64,000 bases of DNA from Bugula neritina (lineage: Eukaryota; Animalia; Bryozoa): the NCBI GenBank assembly GCA_964035545.1, contig OZ037772.1:3811538-3875537 (forward strand). The letters run 5' to 3'. The position numbers were made by a program, and so were the translations under genes. How positions within the stretch are numbered: the stretch's first letter is position 1; each line of letters begins with the position of its first letter. Positions 1 to 64,000 of the stretch are shown here, in pieces. The notes below the pieces were generated by a model. The model searched no databases. It was not told the DNA's origin and saw only the letters and a list, made by a program, of their open reading frames with translations.

Positions 1-154
1 ATTATCAAACTTCGGTTTGGGGTTTGGGTTGAAATTCTTACAAAAACACAACTTCTTATGCTACATTTCTAATCTAGAACACAGGCTTTCTCAATTTCTC
101 CATTACTGCACCTACCTTAGTATATATAGAACCTGTAACTAACTAAACAGACAC

Positions 155-307
155 CTCAGTAGTCGTGGCAGACTCTGCCTTCTGTTTAGCCTGCTTAGCT
201 TGAAACTTGGCTAGTTTAGCAGCTTTAGCAGCTTCTTTCTTCAACTCTTTCTCAGATTTCACCTTGACCTCGCCAGTTGGCGCATCACCAGAGTTCACTT
301 ACGACAT
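155..307 (-). pseudogene. Valyl-tRNA synthetase-like first exon with premature stop at codon 3
   Basis: Minus strand reads ATG TCG TAA then VNSGDAPTGEVKVKSEKELKKEAAKAAKLAKFQAKQAKQKAESATTTE, ending at a GAG|GT donor at 155/154. The K-x-K-E-L-K-K-E-x2-K-x2-K-L-x-K-F-x2-K-Q pattern resembles the eukaryotic cytosolic ValRS N-terminal extension (recognised from memory). Confidence 0.55.
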
Positions 308-1287
308 GTCCGTTTATTGTGAGACTTTCCTTAAAACACAATCAGCCGGCATGGAACTAATAGATATCTCAATACTAAACATACAAACTACTGACCCAGT
401 ATAGTTATAGACAGATATCTTAATACTAATAATATAAACTAATGGCTCAGTATTGCGTTAGTTATGCGTGGGGGTTCAGTGATAACACGCCTATAAACCA
501 CACAGTTCAATAATGAAAGACTGTGACTTTTCACGAACAGACATCTCATCTCTGATTCTAATGAAAAATCACGAAATTTTCAGACAAACGATACTGCATT
601 TCAACTTTGTGACTATCACATGATAATAATCATTGTCATTTGAAAGATTCTGCTAAAATCGAAATGCCAATGTTAATCACAAGGTCAACCATAAATGACT
701 CAGTCTGATGACTGACGGTTATGCTTAATGATTAATTAGTAATATGAATAGATTGCAAGTGATCAGCATGATGATGGTGATTATTGCTTTTCACCATCAA
801 AGGTCAAACTTTGTAATTGCAGCTTGAAATGTAAAATTAAAATATTACTTTTATTTAATTAAAAGAGTATAACTTACTATCATAACAACATTCAACTTTA
901 TGTAGTCATTATGAACATGATAATGGTTTACCTTTTACTTTAGATGATAATTATACTATTCACGATTATCATTATGTCTACCATTATGATTATCTCAACT
1001 TTAACTTATCAATTACGATAATTAACCATTTATTTTCAATGATTAAAACTTAAATCATTGAATGAACACTAAAAGTAATTTAAATTCACACTTTTATTAT
1101 CATAACTATGAAATTAATATTAATAGGCATATTTGATTTTTAGATTACAATAATAATTATCAAATCATGGTATAGAATTAAATATTATAGTTAATATTAT
1201 TATAAATATAATTAATATAATTGTAATTATTGAAACTAAAATAGTAAGTTAAACTAAATGAATTATCGACATGAGTGTGAGTATGAG

Positions 1288-1685
1288 TAGGCCACAACTA
1301 GAAGGTGCAGCAGCAATTTGAGATCCCCGTTTGCAAAACCTCATCAAAGATATAGAACAGGTGCAAAATAATTCAATCAGATTCATTGCTAAATTGAAAG
1401 GCAGAGACAGTATCACTGTGGCACGTGACAAACTAAACCTAGAATCTGTCCCCGACAGACGCTTCAAGCTGAGGCACAAGTTACTGTTGCGACTTCTATC
1501 TAATGAGGGAAATCAGGCATCTCTAACCAACTCCTATGAACTGATGAACAGTAAAACCTAAAATACTAGGTTTACTAAGGCATCAAGCAGGGACGATCCT
1601 CCAACCATTTTTGCAAAATCAGCAGCCTACTACAGCAGCTTCTTTCCAAAAACAGCCCGAGAGCTTAAGTCTATGCTAAATAATT
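1288..1685 (+). mobile_element. 5'-truncated non-LTR retrotransposon (CR1/L2-like) ORF2 C-terminal fragment, degenerate
   Basis: RPQLE...*DP...LIKDIEQVQN..IRFI...LNLES..DRR and later YSSFFPKTARELK match the C-terminus downstream of RT in CR1/L2-group LINEs (RPxLEY..VWDP, SFFPRT). In-frame stops are present. Confidence 0.7.
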
Positions 1686-2735
1686 AGTCAATGCACCAGA
1701 GTTGTATATGTGCAACATACTGAAAATACTTGCTAGCCTGTAATCGGCAACTGTAGAGGTGTGCCTCTTGCTACATGCTCTAATGCGTGTAAGAGGTAAG
1801 AGGACTATCAATATGACTATCAATATTAGTAGGAGTACCCAAGTACCAGTAGACATAGTAGCTGTAGAAAGTCTATCCCAATCAGTAACTGTAAGCCGTG
1901 AGGGCTGAGAGTATAACTAGGAATATAAAAAACTATAACTTGAGTATAACTAATTGAAGGTGAGTTAACATAAATTAAAAAATAATAAATATAATTACTA
2001 CAAAATCAAAATGAAATATGCATTATGATTATAAATATTTATATTTTTATTTTATAATAATTTTTTAATTTATTTATATCATTTTATTTAGGTTCATCAC
2101 CTTTCATTATGATTATTGAAATTCATAAATCATATTCATAACGATAATGATAATCACTTGAAAAAAAAATTGATAAACCCATAATCATAATGATTATTAT
2201 TATCATTTATCGCTTATCAGTGATAATCATAATCATAACGATGATCTTGATCATAATCAATATGAATATCAATATCATGTTATACTTATTCAATAATTAT
2301 AATTGATTGATTCTTATTCATATTAATAATGAATAAAAAATTATATTAACACTACAACTTACTTAATTAAATATTAATAATTAGGGTATTTATTACTATT
2401 ACTATTAGTATTACTATTAGTATTACTTACAACTTGCTTATGCAAGAGAATTAAATCTTCAAAGCGTAGCATCCTTTTCAAGCAAAATAAGGATAATAAG
2501 TTTCGTCAAATTGAGTTAAAAACTACAACTAATAAGTCACAAGTATAAAGCAACTCATGCTGATGCTCAGTCATCACTAATCCTAGTGTAGTGGGTACGG
2601 CAAGCATATAGCATAATTTATTTCACAATGCGACAAGATTATCTAGACGGTGCGCTTACGCCTCTCATTGTACTTAAGCAATATCCAATTGTACGGTTTT
2701 TATGACTTTAAAATCCGTTTTTGAGAAGCAAGGCT

Positions 2736-4524
<1,789 letters not shown>

Positions 4525-4978
4525 GCAAGGCTAGATAGAAGCAGTGTGGTATATTAAGAGTGTTGCCATTAGCAAATCTTACGGAATCATATGGGCGCCA
4601 TTATGCCGAGATTGGTACCGCGAGTTTATATAAGTTATAAAGGAAAAATTTTGCCACTTTTGTTATTTTATTTTTTTTCTATTTTATGTGTACATTTTTT
4701 TTTAATTTTTTTATTGGTAAAATTTTTAAACACATTTTTAATGCACATAAAATTAAAAGAAAAATTAAAACTCAATCATGCACATAAATACAAATCTATA
4801 AAGTTAAAGCTTCGCTGTGATTACAATGTGAATATGAATTGAATAATGCTTGCAATAACCATTATACACAAAATACGCTACAGTTGCTATAAATGTAAGA
4901 CTAGTTAATTGGATGCAAATAGGCACGGTAATACTACTTAATTTATGCTATTTTTGAATTTTGTAGTAGATATTTGGC

Positions 4979-5078
<100 letters not shown>

Positions 5079-5287
5079 ATATATATTATATGATATTATA
5101 TATATATAATATATATATAATATAATATATAATATAATGATATATTATATTATTATATTATCTAATATATTATTATAATATATATTATATATAATATTAT
5201 TATACTTATATAATATATATATATATAATATAACAATATATAATATAAAAATATATAATATATTATTATAATATATATATATGTATA

Positions 5288-5363
<76 letters not shown>

Positions 5364-5366
<3 letters not shown>

Positions 5367-5634
5367 AGTGAGGACGTAATACGCGCGTCCCCCGCATTCC
5401 TTCAGCCTATCCAAGTGCGTCACGTGATAGGCCTTAGTTAGTAGTAGTTTTGCAGTAGAGAGAGCGTGCTAACTAAGCGAAGATGTAATCTCTAATCTGT
5501 GTACGAGCTGTATCTTTTATATAATTAGTAGTAAATAAACTTGGAAGCTTTTACCTAAATACTTTATTGGTGTAGATAAATAGACATAATTACAAGCTAG
5601 GAACCCACGCATAGTAGTTACACAAATTACTACA
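5364..5634 (+). repeat. Family A 5' LTR (271 bp)
   Basis: TG...CA with inverted termini TGTAGT/ACTACA. Its first ~57 bp recur at 12669-12725 after the PPT. Confidence 0.9.
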
Positions 5635-5635
5635 G

Positions 5636-5653
5636 TGGTGGCAGCGGTGGGAT
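5636..5653 (+). promoter_or_regulatory. Primer binding site, tRNA-Leu (family A)
   Basis: TGGTGGCAGCGGTGGGAT is the reverse complement of the metazoan tRNA-Leu(AAG/TAG) 3' end ...ATCCCACCGCTGCCACCA. It lies 1 nt after the LTR. Confidence 0.88.
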
Positions 5654-5695
5654 TTCTAGCTACTGTATGAGAACAATGAGAAGTATTAGAACATC

Positions 5696-8600
5696 ATGGA
5701 CGAGGGAGTAACTTCAATGGAAGGAGGTGAGCAGAACATTATTATAGGCCCTCTCGGAGCTGGAGAGGAGGTATATAGGAACATGTTGGAGGTTCCCGTG
5801 TTCACAGGCTGCGAGGATATTGAACAATTCGTTCAAGAATTCCGTGAAACTGCCGCCATTGCAAGATGGCCGCCAAGAGTAACCCTTACAAAACTGCGGA
5901 TGGCACTGACGGGAGAAGCCAAGCCGTACGGGTGGAAGCCTAGCATAAACGGGATCATTGCTACACTACGGGCCCGTTTTGGCATGCCCGTTGCCGTCGC
6001 CAAGTCCAGACTGCGAGGATTACTCCGCAAGACATGTACACCGCTTTCTGACCACGCCACTCTGGTGCAGAGACTGGCACGGACCGCGTATAGCGATCTG
6101 CCAGAAACACACAGACGGCACTACACATTCGAAGCCTTTGTACAGTCTCTCAATTCCTTGGACTTCCACCACCAGTTACAAGCCAAGGGAGTGACCACAA
6201 TTGAGGCTGCAATCCAAGAGAACAAGGCCTACGCTGGAGCCGAACGACTCTATAAGACGGAGGAGGCCACGCCCCAGCCCTCTAGGGAACCAGACCATCC
6301 GGTCCGCATAGCTGCCGCGACCACTAAAACCCCCAGGGAGGCGGAGATAAGCCGCTTGATGACTAGACTGGGAAAATTGGTGGCGACGATAACATACAAC
6401 CACTCAAGGAAGAGTAAGAGGACGGCAGCAAAACCCCCCAGACCCATGATGCGACGCTGGGAAAGCGGCAATCAGGGACACCGCCACCTGAGTGGCCCAC
6501 GGTTCAAACGGCAGCAGAAACCACAACCTCCCCGGAGACCCCCAGAGTTCCGCGGACACACACAGAGAGAAAAACGGGGTGGGTGTCGCCAGGAGCCCGT
6601 ACGGGCCCAGCGACACAACCCCCGTCAATGGCAAACACCTCGCCGTACCAGCCAACCAGGTCGACCACGAGACCCCTTCTCTCTGCCTCTCACCAACCGC
6701 TTCAGTCCGTTACCAGTAATGGAACAGACCAGCGAGGCCCCTCAGGGCATCGGGGAGGATCAGAACACCTCCCCGCAAGGAAACTCTCACCGGCCCCGCA
6801 AACCGCGGAACAAACGGGCACAGCCCCGTTCGGCCGAGACCGAGCACGCTGGGGGAATACGGGTACAACCTCACGGAGGCAGCTACTTCTTGCCAGGGAA
6901 GGTGGCCGGTAAAGCTGTCACCTTCCTGTTAGACTCCGGGTGTACCACTAATATCCTCAGTCGTCGGGTCTTCGACACCCTCCCTCTCAAGGAGAGGGGA
7001 GCCTTAGCTCCCTATACCGGGGAACCGGGCACCCTAGCTGACGGGTCACGGATTCCTTTCTACGGTATCATAGAATTGGCTGGGCGCGTCCGCGACCAAG
7101 CCATTCAGGAAACCTTCGTCATCAGCCCACTGGAGGAAGATGCCATACTAGGGATGCTGTTCTTGAAGAGACACGGGTGCCATATCGACTTTAGCAAGTC
7201 AGCCATGCTAATGGGCGGCAAAGAGCTCACCTGTGTCGACAAGTTCGGTCGTCCTCTAGCGGGAGGTGTGCAGGTAGTACGCAACTGTACTATACCCGGC
7301 CGCTCCCGGGCTACCGTTCACTGCAGAGTGAACAATAGCCAACTCTCGGGGCTAGGGGTTGTCAAAGGTGCGCACTCTAGAATCCAACTCGCCAGCAGTC
7401 TTAACCGGCTGACTGACCGAGGAGAGATCTTGGTGCAGTGTGTCAACCCCTTCTCCGAAGCGGTACAATTACCGTCAGGATCCATGCTGGGTCGCTTCCA
7501 CTCCATCCAGGAGGGGGATGTAGGGCCGTCGCTGGGAGCTGCGACGGAAGGTCCCCAACAGAGCCCGTCAGTTAGGCGGGGGACCGTCCCATCACACGTC
7601 AAAGAGCTATACCAGGCAGCGTGTAACGGCTGCACGGGCAACGTGGAACGCCAGACTATGGCTCAGTTGCTACGTGATTATAGCGACGTGTTCAGCAGTG
7701 GGGACCATGACGTCGGCCTGACCACGGCCGTCCGTCATGAGATACCGCTGGCTGCAGGGACTACCCCTATTCGGCAGCCCACCAGGAGGCTGGGACCCGA
7801 GAAGGAAAAAGAGGTAAGCCAACAAGTCCGGGATCTTTTGGACCGCGGCCTCATCGAACCAGCGCATAGCGCGTGGAGTTCACCGGTCGTTCTGGTCCGA
7901 AAGAAAGACGGCAGTTGGCGGTTCTGTGTGGATTATCGCAAGCTCAATAGCGTGACCATACAGGACGCCTACCCCTTACCCAGGATCGACGAATCTCTGG
8001 ACGCCTTAGCCGGCAGCAAGTACTTCAGTACGCTAGACTTGTTGAGCGGCTATTGGCAGGTCCCCCTCAGCCCAGATGCCCAGGAGAAGGCGGCGTTCAT
8101 CACGCGGGACGGCTTATGGAAGTGGAAAGTCCTCCCCTTCGGACTGACTTCCGCCCCCGCCACGTTCCAGCGGCTCATGGAACAGGTCCTCAGTGGACTC
8201 CACTGGAAGACACTGCTAGTGTACCTCGACGACGTCATCGTGATCTCCCCAGACTTTCAGACGCACGTCAGCCGTCTGCGGGAGGTCTTCGATCGACTCC
8301 GAGGCGCCAATCTGAAGCTCAAACCCTCCAAGTGCGCTCTCTTGCAGCCAGAGGTGAAGTACCTGGGGCACATCGTCGGCCGTCACGGCGTGGCGACGGA
8401 TCCTGAAAAGGTACGAGCTATAGAAGATTGGGTAACCCCCCAGGATTTGACCGGGCTACGGGCTTTCCTGGGGCTGGTAGGGTATTACAGGCAATACATA
8501 CCAGACTTTGCGGGGGTAGCGCAGCCGTTAAACCGGCTCACCGCAAAGGGGGTGACCTGGCAGTGGACTCCCGTCGAACAGAGAGCGTTCGACTGCCTCA

Positions 8601-11155
8601 AAGGCCGCCTGCTGGAGGCCCCTATCCTGGCCTATTCAGACCCTGCCCTGGAGTACATCCTCGATACTGACGCCAGTGACCAAAATGTCGGCGCTGTGCT
8701 GTCCCAGGTGCAGGAGGGCCGCGAAGTAGTCGTGGCCTACTACAGTAAGTCTCTCTCGCCCACTGAACGAAATTACTGCACTACCCGAAAGGAATTGCTG
8801 GCAGTAATCAAGTCGGTGAAGCATTTCAGACCTTATCTATACGGCAGGAAGTTCCGCTTGCGGACCGACCGCGCCTCCTTGATTTGGTTATGTAAGAGAG
8901 CAGAACCGTCCAGCCAAGTCGCCCGATGGCTCGAGGTCCTGGCCGAGTTCTCTTACCGGATCGAACACCGACCCGGTAAGAAACACGGCAATGCTGATGG
9001 ACTGAGCCGGCGACCGGACGAGGGGTGTAAACAGTGCCTCAACATCGAGAAGAGGGACGGAGGTCCTCCAAAATCCGAGTTGAGAGCACTGAACCACTCT
9101 GAAACGGAGTATGACTGGGACCAGGGTCAACTCCTACAGAAGGCCTCTACGCCCCCGGAGGCTATCCAACGCCTCCGTGCCAATCCTGTCTTGGCTGATA
9201 ACGTTAGAGAGCTACGAAGACTCCAGGAGGACCTCCCTGGAGTGGTAGCCGACGTATATCGTGCCAAAAAGGAGGGGCGACGACCCAGTGAAGAACAACT
9301 GCGGCAGGGATGCACCGAGTTACGGTTGTACTGCCAACGTTGGGATTCCCTGCGGATCGGGCCAGATGGTCTGCTGACCATCACAGTGGCTGCTCACAAC
9401 AACCAATACGGCAGACAAAGGGTGATCTGCCCAGCCGCCATACGCCGGGAGTTAGTATGGGACACCCACAAGCAAGCCCACGCCGGGGTGAGCAGGGTTC
9501 TCTCCAAGTTACAACTCCGGTGGTACTGGCCCGGCATGGAGCGTGAGGTGCGGCGTAGAGTCAAACAATGCGAAATCTGCCAGGCCAGCAAGCATGGCCG
9601 TCTCCCTGGTGAAGCGGGACGGCGTCGGCTATATGCTGGAAGGCCATGGCAGATGGTAGCTATCGACCTAGTCGGACCCATGCCCGTCACCCCCAGGGGA
9701 AACAGCTGGATCCTAGTATTAACCGACCACTTTACACGGTGGGCGGATGCCCTGGCTATTCCAGATGCGTCCGCCCCCACGGTGGCCAGGGTGCTGGACC
9801 AAAATGTATTCTGCTATCTTGGACTACCTGAGCAAATACATTCGGACCAGGGGGCTCAATTCCAGTCCCAAATGTTGAGCGACCTCTGCCGCCTCTGGGG
9901 AGTGAACCAAAGCAGGACCACCCCGTACCATCCTCAGGGCAACGGGGTGGTGGAACGCAACAATCGCATGTTGGGCGATGCACTGCGCAGCCTGCTCCTC
10001 GGCCGGGGTCAGGAGGAGTCGGATACGGTACTACCGCAAGTCATGCGGGCCTACCGTAGTACACCACACACCTGTACGGGGGAAACCCCTAACCTCCTGA
10101 TGCTCGGTCGAGAGACACGAGTGCCTGACCACCTCACATACCACATCCCAGAGCAGGACTATACCATCCACGAGTATGCCAGTAAATTGATAGAGGACCT
10201 GAGGGCCGCACACGAAATACTGCGGGCGAAGCAGTGGCAGGTACGGCGAGAGGACTCTCAGGAACCACCCCTCTATCGAACTGGGGACTGGGTGTGGATG
10301 ATCAACTACCGTAGGCGTCGAGGACAAGCGGCTAAGCTCCAGCCTAAGTTTGTGGGACCCTACGTAGTAGTTGAAGCTATGCCCAATCATACGTACAAGT
10401 TGGAGCGATCTGGACAGGTCTCTGTCCAGAACGAAGCCCGCTTGAAACCGTATTGGGCTAGCCCAGGAGCAGCAGGAGCAGCCCCCCCGTTGTTGGAGCC
10501 CAGGAGGCAGACAGTAACGCGTGGGCGGCAACGGCATGGACCAGAATACGAAGTGGTTGTGCCGCGGGGAGAGGACTTAGTGAAGCAGGAGACGCCACTC
10601 CCACCAACGGAAGTGCGCCCACCGCCCCCAGTACCAAGTCTACCCCCACCACTTCCGGTTCCGCATCCGCGTCCGGAAGTGCAAAACCCCCCCGCGGGAG
10701 GGGCTCCATCTGGAGACGACAGCAGAGAGGGGAACACCACCACCAACGGCGGGCCAGAAACACCACAGGTGGAGCAAAATAGCCCACCAGTGAGTACGCC
10801 GCCCCAACCAACAGCTATAACTCCCTCTCCAGCTGATGCGTCACCTCCCCTGGAACGGGGACAGCGTACTAGACAACCCCCAGCATACCTTAAAGACTTC
10901 ATATGTGACCGTGTTACAAACGGCAGTTATGAAAGTCTAGCTGGGCGCCGTACGGAAAGACTGGCAACAAAGCGTGGGAGTTGTGAACACCACGGAAATC
11001 TCAACTTTTGCGAAGGCGGAGTAGTAAACAAAACTACTACGCCCGAGGCAAATAGTTCCAGCCGTGCGCAACAACCACGCTGCCCAGTCTTTTCGTACGC
11101 TGACATTGTCAAGGGAAGACGCATTCAAACTCAATCCACGGACATCCAAGCTTGA
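5696..11155 (+). CDS. Gag-Pol polyprotein (single ORF, 1819 aa): Gag, aspartic protease, RT, RNase H, integrase with GPY/F and Pro-rich tail
   Basis: LLDSGC (PR); FCVDYRKLN, LPFGL, YLDD (RT); DTDAS, ELLAV, NADGLSR (RH); H-x3-H...CEIC, DLVGP, SDQG, VERNNR (IN); KFVGPY. Several conserved residues are substituted relative to family B (TDH->TDR, EEW->EES), so this copy may be defective. Confidence 0.95.
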   Translation: MDEGVTSMEGGEQNIIIGPLGAGEEVYRNMLEVPVFTGCEDIEQFVQEFRETAAIARWPPRVTLTKLRMALTGEAKPYGWKPSINGIIATLRARFGMPVAVAKSRLRGLLRKTCTPLSDHATLVQRLARTAYSDLPETHRRHYTFEAFVQSLNSLDFHHQLQAKGVTTIEAAIQENKAYAGAERLYKTEEATPQPSREPDHPVRIAAATTKTPREAEISRLMTRLGKLVATITYNHSRKSKRTAAKPPRPMMRRWESGNQGHRHLSGPRFKRQQKPQPPRRPPEFRGHTQREKRGGCRQEPVRAQRHNPRQWQTPRRTSQPGRPRDPFSLPLTNRFSPLPVMEQTSEAPQGIGEDQNTSPQGNSHRPRKPRNKRAQPRSAETEHAGGIRVQPHGGSYFLPGKVAGKAVTFLLDSGCTTNILSRRVFDTLPLKERGALAPYTGEPGTLADGSRIPFYGIIELAGRVRDQAIQETFVISPLEEDAILGMLFLKRHGCHIDFSKSAMLMGGKELTCVDKFGRPLAGGVQVVRNCTIPGRSRATVHCRVNNSQLSGLGVVKGAHSRIQLASSLNRLTDRGEILVQCVNPFSEAVQLPSGSMLGRFHSIQEGDVGPSLGAATEGPQQSPSVRRGTVPSHVKELYQAACNGCTGNVERQTMAQLLRDYSDVFSSGDHDVGLTTAVRHEIPLAAGTTPIRQPTRRLGPEKEKEVSQQVRDLLDRGLIEPAHSAWSSPVVLVRKKDGSWRFCVDYRKLNSVTIQDAYPLPRIDESLDALAGSKYFSTLDLLSGYWQVPLSPDAQEKAAFITRDGLWKWKVLPFGLTSAPATFQRLMEQVLSGLHWKTLLVYLDDVIVISPDFQTHVSRLREVFDRLRGANLKLKPSKCALLQPEVKYLGHIVGRHGVATDPEKVRAIEDWVTPQDLTGLRAFLGLVGYYRQYIPDFAGVAQPLNRLTAKGVTWQWTPVEQRAFDCLKGRLLEAPILAYSDPALEYILDTDASDQNVGAVLSQVQEGREVVVAYYSKSLSPTERNYCTTRKELLAVIKSVKHFRPYLYGRKFRLRTDRASLIWLCKRAEPSSQVARWLEVLAEFSYRIEHRPGKKHGNADGLSRRPDEGCKQCLNIEKRDGGPPKSELRALNHSETEYDWDQGQLLQKASTPPEAIQRLRANPVLADNVRELRRLQEDLPGVVADVYRAKKEGRRPSEEQLRQGCTELRLYCQRWDSLRIGPDGLLTITVAAHNNQYGRQRVICPAAIRRELVWDTHKQAHAGVSRVLSKLQLRWYWPGMEREVRRRVKQCEICQASKHGRLPGEAGRRRLYAGRPWQMVAIDLVGPMPVTPRGNSWILVLTDHFTRWADALAIPDASAPTVARVLDQNVFCYLGLPEQIHSDQGAQFQSQMLSDLCRLWGVNQSRTTPYHPQGNGVVERNNRMLGDALRSLLLGRGQEESDTVLPQVMRAYRSTPHTCTGETPNLLMLGRETRVPDHLTYHIPEQDYTIHEYASKLIEDLRAAHEILRAKQWQVRREDSQEPPLYRTGDWVWMINYRRRRGQAAKLQPKFVGPYVVVEAMPNHTYKLERSGQVSVQNEARLKPYWASPGAAGAAPPLLEPRRQTVTRGRQRHGPEYEVVVPRGEDLVKQETPLPPTEVRPPPPVPSLPPPLPVPHPRPEVQNPPAGGAPSGDDSREGNTTTNGGPETPQVEQNSPPVSTPPQPTAITPSPADASPPLERGQRTRQPPAYLKDFICDRVTNGSYESLAGRRTERLATKRGSCEHHGNLNFCEGGVVNKTTTPEANSSSRAQQPRCPVFSYADIVKGRRIQTQSTDIQA

Positions 11156-11220
11156 ACGCTGAGTATGATTACAAATACCGGGTTCTCAGGTAAGCTTGCT
11201 CTGAGCTAACATTTCCACTC

Positions 11221-12309
11221 ATGGAAACCAGTCTACCATCAGTCAGTTCTGATTTAATCGCCTTGATTGAATCACAACTACTGGGGACTGAGTCCTACGT
11301 GAAAGGCGACGAGAACATAAAGATGGCCGACGATCTACTAGATCTGGAGCTTGACACTATGTCTCTCTGTCAGTCTACACGACATGACTCAGTCCCACGA
11401 GTGCTATCTGAAAAGATGTATGACTCTCAGACTAGTAACAGTCGGTTGTCATCAGAATTATGGTGTAAAGATCATATCCGATCTAACAGTAATTCTGCTC
11501 TTTTAGATACCGCTCTCTCTCCTCTATCTGGTGACATGCCGTCACTAGAAATGGCTTGGAACGAGGAACCCGTTCCCACTACTCTTCCGGAGGCACTCCT
11601 ACAACAATCATGCTGGGTTACAACAGATACGGAAACACTGATACGAGAGCACAAAGGAGATGACCAATGCACCACCTGCCGTTTATGCCAGCTTCACTTC
11701 ACTACCCCACGAAGACTCCGAGTTCATATTCCCCAACATTACTTCACCACCTTTTGTCCCTGTGGTGAATATAGTTACCACAGGGACTACATCCTCCGTC
11801 ACCAACGAACCATGGGATGCCATATTGGACACCTATTCGAAGTCGACGAACCCTCCTTTCCACAATTCCTTAATCTCATCCGACCGTTCATATCAGACCC
11901 AGTTCGATATGAACGGCTGCGCCAGGAGTTCCCCGCACCCAGGACCATCACACAAGGACCCTGCCCTAAACCACCCGGATATAGGAAACCCCGCATATCC
12001 CATTCCTCACCCCCCGCACGCACAGTGCCTCGCCCCGACTCTATACCCAGAGTCGTGTTACGACGCATCGATATACCACAGCGATGGCGTCCCTCCCCCC
12101 CTGTCTCCCCAAGGCCGTCTCGTAAGCGGCGTTGGCCATCTTCATCCCCCAATCGACACTCTGCCCCCGCCAGGAATCTAGGCGAGGCAGAAGAGCGGAT
12201 ACGAGAATTAGAGAAAGAGGTGCAAAGACTGACACCGAGAATCTCCGCCGCCGCATCAGAACTCCGGGCCCTCTCTGCCTCTGTAGCCCGAATGAAAGGA
12301 AGTGCTTGA
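11221..12309 (+). CDS. Family A 3' accessory ORF (362 aa): acidic N-terminus, C2H2 + C2HC zinc fingers, basic motif, C-terminal coiled coil
   Basis: CRLC-x12-H-IPQ-H, then CPC-x12-H-x5-C, then RPSRKRR, then heptad helix LGEAEERIRELEKEVQRL. Lies between the pol stop and the PPT. Homologous ORFs occur in both family B copies. Confidence 0.85.
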   Translation: METSLPSVSSDLIALIESQLLGTESYVKGDENIKMADDLLDLELDTMSLCQSTRHDSVPRVLSEKMYDSQTSNSRLSSELWCKDHIRSNSNSALLDTALSPLSGDMPSLEMAWNEEPVPTTLPEALLQQSCWVTTDTETLIREHKGDDQCTTCRLCQLHFTTPRRLRVHIPQHYFTTFCPCGEYSYHRDYILRHQRTMGCHIGHLFEVDEPSFPQFLNLIRPFISDPVRYERLRQEFPAPRTITQGPCPKPPGYRKPRISHSSPPARTVPRPDSIPRVVLRRIDIPQRWRPSPPVSPRPSRKRRWPSSSPNRHSAPARNLGEAEERIRELEKEVQRLTPRISAAASELRALSASVARMKGSA

Positions 12310-12726
12310 AGGTGATGTCCCTCCTTTCCTATCCGTGATGGTACAGCAGGTGGTGCCCCATTACAGACTCTTCTCACGCTAGTGCTCACAGACAATTACT
12401 CAGTGTAACAATATAGTAACCTACCAGTATACAGCTCTACCTCTACAAACTATTCCCTTATAGTGCCTCCCGCCGGTGCCATTGTACATTTATTGTTATA
12501 TTTTTTTTCATGTATGTATATGTTTCTTACTACTGTACATAGCCATGTTTTTTCTTTGTGTGCCACACGCTCTCTCAGTTTTTATATATATATAGTTTTA
12601 TAACATTTTATGTTTGAATTATCTAATCTGTGTTATCAGAAAGTAGGGCTTTCTGCTGGAGGGGGCAGTGTAGTGAGGACGTAATACGCGCGTCCCCCGC
12701 ATTCCTTCAGCCTATATAAGTGCGTG

Positions 12727-12784
<58 letters not shown>

Positions 12785-13135
12785 ATATATATATATATTT
12801 ATATATATGAATATATAATATTATTATATATATATATAATATATAATATTATTATATGTATATATATATATATTATATATAATATCATTATATATATATA
12901 ATGTATATAATTTAATATATAATATAATAATATATTATATATGATATTATTATATATATAATATATAATATAATAATATATTTTATATATTATATATGAT
13001 ATTATTATATATATAATATATATATATAATATTAGTATATAATATTATTATACTTATATAATATATATATATAATATAACAATATATAATATAAAAATAT
13101 ATAATATATTATTATAATATATATATATGTATATA

Positions 13136-13189
<54 letters not shown>

Positions 13190-14070
13190 CATGCCGAATA
13201 TTTACTACAAATTTCAAAAATAGCATAAATTAAATAGTATTACCGTGCCTATTTGCATCCAATTTACTAGTCTTACATTTATAGCAACTGTAACGTATTT
13301 TGTGTAAAATGGTTATTGCAAGCATTATTCAATTCATATTCACATTGTAATCACAGCGAAGCTTAAACTTTATAGCTTTGTATTTACGTGCATGATTAAG
13401 TTTTAATTATTTTTAAAATTTTATATGTATTGAAAATATGTTTAAAAACTTTACCAATAAACAAAACTAAAAAAAATGGACACATAATATAAAAAAAAAA
13501 ATAAAATCACAAAAGTGGCAAAATTTTTCCTTTATAACTTATATAAACTCGCGGTACCATTAGCGACATAATGATTTTTCATGGTTTAAAGTCAACACTC
13601 TTAATATACCACACTGACCACACTGGATAGAAGCAGTGTGGTATATTAAGAGTGTTGCCATTAGCAAATCTTACGGAATCATATGGGCGCCATTATGCCG
13701 AGATTGGTACCGCGAGTTTATATAAGTTATAAAGGAAAAATTTTGCCACTTTTGTTATTTTATTTTTTTTCTATTTTATGTGTACATTTTTTTTAATTTT
13801 TTCTATTGGTAAAGTTTTTAAACACATTTTTAATGCACATAAAATTAAAAGAAAAATTAAAACTCAATCATGCACATAAATACAAAGCTATAAAGTTAAA
13901 GCTTCGCTGTGATTTTAATGTGAATATGAATTGAATAATGCTAGCAATAACCATTATACACAAAATACGTTACAGTTGCTATAAATGTAAGACTAGTTAA
14001 TTGGATGCAAATAGGCACGGTAATACTACTTAATTTATGCTATTTTTGAATTTTGTAGTAAATATTTGGC

Positions 14071-14149
<79 letters not shown>

Positions 14150-14490
14150 TTATATATATATAATATATAATATTATTATATGTATATATATATATATATA
14201 TATTATATATAATATTATTATATATATAATATAATATATAATATAATAATATATTATATATATAATATATGATATATTAATGTATAATATATTATTATAA
14301 TATATATATATATATCATATATGTTGTGTTGTTTGACTCGCTATTATTCACCGCGAGACTCGTTGAGCTCGGGGATTTTCCTACTAGCTAGAATTGAAAT
14401 AAATCACGATAATTATCAGCTTAGACTCAATCCAACTTTGTTGTACTCTTACGCACCAATCACACATGGTGGCAGCAGTTAAAACTAATA

Positions 14491-14680
14491 ATGGGCAATG
14501 AAGAAGTTCAGCAACAAATAATTGTGCATAGGAATGCACCCAGAATCGAACCACCAGGTGAGATCGTTTTGAATTGTGAGCATGAGCAAAACTTCAGAAG
14601 ATTTAAAAGCCGGTGGCAGTCGTTTTACATTCTGTCTAGACTTTCGGAGGAAAGTGATGAGTACCAGAGAGCATTGCTAT
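14491..14680 (+). pseudogene. Family C gag 5' part, cut by the B1 insertion
   Basis: MGNEE...YQRALL. Removing B1 and one copy of the CTAT TSD joins it in frame to 22066 (...ALLLYTIGDDACRVVE...), giving a 1350-aa Gag-Pol. Confidence 0.9.
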
Positions 14681-15018
14681 TGTGGTGGCTCGTGGAGCTA
14701 CCAGCAGCACAATACGCGAGGTTGCGTATTGACCCAGAACAATGTATTAGCCAATTAGCCAAGCTGTATTATTAGTAATAGTAGCTGCTTCGCGCTACTA
14801 GCTCAGTTGAGGATAGTGCTGTAAACTAAATAGACGTGCGTATCATTACTGTTGTACATTGGATTTTTATTATGTATTCTTGTATTAAATATAACGATAT
14901 CTACTCGACTTAACTGGTGAAGTTTCTCTAGTGTTAAATAGACTCTCTTGGTGGCACATCAACCCTAAATCTGAAAACTATAACAGTGGTGGCAGCGGTG
15001 GGATAGTGTATATCAAAG

Positions 15019-15885
15019 ATGGAGACTGAAAATGCTAGAATGCAACCACCCCCAGTAGAAGGTGAGCGTAGAAATGCTGTTAATCCTGTGAATCGTGAAG
15101 AAGAAGAAGCTTATAGACATTACTTGAAAGCTCCCACCTTTACTGGGTCGGAAGATGTCGAACAATTTATACAAGAATTTAGAGAGGTAATGGAAGTTGC
15201 TCAATGGCCGCATAGAGTGGCCCTTATCCAATTGCGGAGGGCGGTGACGGAGCAAGCCAAGCCGTACGGAGTGGGAACGGACGTAGACGGCATACTGGCT
15301 GCGCTGCGGGCCCGTTTTGGCACCTCCGTCATAGACGCTAGGACCAAGCTGGAGAGATTGTGCCGCACCCCGCGGACCTCGCTGCAAGAACATGCCGCGA
15401 CGGTGAAGAAGCTGGCGCAGATTGCGTATAGCGATCTGCCAGCACAACACCAAGAGCGTTACACCTATGACGCCTTTGTCCAGTCCCTAAACGACCTGGG
15501 CCTAGACCATCACCTACGAGCTAAAGGGATAACCAGAATAGAGGATGCCCTGAAGGCTGGAGAAGCTTACCTGTTGGCTACCCAAATGCATCGAGCACAA
15601 AGGAACCCCCCAGTAGTTGGAGTCAGCGCTGCCAGGGCTACGACAGGCTCCGAAGCCCTCCCGCTGGAAGCCGAAGTGGACCGCATGGTAGAGATGCTGG
15701 GACAATTGGTAACCATTCTGGCCGGTGCTGGCCCTGGTCAGGCCTTGCGGATGCCCCCAACATCTGTGGGGCAGGGCTGGAGTAGCGCTGATCAGGACCA
15801 GGGACAGAAAGGACGACCCCAATACCAGGGGGCGTTAAACTGTCACGGCCCGCGGACACACTCCCTCCCCGCGGGCCGCAACTAA
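15019..15885 (+). CDS. Family B Gag (288 aa)
   Basis: Starts just after the PBS. Homologous to the family A N-terminus (PTFTGSEDVEQFIQEFRE, LRARFG, AYSDLP, AFVQSLN). Confidence 0.9.
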   Translation: METENARMQPPPVEGERRNAVNPVNREEEEAYRHYLKAPTFTGSEDVEQFIQEFREVMEVAQWPHRVALIQLRRAVTEQAKPYGVGTDVDGILAALRARFGTSVIDARTKLERLCRTPRTSLQEHAATVKKLAQIAYSDLPAQHQERYTYDAFVQSLNDLGLDHHLRAKGITRIEDALKAGEAYLLATQMHRAQRNPPVVGVSAARATTGSEALPLEAEVDRMVEMLGQLVTILAGAGPGQALRMPPTSVGQGWSSADQDQGQKGRPQYQGALNCHGPRTHSLPAGRN

Positions 15886-15891
15886 AGGAGT
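15834..15891 (+). promoter_or_regulatory. Putative -1 programmed ribosomal frameshift signal (GUUAAAC + H-type pseudoknot)
   Basis: G_TTA_AAC in the gag frame, 6-nt spacer, stem GGCCCGCGG (15847-15855)/CCGCGGGCC (15869-15877), and loop ACTCC pairing with GGAGT (15887-15891). The -1 frame is open and homologous to family A. Identical in B2. Confidence 0.75.
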
Positions 15892-16153
15892 ATGGTGGAA
15901 CGCGCCGTTGTCTGTCCGTACGGACACGGCGGAACATTCCACCCGAGTGGCAGGTACCACGCAGGACTAGTAGGCCCGCACAACGGCCCAGTACCTTCTC
16001 CCTGCCACTCGCTAACCGGTTTCACCGGTTACCTCGGGAAGAGGAGCCCGCCACTGAAATGGAGCCAGAAGGCCCAGTGGAGAGGCCCAAACCCCGCCGG
16101 CACCAATCTCGCCGCCGGAAGCCCCGTAAACCACGGGTGAAACCCCCGCCGTC

Positions 16154-19100
16154 TTGTCAAACCAGGACAGCACATGCGGGGGGGGGGTGAAAGTACAACC
16201 ACATGGAGAGAGCTATTTCCTACCCGGAAAGGTGGCCGGCAATGCCGTCACTTTCCTGCTCGACTCCGGTTGTACTACCAACCTTCTCAGTCGTAGAGTC
16301 TTTGAGGCACTGCCCCGCCGGGACAGGGATAGAGTACGACCGTATACTGGAGAACATGGCACCCTGGCAGACGGGTCATGTATCCCCTTTTATGGTATTA
16401 TCGAGCTCCCTGGGCGTGTCCGAGATCAGGCTGTACAGGAGACCTTTATCATAGGTCAACTGGAAGAAGATGCTATCCTCGGAATGCCCTTCTTGAAGCA
16501 GCACCAGTGCCGAATAGATTTCAGTAAGTCGGTGGTGCTGATGGGCGGGCGAGAACTCGCCTGTGTGGATAAGTTTGGGCGTCCCCTGGTGGGCGGTGTT
16601 CAGGTAGTTCGGAACTGCACCGTACCCGGACGCTCCAGAGCTACTATCCACTGCCGAGTGAACAGCAACCGGATAGCCAGGCTCGGGGTCGTTGAAAGCG
16701 CGCACGAAAAGATCCAACTCGCCAGTAGTTTAAACCGACTAACTGAGCGAGGGGAGGTCTTAGTGCAGTGCGTCAACCCCTTTACCGAGCCCATTGAGCT
16801 CCCAGCTGGGTCAATGCTGGGCCGATTCCATTCCGTCCAGGAAGAGGACGTGGGCCCGTCGCCGGGTGACGCGACGGAGGCACCCCCTCGACACCCTATT
16901 CAGGGACGAGGGGCAGTCCCAACACATCTCCGGGAGTTATACGAAACAGCCAGTGGCGGCTGCGCGAGTAACAGAGAACGCCAAGCTATGGCCAAGTTAC
17001 TACGCGACTACGGTGATGTGTTCAGCAGCGGAGAGAATGACGTGGGACTGACTGGAATTGTCAGACAGGAAATACCGCTGACTGCAGGGACAGTCCCTGT
17101 CCGGCAGCCCACGCGCAGGCTGGGGCCGGAGAAAGAGAAGGAGGTTAGCCGACAAGTACGGGATCTTCTGGACCGGGGACTGATAGAGCCCGCCCATAGT
17201 GCGTGGAGCTCGCCAGTCGTACTGGTCCGGAAGAAAGACGGCAGTTGGCGGTTCTGTGTGGACTACCGCAAACTCAATAGCGTAACCATACAGGACGCCT
17301 ACCCTCTACCTCGTATTGACGAGTCATTGGACGCCCTAGCCGGCAGCAAGTACTTCAGTACGTTAGACTTGCTAAGCGGCTATTGGCAGGTTCCTCTGAG
17401 TCCCGACGCCCAAGAGAAAGCGGCGTTTATCACACGGGACGGTTTGTGGAAGTGGAAGGTGCTGCCCTTCGGGTTAACCTCCGCCCCAGCCACCTTCCAG
17501 AGGCTGATGGAACAAGTCCTTAGCGGACTCCATTGGAAGACACTGCTGGTCTACCTCGATGATGTCATCGTAATCTCTCCAGACTTCGAGACACATGTCA
17601 GTCGTCTGCAGGAGGTTTTCGAGAGACTCCGAGGTGCCGGTCTTAAGCTCAAACCTTCCAAGTGCGCTCTGTTGCAGCCGGAGGTCAAGTACCTGGGGCA
17701 CGTTGTCGGTCGGAACGGCGTGGCAACGGATCCCGAAAAGGTACGGGCAGTAGAAGACTGGGTCACCCCTCAAGACTTGACCGGACTCCGGGCTTTCTTG
17801 GGGCTGGTAGGGTATTACAGGCAATACATACCAGACTTTGCGGGCATAGCCCAGCCGTTGAACCGGCTCACCGCAAAGGGAGTGACGTGGCAGTGGACTC
17901 CAGTCGAACAAGAAGCGTTCGACCGCCTCAAGGGCTGCCTCCTAACGGCGCCCATCTTGGCCTACCCAGACCCCACTCTGGAGTACATCCTAGACACGGA
18001 CGCCAGTGACCAGAATGTTGGCGCTGTGCTGTCACAAGTGCAGGAAGGCCGAGAAGTAGTAGTAGCCTACTACAGCAAGTCTCTCTCTCCCGCTGAACGA
18101 AATTACTGCACTACCCGCAAGGAGCTGCTGGCAGTAATCAAGTCAGTGAAGCACTTCAGACCATACCTATATGGCAGGAAGTTCCGGCTGCGTACGGATC
18201 ATGCCTCGCTGATCTGGTTGTGCAGGAGAGCAGAGCCCTCTAGTCAGGTCGCCCGGTGGCTCGAAATCCTAGCTGAATTCTCGTACCGGATCGAACACCG
18301 ACCGGGCAAGAGACACAGCAATGCGGATGGGTTGAGTCGCCGACCTGACGGAGGTTGCAAACAGTGTCTCAACATCGAGAGGAGGGATGGAGGTCCCCCA
18401 CGATACGAGTTGGAGACGCTGGCTCATCACGGAGCACCGTTTGACTGGGATCAAGGTCAACTCAGGCAAAGAGTTGATGAGTCCCCGGAGGATGTACAAA
18501 ACCTCCGCGCCAACCCTGTACTGGCCGGTAATGTTCGAGAGCTGAAGAAGCTCCAAGAAGAGCTGCCTGGAGTCGTGGCAGACATCTACCGGGCCAAAAG
18601 GGAAGGGCGACGACCCAGCGAGGAACGCATACGACAGGGATGCGCCGAGTTCCGGCTATACTGTCAGCGTTGGGACTCGCTGCGGATCGGGCAGGATGGG
18701 TTGCTAACCATCTCTCTAGCTGCCAGCGGCAGACACCCGGAAAGGAAGAGGGTAGTCTGCCCCACAGCCATCCGCCGTGAGTTGATTTGGGATACTCACA
18801 AGCAGGCCCACGCAGGGGTCAAGCGAGTGATATCCAAATTACGACTCCGGTGGTATTGGCCGCAGATGGAGCGTGACGTCCGGCTCAGAGTCAAACAGTG
18901 TGAGATCTGCCAGGCCAGTAAGCATAGCCGCCCCCCTGGTGAAGCAGGACGGCGGAGGCTATATGCTGGTAGGCCCTGGCAAGTAGTCGCTGTAGACCTG
19001 GTCGGACCCATGCCCCTGACCCCCAGAGGCAATAATTGGATCCTAATACTAACCGACCACTTTACTAGGTGGGCGGATGCTCTGGCTATCCCAGATGCAT

Positions 19101-20461
19101 CAGCCCCAACGGTGGCCAGGGCACTAGACCAACATGTATTCTGTTATTTTGGGCTTCCCGAACAGATACACTCTGATCAAGGCGCTCAATTCCAGTCTCA
19201 ACTGATGAGCGACCTTTGCCACCTCTGGGGAGTAAATCAGAGCAGGACCACCCCCTACCACCCTCAAGGTAACGGGGTGGTGGAGCGCAACAACCGGATG
19301 CTAGGTGATGCGCTCCGGAGTCTCCTCCTTGGACGGGGTCAAGAGGAATGGGATACGGTGTTGCCGCAAGTCATGCGTGCATACCGTAGCACCCCACACA
19401 CCAGTACTGGTGAGACCCCAAACCTCTTGATGCTCGGGAGAGAGACTCGTGTCCCTGACCATCTCACCTATCACGTTCCAGAGCAGGATAACTCAGTCCA
19501 CGAGTATGTCAGTGAACTAGTGGAACGGATGAAGGCCGCACACGAGATACTGCGTCAACAGCAGTGGAAGGTGCGGCACGAAGATTCCGATGAACCACCC
19601 CTCTATCAAAGAGGAGATAAGGTGTGGATGGTCAATTACCGTAGGCGCCGCGGACAGGCTGATAAGCTGAAGCCTAAGTTCGTAGGCCCCTACGTGGTCG
19701 TCGAGGCTATGCCCAATCATACGTACAAGATTGAGCGCTCAGGACAGGTGTCTATCCAGAATGAGTCTCGCTTGAAACCGTATTGGGCTAGCCCTGACGG
19801 AGTGGGAGAAGCCCCCCCGTTGTTAGAGCCCAGGAGGCAGAGAACGACGCGCGGGCGACGGCGGCATGGACCTGAATACGAAGTGGTCATACCGCGGGAG
19901 GAAAACTTGGTGAGAGAGGAGCGGCAGCTTTTGTCAACAGAAGCGTGTCCGCCACCGCCAAGTCTAATTCCATCACTTCCAGAAACCGAGCCGGTTCCGG
20001 AAGTGCAAACCCCCACGGAGGGAGGGGCTCCATCCGGAGAACAAGAAGAGGTGACCACTAACGGTGAAGTAGAGACGCCATTTGAGGCCCCTACTAACGA
20101 ACCGGCAAGCGTGTCACCCCCCCTAGAAAGGGGACAGCGTACGAGGAAACCCCCACCGTATTTGAAAGACTTCATATGTGACTGCATTAGAAGCAGCGCA
20201 TATGAAAGTCTAGGGGAAAACCGTACGATAAAATGTTGGAGTTGTGAACCCCACGCAAATATCAACTTTTGCGAGGGCGGAATAGTGGGAGGAATTAATG
20301 CGCGTAAAGCAAATAGTTCCGACCTCGTGCCTCAGAAACGATGCTCAGCCTTTTCTTATGCTGACATCGCCAAAGGCAGACGTATCCCACTACCAGCTCC
20401 AACCTTACCAAGAACGTTGAGTATGGACATTAATACCGAGTTCCCAGGTAAGCCAGTATAA
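16154..20461 (+). CDS. Family B Pol (PR-RT-RH-IN); the true reading begins at the frameshift near 15840 but is broken by a G10 run at 16178-16187
   Basis: Same motifs as family A, intact TDH/YLDD/DDE. B2 has G8 at the equivalent site and reads AHAGGVKVQPHG in frame. Confidence 0.93.
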   Translation: MSNQDSTCGGGVKVQPHGESYFLPGKVAGNAVTFLLDSGCTTNLLSRRVFEALPRRDRDRVRPYTGEHGTLADGSCIPFYGIIELPGRVRDQAVQETFIIGQLEEDAILGMPFLKQHQCRIDFSKSVVLMGGRELACVDKFGRPLVGGVQVVRNCTVPGRSRATIHCRVNSNRIARLGVVESAHEKIQLASSLNRLTERGEVLVQCVNPFTEPIELPAGSMLGRFHSVQEEDVGPSPGDATEAPPRHPIQGRGAVPTHLRELYETASGGCASNRERQAMAKLLRDYGDVFSSGENDVGLTGIVRQEIPLTAGTVPVRQPTRRLGPEKEKEVSRQVRDLLDRGLIEPAHSAWSSPVVLVRKKDGSWRFCVDYRKLNSVTIQDAYPLPRIDESLDALAGSKYFSTLDLLSGYWQVPLSPDAQEKAAFITRDGLWKWKVLPFGLTSAPATFQRLMEQVLSGLHWKTLLVYLDDVIVISPDFETHVSRLQEVFERLRGAGLKLKPSKCALLQPEVKYLGHVVGRNGVATDPEKVRAVEDWVTPQDLTGLRAFLGLVGYYRQYIPDFAGIAQPLNRLTAKGVTWQWTPVEQEAFDRLKGCLLTAPILAYPDPTLEYILDTDASDQNVGAVLSQVQEGREVVVAYYSKSLSPAERNYCTTRKELLAVIKSVKHFRPYLYGRKFRLRTDHASLIWLCRRAEPSSQVARWLEILAEFSYRIEHRPGKRHSNADGLSRRPDGGCKQCLNIERRDGGPPRYELETLAHHGAPFDWDQGQLRQRVDESPEDVQNLRANPVLAGNVRELKKLQEELPGVVADIYRAKREGRRPSEERIRQGCAEFRLYCQRWDSLRIGQDGLLTISLAASGRHPERKRVVCPTAIRRELIWDTHKQAHAGVKRVISKLRLRWYWPQMERDVRLRVKQCEICQASKHSRPPGEAGRRRLYAGRPWQVVAVDLVGPMPLTPRGNNWILILTDHFTRWADALAIPDASAPTVARALDQHVFCYFGLPEQIHSDQGAQFQSQLMSDLCHLWGVNQSRTTPYHPQGNGVVERNNRMLGDALRSLLLGRGQEEWDTVLPQVMRAYRSTPHTSTGETPNLLMLGRETRVPDHLTYHVPEQDNSVHEYVSELVERMKAAHEILRQQQWKVRHEDSDEPPLYQRGDKVWMVNYRRRRGQADKLKPKFVGPYVVVEAMPNHTYKIERSGQVSIQNESRLKPYWASPDGVGEAPPLLEPRRQRTTRGRRRHGPEYEVVIPREENLVREERQLLSTEACPPPPSLIPSLPETEPVPEVQTPTEGGAPSGEQEEVTTNGEVETPFEAPTNEPASVSPPLERGQRTRKPPPYLKDFICDCIRSSAYESLGENRTIKCWSCEPHANINFCEGGIVGGINARKANSSDLVPQKRCSAFSYADIAKGRRIPLPAPTLPRTLSMDINTEFPGKPV

Positions 20462-20478
20462 GTCTTGTATTCCTATTC

Positions 20479-21491
20479 ATGGAAACGGGCTCGATGCCAG
20501 TAAATTCTGAACTAATTCAACAGATTGAATCAGAATTACTGGGAACCACGTTTCATGTGAATGACGATGAAGACACTGTAATGGCCGACGGTCTGTTAGA
20601 CCTGGAGCTAGACACTGTTCTTGGTCAGTCCACACATGATTCATCAGTTCCTCGAGTGCATTCCAAAAGCTGTGACTCTCAGGCTAGCAACGGTCGACAG
20701 TCACTAGAATTATGTTGTAAAGATCCACCGCGATCTAACAATAATTCTACTTTTGTAGACACACTCGCACCCGTCTCTACGGACATGCCTTCTCTAGAGA
20801 TGGCATGGGACCCAGAGCCGGCCCCAACAACTCCTACCACCAGGCAACTACCACCCCAGTTGGAAGCAACCTCCAACTGGATTACCCCTGCCAGCAGCGA
20901 TTCACAACCCACCGCAGACTAAAGGTGCACTTGCCGCAGCACTACATCACCACTTTCTGCCCTTGCGGAGAATATAGCTATAATCGTGATTACCTACTGC
21001 GGCACCAACGTACTATGCAGTGCTATCAAGGACATGTCTATGAAGTAGACGAATCATCATATCCTGCCTTTCTCAACGCCATCAAACCACTCATCACTGA
21101 CTCAGCTCGGCTATCTCGCCTGGAGCAAGGCTTCCCTTCCCCGCGACCTATCATCTCTGGAGCCACAGATAAACCTACACAGTCTGCTAACTCTCCACCT
21201 CACAGTCCTATACGCATGCCGCATACCTTTCCTCGTGTCGTACTACAGAGAGTAGACACAAATGCGTATACACTCCCTCCTCCTCTTCCATCCTCAGAGC
21301 GGAAACGACACAGGCAGCCAACTTCCTCTCGCTCGTCCCCCTGGGCCCGTAACCTACGTGAGGTAGAAGCTAGGGCGCATGACTTGGAGCAAGAAGTGTA
21401 CAGGCTGGCCCCACGGGTACAGGCAGCCTCCAGTGAACTCAAATATTTACAGGAGTCTATTAAACGCATGAAGCGTGCGGCCCGCAGTTAA
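20479..21491 (+). pseudogene. B1 zinc-finger accessory ORF, frameshifted by a 61-bp deletion
   Basis: Collinear with the intact 1074-nt B2 ORF except for 61 nt lost between two CTGCCA repeats at ~20888-20893. This splits it into ORFs 20479-20922 and 20805-21491. Confidence 0.9.
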
Positions 21492-22065
21492 CTCGAGTCT
21501 ATCTACAACTCCCTACTACTCATTCCCCTACCTCTCTGTGGCATTCCCTACCGTAATGGTGGCACGTACTCTATATGTAGATAGGACCTTCTCTTGCTTA
21601 TTACTTAGTGCACGTTATATACCTGTATATTTTTTACCAGTTGTTGTTTTTTTTTATATACTTTTATACTGTTCTCTTACCCCCCACAACGAAGTATACG
21701 TTTTTTTATGTGAATCTTATTTTATCAGAAAGTGGGCTTTCTGCTGGAGGGGGCAGTGTGGTGGCTCGTGGAGCTACCAGCAGCACAATACGCGAGGTTG
21801 CGTATTGACCCGGAACAATGTATTAGCCAATTAGCCAAGCTGTATTATTAGTAATAGTAGCCGCTTCGCGCTACTAGCTCAGTTGAGGATAGTGCTGTAA
21901 ACTAAATAGACGTGCGTATCATTACTGTTGTACATTGGATTTTTATTATGTATTCTTGTATTAAATATAACGATATCTACTCGACTTAACTGGTGAAGTT
22001 TCTCTAGTGTTAAATAGACTCTTTTGGTGGCACATCAACCCTAAATCTGAAAACTATAACACTAT

Positions 22066-25000
22066 TATATACAATTGGTGATGATGCATGCCGAGTGGTA
22101 GAGTCAAGTCACAAATATCAGAATGATAAGAGTCTAGCAGCGATAATAGACATTTTGGAGCAATACTGTGTAGGAGAACGAAATATAGTGCACGAACGTT
22201 ATAAATTTAATACAAGGTGTCAATTACAAGGAGAGAATTTTGATGCTTTTTACTCAGAATTACGTACGCTAGCAGATAAATGTGGATTTAATTACCGACC
22301 TGCCACTGGTGAGGCACCAGCACCATTTGATGAGATGCTGAGAGATCGAATTGTTCTAGGAATTAGAGATGACTCTCTTAGAAAGAAATTGATTTCTCAA
22401 GGTAACACTTTAACACTAGACCAGGCAGTACGTATTTGTAGGAGCAGTGAAGTCACTTCAACTGTGATGCAAAGTGTAACAAAAGGAGCAAGCTCAGGGT
22501 CTGTAGATGCTATAAGTAAAGCACAAAGCAGCTACCCTAAATATAAGCAAAGCAAACCAAGTCATACACGCAAGCAGGGAGGTGCTGTCCAGCTGCCAGT
22601 TAACTCTCAGATGTACAAGCCTACAAACAGCCAGGATCATTGTAAAAGGTGCGGTAAGGAACCACATTCAAAAGCGGAATGCCCAGCTAAGGATGCTCAA
22701 TGCAGGAAGTGCAAGAAAGTGGGCCACTTCCAGCGGCAATGCAGAAGTACATCCATCCAGGAGGTGACCGAAGCAAGTAGTGACGATGGTATAATGTTCA
22801 CAGGAGAGTTCAAAATAGAAAACCTAACTGTGGATGCTTGGAAAGCCGAAGTAGCAGTAAATGGTAACTGTACTACTTTCAAGCTCGATACAGGTGCAGA
22901 TGGTACAGTAGTCAGTGACAAACTACCGTGGCTGTCTACTATTTCACTGCAAACTACAGGAGTCCGCTTATATGGACCTGGAGGAAAGCAACTCCAAGTC
23001 TTAGGAACTTTTGAGGCAGATCTTCAATATAAAAGTCAAAAGTACAAGGAGACAGCCTACGTAATTCAAAATCAGTCAACCTCTCTACTCAGTAGAACTG
23101 CTTGTGAAAAGTTAGGACTGATAACATGCCAAGTAAAGCAGCAAGGGGAAATAACCAAAGACATCCACACAGGCTTCTCAAAGCTATTTAAAGGCCTTGG
23201 AGCACTCAAGGGATACTCATACAGAATATCACTAATTCCAGATTACCAGCCAACATGCATCTACACTCCAAGGAAAATTCCCATTCCATTACGAGACAAA
23301 ACTAAGAAAAAGCTAGATGAGATGGCGCAACAAGGAGTTATCTCTCCCGTAACAGAAGCTACAGAGTGGTGTAGTGGAATGGTCCCAGTCCTCAAACCAT
23401 CAGGAGATGTACGCGTCTGTGTGGACCTGACTGGCCTGAATAAAGCAGTTAGAAGGAAAATCTATCCAATGCCAGCAGTCGATGAAAGTATTGGACTGTT
23501 GGGGGCAAGTAAAATCTTCTCAAAGCTGGATGCCAATAGTGGGTTCTGGCAAATACACTTGGACAAGGAGTCAAGAAAACTGACTACCTTCCTCACACCT
23601 TTTGGCCGGTTCTGTTTCAACAGACTTCCATTTGGCATATCTAGTGCACCGGAGATCTTTTCTCGAGCTATGTGCAGACTACTAGGCGACATAGAGAATG
23701 TCATCTGCCACATGGACGATATTCTAGTTCATGGTAAAGATGCAGAAAGCCATGATAAAACCTTAAAGCTGGTTTTAAGCAGACTGGAAGAAGCAGGACT
23801 CACATTGAATGAAGACAAGTGTGAGATTGGCCAAGCTCAAGTGAAGTTTTTAGGCCACATTATAGATGCTAAAGGAGTCAGCCCTGACCCGGATAAAGTC
23901 GCATCAATACGTGACTTTCCAGCCCCTACCTGTAAGACAGAGTTGAGACGACTAAATGGTATGCTGAATCAGCTAGCTAAGTTTATCCCTCACCTGTCTG
24001 AAATCACAGCTCCCATGAGAGAGTTACTGAAGGAAAGTAAGGCTTGGACATGGAATCAACCTCAAGAGGAAGCTTTCCAAAAGGTAAAGCAAACACTGAT
24101 GTCTGCTCAGGTCATAGCACACTATGATCCCAAGCTGAAAACAATTGTTGCCACTGATGCTAGCAACACTGGACTTGGAGCTGCTATGTTCCAAATACAA
24201 AAGGACGGGACAAGGAGGCCAGTATACTATGCATCAAGGTCTTTAACCTCAGTGGAACAAAATTACGCCGCAATAGAAAAGGAGGCATTGGCAATGGCTT
24301 GGGCATGCAACAAGCTTGATCAGTTTTTAAGAGGATTACCTTTCACTCTAGAGACGGATCACAAGCCTTTGGTTAGGCTTATGGGTGTAAAAGACTTAGA
24401 CCAAGTGCCAGCCAGGATTCTTCGATTGAGACTGCGGCTCATGAGGTATGCTCCAAAAATAGAGTATATCCCAGGGTCTCGCAACCACGTAGCAGATGCA
24501 TTGTCGCGAGCACCCTCTGGTATACCATCTCGCATAGATGTGATGCTGGTCGAAGAGCTAGAAGCTAGCACTTCCATCATACCTTTGATAGATCCGATGG
24601 TCGAAGAGATCAAGGAGGCACAGCAACTAGATGCCGTGTGCCAAGAGGTCCAGAATCTCATTATAAAAGGATGGCCTACATATAAAACAGATGCCCACAC
24701 AGCAGTACACCCTTACTGGGATGTCAAAGGACATTTGACACAATCTAAAGGCCTTCTCTTATATGATCAGCGGCTAGTCATCCCTAGCAACTTAAGACTA
24801 AAACTGCTTGACCGCATTCACCAGGCCCATCAAGGAATAGTAAAATGCCAGGCAAGAGCCAGAAGAGCTATCTGGTGGCCGGGAATGTCTAAACAAATAA
24901 AAGAAATGGTACAGGGGTGTCGACAGTGCAGAATTAACTCACCGACCCCGGTGGAGCCTCTGCAGCCATCCACCTTGCCATCTAAACCCTGGATAAAGTT

Positions 25001-25928
25001 AGGTGCAGACCTGTTCGAGTTCCAGAAAAAGAACTATCGGTTAGTGGTCGATTATCATAGCAGATACATAGAAGTTAGGAGATTAGACTCACTGTCGTCA
25101 GCATTCACTGTGGACAAAGTTAAATCCATCTTCTCAACTCATGGAATTCCCGAGGTAGTCATTTCTGACAATGGACCTCAGTTCAGCTCTAGGGAGTTCC
25201 AAGAATTTGCCAAAAGTTATGGTTTTCAACATGTGACCAGCTCTCCGAAATATCCAAAAGCCAATGGCGAAGCTGAGAGAGCGGTAGGAACAGTAAAGCG
25301 TCTGTGGAGCAAAACTACAGATCCATACCTAAGCCTATTAACCTATAGAGCTACCCCACTCGAAAACGGATTCACTCCTTCAGAACTTTTGATGAACAGG
25401 CTATTTCGAACTACTCTACCCTCCATGCCTGAAACCCGAGTGGTTCACAAGCCACCAAACATTGCTGAGAAGGAACAACACATAAATCTAAGGACCATGA
25501 ATAACTACAACCAACGGCACAAAGCCACTCTGTTGCCTGAACTTTCTCAAGGTTCACCCGTCTATGTCAGAGACACTAAGAAACAGGGCACAGTTCTGGC
25601 AAGTGTAGCTCCACACTCATACACGGTTAAAACTGAAACAGGAGTTATACGCCGAAACCGAAGTGCGTTGGTAGATCTTCGGGAAGAGGACCCCGTGGTG
25701 CTTGAACCAAATGCTCCTCCGCCGGTTCCTATGGGTGCAGAGGTGCTTGGTCCAAAAGCTAACAAAAAAGCCAATCCATCAGGAACGCAGGCACCCGGAA
25801 CATTGGTCGCAGAGGGCTCGGGTACGTCTTTAGCCCATACAGCCAGTCCAACGGTTCCGGGTAGGTTTTGTGCTCTATCCAGAGAGCGAAGATTGCCCCG
25901 GAGATTTGATGACTATGTGATGAATTAA
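22066..25928 (+). CDS. Family C Gag-Pol remainder: two Cys/His knuckles, PR, RT, RNase H, integrase
   Basis: LRDRIVLGI, CKRCGKEPH..CPA..CRKCKKVGHF..C, LDTGAD, VCVDLTGLN, LPFGI, HMDD, TDAS, ETDHKPL, H-x3-H..CRQC, SDNGPQF, EAERAV. Confidence 0.93.
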
Positions 25929-26916
25929 CATCCAGACGATCTAACCACGGAGACACTCGTGCCTTCTATGGAACAATCATAAAAATACATATTGTCATGT
26001 TTTTTCTCACTATTGTTAACCTTCACTTACTATTGTCAATCTTAATTAATAGCATACGTGATTACATATAAATGTTTTTTGTAACCCACTTAGAAAGGGG
26101 GATGTTGTGTTGTTTGACTCGCTATTATTCACCGCGAGACTCGTTGAGCTCGGGGATTTTCCTACTAGCTAGAATTGAAATAAATCACGATAATTATCAG
26201 CTTAGACTCAATCCAACTTTGTTGTACTCTTACGCACCAATCACACAATATATAATATAATATATAATATAATAATATATTATATATGATATTATATATA
26301 TATAATATAATATATAATATAATAATATATAATATATTATTAAAATATATATATATATTATTATAATATATATATATATTATATATAATATTATTATACT
26401 TGTATAATATATATATATATAATATAATATAATATATAATAATATATGATATATTATTATAATATATATATATATTATAAATAATATAATATAATAATAT
26501 ATTTCATATGATATTATATATATATAATATATATATGATATAATATATAATATAATAATATATAATATATTATTCTAAAATATATATATATTATTATAAT
26601 ATATATATATATATTATATATAATATTATTATACTTGTATAATATATATAGAATAATATAATATATAATAATATATAATATATTATTATAATATATATAT
26701 ATATTTTGTAAATAATATAATATAATAATATATTTTATATGATATTATATATATATATATATAATATATATAATATAATATATAATATAATAATATATTA
26801 TATTATTATATTATATAATATATTATTATAATATATATATATTATATATAATATTATTATACTTATATAATATATATATAATATAACAATTATAATATAA
26901 AAATATATAATATATT

Positions 26917-26982
<66 letters not shown>

Positions 26983-27899
26983 CATGCCGAATATTTACTA
27001 CAAATTTCAAAAATAGCATAAATTAAATAGTATTACCGTGCCTATTTGCATCCAATTTACTAGTCTTACATTTATAGCAACTGTAACGTATTTTGTGTAA
27101 AATGGTTATTGCAAGCATTATTCAATTCATATTCACATTGTAATCACAGCGAAGCTTAAACTTTATAGCTTTGTATTCACGTGCATGATTAAGTTTTAAT
27201 TTTTTTTAAAATTTTATATGTATTGAAAATATGTTTAAAAACTTTACCAATAAACAAAACTAAAAAAAATGGACACATAATATAAAAAAAAAATAAAATC
27301 ACAAAAGTGGCAAAATTTTTCCTTTATTACTTATATAAACTTGCGGTACCATTAGCGACATAATGATTTTTCATGGTTTAAAGTCAACACTCTTAATAAA
27401 CCACACTGGATAGAAGTTAATGATCGATATTGACTCGCTAAGAGTTTTCATGTAAACCCGCAAACTACAACTTTTAACTTGACCGCAAAGCTGGAAGTAC
27501 GATAAGCGTCGCCGTATTGATTTCAGGCGAATTTTAGTTGATTTCTTTCAAACTGCTGAGAAGTAATATTTGCTTCCATTTTATGTCTGTATCAGCCATC
27601 AGGGCTATCGCGATACAATTATAAAGGCTCTTAATTCAATCAATATTATGAAATAATTAATGTAGGAAATTCAATTTTGACTATATAGAATAATCTCAAT
27701 CTGAATAAGTATTATTTATTTATTGTAACACTTGCACATCGTCTTACTCTTACTCTTAGTCAGATAACATAGTACATACTGATACTCATACTGATACTCA
27801 TAGTGTCATACTGATACTCAATCCCATACTCAATCTCATACTGAGTCTGATACTCATAGTCATAGTGATAGTCTTTGCCAGATTATTGCTAGATAATCT

Positions 27900-28085
27900 A
27901 AGCTAGTACTAGTACTACTACTAGTAGTACTAGTACTAGTAGTACTACTACTAGTACTAGTAGTAGTACTAATAATCACAGTACTAAAGTAAATTAGTAG
28001 TACTAATAGTAATAGTATTAGAGTAATACTAATACTAATAGTAATACTACCACTAGTAGTAGCAGTAGTGCTAGTAGTAGTAGGC
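27900..28085. repeat. Low-complexity TAG/TAC (ACTAGT) quasi-palindromic microsatellite
   Basis: Repeated tagtac/actagt/agtaatact units. Confidence 0.7.
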
Positions 28086-28659
28086 TACATGATGATGATC
28101 ATTATGATTATGATTATGAAGATGGTTATTACTATAACTATTACGGTATGAGTATAACTATAACTGTATTAGTATTTGGTTTTATTTTGCATTGCTAATT
28201 GAAGACCATGCGTTAAAATTAACTGTTTCTCTCTTTTCTAAATTACATTTCAAGTTGCACACTACTAGACATATATGCTTTCAATTTTTTGGTCTATCTT
28301 CAAGTTGTGAAACTTGACCAGTATGACTACGACTAACTGTAACTAGAATAAAATATTGAATAATAGAGAAGTTCCATACTGTTACACCTCCTTTGACTTG
28401 TGCTACCGTCGGTAGTGCTAAAAGAGTGGAGCCAAAGAAAAGCATCATCACAGAATTCACAGCCTGCTGGTTTGAGATTTTTGTGGTCTAGAGATTGTAC
28501 TGGGTTACAGAGATCTTTTTCCGTCTGTGAATTTTTGATCCCTGCGGTTGTTTCTGGCTGTGGGTAGTTGGAGGTGTTGAGGGAGTGGGCTCACTGGGTA
28601 GGCTATATTATTGTAATCATATTAACCAACTTGACAGTTTACTAATTCATTGTCTAACT

Positions 28660-28855
28660 CTGTCTGTCTTAGTCTAGTAACACTATTTATTTATTTATTT
28701 ACTTATTAATTTATTTATTCGACTAAATCTTGTCTGTCTTAGTCTAGTAACACTATTTATTTATTTATTTACTCATTAATTTATTTATTTGACTAAATCT
28801 TGTCTGCCTTTGTCTAGTAGCACTATTTATTTATTTATTTACTTATTAATTTAAT
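28660..28855. repeat. ~69-bp tandem repeat x3 containing (TTTA)n
   Basis: tgtctgtcttagtctagtaacactatttatttatttatttact... occurs three times. Confidence 0.8.
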
Positions 28856-28998
28856 TAAATTACTAGTTTATATCACCAAGTTATATTACTAGTTTATACT
28901 GCTAGTATTCAACAACTATTCTCCATCACATCTCAACTCTGACGCAACTACACTGACTAAACATCGGTATAGTTTATAGTTTATGTTGAACTCTTCAG

Positions 28999-29925
28999 AC
29001 CCTGAGATATGTGCGTGTGGCTTTACCTGCGAGTGTGGTGCCTGTGTTGGGGTATGTGACCTTGACAGAGACTGTGGGAAGCTGCAGATCTGTTTGGAGA
29101 AAAGATGTTATCAGCAGGCCTCACCAGATGACAGAACAGTTGTCTGGGATCTTTATCACTCAGAACTAGTAGAATGTTCTTCAGGTTTGAATGCGAAATC
29201 TTTGTTTTAAACTCTATTAGAGTTTAAAAGTGTTGCTTTTTATTGTACTTATATCTGTGCTGGCCAGGATTTTTGAATGATTTTTGTAATGTATTTACAT
29301 AACAGAGTGTAACCTTAAAGCTGAATTTGCTTTATTTTCTACATATTTTGGTTTGCGATTTTTCAGTAGAAACGAGGCATCACACTTGGTGTGATTATCA
29401 GCATTTTTTGCAGGTGCTTCTATCCGTGTACAGCCTGTCCTAGTGATGGACAAATCTGTCACCATGGTGTCTGTAAAGAGGGCTGTCAGGTGAGTAGTCG
29501 CTATGACCTACACTGCGAGTTATTGATGACTTTCATACTATGAGTTGTGACTGCCTACTATAATTTATACTGCGAGTCCAAGTAGCTGCTGTAACTTATG
29601 CTGTGAGTCATGACTAACTGAAATCACTTATACTGTGAGTCATGACTAACTGATATCACTTATACTGTGAGTCAATTATCAAAAATAGCAAAGAAGTAGA
29701 GACATGTTGTGTATGTGAGATATGTGAGGTTATATAGTGACTAGTTCGCTATTTATAGAGTTTTGTTTCTATTAATAGACTGTACTGAAAATGAACAATG
29801 TGGATCTGAGTTTACTGAATGCATATCCAACATATGCTATCAGCTTTATCCTCTCAACAATCCAGATCTTTCTGATGCTGAGCAGGACAGACTCTTTGAT
29901 GATCGGCTGGATCTACAGAATGATG
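28999..29925 (+). pseudogene. Three Cys-rich exons (28999-29184, 29414-29489, 29779-29925), probably the N-terminal part of the downstream collagen
   Basis: AG/GT-bounded frames DPEICACGFTCECGACVGVCDLDRDCGKLQICLEKRCYQ..., CFYPCTACPSDGQICHHGVCKEGCQ and CTENEQCGSEFTECISNICYQ.... The middle exon is out of phase with its neighbours. Linkage to the collagen is inferred. Confidence 0.55.
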
Positions 29926-29929
29926 GTAA

Positions 29930-31270
29930 GTTACTCTGTTAGTACAGTTACTCTGTTAGTATAGTTACTCTGTTAGTATAGTTACTCTTTTAGTACAGTT
30001 ACTCTGTTAGTATAGTTACTCTGTTAGTATAGTTACTCTGTTAGTACAGTTACTCTGTTAGTACAGTTACTCTGTTAGTATAGTTACTCTGTTAGTACAG
30101 TTACTCTGTTAGTATAGTTACTCTGTTAGTATAGTTACTCTGTTAGTATAATTACTCTGTTAGTATAGTTACTCTGTTAGTATAGTTACTCTGTTAGTAC
30201 AGTTACTCTGTTAGTACAGTTACTCTGTTAGTATAGTTACTCTGTTAGTATAGTTACTCTGTTAGTATAGTTACTCTTTTAGTACAGTTACTCTGTTAGT
30301 ATAGTTACTCTGTTAGTATAGTTACTCTGTTAGTATAGTTACTCTGTTAGTACAGTTACTCTGTTAGTATAGTTACTCTGTTAGTATAGCTACTCTGTTA
30401 GTACAGTTACTCTGTTAGTATAGTTACTCTGTTAGTATAATTACTCTGGTAGTACAGTTACTCTGTTAGTATAGTTACTATGTTAGTATAGTTACTCTGT
30501 TAGTATAGCTACTCTGTTAGTACAGTTACTCGGTTAGTATAGTTACTCTGTTAGTATAGTTACTCTGTTAGTATAGTTACTCTGTTAGTTTAGTTACTCT
30601 GTTAGTATAATTACTCTGTTAGTATAGTTACTCTGTTAGTACGGTTACTCTGTTACTCTGTTAGTATAGTTACTCTGTTAGTTTAGTTACTCTGTTAGTA
30701 TAATTACTCTGTTAGTACGGTTACTCTGTTAGTACGGTTACTCTGTTAGTATAGTTACTCTGTTAATATAGTTACTGTGTTAGTACAGTTACTCTGTTAG
30801 TATAGTTACTCTGTTAGTCTAGTTACTCTTTTAGTACAGTTACTCTGTTAGTATAGTTACTCTGTTAGTATAGTTACTCTGTTAGTATAGTTACTCTGTT
30901 AGTATAGTTACTCTTTTAGTACAGTTACTCTGTTAGTATAGTTACTCTGTTAGTACAGTTACTCTGTTAGTACGGTTACTCTGTTAGTTTAGTTACTCTG
31001 TTAGTATAGTTACTCTGTTAGTATAGTTACTCTGTTAGTATAGTTACTCCTAGTTTAGTTACTCTGTTAGTATAGTTACTATGTTAGTTTAGTTACTCTG
31101 TTAGTATAGTTACTCCTAGTTTAGTTACTCTGTTAGTACAGTTACTCTGTTAGTATAGTTACTCTGTTAGTACAGTTACTCTGTTAGTATAGTCACTCTG
31201 TTAGTACAGTTACTCTGCTGGTACAGTTACTCTGTTAGTATAATTGATCTGTTAGTACAGTTATTGTTAG
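29930..31270. repeat. 17-bp minisatellite (GTTACTCTGTTAGTAYA)n, ~1.3 kb
   Basis: Directly visible tandem array starting at the GTAAG donor at 29926. Confidence 0.97.
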
Positions 31271-31380
31271 TATAGTTACAGTAACAGTTTGCTAGTCATA
31301 ATAACTTTCACTGTTAGTTGCTTAACAAGTTATTCTACGTCTCTTGTAGCCACAACCAAAGTGGTGTCTATATATCCTGC

Positions 31381-31853
31381 TAGTGACTTGAGTAATGACT
31401 CATATGTAATTGTAATTAATTACATATCTAATGTAATTGATTTTTGCAATTACTTCACAATTACATCTCAATTACTTTAAACTTTTAAGTCTTAAAATCT
31501 TAAGAAATTTATTCTTTTTTAGCATGACTACTGTTAAATAACAAGTACAGATTAAGTCAATGTAGTATAGTATCACTTTTGCGAATAAAGCACGTTCACC
31601 CCTGTCAAAATTGCCCCTGCTAGGTGGACCCTAGAGGTGAAATTGCATAACTTCCATTTGTCCTTTGTGAGAACAAAAGTAATTTTAATTGTAATTATTT
31701 GCATCGCCATGTAATTGTAATTAATTGCTTTACAATGTAGTTTTGTACTGTAATTAATTACATTTATTTCAACTGTAATTATAATTGTAATTGACAAATT
31801 ATCATGTAATTGTAATTAATTACATTCACATGTAATTGACCCCAACAACCCTG
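31381..31853. mobile_element. Degenerate hAT-like MITE with GTAATTGTAATTAATTAC subterminal repeats
   Basis: Clusters of gtaattg/aattac at both ends and a right terminus ...CAACCCTG. The left end and TSD are not resolved. Confidence 0.45.
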
Positions 31854-32459
31854 GTTTATTATGGAGCTCATACTTTTATTGTTCAAGGTCTAGATGTATT
31901 CTCCACCATGTTTTTACTAGAAGTAAACTTTAATTTGGTAATAAGTATAAAATAAACTGTTGTTTCGCATTGTACAGTTTACTATTGCCTGAATATTGTA
32001 TTGAAAATATTGGCTTAACAATTCCAGTGCAGCGATGTGATTGGCCTGACAATAACAAAGTAGTGATGTGATTGGCTACTCTGTTCTGTTTTGCAGGGCC
32101 ATGCCTACTTGTATTATGTGTTAATCTTGTTTTGCAGTGAACAGAAAGGGATAATGGGTCCCAAAAGACACCCGGGATCTTACCATGGAGAGGAAGGGTT
32201 CACCCGATGTTGATGGCCTGCCTGGTATATCCGGCAATCCTGGAGATGCAGGAGAAAGGAGACCACCTTGTTTGTCAGGAGATACCGGACTTTTTGGAGA
32301 ACCAGGTAATGTTTATGCTCAATTGAGTTTAATCTGTCAAGTTATGTTGGGGTCTTTTTCGTTTTCGTTATTTTATGTTTGTTACGTGGAAAAAGGAAAA
32401 AACTCTGTCTTGGAGCATTTTGGTTTTTTCAGAGAGCTTTGGATTATTTTGTTATGTTC

Positions 32460-32765
32460 TACACAGGGGTGTAGACAAACTAAACTAGACAGGGGTGTAG
32501 ACAGACTAAACTACATAGGGGTGTAGACAGACTAAACTACATAGGGGTGTAGACAGACTAAACTATATAGGGGTGTAGACAGACAAAACTTACTACGAAC
32601 TTATAACTACCTTGCATCATGTCGTCATGACGTCTCTATTTTATTCTGTCTACACAGGGGTGTAGACAGAATAAACTACACAGGGCTGTAGACAGACTAG
32701 ACTAACCAGTGGTCTAGATGGACTAAACCTCCTACGAACTTACAATTACCTTGCGTCATGACGTC
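32460..32765. repeat. ~26-bp intronic tandem repeat (GGGGTGTAGACAGACTAAACTACATA) with a block duplication
   Basis: Direct inspection. Confidence 0.8.
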
Positions 32766-33044
32766 TCTATTCTCTCCTATAATTTGACCTTTATTTAGCG
32801 AGCAGATTTCTAGTAGGCTTTTCTATAGTGACCAGTCACACTGTTTATTATAGCAACATAGAAATCAAGTTGAAAACTAGTTGCACCTGTTGTGATGATA
32901 TCAATGGGTGCTTACAGGTAGAGACGGAGTACCTGGACCTGTTGAGATTGGATATCAGGGTAAACAAGGAGATCAAGGTCCTGCAGGTAAGAATGAGGAG
33001 TTACTCACCCTTGCTTGTGTATTTCTGTTCTTTTTAGGTATTCT

Positions 33045-33312
33045 ATAATATGCTGGGGTTTCCCTCACAGCTATTATATATGCTGGAATTCCCCTCACAC
33101 CTATGATATATGCCGGGGTTTCCCTCACAGCTATGCTATATGCTGGGGTTTCCCTCACAGCTATTATATATGCTGGAATTCCTCTCACAGCTATGCTATA
33201 TGCTGGGGTTTCCCTCACAGCTATGCTATATGCTGGGGTTTCCCTCACAGCTATTATATATGCTGGAATTCCTCTCACAGCTATGCTATATGCTGGGGTT
33301 CTCCTCACAGCT
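33045..33312. repeat. 30-bp intronic minisatellite
   Basis: (TATGCTGGGGTTTCCCTCACAGCTATKMTA)n; source of the 10-aa-periodic spurious ORFs. Confidence 0.92.
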
Positions 33313-35734
33313 AGTCTGCACTAAGGCAGGGAGTAGGCTAAGTAATCATATTGAATCCCAGCAGTGCTTGTTATTTCAACTGGCAGGATTACTATGTATG
33401 ATAGTTACTCTGACTGGTTTTCATGGATCATTTTTACCATATTGTTTGCCACATGATGCATTGTCTTAGTAAAAACAAGAAAACAAAGAAATATACCAGA
33501 AATGTTGAGAAATGTGGTGTTCCAGAATTAATAAATGACCACTTGTAATGCATACTGATGCTGCTTGGTTAGTAGGACCTGTCGAACAAGGTGGAGAACC
33601 TGGTCTGGATGGCAGAAATGGAAAGACAGGAGAAACTGCACGAACTGGTATGCCTGGTCCAACCGGCTCAAGGGGGGTCACTGGAGAACCCGGATCTGAT
33701 GGAAGGTATTTTTTGTGCTTTACTCTACCCTATTCAGCTTCTTGGAACTTTTTATGTGATTTAGTTTTTATAATTTGTTGTCAATTTTTTCAGAGACGGT
33801 TTACCTGGAGTACTGGGTGCTGATGGTAGACCTGGGGAGCAGGGTGATCAAGGACCTCCTGGCTCCATGGATCCAGTGGAAATCCCCGGTAACCAGGGAC
33901 CTGAAGGTGCTCAAGGAGACAAGGGTGATAAGGCAGGAACATTCTTTATTCAGTTTTCTATTTATTTCAGTTCTCTGGTTTTCCACTAGTCAATCCTGTA
34001 GTTGTTTATTTGTTTTAGTTTATTTATGTTAATACTAGAGTTGCTTCAGTGACATCACATGATGTAATATATTACATAACAGTACAGTATAATACACCAT
34101 AATATAATATGTTATACAATACAATAATATTACAGAAAATATTATTCAATAATATCTCACAGCTAAGTTGTGTCTCCTAAATATATTCATTACTATAGGG
34201 GCCAGCTGGGCCACAGGGTGCTTCTGGACCAACTGGATTGTCTGGGCCAACTGGTCCTCAGGGACCCCACGGAGCTTCCGGGAATTCCCGGCGAACAAGG
34301 ACCTAAAGGTATGAATTAAGTTGAACCAATCGTTGTCCTTAGTTATTGGCCATCAACAGAATCTTGACTCTAAGAGTTATCCTACCTGGTAAGAAGGTAA
34401 GGCAACTCCTAACTCATGATAATATGAATATCATCTGCTGTTGTAAGACCCACTGGTTTCCAAGGACCGCAGGGATTCCTCGGAGCTCCCGGTATTGATG
34501 GTGAAAGGGGAGATGTTGGACCAGTGGGTATTGCTGGACCACCTGGGCTACGGGGTGCAGACGGCAAACAAGGAATAACTGGTTCTCCTGGTGCTATGGG
34601 TGCTAAGGGACCACCTGTACCTGATGGTGCTAAGGTAAACACTTACACTGTTAGCAGGTTATTGTTATTCATCTTGTTAGTTTAGTTGTAATAAACCAAT
34701 AGTGTGTATTTCTAGGGTGAACAATGAGCTCTATAATATGTACCTCAGTGAGTAATGGTCATGATGTGCTTTGATGTTGCCTGCTTTGTAGCGGAAAAGA
34801 TCTTTTAAATGCTGTTTTGGAACTCAAATGAAGGACCTGTTTCAAATTGTTTATGTTTTTGCAGACAAACATTTTTATAATTAACTGCTAGAAACTATTG
34901 TAATAAAACTATAGACAGCTGTTATAATGTGTTTCTCCTCCTAGCATTGATGATTGACATTCTTGTTTGATGAGTCACCTATTTAGTCCGCTTCTTCAGT
35001 CAAATGTTGCTACATTCTGACATATTATTATATAACGTTGGTTTTATTACTGTTAGCTTACATTACTACTTCCACCTTATTTCTCTAGAAACAAAAGTAA
35101 GGGATGGGTCCAAAGACAGCCCCGTTAGAGACTGTAGAGAACTTTTCACTGAAAACCCAGAGTTCAAGAGTGGAACCTAATGGGTGAGAGAAGATGCTGA
35201 TATGTTTCTATTTTCTCTGCTCAGAGGAAATCTGCATCCAAGTCTAATGACTGAAATTTTGTGAACATGTTTTACATTCTACAATTACTACTCCTGAGAT
35301 GTCAATATAATGTCATGTGAAGTTTCTACAGATATTTAATGAATTGTTGTTTAGGAAGAAGAGTTTTCCCATGAGTTGTCTGTAATATATAATTCTGTAG
35401 ATTCAACAGCTGAACATGTTTTAGTAGTTTTATTTGATATTAGCATTGTGTTGGTGTGAAATAGAGAAGTTGTATTCTCTATTGTTTGTTGTCAGGTGGA
35501 TCCAGATGGTGGCTCCATAGCTAATGCTATCCAGGCTTACTGTCGCAAGGAAATGAAGAGCACTTGTATCAATGCCAAGACCTCCGAGTTTGCCACCAAA
35601 TCGTACATCACCCAGCAGCTAGATAATCAGCCATTTGTTGCTAAACACATGGGAACAACAATTGTGAGTGTTTATCTTGCATCAACCATGACTTTCTCAG
35701 TAATACTTGAGAATATTCAAAAGTTTTATGTTGA

Positions 35735-35912
35735 GAATTGTCGCTATAGTAACATATTTGTTTACTGTATGGATGTTGATAAGTGTTGCTATAGTAACAT
35801 GTGGGTTTCCTGTATGGATGTTGATAAGTGTTGCTATAGTAACATGTTGATTTCCTGTATGGATGTTGATAAGTGTTGCTATAGTAACATGTTGATTTCC
35901 TGTATGGATTGT
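35735..35912. repeat. 45-bp intronic tandem repeat x~4
   Basis: tgttgataagtgttgctatagtaacatgttgatttcctgtatgga units. Confidence 0.85.
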
Positions 35913-37734
35913 AGTTTGAGTATCAGGCAGAGTTTTCCCAACTCAACTTCCTTCGAATTCACTCTGAGAGAGCAAAGCAAACCCTGACTTACAGGTAATA
36001 GTCACTGCTAGCAGCTTATCAAATAGTCACTAGTTGCTAGTCGCTAAACAGGTAATATTCACTACCAACAGTTTACCAAATAGTCACTAGTCAGTATTCA
36101 CTAGTCAGTATTCACTAGTCACCAGTTGCTAGTCACCAGTTGCTAGTTGCCAATCACCAGATACTAGTCCACTACTATGTTGCTAGTCACTTGATAATCT
36201 GAACAATCACTGGCTTCTTCTTAAGCTGAGTGAGTTATTGGTATGACTATTCCCTTTGCTGATTGTAGATGTATAAACTCAGTGGCAGTAGAAGACGCAT
36301 TCGGTAGGAAGAATAAGTCAGTCATTTTATATACAGCTGGTGATAAAGAATACACAGCAACAGATAGCAGGTTTCAATATTCAGTGCTGCAGGATGATTG
36401 CAAGGTATGTAAATGTGACCTATATACTGTAAATCTGACCTATATAGTGTAAACCTGATCTATATAGTGTAAATCTGACTTTTATAGTGTAAATATGACC
36501 TGCATATGCACATGATTGCGATAGTTGCATCTTTTATTCTATTAATTTACTGTGGAGCTTGCTTTTGAGGCTTGCAATAAATGTTTACGAGTTTAACCCA
36601 AAAGCCACTTTGAGTGCTGTACGAGTTTAGAGTTTTGAGTTTGCCGTCTGCCATTTTGTAGTACGCCAAATCATCAGAAGCTCAGACAGTGATTGAGATT
36701 GACACCAAGACCGCCACCCACTTGCCTATTATTGACATTGCTCCTGGTGACGTTGGGACAACCCACAAAGAGTTTGGGGTTCAGCTTGGAGAAGTCTGCT
36801 TTTCATAGACTCATATCTAACAACAGTGTTATTTGGCTGATCTTTTAAAACTGTCCCTGATTAGATAATTAGTGGCCAATCAGAGAATTCAATCAATGTT
36901 GGTTGGCTGAGACCGGCAGTCTGATTCTTATATAACCTAATTTTTAAATGAAATATTTGATTACTCTAAATAAATTTATCTGAGACTTCCAAGGCAGTGA
37001 TGGTGATTTTTGTACATATAAATTTGAAGGAGTTTAGCTATAGGGTTTATGCTGTTTTTTTAATCATTCCACCATAACCTGAGATTGTGAGTAGTAATTC
37101 TAGAATGAGGTAGGGAGGGTGTAACACCTTTCCCTATGACTTTATATATTTAGAAACTGTTGTTAAATTAGTAATTCTGTTGGTGCTACATTTTTAAATT
37201 CATTTGTTCCAACCATTTCTCTATTACAAAATATATTTTACCATAAGGTGCTACACAATTTATTTCTCAGCTTGTAGATTTCATCATCAAAATTATTGAA
37301 GTAATAAAATTGGTCCAGAATTTGAAAGAAGCTGCAGTTTTCAGATCTGATTATTTAACCTATTTATCCTGAAATTAAACATTGTTAGTTTAAAATGGAA
37401 TTGAACATATATTTTAGTCACTTAGTTCCAACTGTGTTGACCATATCAACATTTTAAATTTTACTTCAGCTGCTATGAAGTACATAAGTAAATGGCATTA
37501 AATTTCACATGTCACATCATCTTGTAAAAGTTAATTGTAAATAAAAATAAATTTCATGTGTTTTCGAGAAGCTATAGGTTTGTATGTTTGAATAAATGAA
37601 ACATAATGTTCCTTAATGTCAAGATTCTGCTTATACCACAATACCATAAACATTGTGACTCTGTCAGTAGCCAAAAGAAGTGATGAAAAAAGTTGTTTAC
37701 TAACACAACTACTAAATTTTATAAATTTTCAGAC

Positions 37735-39540
37735 ACGATTTAAAGATGCTGTCCTGCTGCTGCTGGGACTGCAGGAAAATCTACGAGAATCTGGAATGAG
37801 ACTTTGGCAGAGTCAGACTTGGGCTCGCATTTGAAAGACTTGTTACTGAAAGCAGAAACAATAAATATTAAAATTGTCTAATTTTCAGGTTTCTGGGAAA
37901 TTTCTTTAGATGTATTTCTGAAACTAACAATGTTTTACTAACCTTCATGTCAGGAGTTCTCTTCATCATTGTTGTACAGACTTTGAATACTGTCACATAT
38001 CATCTGGAAACACACATTACAATCATTAACTCAAGCACAATCAACATAGAAGTTTAGCAATTACCAGTGAGCGTTGAAAGAATTTCAACATGATTGAAAA
38101 CTTTTCCAAACAAATTATAAGTCTACAAACCATTTTTGATCTAGCAATGAGCCATTTTATTCGATACATAGTGGTGACTGCTCTAACAGCAGCCCTGAAC
38201 CTGTGCTTAGCTGGGCTCTTGGTTGGGGGTGGGGTCTATTCCTGCCATTGTTTCTGCCCATCTCAGTGTCTCTGCTACACACTCCTATGTAACAGATGTA
38301 TGAGTTATATCCATTATACTGTATGCCTTCAGCACATATATGTCATACATCCATATTGCACCTTATCACATTGGTAACTGGTATAAAATGTATTACCTTA
38401 TATGCGTCAAATTGCGTGACTATCAGCTTCTTCTGAATAGTCAAACTTTGAACTTTGGCTTCAGCCTGCGTCATTCGAGAATATAACTGAGAAACAACAT
38501 CCTGTCAATAGGAAGACAGATAACAGCGTGAATTTTTCAAATTTTGGTTTTCCTGATGTCAAACACAGAAAAGTTTAACTCAAGAAAACACAGCACTAAT
38601 TAAACAGGGAGAACTATTATATTAATTCAAGGGAACCTTTAGGTTACAACTGGTTAGCAAAGTGGGTATCTCGAGGATCTTGTATTGGTGAACTTCAGCC
38701 TATAAATGGCTCGTTTTACTCTTTTGCTCACAAAGTTTATCAACAAGATAGAAAAGCTTAACATATTCACTAGAAGAAGATTGTATCTGCTAAAGACTAT
38801 GTCCAGCTATTATAGATTATAGATTGTATCTGCAATCACATGGCACACTCACAGTAAACTTGTTAGATTATTACTAAGCAGTGAACTTCAAACTATTAGG
38901 CAGAGTGTTAACAAAGGAAGTCACTTCTAACAACTGCATGTCTGTTGAGAATAGCTCACTGCGGCCAGCTAAAGACTATGTCCAGTTATTATACACACTT
39001 TAGTCACAAATAATTAATTATATTTCAACTGCAATATGCAAAGATTCGGTAACATACATTAGCCCTGGCGATATGTTTTCTCATCTTGATAATATCCCAT
39101 TGTTGAAAGGCTATCATTCGCTCCTTCTTAGCGACAAGTGCATTAGCAGCTTCCAGTTCAATTTTCAGTTTGTCATTGATGCTCTCTGCATCTGCCATGG
39201 AGTCACTAATCTGCTACATAGACACCTGCTGCTTGGCTAATTCTTTCTTAACTGTGAACTGCCTCACAGTTGAGGCTTTTCAACTTGTGCAAAGAGGGCC
39301 ACGTTAAATGATACTGCTATAAAGACAAACTATGCACCAACCACAGAAAGAAGTGGGTTATAAGTGAACATTTCTAAAGCACTCAAGTAAAAGCGTCTAC
39401 ACCTGGATTACTTTAGGAAGCAAAATGACTGACTGGTTTATACCTTTACAATTTCCTCATACTCTTTGAGTCTCCTCTCATACTCTGACTGTAATTGAAC
39501 ATTTTCTGATGCAATTTGGCTGTTTAAAGTGATTAACTCT
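37735..39540 (-). pseudogene. Relic exons of a coiled-coil protein with a PACT-like (pericentrin/AKAP9-type) segment
   Basis: Exon-like frames ELITLNSQIASENVQLQSEYERRLKEYEEIVK (~39443-39540), KKELAKQQVSM*QISDS...KLKIELEAANALVAKKESE* (~39110-39250), and DVVSQLYSRMTQAEAKVQSLTIQKKLIVTQFDAYK (~38397-38501, AG/GT-bounded). The last has the LY-x5-AE-x5-L-x2-QKK spacing of the PACT domain. Internal stops are present. Confidence 0.5.
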
Positions 39541-39962
39541 AAAACAACACATGCTTTCTCAGACAACTAAAGGCAATAGGCTTCTATCCGAATTACACTG
39601 CGAGATTAGGATAAATTAAGTGAGCATTTCAACACCACAATAAGCAGTATTAGAACTATCCACTTTCATGCAAATAGTTTCATTGAATCCATTGCTGCAT
39701 GAATGTAATGGAAAACAGAAAGATATGGAAATTAAAAAGGAGACATAGGCTATACATTTGATAGGTTTAGTGAAACCAACACAGAACCCACACTTCAAAT
39801 CAGTATTTTTATTATTACAACAGAATAAGGAACATCAGTAAGTAAATATAAAAAGTATCCGTTCTCAAGTCCAAACCTCCATCTGCCATCTTGGAGTCAA
39901 AACTTTTCCTTTTCTCGTGTGGGGTAGTTGTGCCTGCATCTCCACAGGAAAAAGCAGTATTA

Positions 39963-40150
39963 ACATTACTGGCTCCACCCACATTACTGGCTCCACCCAC
40001 ATTACTGGCTCCACCCACATTACTGGCTCCACCCACATTACCGGCTCCACCCACATTACTGGCTCCACCCACATTACTGGCTCCACCCACATTACTGGCT
40101 CCACCCACCTTACTGGGTTCACCCACATTACTGGCTCCACCTACATTGCT
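39963..40150. repeat. 18-bp tandem repeat (ACATTACTGGCTCCACCC)n, possibly exonic (GGASNV on minus strand)
   Basis: About 10 units, with a minus-strand TTTCAG acceptor immediately upstream at 40156. Confidence 0.9.
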
Positions 40151-41220
40151 ATCACCTGAAACAATAATTTATAATATATAACACAAAAACAATTTTATTA
40201 AAAACGTATTGATGTTATTGATGTTGAGTTCTAGTCTGTACTTTTCCTTTAGCTGTTCATCACATCTCAACAGTACAATAGATCAATAATTTAAAAATTA
40301 GAATTTAATTTAATAAATAATTTTAAACGCTATATCACTGAATGATACATAGCTTGAAAATGAAACTACAACACAATAATTTTTAGCTGTATGTCAAAGT
40401 TCTATGAAATAAGTTATATATAAGCAGCAGAATTAGGCAATCTAAACCTGAGTCTCTGTATAACTTGGTTTTCTCTTCACTTTATTGTAATGGTACAAAA
40501 ATAGGACGAATATTGTAAATTGATCTCAAAAAGTTGTTAGTGTTCATTTAAAACAATAACTTTAGCCAAAAACCCTGTCAAGAAAAAAGCTTTTTCTAGT
40601 AGGTGCAGCAGTACACAAGTTTTATCAGTACCAAGTTGCGCGTACACCTCTACTGAAAAAACATTTTTCTTTAGGTAATTTGAAAACCCAACTTAGGCTA
40701 TGTGGAGACAACTCTTGTTTATTTGAATTTATGACATGGTTACTTGAGAAAGACATTCTTTCAACTTTTTAAGAGTACTTTGATAAAATTTATCTAAATT
40801 ACACAAAAATTTTGCTGATTTTTATATAATAGTAAAACAACAACTTGACTAGTACTTCCTATCAGCTACAAGAGTTTGGACTTCATCAGCCATGTTGATG
40901 GTAGACTTGTGTTCTTGTAATACAGAAGGCAGTATATCAGCTCAACTAACCAATGACTTGCAGCACAGAGCAGGCTAAGACTGTAGGTGTTGTCACAGCT
41001 TTTAGTGAAATGTTCTTGATGAAAGCTTTTGGCAATAGCTTTCTGGCTGTTAGCTTTTTGTTGAGTTGTCATCCTGCATCTGTGCATCTACACCATTCAG
41101 CATTCTCACTCACATTAACAATTATTTTGCACCTTCTAATTAAAGGAAAAGGAATAGAGAAATGAGTAGTACAGCCAACTAAGTCTGCCTCAATTCTGTC
41201 TTTACTAAAACCTGATTGCG

Positions 41221-41450
41221 TACAGTGTAAGTATACTGTGTAGGTATATAGTGTAAGTATACTGTGTAGGTATATAGTGTAAGTATACTGTGTAGGTATA
41301 TAGTGTAAGTATACTGTGTAGGCACACAGTGTAAGTATACTGTGTAGGTATATAGTGTAAGTGTACTGTGTAGGTACACAGTGTAAGTATGTAGTGTAGG
41401 TATGTAGTGTAAGTATACTGTGTATGTAAACAGTGTAAGTATGTAGTATG
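41221..41450. repeat. 28-bp minisatellite
   Basis: (AGTGTAAGTATACTGTGTAGGTATAT..)n. Confidence 0.88.
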
Positions 41451-42289
41451 TAGTATGATACTGCTATTCTAGTAAACTGAATGGTGAAAACGTGACTAGG
41501 GAAAGAGACAGCACGTCACAAGACCGCTGTATACAGAAGTCCTTGCCGAAGTGACTCCCCTCTCAACTACCGCATAGCATATAAACCCACAAATTACTCT
41601 ACACCACCATCTTCTGTCCTACAATCTCAGTTTAACCAACCAATGGTAAGTCATAACCAACTTCTGCCGGTCACTCATTCAACATGGTGCATTCTGATTG
41701 CATCAATTATACATCTGTTGAATACTACTGCATGCTGTAGAACGTCCCAACATGCAAGGAGCGGATGGTGGCGAAGTGTTTCTGATTGACGATTCAGATG
41801 AAGATATGTCCCTGGACCCTTCTGGCCCGTCTGGAGAATACTCAAAGAGCTGTCCAATCATGACGAGAGGTTAGTCTTTCATCAAATAGTTGCTTTCGCC
41901 TATCGCTTGTTAAATAAATAAACGCTGCTAACATAATGAACAGTTTTAAAATAGTGCAGACTACTCATTTACTTTGATATAACACATTGAATAAAACACA
42001 ATAATTCTCATCACAGATTGTAAGCTAATAATTGTGGTTTTCATACAAAATTGATTTGTCAGCAACTTCTTCTAGTTTGAAAAAAGCAATAGATTTTACT
42101 AAATTTACTACTAAACTGTTGATCTAAATACGGAATGGAAAATTCAACATCCCATGGCAAACAAATCATAAAGAAATACAAATATTTTGCAGGAAAAAAT
42201 TGCATTTATACTTTCAAAGTTTTCAGTCAGAAATTCAATTTGACCGAGCTAAAATTTCACCAAGTTACATTGCATCTTAAAAGAATAGT

Positions 42290-42875
42290 AAGTGTGATCA
42301 CAACTAGACTAGTATGAGTCATCACAACTAAACTATTATGAGTCACCACAACTAGAATAGTATGAGTCATCACAACTAGAATAGTATGAGTCATCACAAC
42401 TAGAATAGTATGAGTCATCACAACTAGAATAGTATGAGTCATCACAACTAAACTATTATGAGTCATCACAACTGGAATAGTATGAGTCACCACAACTAGA
42501 AGAGTATGAGTCATCACAACTAGACTAGTATGAGTCATCACAACTAGAATAGTATGAGTCATCACAACTAGAATAGTATGAGTCATCAGAACTAGAATAG
42601 TATGAGTCATCACAACTAGAATAGTATGAGTCATCACAACTAGAATAGTATGAGTCATCACAACTAGAATAGTATGAGTCATCACAACTAGAATAGTATG
42701 AGTCACCACAACTAGAATAGTATGAGTCATCAGAACTAGAATAGTATGAGTCACCACAACTAGACTAGTATGAGTCATCACAACTAGAATAGTATGAGTC
42801 ATCACAACTAGAATAGTATGAGTCACCACAACTAGAAGAGTATGAGTCACCACAACTAGACTAGTATGAGTCATA
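42290..42875. repeat. 21-bp minisatellite (AGTATGAGTCATCACAACTAGAAT-like; 7-8 aa periodic ORF artefact)
   Basis: Tandem array abutting the minus-strand donor at 42882. The unit is 24 bp by the 8-aa periodicity THTILVVM. Confidence 0.9.
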
Positions 42876-42882
42876 GACCTAC

Positions 42883-43029
42883 CTGCTTTTTGCTTTTCAC
42901 CAGCCGGGTGTCTCCCAGCATAGATGAAGTGGTTGATATTGTCAGGGTAGCTGCGCGGTTTCTCTCTGCATTTCTTGTATGCTTCTTCATCAAACGTCTT
43001 ACATGGACCAAACTCAAACACTTGGTTTA
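42883..43029 (-). other. Isolated exon-like segment of unknown protein
   Basis: TTACAG|...NQVFEFGPCKTFDEEAYKKCREKPRSYPDNINHFIYAGRHPAGEKQKA|GTAGGT; open frame with canonical splice sites. Confidence 0.45.
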
Positions 43030-44844
43030 CTGTAACACAATATACTAGAACATGTTAGTCTATACTATACTAGGGTACACTATACTATACTAAGAACATA
43101 CTAGAATATACTAAGTAATTGTAAACATTTGGTTCACTGTAACATAATATAAAAATATATTAGTTGCTGACAGACAGACAGACAGACAGACATTGCATAG
43201 TTTGTTAAGTCCTACTAATCAAACTGTAAATTTTACCTGAAACAGTGTTAGAAGGTACATAGTATATTAGGTGTTCACCTGTATATAGTACTATATGTAT
43301 ATAGCGTTTTGTATTTTTTTCAAACTGCTACAAATGCTCATAAAGAAACAAGCAATACAAGCCGCTAATATACTGCGTATACCAGCTTCATGCTACTTTA
43401 CCTGAGCATTCTATGCTATTGAATGTTTATTTTCTGCAATATTTCTAGCTGTTATAGCTTTGAATTTAACATTTCTATGGTGTTTGTGATACAAGTTTCA
43501 TTTTTTAATAAAGGTGTGCATTCTTTGGCTGAAATGTAGTTTACTTAGCTAGACTGATCCTAGTGACTTCCAATATTACTATATTTATGATGCTGCTATT
43601 GTAGTAAACTGAATGGTGAAGACGTGACTAGGGAAAGAGACTATTGTATCTTTTGTAGCTGAAACTTCTCAATCTATATATTAGGAGAGCAGAAGAAACG
43701 GTGCAGAGCTTCACCACGACACTATCACAAAGAAATAAGTTACTCAGGAATTACTTCCTTATATTCACAAGAGTTAGATGTTGAGAGCCAGCTATGCCTC
43801 AGTTGACAACAAGATGGGAGACGCTAAGGGTGCCATGAAAAATATGAAGAAACGTACCCTCAACATGTAGACATTGCATCACCAGTCTGAGCTAATGTCA
43901 AGGTTAAACTCTGTTTCCTGTTGATGGAATTCCTTCTTGAATATCAGCTGTACCTTTACCTTGCACCTTGTGAAGATTTTAATTATATTCTCCTTGTATG
44001 ATTAGGAAAATAGTTTAGATACAAATGTCACAATTTACCCTTTATTGTTTACGTGCTTTTAAAAATCCTGTTTGGTAATTTTTTATGTTGCTATGATCAA
44101 TTGTTCAATAATAATAGATAATGATTACTTCTTCTGAAATTCCTTTGGGATGTTGCACGTTGCCTATTTTAAAGAAGAAAGTAAAGCATTGTTTATAAAA
44201 AAACAAAGGAAACAGCTCTGGTCTAGGGTAAACACAATGTCAATGATTTGAATCTCTGGTAAACAATAAGACATTTTCATAATGACCAGAGAAAGCTCTA
44301 TTTAGCTGTTATATCACTAAACAATAGTTCTATATACTTCAAGTGGTCAATTTAATGATCAAAGTTTAGCATCAAAAGAAAGCTATTGATAAGTAGTCTA
44401 TGAGAACGCAAGGAAATAGAATTGATATGAGGAACACAATCAAAGTGGAAAAACAAAACAAAACGATAATTAGTAGGGAAATAGCATACAGCCATTTTTA
44501 TTGGAGAGAAGGCTGAGAAAACTGCATAACTCTGTTTAGAGTTGTCTCCCTAATGTTGAACTGGGGGGAGGGGGGTGTGGGTGTGGCATGTATACTACCT
44601 AGCAGCAGTAAAACTATAATATAAACAAGAAACATTCTCTGTTATAATTATGCCCATCATTGACATCTTCGGTGCATCTATTGATCCTATTATCAAGTAT
44701 CAGCGGTTCAATTAGTTTTTTCAACTCTTTATAAAAATTTTAGCTCAGCTAACAGACTGGTTTTAGAAATTACACTTTGAAACATTTTTTTTTTGTTATT
44801 TTGTTCTAAGCATTGTCCTACATGTATGTATATATATATATATG

Positions 44845-44876
<32 letters not shown>

Positions 44877-45685
44877 TATATGTATATGTATATATATATG
44901 TATATATATATATCTATATACTGTAGAATGATTTTTTGGACCTTTCAATCAGCATATGAAAAACTGTAGTCAAAAAACAAGTGATCAAAAGATTTATTTT
45001 ATATAAATAAAAAGTGACAAAAATTTTTAACAATTATTGCAAAATAATACTTGCATAGACTTGCATGCCATAATAATTACAAGTGTAGGCTAAATAACAA
45101 AAGAATGTGATATATACCATAACAGTTTATAAAGTAGAATTTGTGAAAACAATTTATAAAACAGAATAGTATTATAAGTTCAACAACCTTGCAGCACCTT
45201 GAAACACAAAGCGTAAAGATGCAGTCAGTACACAGAGCTTGTTGATGTAAAGGTGTTATATCAAAGTTTTGCTATACATGAGCTGACAGTCAAGCAGCAA
45301 CCTACAAATAATTATATATATGTGACCAAACACTACAATCTATACAATCTATTCAATTGATTACTGATTGATAATAACAATAAAATTATATATATACAAG
45401 CGTTATAATTTCATTGAAAAAAATTGGTAAAACTGCTGTTCAATAAATATGATTCAACTTTTGATGAATGATTTCGAAAATATTTTTAGAAAGTTTAGAT
45501 TATTAATTATTATTAACATACACAGAATTGCTTTCAACCTCTTCAAAAAATCACAAGAGAGACAATTGCTAATACACAAGAAGAAAACAGAAATAATGTT
45601 GCTGAAACATAAGTTTATACAACAGTGTTTAAAGTATCTCATATTATCATACTTTATTATGACATAATTTAGTATGATAATATGA

Positions 45686-45905
45686 GAGGCAATAATGGCG
45701 CAGGTAATAATATTATGGCACAGGTGATAATGACATGGTAAGAAGGGCACACAGCGAAAAGTAGGAAAACATGGCACACTTATGTTCAATTTTTCCAAAC
45801 ACCCATTCTCACCCTTGTACCCTAATACTGAAAATGTGCCATTCTTACCTATTTTTCCACTTGTGCCATAATAACCTGTATGTGCCATTTTAACCATAGA
45901 CACCA
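45686..45905. mobile_element. Short degenerate inverted-repeat element (MITE-like) built from GGTAA..TGGCACA motifs
   Basis: The left half has repeated ggtaa-n-tggcaca and the right half has the complementary tgtgcca-n-ttacc. Centre is ccc-t-rich (caccctt/accctaa). Confidence 0.5.
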
Positions 45906-48900
45906 CCTACAATGCATCAATTGGAAAAGATTTCAAATCAACCTTTATTGCTGAATTATGAACCAACTCAATGAAATCCTCCTGGAATTCTCCTGGAATC
46001 TTTTTGACAAAGCGTTGGAATTTGTCACATGTCAAGCTAAGAATCGAGCTCTTTCTTTTCAAGAGATAGCTCAGAAAAATATCGTTAAAGCTCTATTGTG
46101 CTCTAGTGTGCAATTTTTACTTATGACATTTTTATTTATTATCGACACTTGTTCTCCTATAAAAGTTTATTAAGTGTGTGGAAAAACACCACAATTTAGA
46201 AAAAGGCGCCACCACTTTAGTGTAACTTTAGAAACACTGACGCTGCTATGAAAAGCAATGATATATGATGATTGCACTCCTGCATGTTTAGGCTCAGATT
46301 ATTTAGAGTAGCAAATATATTTACAAGGTATATGTAGTATACAGTTTATAGAGATTGACTTGCATGGCTGCTAAAAGTTGGCCTGTTAGTTCAAGCAGCA
46401 AATTTTTTTGACCTCTATTTGAAAGTAGCACAGAAAGCAGTTAGAGTAAAGCAATTAATAAACACATTCATGTCAAAGTAAACTGATATTGCAGAATATA
46501 GTTTGGCTAAATAAGGGAGCTAAGATAAAGGTTTACAGAAATATACACATATAAATGTAACTTGCAAGAACCCAAAAAGCCTTCATCAAACCTTGTGAAT
46601 TTTTCAAATTTAAAATTCTTCCCTAAAATGTCGAATATTTCCCCTAGGAGAAACTCCTCCCAGGTTGGGAAACTCTGAGCAAGACATGTAATCATGAATA
46701 TTACCAAGTGCATGCATTGCTAGTTACTAGACTGTTGGGTTACAACTTACAATATTTGTAAGCTGAAGAGCTATTATAATAGAGATGATGGTAATGCAGT
46801 ATAAATTAGTCAGTCTATTATCATGAGTTAGTCACTGCTAATATTATGCTATGCAATGGCTAACAGTCACATAGCAACTTACAAATAATTATACTATTTA
46901 TTATGATTATTATGACATCTATGATGAGGAAATAAAATGTGCCTTTACATACACATCATATTTTGTGTAAACAAGTGTTTAAATACAGTTGAACATTTGG
47001 TGTTCGAAATTTGTTTTTTTTGTTTCAAACTTTAAAAAAATACAAATCGAAATTTTTTTTCAACAATTGATAGTAAATTATGCTGAAGAACTAATGTGGA
47101 CTTGTAGAATAAGTTCGCAAGAGAAGTAACTCCTGATTAACATGATTAAACAGTCACAATAATATTCCTGAAAGATTCATAGAGCCTAAAGTTCATACAC
47201 TATTGTGATGCAGTAAGTATTCTATAGAGTTGGTATTGATATCACAGTACAATTAGGTCATGAGCTTTCACCAGGCATCAAGTTTTTACCTCCACTGATG
47301 GAGTAATCTTAGGTTTGTAAATAATGGCCACTGTAAAGTAGCCATATCCAAAAACTCAGTTTTCTAACCATCTCAACTGATGGACATGTGATGTGTGTGA
47401 CACGAGGAGGTGTAGAAGTAATAAATGGAGACACTCTGGATACTATCAGCTCAGTGAAACACACCAACACTACATGTGACCTGGCACCACAAAACAAGAG
47501 ATGTAGATGAAATGTTGAAAACCTAGTTATTACTATGGAGTGATAGAGCAGACTTTCTCGAACATTTTGCACTTTATTTGAAGTCTCCAGCATAAATAGA
47601 ACTCGAGATATCAGTATTTAAAAACTTTAACGTTTTTAGAATTTCTAAATTACTGTTTCGAGAAAATCGCGTTTAAAGTTGGCAACTCTAGAATAAGTTG
47701 AGAATTATTTGTTTACAATTTACAAGCCTTAGCAACGGGTCTTTGTATAGAAGAAATAGTGACAAATTTGGTATCAAAATAATTGTGAAAGTTTGGGCTT
47801 TCTGTTAAACTAAATTTCATGCTGCCTCAACATTTAATTAGGTCAAATATGGCCGCCAAACTTTTTGTCTAATTTATTTGTCAATTCGCTTTTTACTTTG
47901 TTTAATGGTTGAAAGGTTTAACAATTCTAGCAAAGAAGAGGATGTTTCAGCAAGTTTGTGTGTTGAGATATTAAAATTAAGCATCCAAGTCAGCAGGAAG
48001 TGATATAAAACAAAATGGCAGCTGCTTCCTCTTATACATTGAATATCTTCCTCTTCTCTAATATATTGTGTAATATATCAAACTGCAGCTATTGAGCTGT
48101 GCTGTTTCATAATTATTGCTTAATGAATAGAACACTTATAAGAAAATTATTTGACTACTATGAGATCATGCGAGGTTCATTTATAAATATCTTTATAATC
48201 TCTAACAGCTACTAAATTTAGCAATTGATTTGGCTGAGATGTTCATGTTGAAAATATAAACATAAAATCAGCTATTTGAACTTTTGAGTTTTATTAGGCA
48301 ATAATATTCACATTTAAAACATCAAATACATTATTTTAAAAAACCAATTAAATGCAGTAAAAAATCCAGCCTGGATACAACCATTATGCTTGAATTAACT
48401 CTTATCAAGAAAAGAAAATTAGGTAGCTTCTACGGTTGTTGCAAAGAAGGCACTTATCATCTTTCTACTTCCTAGGTCTTCATAACATGAGTTTACGAAG
48501 TATGGACACATAACATCATGTATGTGGCAAAAGCTTCATCACTATCATCAGCTGATTTTCTAGCAATTATAGATGCTGCTACTTGACATCCATTCTGCCA
48601 ATCTACCCATCTATTGTCTATTCCAGAGCTGCAAGTACAATGTTGACTTTTTTTAAATAACAAAAAGAAACAGTAGCTTGATTAGAAATTATACCCAGTT
48701 ATATTATAAAAATTTAGTTTGCTAAACACTCTTGTGGTACTATTATGGCAGCAGTTAATTGTGATCCTGCATTTCATCAACGTTTAAATTTATTGAATTA
48801 AACAGAACAATTTAAATTAAAAAAATTCTTGATAATTTTCAAGCACATCATTAAAAGACTGCAAACCTTTTTATGAATGAAATAAGCAGAAGCCATAACC

Positions 48901-50336
48901 TTGCAAGCCAAAATCCGGAGTGTCTACATTATAAGTATTAGATTGAAAGGGAGTAGAGTTGTGTAGGTATAAGTCTTCACTCTAATGCCCTCACAAGTTC
49001 ACTTTCTGAAATGTACAGAATATCGGATTAATCTATATTAACATAATATTATCAGTGAAATTACACATTATGCACTTGAATATCTAGCATATCTGCAATT
49101 GGCAATTTTGAAGCAATGTCTTTAGATAACTATTAACCACTCAGGCATTTAATAGAGTAAAAAGCTAGCTAAGTGCAACTGAATCTATTAAAAACATTTA
49201 CTATAAAATCAATTTGAATTCAATAAGTTACTTTAAAATATGAATAAATATTTGCTCATCTTATAATAAAATTAAAAAGTTTAGACTATTTATGCATTCA
49301 GTTAGTGTTACTACTCACTAAATAAAGACTAAAAGTAACTCACTGAAAAACCAAGTCAGTCAACTATAGAATCATCATGAACTCGCATTAATATTTCATC
49401 ATTATACTCGTTTACATTTAGTTACATTTATCATTTCAATTTGGTTAGGCTATAGGTGATGCTTTTATCAATATGAATATGATTATCAATTGAGTTTTGA
49501 CAGTAACACTAACTGTAAGCCTGCATAATTAATGTGATAAAGATTTTATCATTATATTTTAAATCAAACTTTGAGCTAATTTAAAAATCACAAAAGGAAC
49601 CGGTAGTTTGACTAGTATTAGTAGGCCTAATATTAATACTAATAGTAATAGTAATCAGTAACTGTATTGACAAAATCTAAGACAGAGGCTAAAAGTTACT
49701 AAGACTAAGAGTAAGTCTAATGTAAATTGAAATATTAACTATAGAATAAATCAATAAATATAATACTGTTATAGTTTTCAGATTTAGGGTTGATGTGCCA
49801 CCAAGAGAGTCTATTTCACACTAGAGAAACTTCACCAATTAAGTCGAGTAGATATCGTTATATTTAATACAAGAATACATAATAAAAATCCAATGTACAA
49901 CAGTAATGATACGCACGTCTATTTAGTTTACAGCACTATCCTCAACTGAGCTAGTAGCGCGAAGCGGCTACTATTACTAATAAAACAGTTCAGCTAATTG
50001 GCTAATACATTGTTCCGGGTCAATTACGCGACCCTACATGTTGTGCTGCTGGTAGTTCCACGAACCACCACACTGCCCCCTCCAGCAGAAAGCCCACTTT
50101 CTGATAAAATAAGATTCACATAAAAACGTATACTTCGTTGTGGGGGGGTAAGAGAACAGTATAAAAGTATATAAAAAAAACAACAACTGGTAAAAATATA
50201 CAGGTATATATAACGTGCACTAAGTAATAAGCAAGGGAAGGTCCTATCTACATATAGAGTACGTGCCACCATTACGGTAGGGAATGCCACAGAGAGGTAG
50301 GAGAATGAGTAGTAGGGAGTTGTAGGTAGACTCGAG

Positions 50337-51410
50337 TTAACTGCGGGCCGCACGCTTCATGCGTTTAATAGACTCCTGTAAATATTTGAGTTCACTGGAG
50401 GCTGTCTGTACCCGTGGGGCCAGCCTGTACACTTCTTGCTCCAAGTCATGCGCCCTAGCTTCTACCTCACGTAGGTTACGGGCCCAGGGGGACGAGCGAG
50501 AGGAAGTTGGCTGCCTGTGTCGTTTCCGCTCTGAGGATGGAAGAGGAGGAGGGAGTGTATACGCATTTGTGTCTACTCTCTGTAGTACGACACGAGGAAA
50601 GGTATGCGGCATGCGTATAGGACTGTGAGGTGGAGAGTTAGCAGACTGTGTAGGTTTATCTGCGGCTCCAGAGATGATGGGTCGCGGGGAAGGGAAGCCT
50701 TGCTCCAGGCGAGATAGCCGAGCTGAGTCAGTGATGAGTGGTTTGATGGCGTTGAGAAAGGCAGGATATGATGATTCGTCTACTTCATAGACATGTCCTT
50801 GATAGCACTGCATAGTACGTTGGTGCCGCAGTAGGTAATCACGATTATAGCTATATTCTCCGCAAGGGCAGAAAGTGGTGATGTAGTGCTGCGGCAAGTG
50901 CACCTTTAGTCTGCGGTGGGTTATGAATCGCTGCTGGCAGAGGTTGCATTCACGATTACTCTCACCTCCTTGATGGGTCCTGATTTCTCTCTCTGTGGCA
51001 GGGGTAATCCAGTTGGAGGTTGCTTCCAACTGGGGTGGCAGTTGCCTGGTGGTAGGAGCTGTTGGGGCCGGCTCTGGGTCCCATGCCATCTCTAGAGAAG
51101 GCATGTCCGTAGAGACGGGCGCGAGTGTGTCTACAAAAGTAGAATTATTGTTAGATCGCGGTGGATCTTTACAACATAATTCTAGTGACTGTCGACCGTT
51201 GCTAGCCTGAGAGTCACAGCTTTTGGAATGCACTCGAGGAACTGATGAATCATGTGTGGACTGACCAAGAACAGTGTCTAGCTCCAAGTCTAACAGACCG
51301 TCGGCCATTACAGTGTCTTCATCGTCATTCACATGAAACGTGGTTCCCAGTAATTCTGATTCAATCTGCTGAATTAGTTCAGAATTTACTGGCATCGAGC
51401 CCGTTTCCAT
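50337..51410 (-). CDS. Family B 3' accessory zinc-finger/coiled-coil protein (357 aa, intact)
   Basis: CNLC-x12-H-LPQ-H, CPC-x12-H-x5-C, ERKRHR, LREVEARAHDLEQEVYRL. Homologous along its length to 11221-12309. Confidence 0.87.
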   Translation of the reverse strand: METGSMPVNSELIQQIESELLGTTFHVNDDEDTVMADGLLDLELDTVLGQSTHDSSVPRVHSKSCDSQASNGRQSLELCCKDPPRSNNNSTFVDTLAPVSTDMPSLEMAWDPEPAPTAPTTRQLPPQLEATSNWITPATEREIRTHQGGESNRECNLCQQRFITHRRLKVHLPQHYITTFCPCGEYSYNRDYLLRHQRTMQCYQGHVYEVDESSYPAFLNAIKPLITDSARLSRLEQGFPSPRPIISGAADKPTQSANSPPHSPIRMPHTFPRVVLQRVDTNAYTLPPPLPSSERKRHRQPTSSRSSPWARNLREVEARAHDLEQEVYRLAPRVQTASSELKYLQESIKRMKRAARS

Positions 51411-51427
51411 GAATAGGAATACAAGAC

Positions 51428-54400
51428 TTATACTGGCTTACCTGGGAACTCGGTATTAATGTCCATACTCAACGTTCTTGGTAAGGTTGGAGCTGGTTGT
51501 GAGATACGTCTGCCTTTGGCGATGTCAGCATAAGAAAAGGCTGAGCATCGTTTCTGAGGCACGAGGTCGGAACTATTTGCTTTACGCGCATTAATTCCTC
51601 CCACTATTCCGCCCTCGCAAAAGTTGATATTTGCGTGGGGTTCACAACTCCAACATTTTATCGTACGGTTTTCCCCTAGACTTTCATGTGCGCCGCTTCT
51701 AATGCAGTCACATATGAAGTCTTTCAAATACGGTGGGGGTTTCCTCGTACGCTGTCCCCTTTCTAGGGGGGGTGACACGCTTGCCGGTTTGTTAGTAGGG
51801 GCCTCTAATGGCGTCTCTACTTCACCGTTAGTGGTCACCTCTTCTTGTTCTCCGGATGGAGCCCCTCCCTCCGTGGGGGTTTGCACTTCCGGAACCGGCT
51901 CGGTTTCTGGAAGTGATGGAATTAGACTTGGCGGTGGCGGACACGCTTCTGTTGACAAAAGCTGCCGCTCCTCTCTCACCAAGTTTTCCTCCCGCGGTAT
52001 GACCACTTCGTATTCGGGTCCATGCCGCCGTCGCCCGCGCGTCGTTGTCTGCCTCCTGGGCTCTAACAACGGGGGGGGCTTCTCCCACTCCGTCAGGGCT
52101 AGCCCAATACGGTTTCAAGTGGGACTCATTCTGAATAGACACCTGTCCTGAGCGCTCAATCTTGTACGTATGATTGGGCATAGCCTCGACGACCACGTAG
52201 GGGCCTACGAACTTAGGCTTCAGCTTATCAGCCTGTCCGCGGCGCCTACGGTAATTGACCATCCACACCTTATCTCCCCTTTGATAGAGAGGGGGTTCAT
52301 CGGAATCTTCGTGCCGCACCTTCCACTGCTGTTGACGCAGTATATCGTGTGCGCCCTTCATCCGTTCCACTAGTTCACTGGCATACTCGTGAACCGAGTT
52401 GTCTTGCTCTGGAACGTGATAGGTGAGATGGTCAGGGACACGAGTCTCTCTCCCGAGCATCAAGAGGTTTGGGGTCTCACCAGTACTGGTGTGTGGGGTG
52501 CTACGATATGCACGCATGACTTGCGGCAACACCGTATCCCATTCCTCTTGACCTCGTCCAAGGAGGAGACTCCGGAGTGCATCACCTAGCATCCGGTTAT
52601 TGCGCTCCACCACCCCGTTACCTTGAGGGTGGTAGGGGGTGGTCCTGCTCTGATTTACTCCCCAGAGGTGGCAAAGGTCGCTCATCAGTTGAGACTGGAA
52701 TTGAGCGCCTTGATCAGAGTGTATCTGTTCGGGAAGCCCAAAATAACAGAATACATGTTGGTCTAGTGCCCTGGCCACTGTTGGGCTGATGCATCTGGGA
52801 TAGCCAGAGCATCCGCCCACCTAGTAAAGTGGTCGGTTAGTACTAGAATCCAATTATTGCCTCTGGGGGTCAGGGGCATGGGTCCGACCAGGTCTACAGC
52901 GACTACTTGCCAGGGCCTACCAGCATATAGCCTCCGCCGTCCTGCTTCACCAGGGGGGCGGCTATGCTTACTGGCCTGGCAGATCTCACACTGTTTGACT
53001 CTGAGCCGGACGTCACGCTCCATCTGCGGCCAATACCACCGGAGTCGTAATTTGGATATCACTCGCTTGACCCCTGCGTGGGCCTGCTTGTGGGTATCCC
53101 AAATCAACTCACGGCGGATGGCTGTGGGGCAGACTACCCTCTTCCTTTCCGGGTGTCTGCCGCTGGCAGCTAGAGAGATGGTTAGCAACCCATCCTGCCC
53201 GATCCGCAGCGAGTCCCAACGCTGACAGTATAACCGGAACTCGGCGCATCCCTGTCGTATGCGTTCCTCGCTGGGTCGTCGCCCTTCCCTTTTGGCCCGG
53301 TATATGTCTGCCACGACTCCAGGCAGCTCTTCTTGGAGCTTCTTCAGCTCTCGAACATTACCGGCCAGTACAGGGTTGGCGCGGAGGTTTTGTACATCCT
53401 CCGGGGACTCGTCAACTCTTTGCCTGAGTTGACCTTGATCCCAGTCAAACGGTGCTCCGTGATGAGCCAGCGTCTCCAACTCACATCGTGGGGGACCTCC
53501 ATCCCTCCTCTCGATGTTGAGACACTGTTTGCAACCTCCGTCAGGTCGGCGACTCAACCCATCCGCATTGCTGTGTCTCTTGCCCGGTCGGTGTTCGATC
53601 CGGTACGAGAATTCAGCTAAGATTTCGAGCCACCGGGCGACCTGACTAGAGGGCTCTGCTCTCCTGCACAACCAGATCAGCGAGGCATGATCCGCACGCA
53701 GCCGGAACTTCCTGCCATATAGGTATGGTCTGAAGTGCTTCACTGACTTGATTACTGCCAGCAGCTCCTTGCGGGTAGTGCAGTAATTTCGTTCAGCGGG
53801 AGAGAGAGACTTGCTGTAGTAGGCTACTACTACCTCTCGGCCTTCCTGCACTTGTGACAGCACAGCGCCAACATTCTGGTCACTGGCGTCCGTGTCTAGG
53901 ATGTACTCCAGAGTGGGGTCTGGGTAGGCCAAGATGGGCGCCGTTAGGAGGCAGCCCTTGAGGCGGTCGAACGCTTCTTGTTCGACTGGAGTCCACTGCC
54001 ACGTCACTCCCTTTGCGGTAAGCCGGTTTAACGGCTGGGCTATGCCCGCAAAGTCTGGTATGTATTGCCTGTAATACCCTACCAGCCCCAAGAAAGCCCG
54101 GAGTCCGGTCAAGTCTTGGGGGGTGACCCAGTCTTCTACTGCCCGTACCTTTTCGGGATCCGTTGCCACGCCGTTTCGACCGACAACGTGCCCCAGGTAC
54201 TTGACCTCCGGCTGCAACAGAGCGCACTTGGAAGGTTTGAGCTTAAGACCAGCACCTCGGAGTCTCTCGAAAACCTCCTGCAGACGACTGACATGTGTCT
54301 CGAAGTCTGGAGAGATTACGATGACATCATCGAGGTAGACCAGCAGTGTCTTCCAATGGAGTCCGCTAAGGACTTGTTCCATCAGCCTCTGGAAGGTGGC

Positions 54401-56053
54401 TGGGGCGGAGGTTAACCCGAAGGGCAGCACCTTCCACTTCCACAAACCGTCCCGTGTGATAAACGCCGCTTTCTTTTGGGCGTCGGGACTCAGAGAAACC
54501 TGCCAATAGCCGCTTAGCAAGTCTAACGTACTGAAGTACTTGCTGCCGGCTAGGGCGTCCAATGACTCGTCAATACGAGGTAGAGGGTAGGCGTCCTGTA
54601 TGGTTACGCTATTGAGTTTGCGGTAGTCCACACAGAACCGCCAACTGCCGTCTTTCTTCCGGATCAGTACGACTGGCGAGCTCCACGCACTATGGGTGGG
54701 CTCTATCAGTCCCCGGTCCAGAAGATCCCGTACTTGTCGGCTAACCTCCTTCTCTTTCTCCGGCCCCAGCCTGCGCGTGGGCTGCCGGACAGGGACTGTC
54801 CCTGCAGTCAGCGGTATTTCGTGTCTGACAATTCCAGTCAGTCCCACGTCATGCTCTCCGCTGCTGAACACATCACCGTAGTCGCGTAGTAACTTGGCCA
54901 TAGCTTGGCGTTCTCTGTTACTCGCGCAGCCGCCACTGGCTGTTTCGTATAACTCCCGGAGATGTGTTGGGACTGCCCCTCGTCCCTGAATAGGGTGTCG
55001 AGGGGGTGCCTCCGTCGCGTCACCCAGCGACGGGCCCACGTCCCCTTCCTGGACGGAATGGAACCGGCCCAGCATTGACCCAGCTGAGAGCTCAATGGGC
55101 TCGGTAAAGGGGTTGACGCACTGCACTAAGACCTCCCCTCGCTCAGTTAGTCGGTTTAAACTGCTAGCGAGTTGGATCTTTTCGTGCGCGCTTTCAACGA
55201 CCCCGAGCCTGGCTATCCGGTTGCTGTTCACTCGGCAGTGGATAGTAGCTCTGGAGCGTCCGGGTACGGTGCAGTTTCGAACTACCTGAACACCGCCCAC
55301 CAGGGGACGCCCAAACTTATCCACACAGGCGAGTTCTCGCCCGCCCATCAGCACCACCGACTTACTGAAATCTATTCAGCACTGGTGCTGCTTCAAGAAG
55401 GGCATTCCGAGGATAGCATCTTCTTCCAGTTGACCTATGATAAAGGTCTCCTGTACAGCCTGATCTCGGACACGCCCAGGGAGCTCGATAATACCATAAA
55501 AGGGGATACATGACCCGTCTGCCAGGGTGCCATGTTCTCCAGTATACGGTCGTACTCTATCCCTGTCCCGGCGGGGCAGTGCCTCAAAGACTCTACGACT
55601 GAGAAGGTTGGTAGTACAACCGGAGTCGAGCAGGAAAGTGACGGCGTTGCCGGCCACCTTTCCGGGTAGGAAATAGCTCTCTCCATGTGGTTGTACTTTC
55701 ACCCCCCCCGCATGTGCTGTCCTGGTTTGACAGGACGGCGGGGGTTTCACCCGTGGTTTACGGGGCTTCTGGCGGCGAGGTTGGTGCCGGCGGGGTTTGG
55801 GCCTCTCCACTGGGCCTTCTGGCTCCATTTCAGTGGCGGGCTCCTCTTCCCGAGGTAACCGGTGAAACCGGTTAGCGAGTGGCAGGGAGAAGGTACTGGG
55901 CCGTTGTGCGGGCCTACTAGTCCTGCGTGGTACCTGCCACTCGGGTGAAATGTTCCGCCGTGTCCGTACGGACAGACGACGGCGCGTTCCACCATACTCC
56001 TTTAGTTGCGGCCCGCGGGGAGGGAGTGTGTCCGCGGGCCGTGACAGTTTAAC
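51428..56053 (-). pseudogene. B2 pol, disrupted
   Basis: CGA->TGA stop at 55376-55378, 1-nt deletion at ~52783-52785, 1-nt insertion in the G8 run at 52071-52078. The ORF pieces 55376-55828, 52763-55357, 51828-52820 and 51428-52069 tile the B1 Pol. Confidence 0.92.
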
Positions 56054-56868
56054 GCCCCCTGGTATTGGGGTCGTCCTTTCTGTCCCTGGTCCTGATCAGC
56101 GCTACTCCAGCCCTGCCCCACAGATGTTGGGGGCATCCGCAAGGCCTGACCGGGGCCAGCACCGGCCAGAATGGTTACCAATTGTCCCAGCATCTCTACC
56201 ATGCGGTCCACTTCGGCTTCCAGCGGGAGGGCTTTGGAGCCTGTCGTAGACCTGGCAGCGCTGACTCCAACTACTGGGGGGTTCCTTTGTGCTCGATGCA
56301 TTTGGGTAGCCAACAGGTAAGCTTCTCCAGCCTTCAGGGCATCCTCTATTCTGGTTATCCCTTTAGCTCGTAGGTGATGGTCTAGGCCCAGGTCGTTTAG
56401 GGACTGGACAAAGGCGTCATAGGTGTAACGCTCTTGGTGTTGTGCTGGCAGATCGCTATACGCAATCTGCGCCAGCTTCTTCACCGTCGCGGCATGTTCT
56501 TGCAGCGAGGTCCGCGGGGTGCGGCACAATCTCTCCAGCTTGGTCCTAGCGTCTATGACGGAGGTGCCAAAACGGGCCCGCAGCGCAGCCAGTATGCCGT
56601 CTACGTCCGTTCCCACTCCGTACGGCTTGGCTTGCTCCGTCACCGCCCTCCGCAATTGGATAAGGGCCACTCTATGCGGCCATTGAGCAACTTCCATTAC
56701 CTCTCTAAATTCTTGTATAAATTGTTCGACATCTTCCGACCCAGTAAAGGTGGGAGCTTTCAGGCAATGTCTATAAGCTTCTTCTCCTTCACGATTCACA
56801 GGATTAACAGCATTTCTACGCTCACCTTCTACTGGGGGTGGTTGCATTCTAGCATTTTCAGTCTCCAT
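56002..56868 (-). CDS. Family B Gag (288 aa), copy B2
   Basis: Differs from 15019-15885 at only a few residues. Confidence 0.9.
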   Translation of the reverse strand: METENARMQPPPVEGERRNAVNPVNREGEEAYRHCLKAPTFTGSEDVEQFIQEFREVMEVAQWPHRVALIQLRRAVTEQAKPYGVGTDVDGILAALRARFGTSVIDARTKLERLCRTPRTSLQEHAATVKKLAQIAYSDLPAQHQERYTYDAFVQSLNDLGLDHHLRAKGITRIEDALKAGEAYLLATQMHRAQRNPPVVGVSAARSTTGSKALPLEAEVDRMVEMLGQLVTILAGAGPGQALRMPPTSVGQGWSSADQDQGQKGRPQYQGALNCHGPRTHSLPAGRN

Positions 56869-58164
56869 CTTTGATATACACTATCCCACCGCTGCCACCA
56901 CTGTTATAGTTTTCAGATTTAGGGTTGATGTGCCACCAAGAGAGTCTATTTCACACTAGAGAAACTTCACCAATTAAGTCGAGTAGATATCGTTATATTT
57001 AATACAAGAATACATAATAAAAATCCAATGTACAACAGTAATGATACGCACGTCTATTTAGTTTACAGCACTATCCTCAACTGAGCTAGTAGCGCGAAGC
57101 GGCTACTATTACTAATAAAACAGTTCAGCTAATTGGCTAATACATTGTTCCGGGTCAATTACGCGACCCTACATGTTGTGCTGCTGGTAGTTCCACGAAC
57201 CACCACAATACCATCAGTATGAGTATCAAGTTTTAAGAGCAAAGGCGAAACTCAGAGTCAGACTCAAATACTAATACAGTAATACTAATAGTAATAGTGA
57301 ATTTATAATTATTAATTACTTATAGTAATAGTTATACTATTAATATTGATATTAAAAATTTAATGAGCTACATTTGGTTTTACTACCAAATACCAGTATC
57401 AGTAAAACATGAATACTATTCATTATTATTATCATTATGAGTAACCGTACCTCAAACTGTGAGTCATAGTGAGAGTCATTTAAATAGTTACTACTAGTAG
57501 TAGTAATATAGAATAGAATAGACTAACTCTAAGTCTAAGACATACTCCTAGTGATAGTATAAATATTATTATTATTAAATTGATAACTACAAATAATCCT
57601 GGCAACAAATCTAAGTTAGTAGCGTAAATGATTGTTTTGAGTATAATTACCTGTATTGTTGTGGTTTTCAAGCTCGAACGCTAAAGATAAAGATTAAGTT
57701 TAGCATTTATCACTAAAGGGCAAAACAGCTCAGTAACTATAAGCTAGCTTTGGATGGAACGCGATGAAAAACTAAAACTAGCCTTCGATTTTAAATATGA
57801 TGCTTCTGACAATACGAAGAAAGAGGTGTAAGCTAAATTTATTTGATAAAAAATAAATTTAGAAGATCTCACGCTATGAAAATGACTAAAATTGTCTTCT
57901 TTCTTTAATTGATAACTTCGCAAATTTTTCATCATTTAAAAAATTGAAAGCCTTAGTTACCAACTTTAAATGCAATTTTAGAGCTGAAGGAATCATCAAA
58001 TGCTTACGAAAGTTTGATTTTTGAAATCCTTGGATTTTTTTGTATTAGAAAAGTCTAAAACCTAAAAATTGGAAACTAATTTCAAATTTAGGTATTTCCA
58101 AATTAAACCTTCATTTACTACACTTTATAAACGCCGCCACATCCCCGGTTTTGTCGCGACTGGT

Positions 58165-58198
<34 letters not shown>

Positions 58199-58989
58199 TT
58201 AGCTGTAGCGTGAGTTTATTAAACAGCAGATAAAAAAGTGCTCAATTATTTACATGTACAATAGTGAGCCACTGAGACTATCATAAGTTTAGCTCACAAT
58301 CTAGTTTATGTTCTTGCTATGCTAATGTCATGTGGGTGGCATGCGTGTTGCCTACTTGTGATTGTTTAGCCTGAGATTATACTATGACTAATAAGGGCTG
58401 TGTCATCTATCAACATCCCATTATACAAAAAGCACACATCAAACTATTCACTAGCCTGTCAGCTAGCAGGCCTGTATAGCTGGTAACGTATGCATCAGTA
58501 TATTCTCATCACAACGTGTCCACTGACTGTAAAAAGTTATGACATTTAAATAATACTTGTCAAGAATAAGATAAAGCTTTCTGTAGGCCTATATAGCAGA
58601 GCATATCAAATATATACATATATTTTTAGACTGAACTAGGCATCTTTCACAAGTATAGCTGCTAGAAACTATTTAATGAAGACAAGTGGATACTTTGTAT
58701 GTTTATATCTTCTGCAGTAAGTAGTTAGAAATGATCCAATCAGAGCCTTGTTGTACTGATGTGGGAAGATGACAACTCCATATTTATAAAACACCAGTTT
58801 AGCAGCTCTTTGTGATGTGACCTATAGTATATGCGATATTATAATATAATATAATACAAATTATTATAATACAATATAATTTACGAATGACTAATAATTA
58901 CAATATAATGTAATATAATATAATATAATATAATACAATATTATATAATATAATTTATTCTTTTGTTTCAATACAAATCAAAAGGTTTT

Positions 58990-59243
58990 TCAACAATAAA
59001 TAATAGTAAATTATGCTGAAGAACTAATGTGGACTTGTAGAATAAGTTCGCAAGAGAAGTAACTCCTGATAAACATGATTAAACAGTCACAATAATATTC
59101 CTGAAAGATTCCTAGAGCCAAAAGTTCATACACTATTGTGATGCAGTAAGTATTCTATAGAGTTGGTATTGATATTGCAGTACAATTAGGTCATGAGCTT
59201 TCACCAGGCATTAAGTTTTTACCTCCACTGATGGATTAATCTT
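58990..59243 (+). repeat. ~250-bp dispersed direct repeat, second copy at ~47058-47312
   Basis: tagtaaattatgctgaagaactaatgtggacttgtag...cctccactgatgga.taatcttagg is nearly identical at both sites. Confidence 0.9.
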
Positions 59244-60125
59244 AGGGCTGCTACAGTTTATCGAATAATTGTGAACTATTTTGTATATACAATGCAAATT
59301 TCTTATAGAAAAGTGTCCAATTTTTGTTGAAGAAATTACTAAGATTTTTCTTTGAAATAAATGCTATATAATATGTTTAAAAATAAGATTTTAAAATTAT
59401 TGTATCAGCTTTTATTCATAGTAAAAGAATTAAATGCATGTAACTGTATATAACTGTATATCGCTGTAGATATTTATAAAAGAAGCGAGAGATGCAACTC
59501 CCAATAAATATTGAATCCAGAAATAATATTGAATAATAAAGACCATAAGCTAAAGATCATACAGCACTGTCAGCTTGTAATAAATAATATAGTATAAGAT
59601 TACTCAAATGAAAATACTATAAATTATGGTACATTTACATACAAAACATATTTGTGTAAAAGAGTATTTGAGTTACAGTTGAAAAAACTACTCAGTGTTA
59701 AAACAACATTTTATTGTAATTAAAGCTTTATTGTAACATATATACAAAAACCTTTTGTTAGTTACTAAAAAATTATGCTGAAAAAATAATAAAGGAAGTT
59801 AGCAGGGGAAGTAACTCCTAATAAACATGAATGTACCAAAAAAGCAATTTGATTGAAAATTTTATAGTTTGACATTCACATAACACACCACAGCAGTAAG
59901 TAATACTCATTGCTGTATAATCAGATAATTTACTTCTGTTACAACTTATGTTACACAATGCTGGTGCTAATTGAGCAATGTTATACAATTTCATGATATC
60001 AACGGCACCAGTGAAGTAGTGGTATCCAAATAAAACATGATATACACTTTTCACATGTGCCTTTAGGACATTAGCGTTCTTCAGTGTTTAGTTACTCAAT
60101 ATATACAATGCAAATATTTTTGTAG

Positions 60126-60602
60126 AAAGGTGCCAAATAGCTTTTGAAGCCCTCAACAATATTCTGTGAGGATAGGGGTGTGGGGGACACGGTAAACATA
60201 TCGGGACAGTCCAACAGCCTCTGCGTCAAAGTTCCTCCTTCTAGACTCAGTGAAGAATTGGCCAACCTTCTAAAAAGTTCCAACTGCTCAGACGTCACTC
60301 TGGCCATCGGACCGCGAAAGTTCAAAGTTCACAAGTCCATCCTCTCCGTCAGGTCTCTTGTCTTCAATGCTATGTTTGAGCATGAGATGGATAACAAACA
60401 GAATTTAGAATTTAGACAAGATGGTGGCTGACCTTCTCTCGGCAGCAGATAAGTACGCACTAGAGAAGAGTCCCTGTTTGGTAACCTCTCCATAGACAAT
60501 GTGTGTGAGGTGCCATGGTTCTAGCAGACCTCCACTCGGCTGAACAACTCAAAACACACGCTCTGGACTTTGTCAACAGCCACGTCACAGACGTCGTGGA
60601 AA
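60126..60602 (+). pseudogene. SPOP: SPOP/roadkill (MATH-BTB-BACK) pseudogene fragment
   Basis: TIFCE..VGDTVNISGQ...VKVPPSRLSEEL...SDVTL...FKVHKSILSVRSLVFNAMFEHEM, then after deletions/frameshifts [28 protein letters not shown] and [28 protein letters not shown]. Collinear with SPOP. Confidence 0.88.
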
Positions 60603-62493
60603 TGTGCCATGAAAAATGTGAAGAAACGTACCCTCAACATGTAGACATTGCATTGCCAATCTGAGTTAATGTCAAAGTTTAGCTCTATTTCCTAATGATA
60701 TGGACTTCCTTCTTGAATATCAATTGTACTGCTATCACAAACACTAGTTACAGTAGTATAAAAAAGATCAAATGGCTGAAATTATTGAAAACAAGCTGAC
60801 GAGAAAAAATACAGCATTTGGAAGTTTAAACTCAAGTAAGCAGTATAATAAGCGCCTCTACAGCTATGGAAGTAAGCATCTCGCAGCAACAAACTTGTCA
60901 AAAGTAGGAGTTATCTCCGCTCGACGAATGTTTACTTATGGTTTAGATTGGCAATGTTATTACTGCATAAACAATATAATATGCGGTTCTATGTGTATTG
61001 TGTAACAGTTAGCACTCAGGTTACTATTCTGTGAGACAAATTTGGGATTTGCTCTACCAAAAGAATTGAAACTATAATATATATGTTTTGTATAACATGT
61101 TTATCTATTTGATGATAATATTGAAGCAAGCAAAATTACAATAACAAAATATTACAAGACATTAACCAAACCAAAACAAAGATTATCCTAGCCATCCTTT
61201 GAAATCTTGCTGTGTAATACTAGCAAACATAAATTGATAAGTCTGACAATCGAGATAGATAAGTTATACAAATTAAATACATAAGAGAATTGCAGTTAGA
61301 ACATCAATATTAAAATATTTCCTTCAACGGAAATTTTTGTAACTTTAAAATAAATTCTCCAATTCAAATATTTCTCGAATATAAAATTGTGCAGCTTCAG
61401 AAATTCAAATATTTTCTCCAATATAATTTGTGAAGACTAGAAACAAATTTCTCAATTCAAATATAAATTTGTGCAGCTTTAAGATAAAATTTCTAATTCA
61501 AATATTTTCTTCAAATAAACTTATGCTGTTTCAAAATCAATAAATCAAATCAACAATTTTTCTTTAAATAATTTATGCCGCTTAAAAATTAATAGATCAA
61601 TTCAAACAAAATTTCCTCAAACAAGTTTTTGCTGCTTCTAAAGAAAACTAATACACTTGTTAGTCTAAATAACAAAGGAGGTTAAGAATATCCTTAACAT
61701 AAAATTGTAACATTACTTACTGCAGCCAGTCTATATTATGGATATTTGTATCAATTAGTCAGTTTTCTAGACGTCCCCCCCCTAATATAATTATCACTGC
61801 TGCTATATCTTCTATGCTCCAATCGTCTTTAGCTGCTTTTATATTCTTGTATATCTATCTTCATTCGTCATTTATCATTCATCCTTTTTCTATTTTCAGA
61901 AATTCAGCTCCTTTTGTACCAAATCTTTTTGGCAATGGTTCAGATTTTAAGGATACCGACAATAACTGGCCAATGAAAACCAGCGACAGACTGACGTAGA
62001 ACTCGGTTAGGTATGTTGGCAGCCAAGATAGGGATTGACGTAAAAAGGATCTGTTGTTATTGGCTCATCTTTGTATATTGTGGGCTATATAATCAATAAT
62101 TGTACAGCAATTCTTAATCTAAAAAATAACTTTAAAACTATAATATGATAAAATGTATCAGTCGATGCTCACGTGTTGACCTTTGTAACAGGCTGATCAA
62201 TGTCAAAAAATGTATATTAGGCGTTTGAAACATTATATCATCTACATGTTGGTGTAAACAAATATTTACACATATGTGTATCTCTATTTATGAACAGCAT
62301 CTGCTATATGTTTCAGCTTTTTTATTCATTCCCATTTGTTCATCAATTAGTGTTTTATTTCAAAAGTCAATATTACAAATTTCAACACGTGATCATGGCA
62401 TGTGGTACTATCCTAACACACAATTACTTATCTAAAAGCCACACTACTAAATAATACTATTTGCATTATCTAAAGAAGCTATAAAACCATGTG

Positions 62494-62497
<4 letters not shown>

Positions 62498-62537
<40 letters not shown>

Positions 62538-62641
62538 ATATATATATATATATAGTTTCTACTATCGCCAAGGTGTGGGCCATGGTACTCTGTGCTGATG
62601 AGGGGACAAACCCCGAAACAGCTGCTGTCCACAGATTGAGG

Positions 62642-62680
<39 letters not shown>

Positions 62681-62708
62681 TAAATATAATATATATATAT
62701 ATATATAT
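62498..62708. repeat. (TA)n tracts flanking a ~90-bp insert (62555-62645) containing the hammerhead
   Basis: Direct inspection. Confidence 0.85.
62589..62635 (+). ncRNA. Type I hammerhead ribozyme (Penelope-like/retrozyme-type minimal HHR)
   Basis: Stem I TCTGTG/CACAGA, core CTGATGA (62595-62601), stem II GGGG-ACAAA-CCCC, GAA, stem III ACAG-CTG-CTGT, GUC cleavage triplet ending at 62629. Confidence 0.88.
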
Positions 62709-64000
62709 TTAATAATGCATTAAGCAATTTCTATGCAAGACCGAAATATTTAACTTACTCAAAACTTGTACATTTGAACTTTTAATTTCACTCAATTATT
62801 GGGCCTCATGCATCATAAAACTTTTGAATGTGTTTTATATTCTTTCTTGAATGTTGTAGATAAACTGTAGTCTACATACCGTGGTGGAGCAGATATAAGA
62901 ATTTATAATTGCATCAACCCGTTGCAGCAGCCATCTTACTGGAAATCTCAAACAAATCTCAGCATCGCCAAAGCCATATTTTAGCGAGCTGATAGAATAT
63001 CTCAGAGACATAACTTGTAAAGTACAGAAGTAAGAATTAAACACATAGGACAGTATATGTATAATCATGCCTTCCATCAAGGATATAGCTTTTTTAAAGA
63101 ATTTTTTGAGAATAATGATACAAATATTACCACTTCAGCTTAACAACTTATGACATAACGGTTACATTGAATATTATTTTCTAGATATCATATTCGTCTG
63201 TGTTTTAGTACTGCCAAGGATATCACTCAGCACTAAATGGACAAAATTGCTTCTTTTAATTAAGACACTATGCTGGAGAAAGGCCAATATATATGAATTG
63301 GATAAAGAAACTAGTAAATTATTCAGTGTTATAACTTATAATTAAACTTTGAACGAGCTTTGCTCTGATTGGTTTTTTCTGACTTATCGTAATATATATC
63401 TATATCTAGCCAGGGTTTTGTGCCTACATAGTAATGTACACTTCCTATGATAAGAGTAATTGAATGCAAATATAAATGAACATAATTTTTCTGATTTTAG
63501 TCTAGTTATGTTATAAGCATTAGATAACTTGTTTTTGAGACAGCGGGGTGAGAGCTTTGTAAAAAATTTAGCCTAATTAGAATTTCTGTAATAGATAAAC
63601 GTTACTAGCTCCTTAACAATTCAATTGAAGTTGAGTAAAAATATACATCAGATTACCAGTTCAAAGTAAAAGACTCTGAAGGCTAATAACTTACTACGAG
63701 CATTTTAAACAAATAACAAGAGACTAAATTCAAAACCAATTTATAATTATTCTTAGCATATGACAAGTATGAATGTTACAGCTGCTCTTATACAATGTAC
63801 TTGTACAGCTCTTACTCATTCTAGTATGTTTAACTGACATAGAATCCTTGTCTTTCTAGGGACTCCGCACATCGTTGGAGTGCAGAGGTCATCTCCAACA
63901 AAAGACTTTGAATTAAAGTGGATAAATAAAAGTAAGCGCTTGTAATGTTTTTCAGCTCTAATTAAAGTTCCCAAAATGTTATTGTTGGTAAGTTTCAGGC

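Follow-up and report, generated by a model that had tools for sequence, protein, structure and literature searches.

Extra genes in LTR retrotransposons are usually dismissed as env remnants. In the window analysed here, a 64-kb stretch of the Bugula neritina genome, two families of Ty3/Gypsy elements carry an additional open reading frame (ORF3) between pol and the polypurine tract, which raises the question of whether this is such a remnant and, if not, what it does. Our preferred answer, which we put forward tentatively, is that ORF3 serves a bryozoan Ty3/Gypsy lineage as a functional accessory gene, most likely by activating transcription from the element's own LTR.

The window is AT-rich (GC of about 0.15-0.35), with GC-rich islands (about 0.58) that correspond to LTR retroelements. 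Element A (5364..12725, forward strand, as are all its features) comprises a complete 5′ LTR with TG...CA ends (5364..5634), an internal region, and about 57 nt of the 3′ LTR (12669-12725). The 22-mer that starts the LTR occurs at 5364 and 12669 only, and the match of the 3′ LTR to the 5′ LTR stops after 57 nt, at an AT-rich block. The 18-nt primer-binding site (5636-5653) is identical to that of the second family, B, and is followed by a single 1819-aa gag-pol ORF (5696..11155) in which Pfam places protease, reverse transcriptase (RT), RNase H, and integrase in the order of Ty3/Gypsy (Metaviridae) elements. A polypurine tract lies at 12658-12668. Family B is represented by B1 (14681..22061, forward strand), which has 305-bp LTRs that are 99% identical and a CTAT target duplication, and by B2 (49767..57207, reverse strand), which has LTRs that are 100% identical and a GTAT duplication. 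The end features of Ty3/Gypsy elements are thus present (TG...CA LTRs, primer-binding site, polypurine tract, and 4-bp duplications), with the duplications read for B1 and B2 only; that of A is unreadable, as most of its 3′ LTR is missing. B1 carries one frameshifting deletion relative to B2 in its pol region (15886..20461, forward strand) and one in ORF3, and B2 carries two relative to B1 in its pol region (51428..56056, reverse strand), while its ORF3 is unbroken. Neither B copy has a break in Gag, and the genes of A have no frameshifting deletion at all.

B1 is nested in the gag region of element C (14322..26247, forward strand), an unrelated Ty3/Gypsy element whose Gag contains a CCHC knuckle, whose 145-bp LTRs are 100% identical, and which has no ORF3. 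The primer-binding site of C (14467-14478) shares its first 11-12 nt with those of A and B (14987-15004 in B), and all three elements probably use the same primer tRNA; a tRNA scan of the 64-kb window found no tRNA gene that would name it. The (TA)n-rich AT blocks at 3621-5362, 12713-14321, and 26248-27408 align with each other at 80-90% in both orientations, direct and inverted. They are the insertion sites of A and C, and one of them borders the end of the 3′ LTR of A.

ORF3 of A (11221-12309, forward strand) is an intact frame of 362 aa that starts with ATG, and ORF3 of B2 (50337-51410, reverse strand) is an intact frame of 357 aa. The B1 copy (20479-21491, forward strand) is 98% identical to that of B2 and is broken by its one frameshifting deletion. 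All three copies lie 3′ of pol and 5′ of the polypurine tract and 3′ LTR, at a distance from pol of 65 nt in A versus 17 nt in B. A preliminary description of this locus had reported such an ORF in three copies, in two families with unrelated LTRs and diverged Gag. This was borne out for the position, the families, and the copies in A and B2, whereas the B1 copy can no longer be counted as an open frame. A and B have their primer-binding site and polypurine-tract regions in common, while their LTRs cannot be aligned and show no likeness beyond chance. Between A and B, the ORF3 proteins are 53-56% identical, compared with about 80% for pol and about 41% for Gag.

The coding sequence of ORF3 is under purifying selection. 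Because synonymous sites between A and B are saturated, the NG86 dS of ORF3 cannot be computed, and we therefore used the proportions of differing sites together with frame controls. These give a pN of 0.305 and a pS of 0.772, a pN/pS of 0.40 overall, with 0.33 in the protein core and 0.55 in the linker, while the same nucleotides read in the two shifted frames give 0.97 and 1.34. Since the shifted frames lack a coding signature, it is the ORF3 frame itself that is constrained. For comparison, dN/dS between A and B is 0.11 for pol (dS 1.15) and 0.31 for gag. A long alternative-frame ORF (11660-12181, forward strand) and an antisense ORF (11799-12395, reverse strand) overlap ORF3 of A; we read both as by-products of GC-rich DNA, because the controls find no coding constraint in the other forward frames. 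Conservation is also uneven along the protein. Among 13 full-length members (53-71% identity), 88 columns are invariant, including 25 of the 52 in the finger segment, and mean pairwise identity is highest in the fingers (0.81), followed by the N-terminal helix (0.74), the linker (0.55), and the segment immediately before the fingers (0.48). The four ligands of finger 1 (C153, C156, H169, and H173) are invariant in 29 relatives; over 63 relatives C156 still never varies, and conservation of the other three is 90% or more. The same holds for three ligands of finger 2. Two claims of the preliminary description, purifying selection and a conservation peak in the fingers, thus hold, with a pN/pS of about 0.4 between A and B in the ORF3 frame.

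What does this conserved frame encode? The N-terminal region (11221..11370 in A; coordinates in this paragraph are on the forward strand) is acidic, with a net charge of -9 in A and a range of -9 to -12 over the first 50 residues. Residues 7-21 of the A protein form an amphipathic helix, and residues 35-44 fit a class-1a nuclear-export pattern in A and B and fit an acidic activation motif equally well. A globular core (residues 115-240; 11563..11940) contains two zinc sites and flanking helices. The zinc sites are formed by two fingers (residues 150-201; 11668..11823), the first of C2H2 type (C153/C156/H169/H173, spaced C-x2-C-x12-H-x3-H, with its hydrophobic core residues present) and the second of C-x-C...H...C type (C179/C181/H194/C200, spaced C-x-C-x12-H-x5-C). 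The linker that follows (11941..12156) is basic, proline-rich (18 K+R, 2 D+E, 18 P), and predicted to be disordered; it contains an RKRR patch at residues 301-304, and its net charge is about +16 in A and about +8 in B2. The protein ends in a heptad helix (residues 313-362; 12157..12306), a coiled coil in which 92-100% of the a and d positions of residues 315-361 are hydrophobic. An AlphaFold2 model of the full-length protein, built with 75 sequences, is mostly disordered with three ordered parts, namely the helix at residues 7-21, the core at 115-240 (pLDDT >90), and a single long helix at 315-361. A separate model of the core by itself, built with 63 diverse relatives, has a pLDDT of 94.7 and a pTM of 0.84. 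The motifs that had been listed for this ORF are therefore all present, as is the transcription-factor-like build that had been claimed for it (acidic N-terminus, C2H2-type finger, basic patch, and coiled coil), and structure prediction adds a confident 125-residue core with two zinc sites and a long C-terminal helix.

The same data dispose of the possibility that ORF3 is an env gene. A membrane segment would need a Kyte-Doolittle mean over 19 residues of about 1.6, whereas the maximum reaches only 0.93 in A and 0.56 in B2, so the protein has no stretch of transmembrane grade, and we found no signal peptide or membrane anchor. No likeness to fusion proteins emerged from searches of Pfam and of PDB sequences or from fold searches of PDB and viral models. 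We therefore reject ORF3 as Env, in agreement with the preliminary description; with the Env of Errantivirus and other retroelements it has only the genomic position in common.

Database matches relate the zinc domain to known proteins over finger 1 only. No Pfam family scored above its cut-off in ORF3 and 63 relatives. The best Pfam C2H2 match to ORF3 was 14.7 bits against a curated cut-off of 25.2, and sub-threshold C2H2 matches were seen in 17 of the 63 relatives; finger 1 itself has the C-x2-4-C-x12-H-x3-5-H pattern and hydrophobic core of PF00096-type fingers. A single relative, from Watersipora, matched the ZAD domain (zf-AD, PF07776) at 17.7 bits, below the cut-off of 28, and we do not assign ORF3 to that family. 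Against PDB sequences, the single ORF3 protein gave nothing below an E of 0.09, while the family profile matched DNA-binding finger arrays over finger 1 at E = 3e-8. Neither the full model nor the core had a Foldseek match in PDB at E ≤ 0.001, and the full model had none among viral models at this level either. The best matches of the core (E ≥ 0.4, TM ≤ 0.35) were all DNA-bound C2H2 arrays, and the full model came closest to a dsRNA-binding finger protein, none of these matches being significant. ORF3 thus resembles classical C2H2 arrays of the ZBTB, SALL, and Zif268 type in the full pattern and profile match of finger 1. However, it has just one classical finger, its second finger begins with C-x-C and has a variable fourth ligand, and the two are separated by five residues rather than the seven of classical arrays. 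They also lie within one compact 125-residue domain with extra helices that has no PDB counterpart. The short spacing and the C-x-C second finger suggest that the fingers may work as one fold and not as separate DNA-reading modules.

Relatives of ORF3 are numerous. A first search returned 74, including a match in a metagenome record that is 100% identical to the C-terminal part of the A protein and a metagenome contig in which the relative follows RT and integrase genes. A profile search of 1.84 billion cluster representatives, run with no length filter, yielded 292 clusters at E ≤ 0.001, of which 115 reach E ≤ 1e-10. The distant relatives have the core in common and often the terminal helix, with a variable N-terminus. 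Most are unnamed, and those with names are all bryozoan: three B. neritina proteins and three Watersipora subatra proteins, the latter being two isoforms of one gene and one further protein. Second and third word-indexed protein searches, made with alignments of distant relatives, were swamped or almost empty and supplied a single Watersipora name. In bryozoan genome annotations, members of the family are called hypothetical or uncharacterized proteins.

Some of these relatives have no pol nearby. Two adjacent Bugula relatives are genes of several exons that show no pol similarity within 10 kb and lack flanking LTR-like repeats. A Watersipora subatra gene model, likewise without pol, joins two tandem intronless ORF3-like units whose core identity to A is 37% and 32%. 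At this locus (L005), the ORFs at 19907-20935 and 22053-22988 lie between direct repeats of about 0.8 kb (16912-17718 and 31794-32978) that are 15.2 kb apart, an arrangement that could be a non-autonomous element or a local duplication. Relatives of ORF3 thus do not always sit 3′ of a Gypsy pol: the one in the metagenome contig follows RT and integrase genes, the intron-containing bryozoan copies have no pol nearby, and the ORF3 domain is not confined to transposons. In a rough neighbour-joining tree the Bugula genes fall far from the A/B clade, at 25-27% core identity, which argues that ORF3 is not a recent capture of those genes; more generally, the search turned up no recently captured host exon, the genomic relatives being 25-37% identical in the core. 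Additionally, a metagenomic ORF (P0202 and P0216, 1145-1208 aa) encodes a Gypsy-type protease 39% identical to that of A and, about 750 residues after it, an ORF3-like core 35% identical to that of A, with no RT detected between the two. Because this ORF combines protease and core, the association with transposons reaches beyond the A/B family.

How ORF3 would be expressed is suggested by two short conserved sites. A 14-mer (11182..11195, forward strand), which contains an acceptor-like YYCAG|G and a strong donor-like CAG|GTAAGC when read against consensus, precedes the ORF3 ATG by exactly 31 nt in A and B alike, while the sequence flanking it on both sides has diverged. The pyrimidine tract of the acceptor-like site is weak. 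A donor-like 9-mer identified by consensus scan near the gag ATG (5724..5732, forward strand) is the only strong one 3′ of that ATG in the 1.6 kb scanned from the start of the 5′ LTR; its GT follows the gag ATG by 31 nt in A, and that of its counterpart by 43 nt in B. ORF3 may be translated from a subgenomic mRNA in which splicing joins the gag-proximal donor to the acceptor-like site upstream of its ATG. In such an mRNA, counting nucleotides puts the gag AUG in a different frame from ORF3, and a stop just after the acceptor-like site closes the ORF3 frame, so that ORF3 needs its own ATG. Alternatively, ORF3 could be translated by reinitiation after the pol stop.

Small nuclear regulators made from a subgenomic message are known from complex retroviruses, in the form of foamy-virus Tas, deltaretrovirus Tax and Rex, and lentivirus Tat and Rev. 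The logic proposed for ORF3 is the same, although no viral model matches its fold at E ≤ 0.001. Among animal retrotransposons, the Ty3/Gypsy element Cer1 of C. elegans encodes in the same position a nuclear regulator, CERV, that has been characterised and is not an env (PMC10309623). CERV is a 517-aa protein from five exons, the first three in the gag frame, that is made from a spliced mRNA; it has candidate nuclear-localisation and export signals and a leucine-zipper-like helix and is found in one animal group only (PMC10309623). At the level of sequence patterns, ORF3 resembles CERV in its candidate localisation and export signals and its zipper-like helix, and its named relatives likewise belong to a single animal group, but it has its own ATG and two zinc sites, whereas CERV is without a recognised nucleic-acid-binding motif.

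The reading that we prefer, though at less than even odds, is that ORF3 encodes a soluble protein of nuclear type that would bind nucleic acid through its two-zinc-site domain, pair through its C-terminal coiled coil, and use its acidic N-terminus to activate transcription at the LTR, thereby serving the element's own expression. The RKRR patch suggests a nuclear location. In the heptad helix, beta-branched residues (Ile/Val) predominate at the a positions and Leu/Ala at the d positions, which, by the GCN4 rule linking a/d residues to coiled-coil dimers that was reportedly set out by Harbury et al. in 1993, points to a dimer. We infer that the ligand is DNA rather than RNA and that the output is activation. 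Support for a regulator comes from the profile match of finger 1 to DNA-binding arrays, the charge layout, the basic patch, and the heptads; from the upstream 14-mer and the gag-proximal donor, which are kept in A and B despite diverged surroundings; and from the precedent of CERV, a nuclear regulator in the same position (PMC10309623). Several findings count against an activator. The domain as a whole matches no DNA-binding domain of known function, the Pfam C2H2 scores are below threshold, the spacing and type of the fingers may make them a single fold, the LTRs of A and B contain no common motif above chance, the acceptor-like site has a weak pyrimidine tract, and the acidic N-terminal motif could equally be a nuclear-export signal. 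Transactivation, anti-silencing, and integration targeting had all been proposed for this gene, and sequence alone does not decide among them. A more specific proposal, that ORF3 is the first zinc-finger, sequence-specific regulator of a Metaviridae-type element and belongs to a large bryozoan-restricted family that moved between retrotransposons and the genome, seems to us doubtful.

A search for a response element common to the LTRs of A and B found that shared 8- to 10-mers are no commoner than in shuffled sequences. One CpG-containing 8-mer is present near the 5′ end of both LTRs (A, 5378-5385; B, 14711-14718) and sits in a short inverted repeat in each. With shared k-mers not above the shuffled controls, this 8-mer is only a lead for a common binding site.

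Of the other functions that ORF3 could have, RNA handling of the kind performed by CERV and Rev survives best, though we consider it rather unlikely. Here the zinc domain and basic linker would bind unspliced RNA, the coiled coil would multimerise, and the leucine-rich acidic N-terminal motif would export the genomic RNA to the cytoplasm. The export pattern at residues 35-44 is present in A and B and lies inside a conserved block, and the basic patch and oligomerisation helix would suit this role. If the ORF3 mRNA is spliced, the element also has splice sites and would face the retention problem that CERV solves (PMC10309623). The top fold match of the full model, to a dsRNA-binding finger protein, is in line with this function but is non-significant. 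Some C2H2 fingers do bind RNA. However, matches to the export pattern are frequent by chance, and no homologue of CERV or of viral regulators could be recognised among the search matches, most of which are unnamed. CERV also has no recognised RNA-binding motif (PMC10309623), which leaves the logic alone in common.

We find it quite unlikely that ORF3 acts as a nucleic-acid chaperone or packaging partner of Gag, joining the particle through its coiled coil like a LINE ORF1 and providing the zinc fingers and basic region that the Gag of this lineage lacks. The Gag proteins of A and B have no CCHC knuckle and only 3 Cys in their first 400 residues, while the neighbouring element C has a knuckle and no ORF3, and the linker of A, at about +16, has the charge for such a role. 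This contrast of A and B with C is nevertheless a single one, and several Gypsy clades without a knuckle have no extra gene either. The acidic conserved N-terminus and the classical C2H2 finger are atypical of chaperones, and the intron-containing relatives with no pol nearby point to a role that is independent of the particle.

Still less likely is a function directed at host DNA or proteins and not at the element, with ORF3 as a chromatin tether, an integration-targeting factor, or an antagonist of host silencing. All four elements of the window lie in or beside (TA)n-rich AT blocks, and a dimerising zinc domain could read AT-rich DNA; kinship to genomic gene copies could also allow mimicry. 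But element C, which has no ORF3, is located in the same blocks, so this location does not require ORF3, and no interaction domain of a known type was detected. Finally, ORF3 could be a passenger, either cellular sequence that was captured and does nothing for the element or a frame left open by chance in GC-rich DNA. This might be suggested by its distant genomic relatives and by a GC3 of 0.47 that is below that of pol (0.59-0.63) and nearer that of the genomic copies (0.34-0.49), but is very improbable given a frame that has stayed intact across a divergence that saturates synonymous sites, coding constraint in that frame alone, dozens of diverged members with invariant zinc ligands, and a fixed spacing to the upstream 14-mer.

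How new is this gene? We found no paper on this ORF or on any bryozoan Gypsy accessory gene. The broad claim that no accessory protein of this kind had been characterised in metazoan Gypsy elements goes too far, given CERV (PMC10309623) and the many types of non-env ORF3 that lie downstream of pol in LTR elements of bdelloid rotifers (PMC5408684). The rotifer ORF3s include esterases/lipases, exonucleases, transmembrane proteins, true fusion proteins, and a coiled-coil type (PMC5408684); they resemble the bryozoan gene in being lineage-specific, in including a coiled-coil type, and in occurring both in elements and in other genomic contexts (PMC5408684). A zinc-finger type of ORF3 is reported neither in PMC10309623 nor in PMC5408684. 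A narrower claim of novelty stands, as the protein family and its zinc domain match no Pfam family, solved structure, or viral model beyond finger 1. The kind of gene is thus known, both as non-env regulators and as captured ORF3s, while the protein family and its zinc domain are undescribed.

The gene offers several opportunities. To our knowledge, CERV is the only extra gene of a metazoan LTR retrotransposon with a known role. ORF3 provides a second example that is structurally tractable, with a confidently modelled new zinc domain and dozens of natural variants. Its relatives in bryozoan genomes could reveal how regulatory proteins are exchanged between elements and their hosts; if the proposed movement between retrotransposons and the genome is real, some bryozoan cellular genes are domesticated ORF3s, or ORF3 is a captured cellular regulator. 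Work on ORF3 also adds annotation to a family that now goes without it in bryozoan genomes.

The window contains additional repeats. A 261-nt direct repeat, 95% identical between its copies, flanks B2 (47053-47313 and 58986-59246) and could represent the two LTRs of another element into which B2 inserted. Tandem arrays are present at 29777-31000, 33018-33343, 41170-41481, and 42162-43001, with periods of 17, 30, 13, and 24 nt, respectively, and a 254-aa ORF at 42257-43021, inside the 24-nt array, is probably an artefact of that array.
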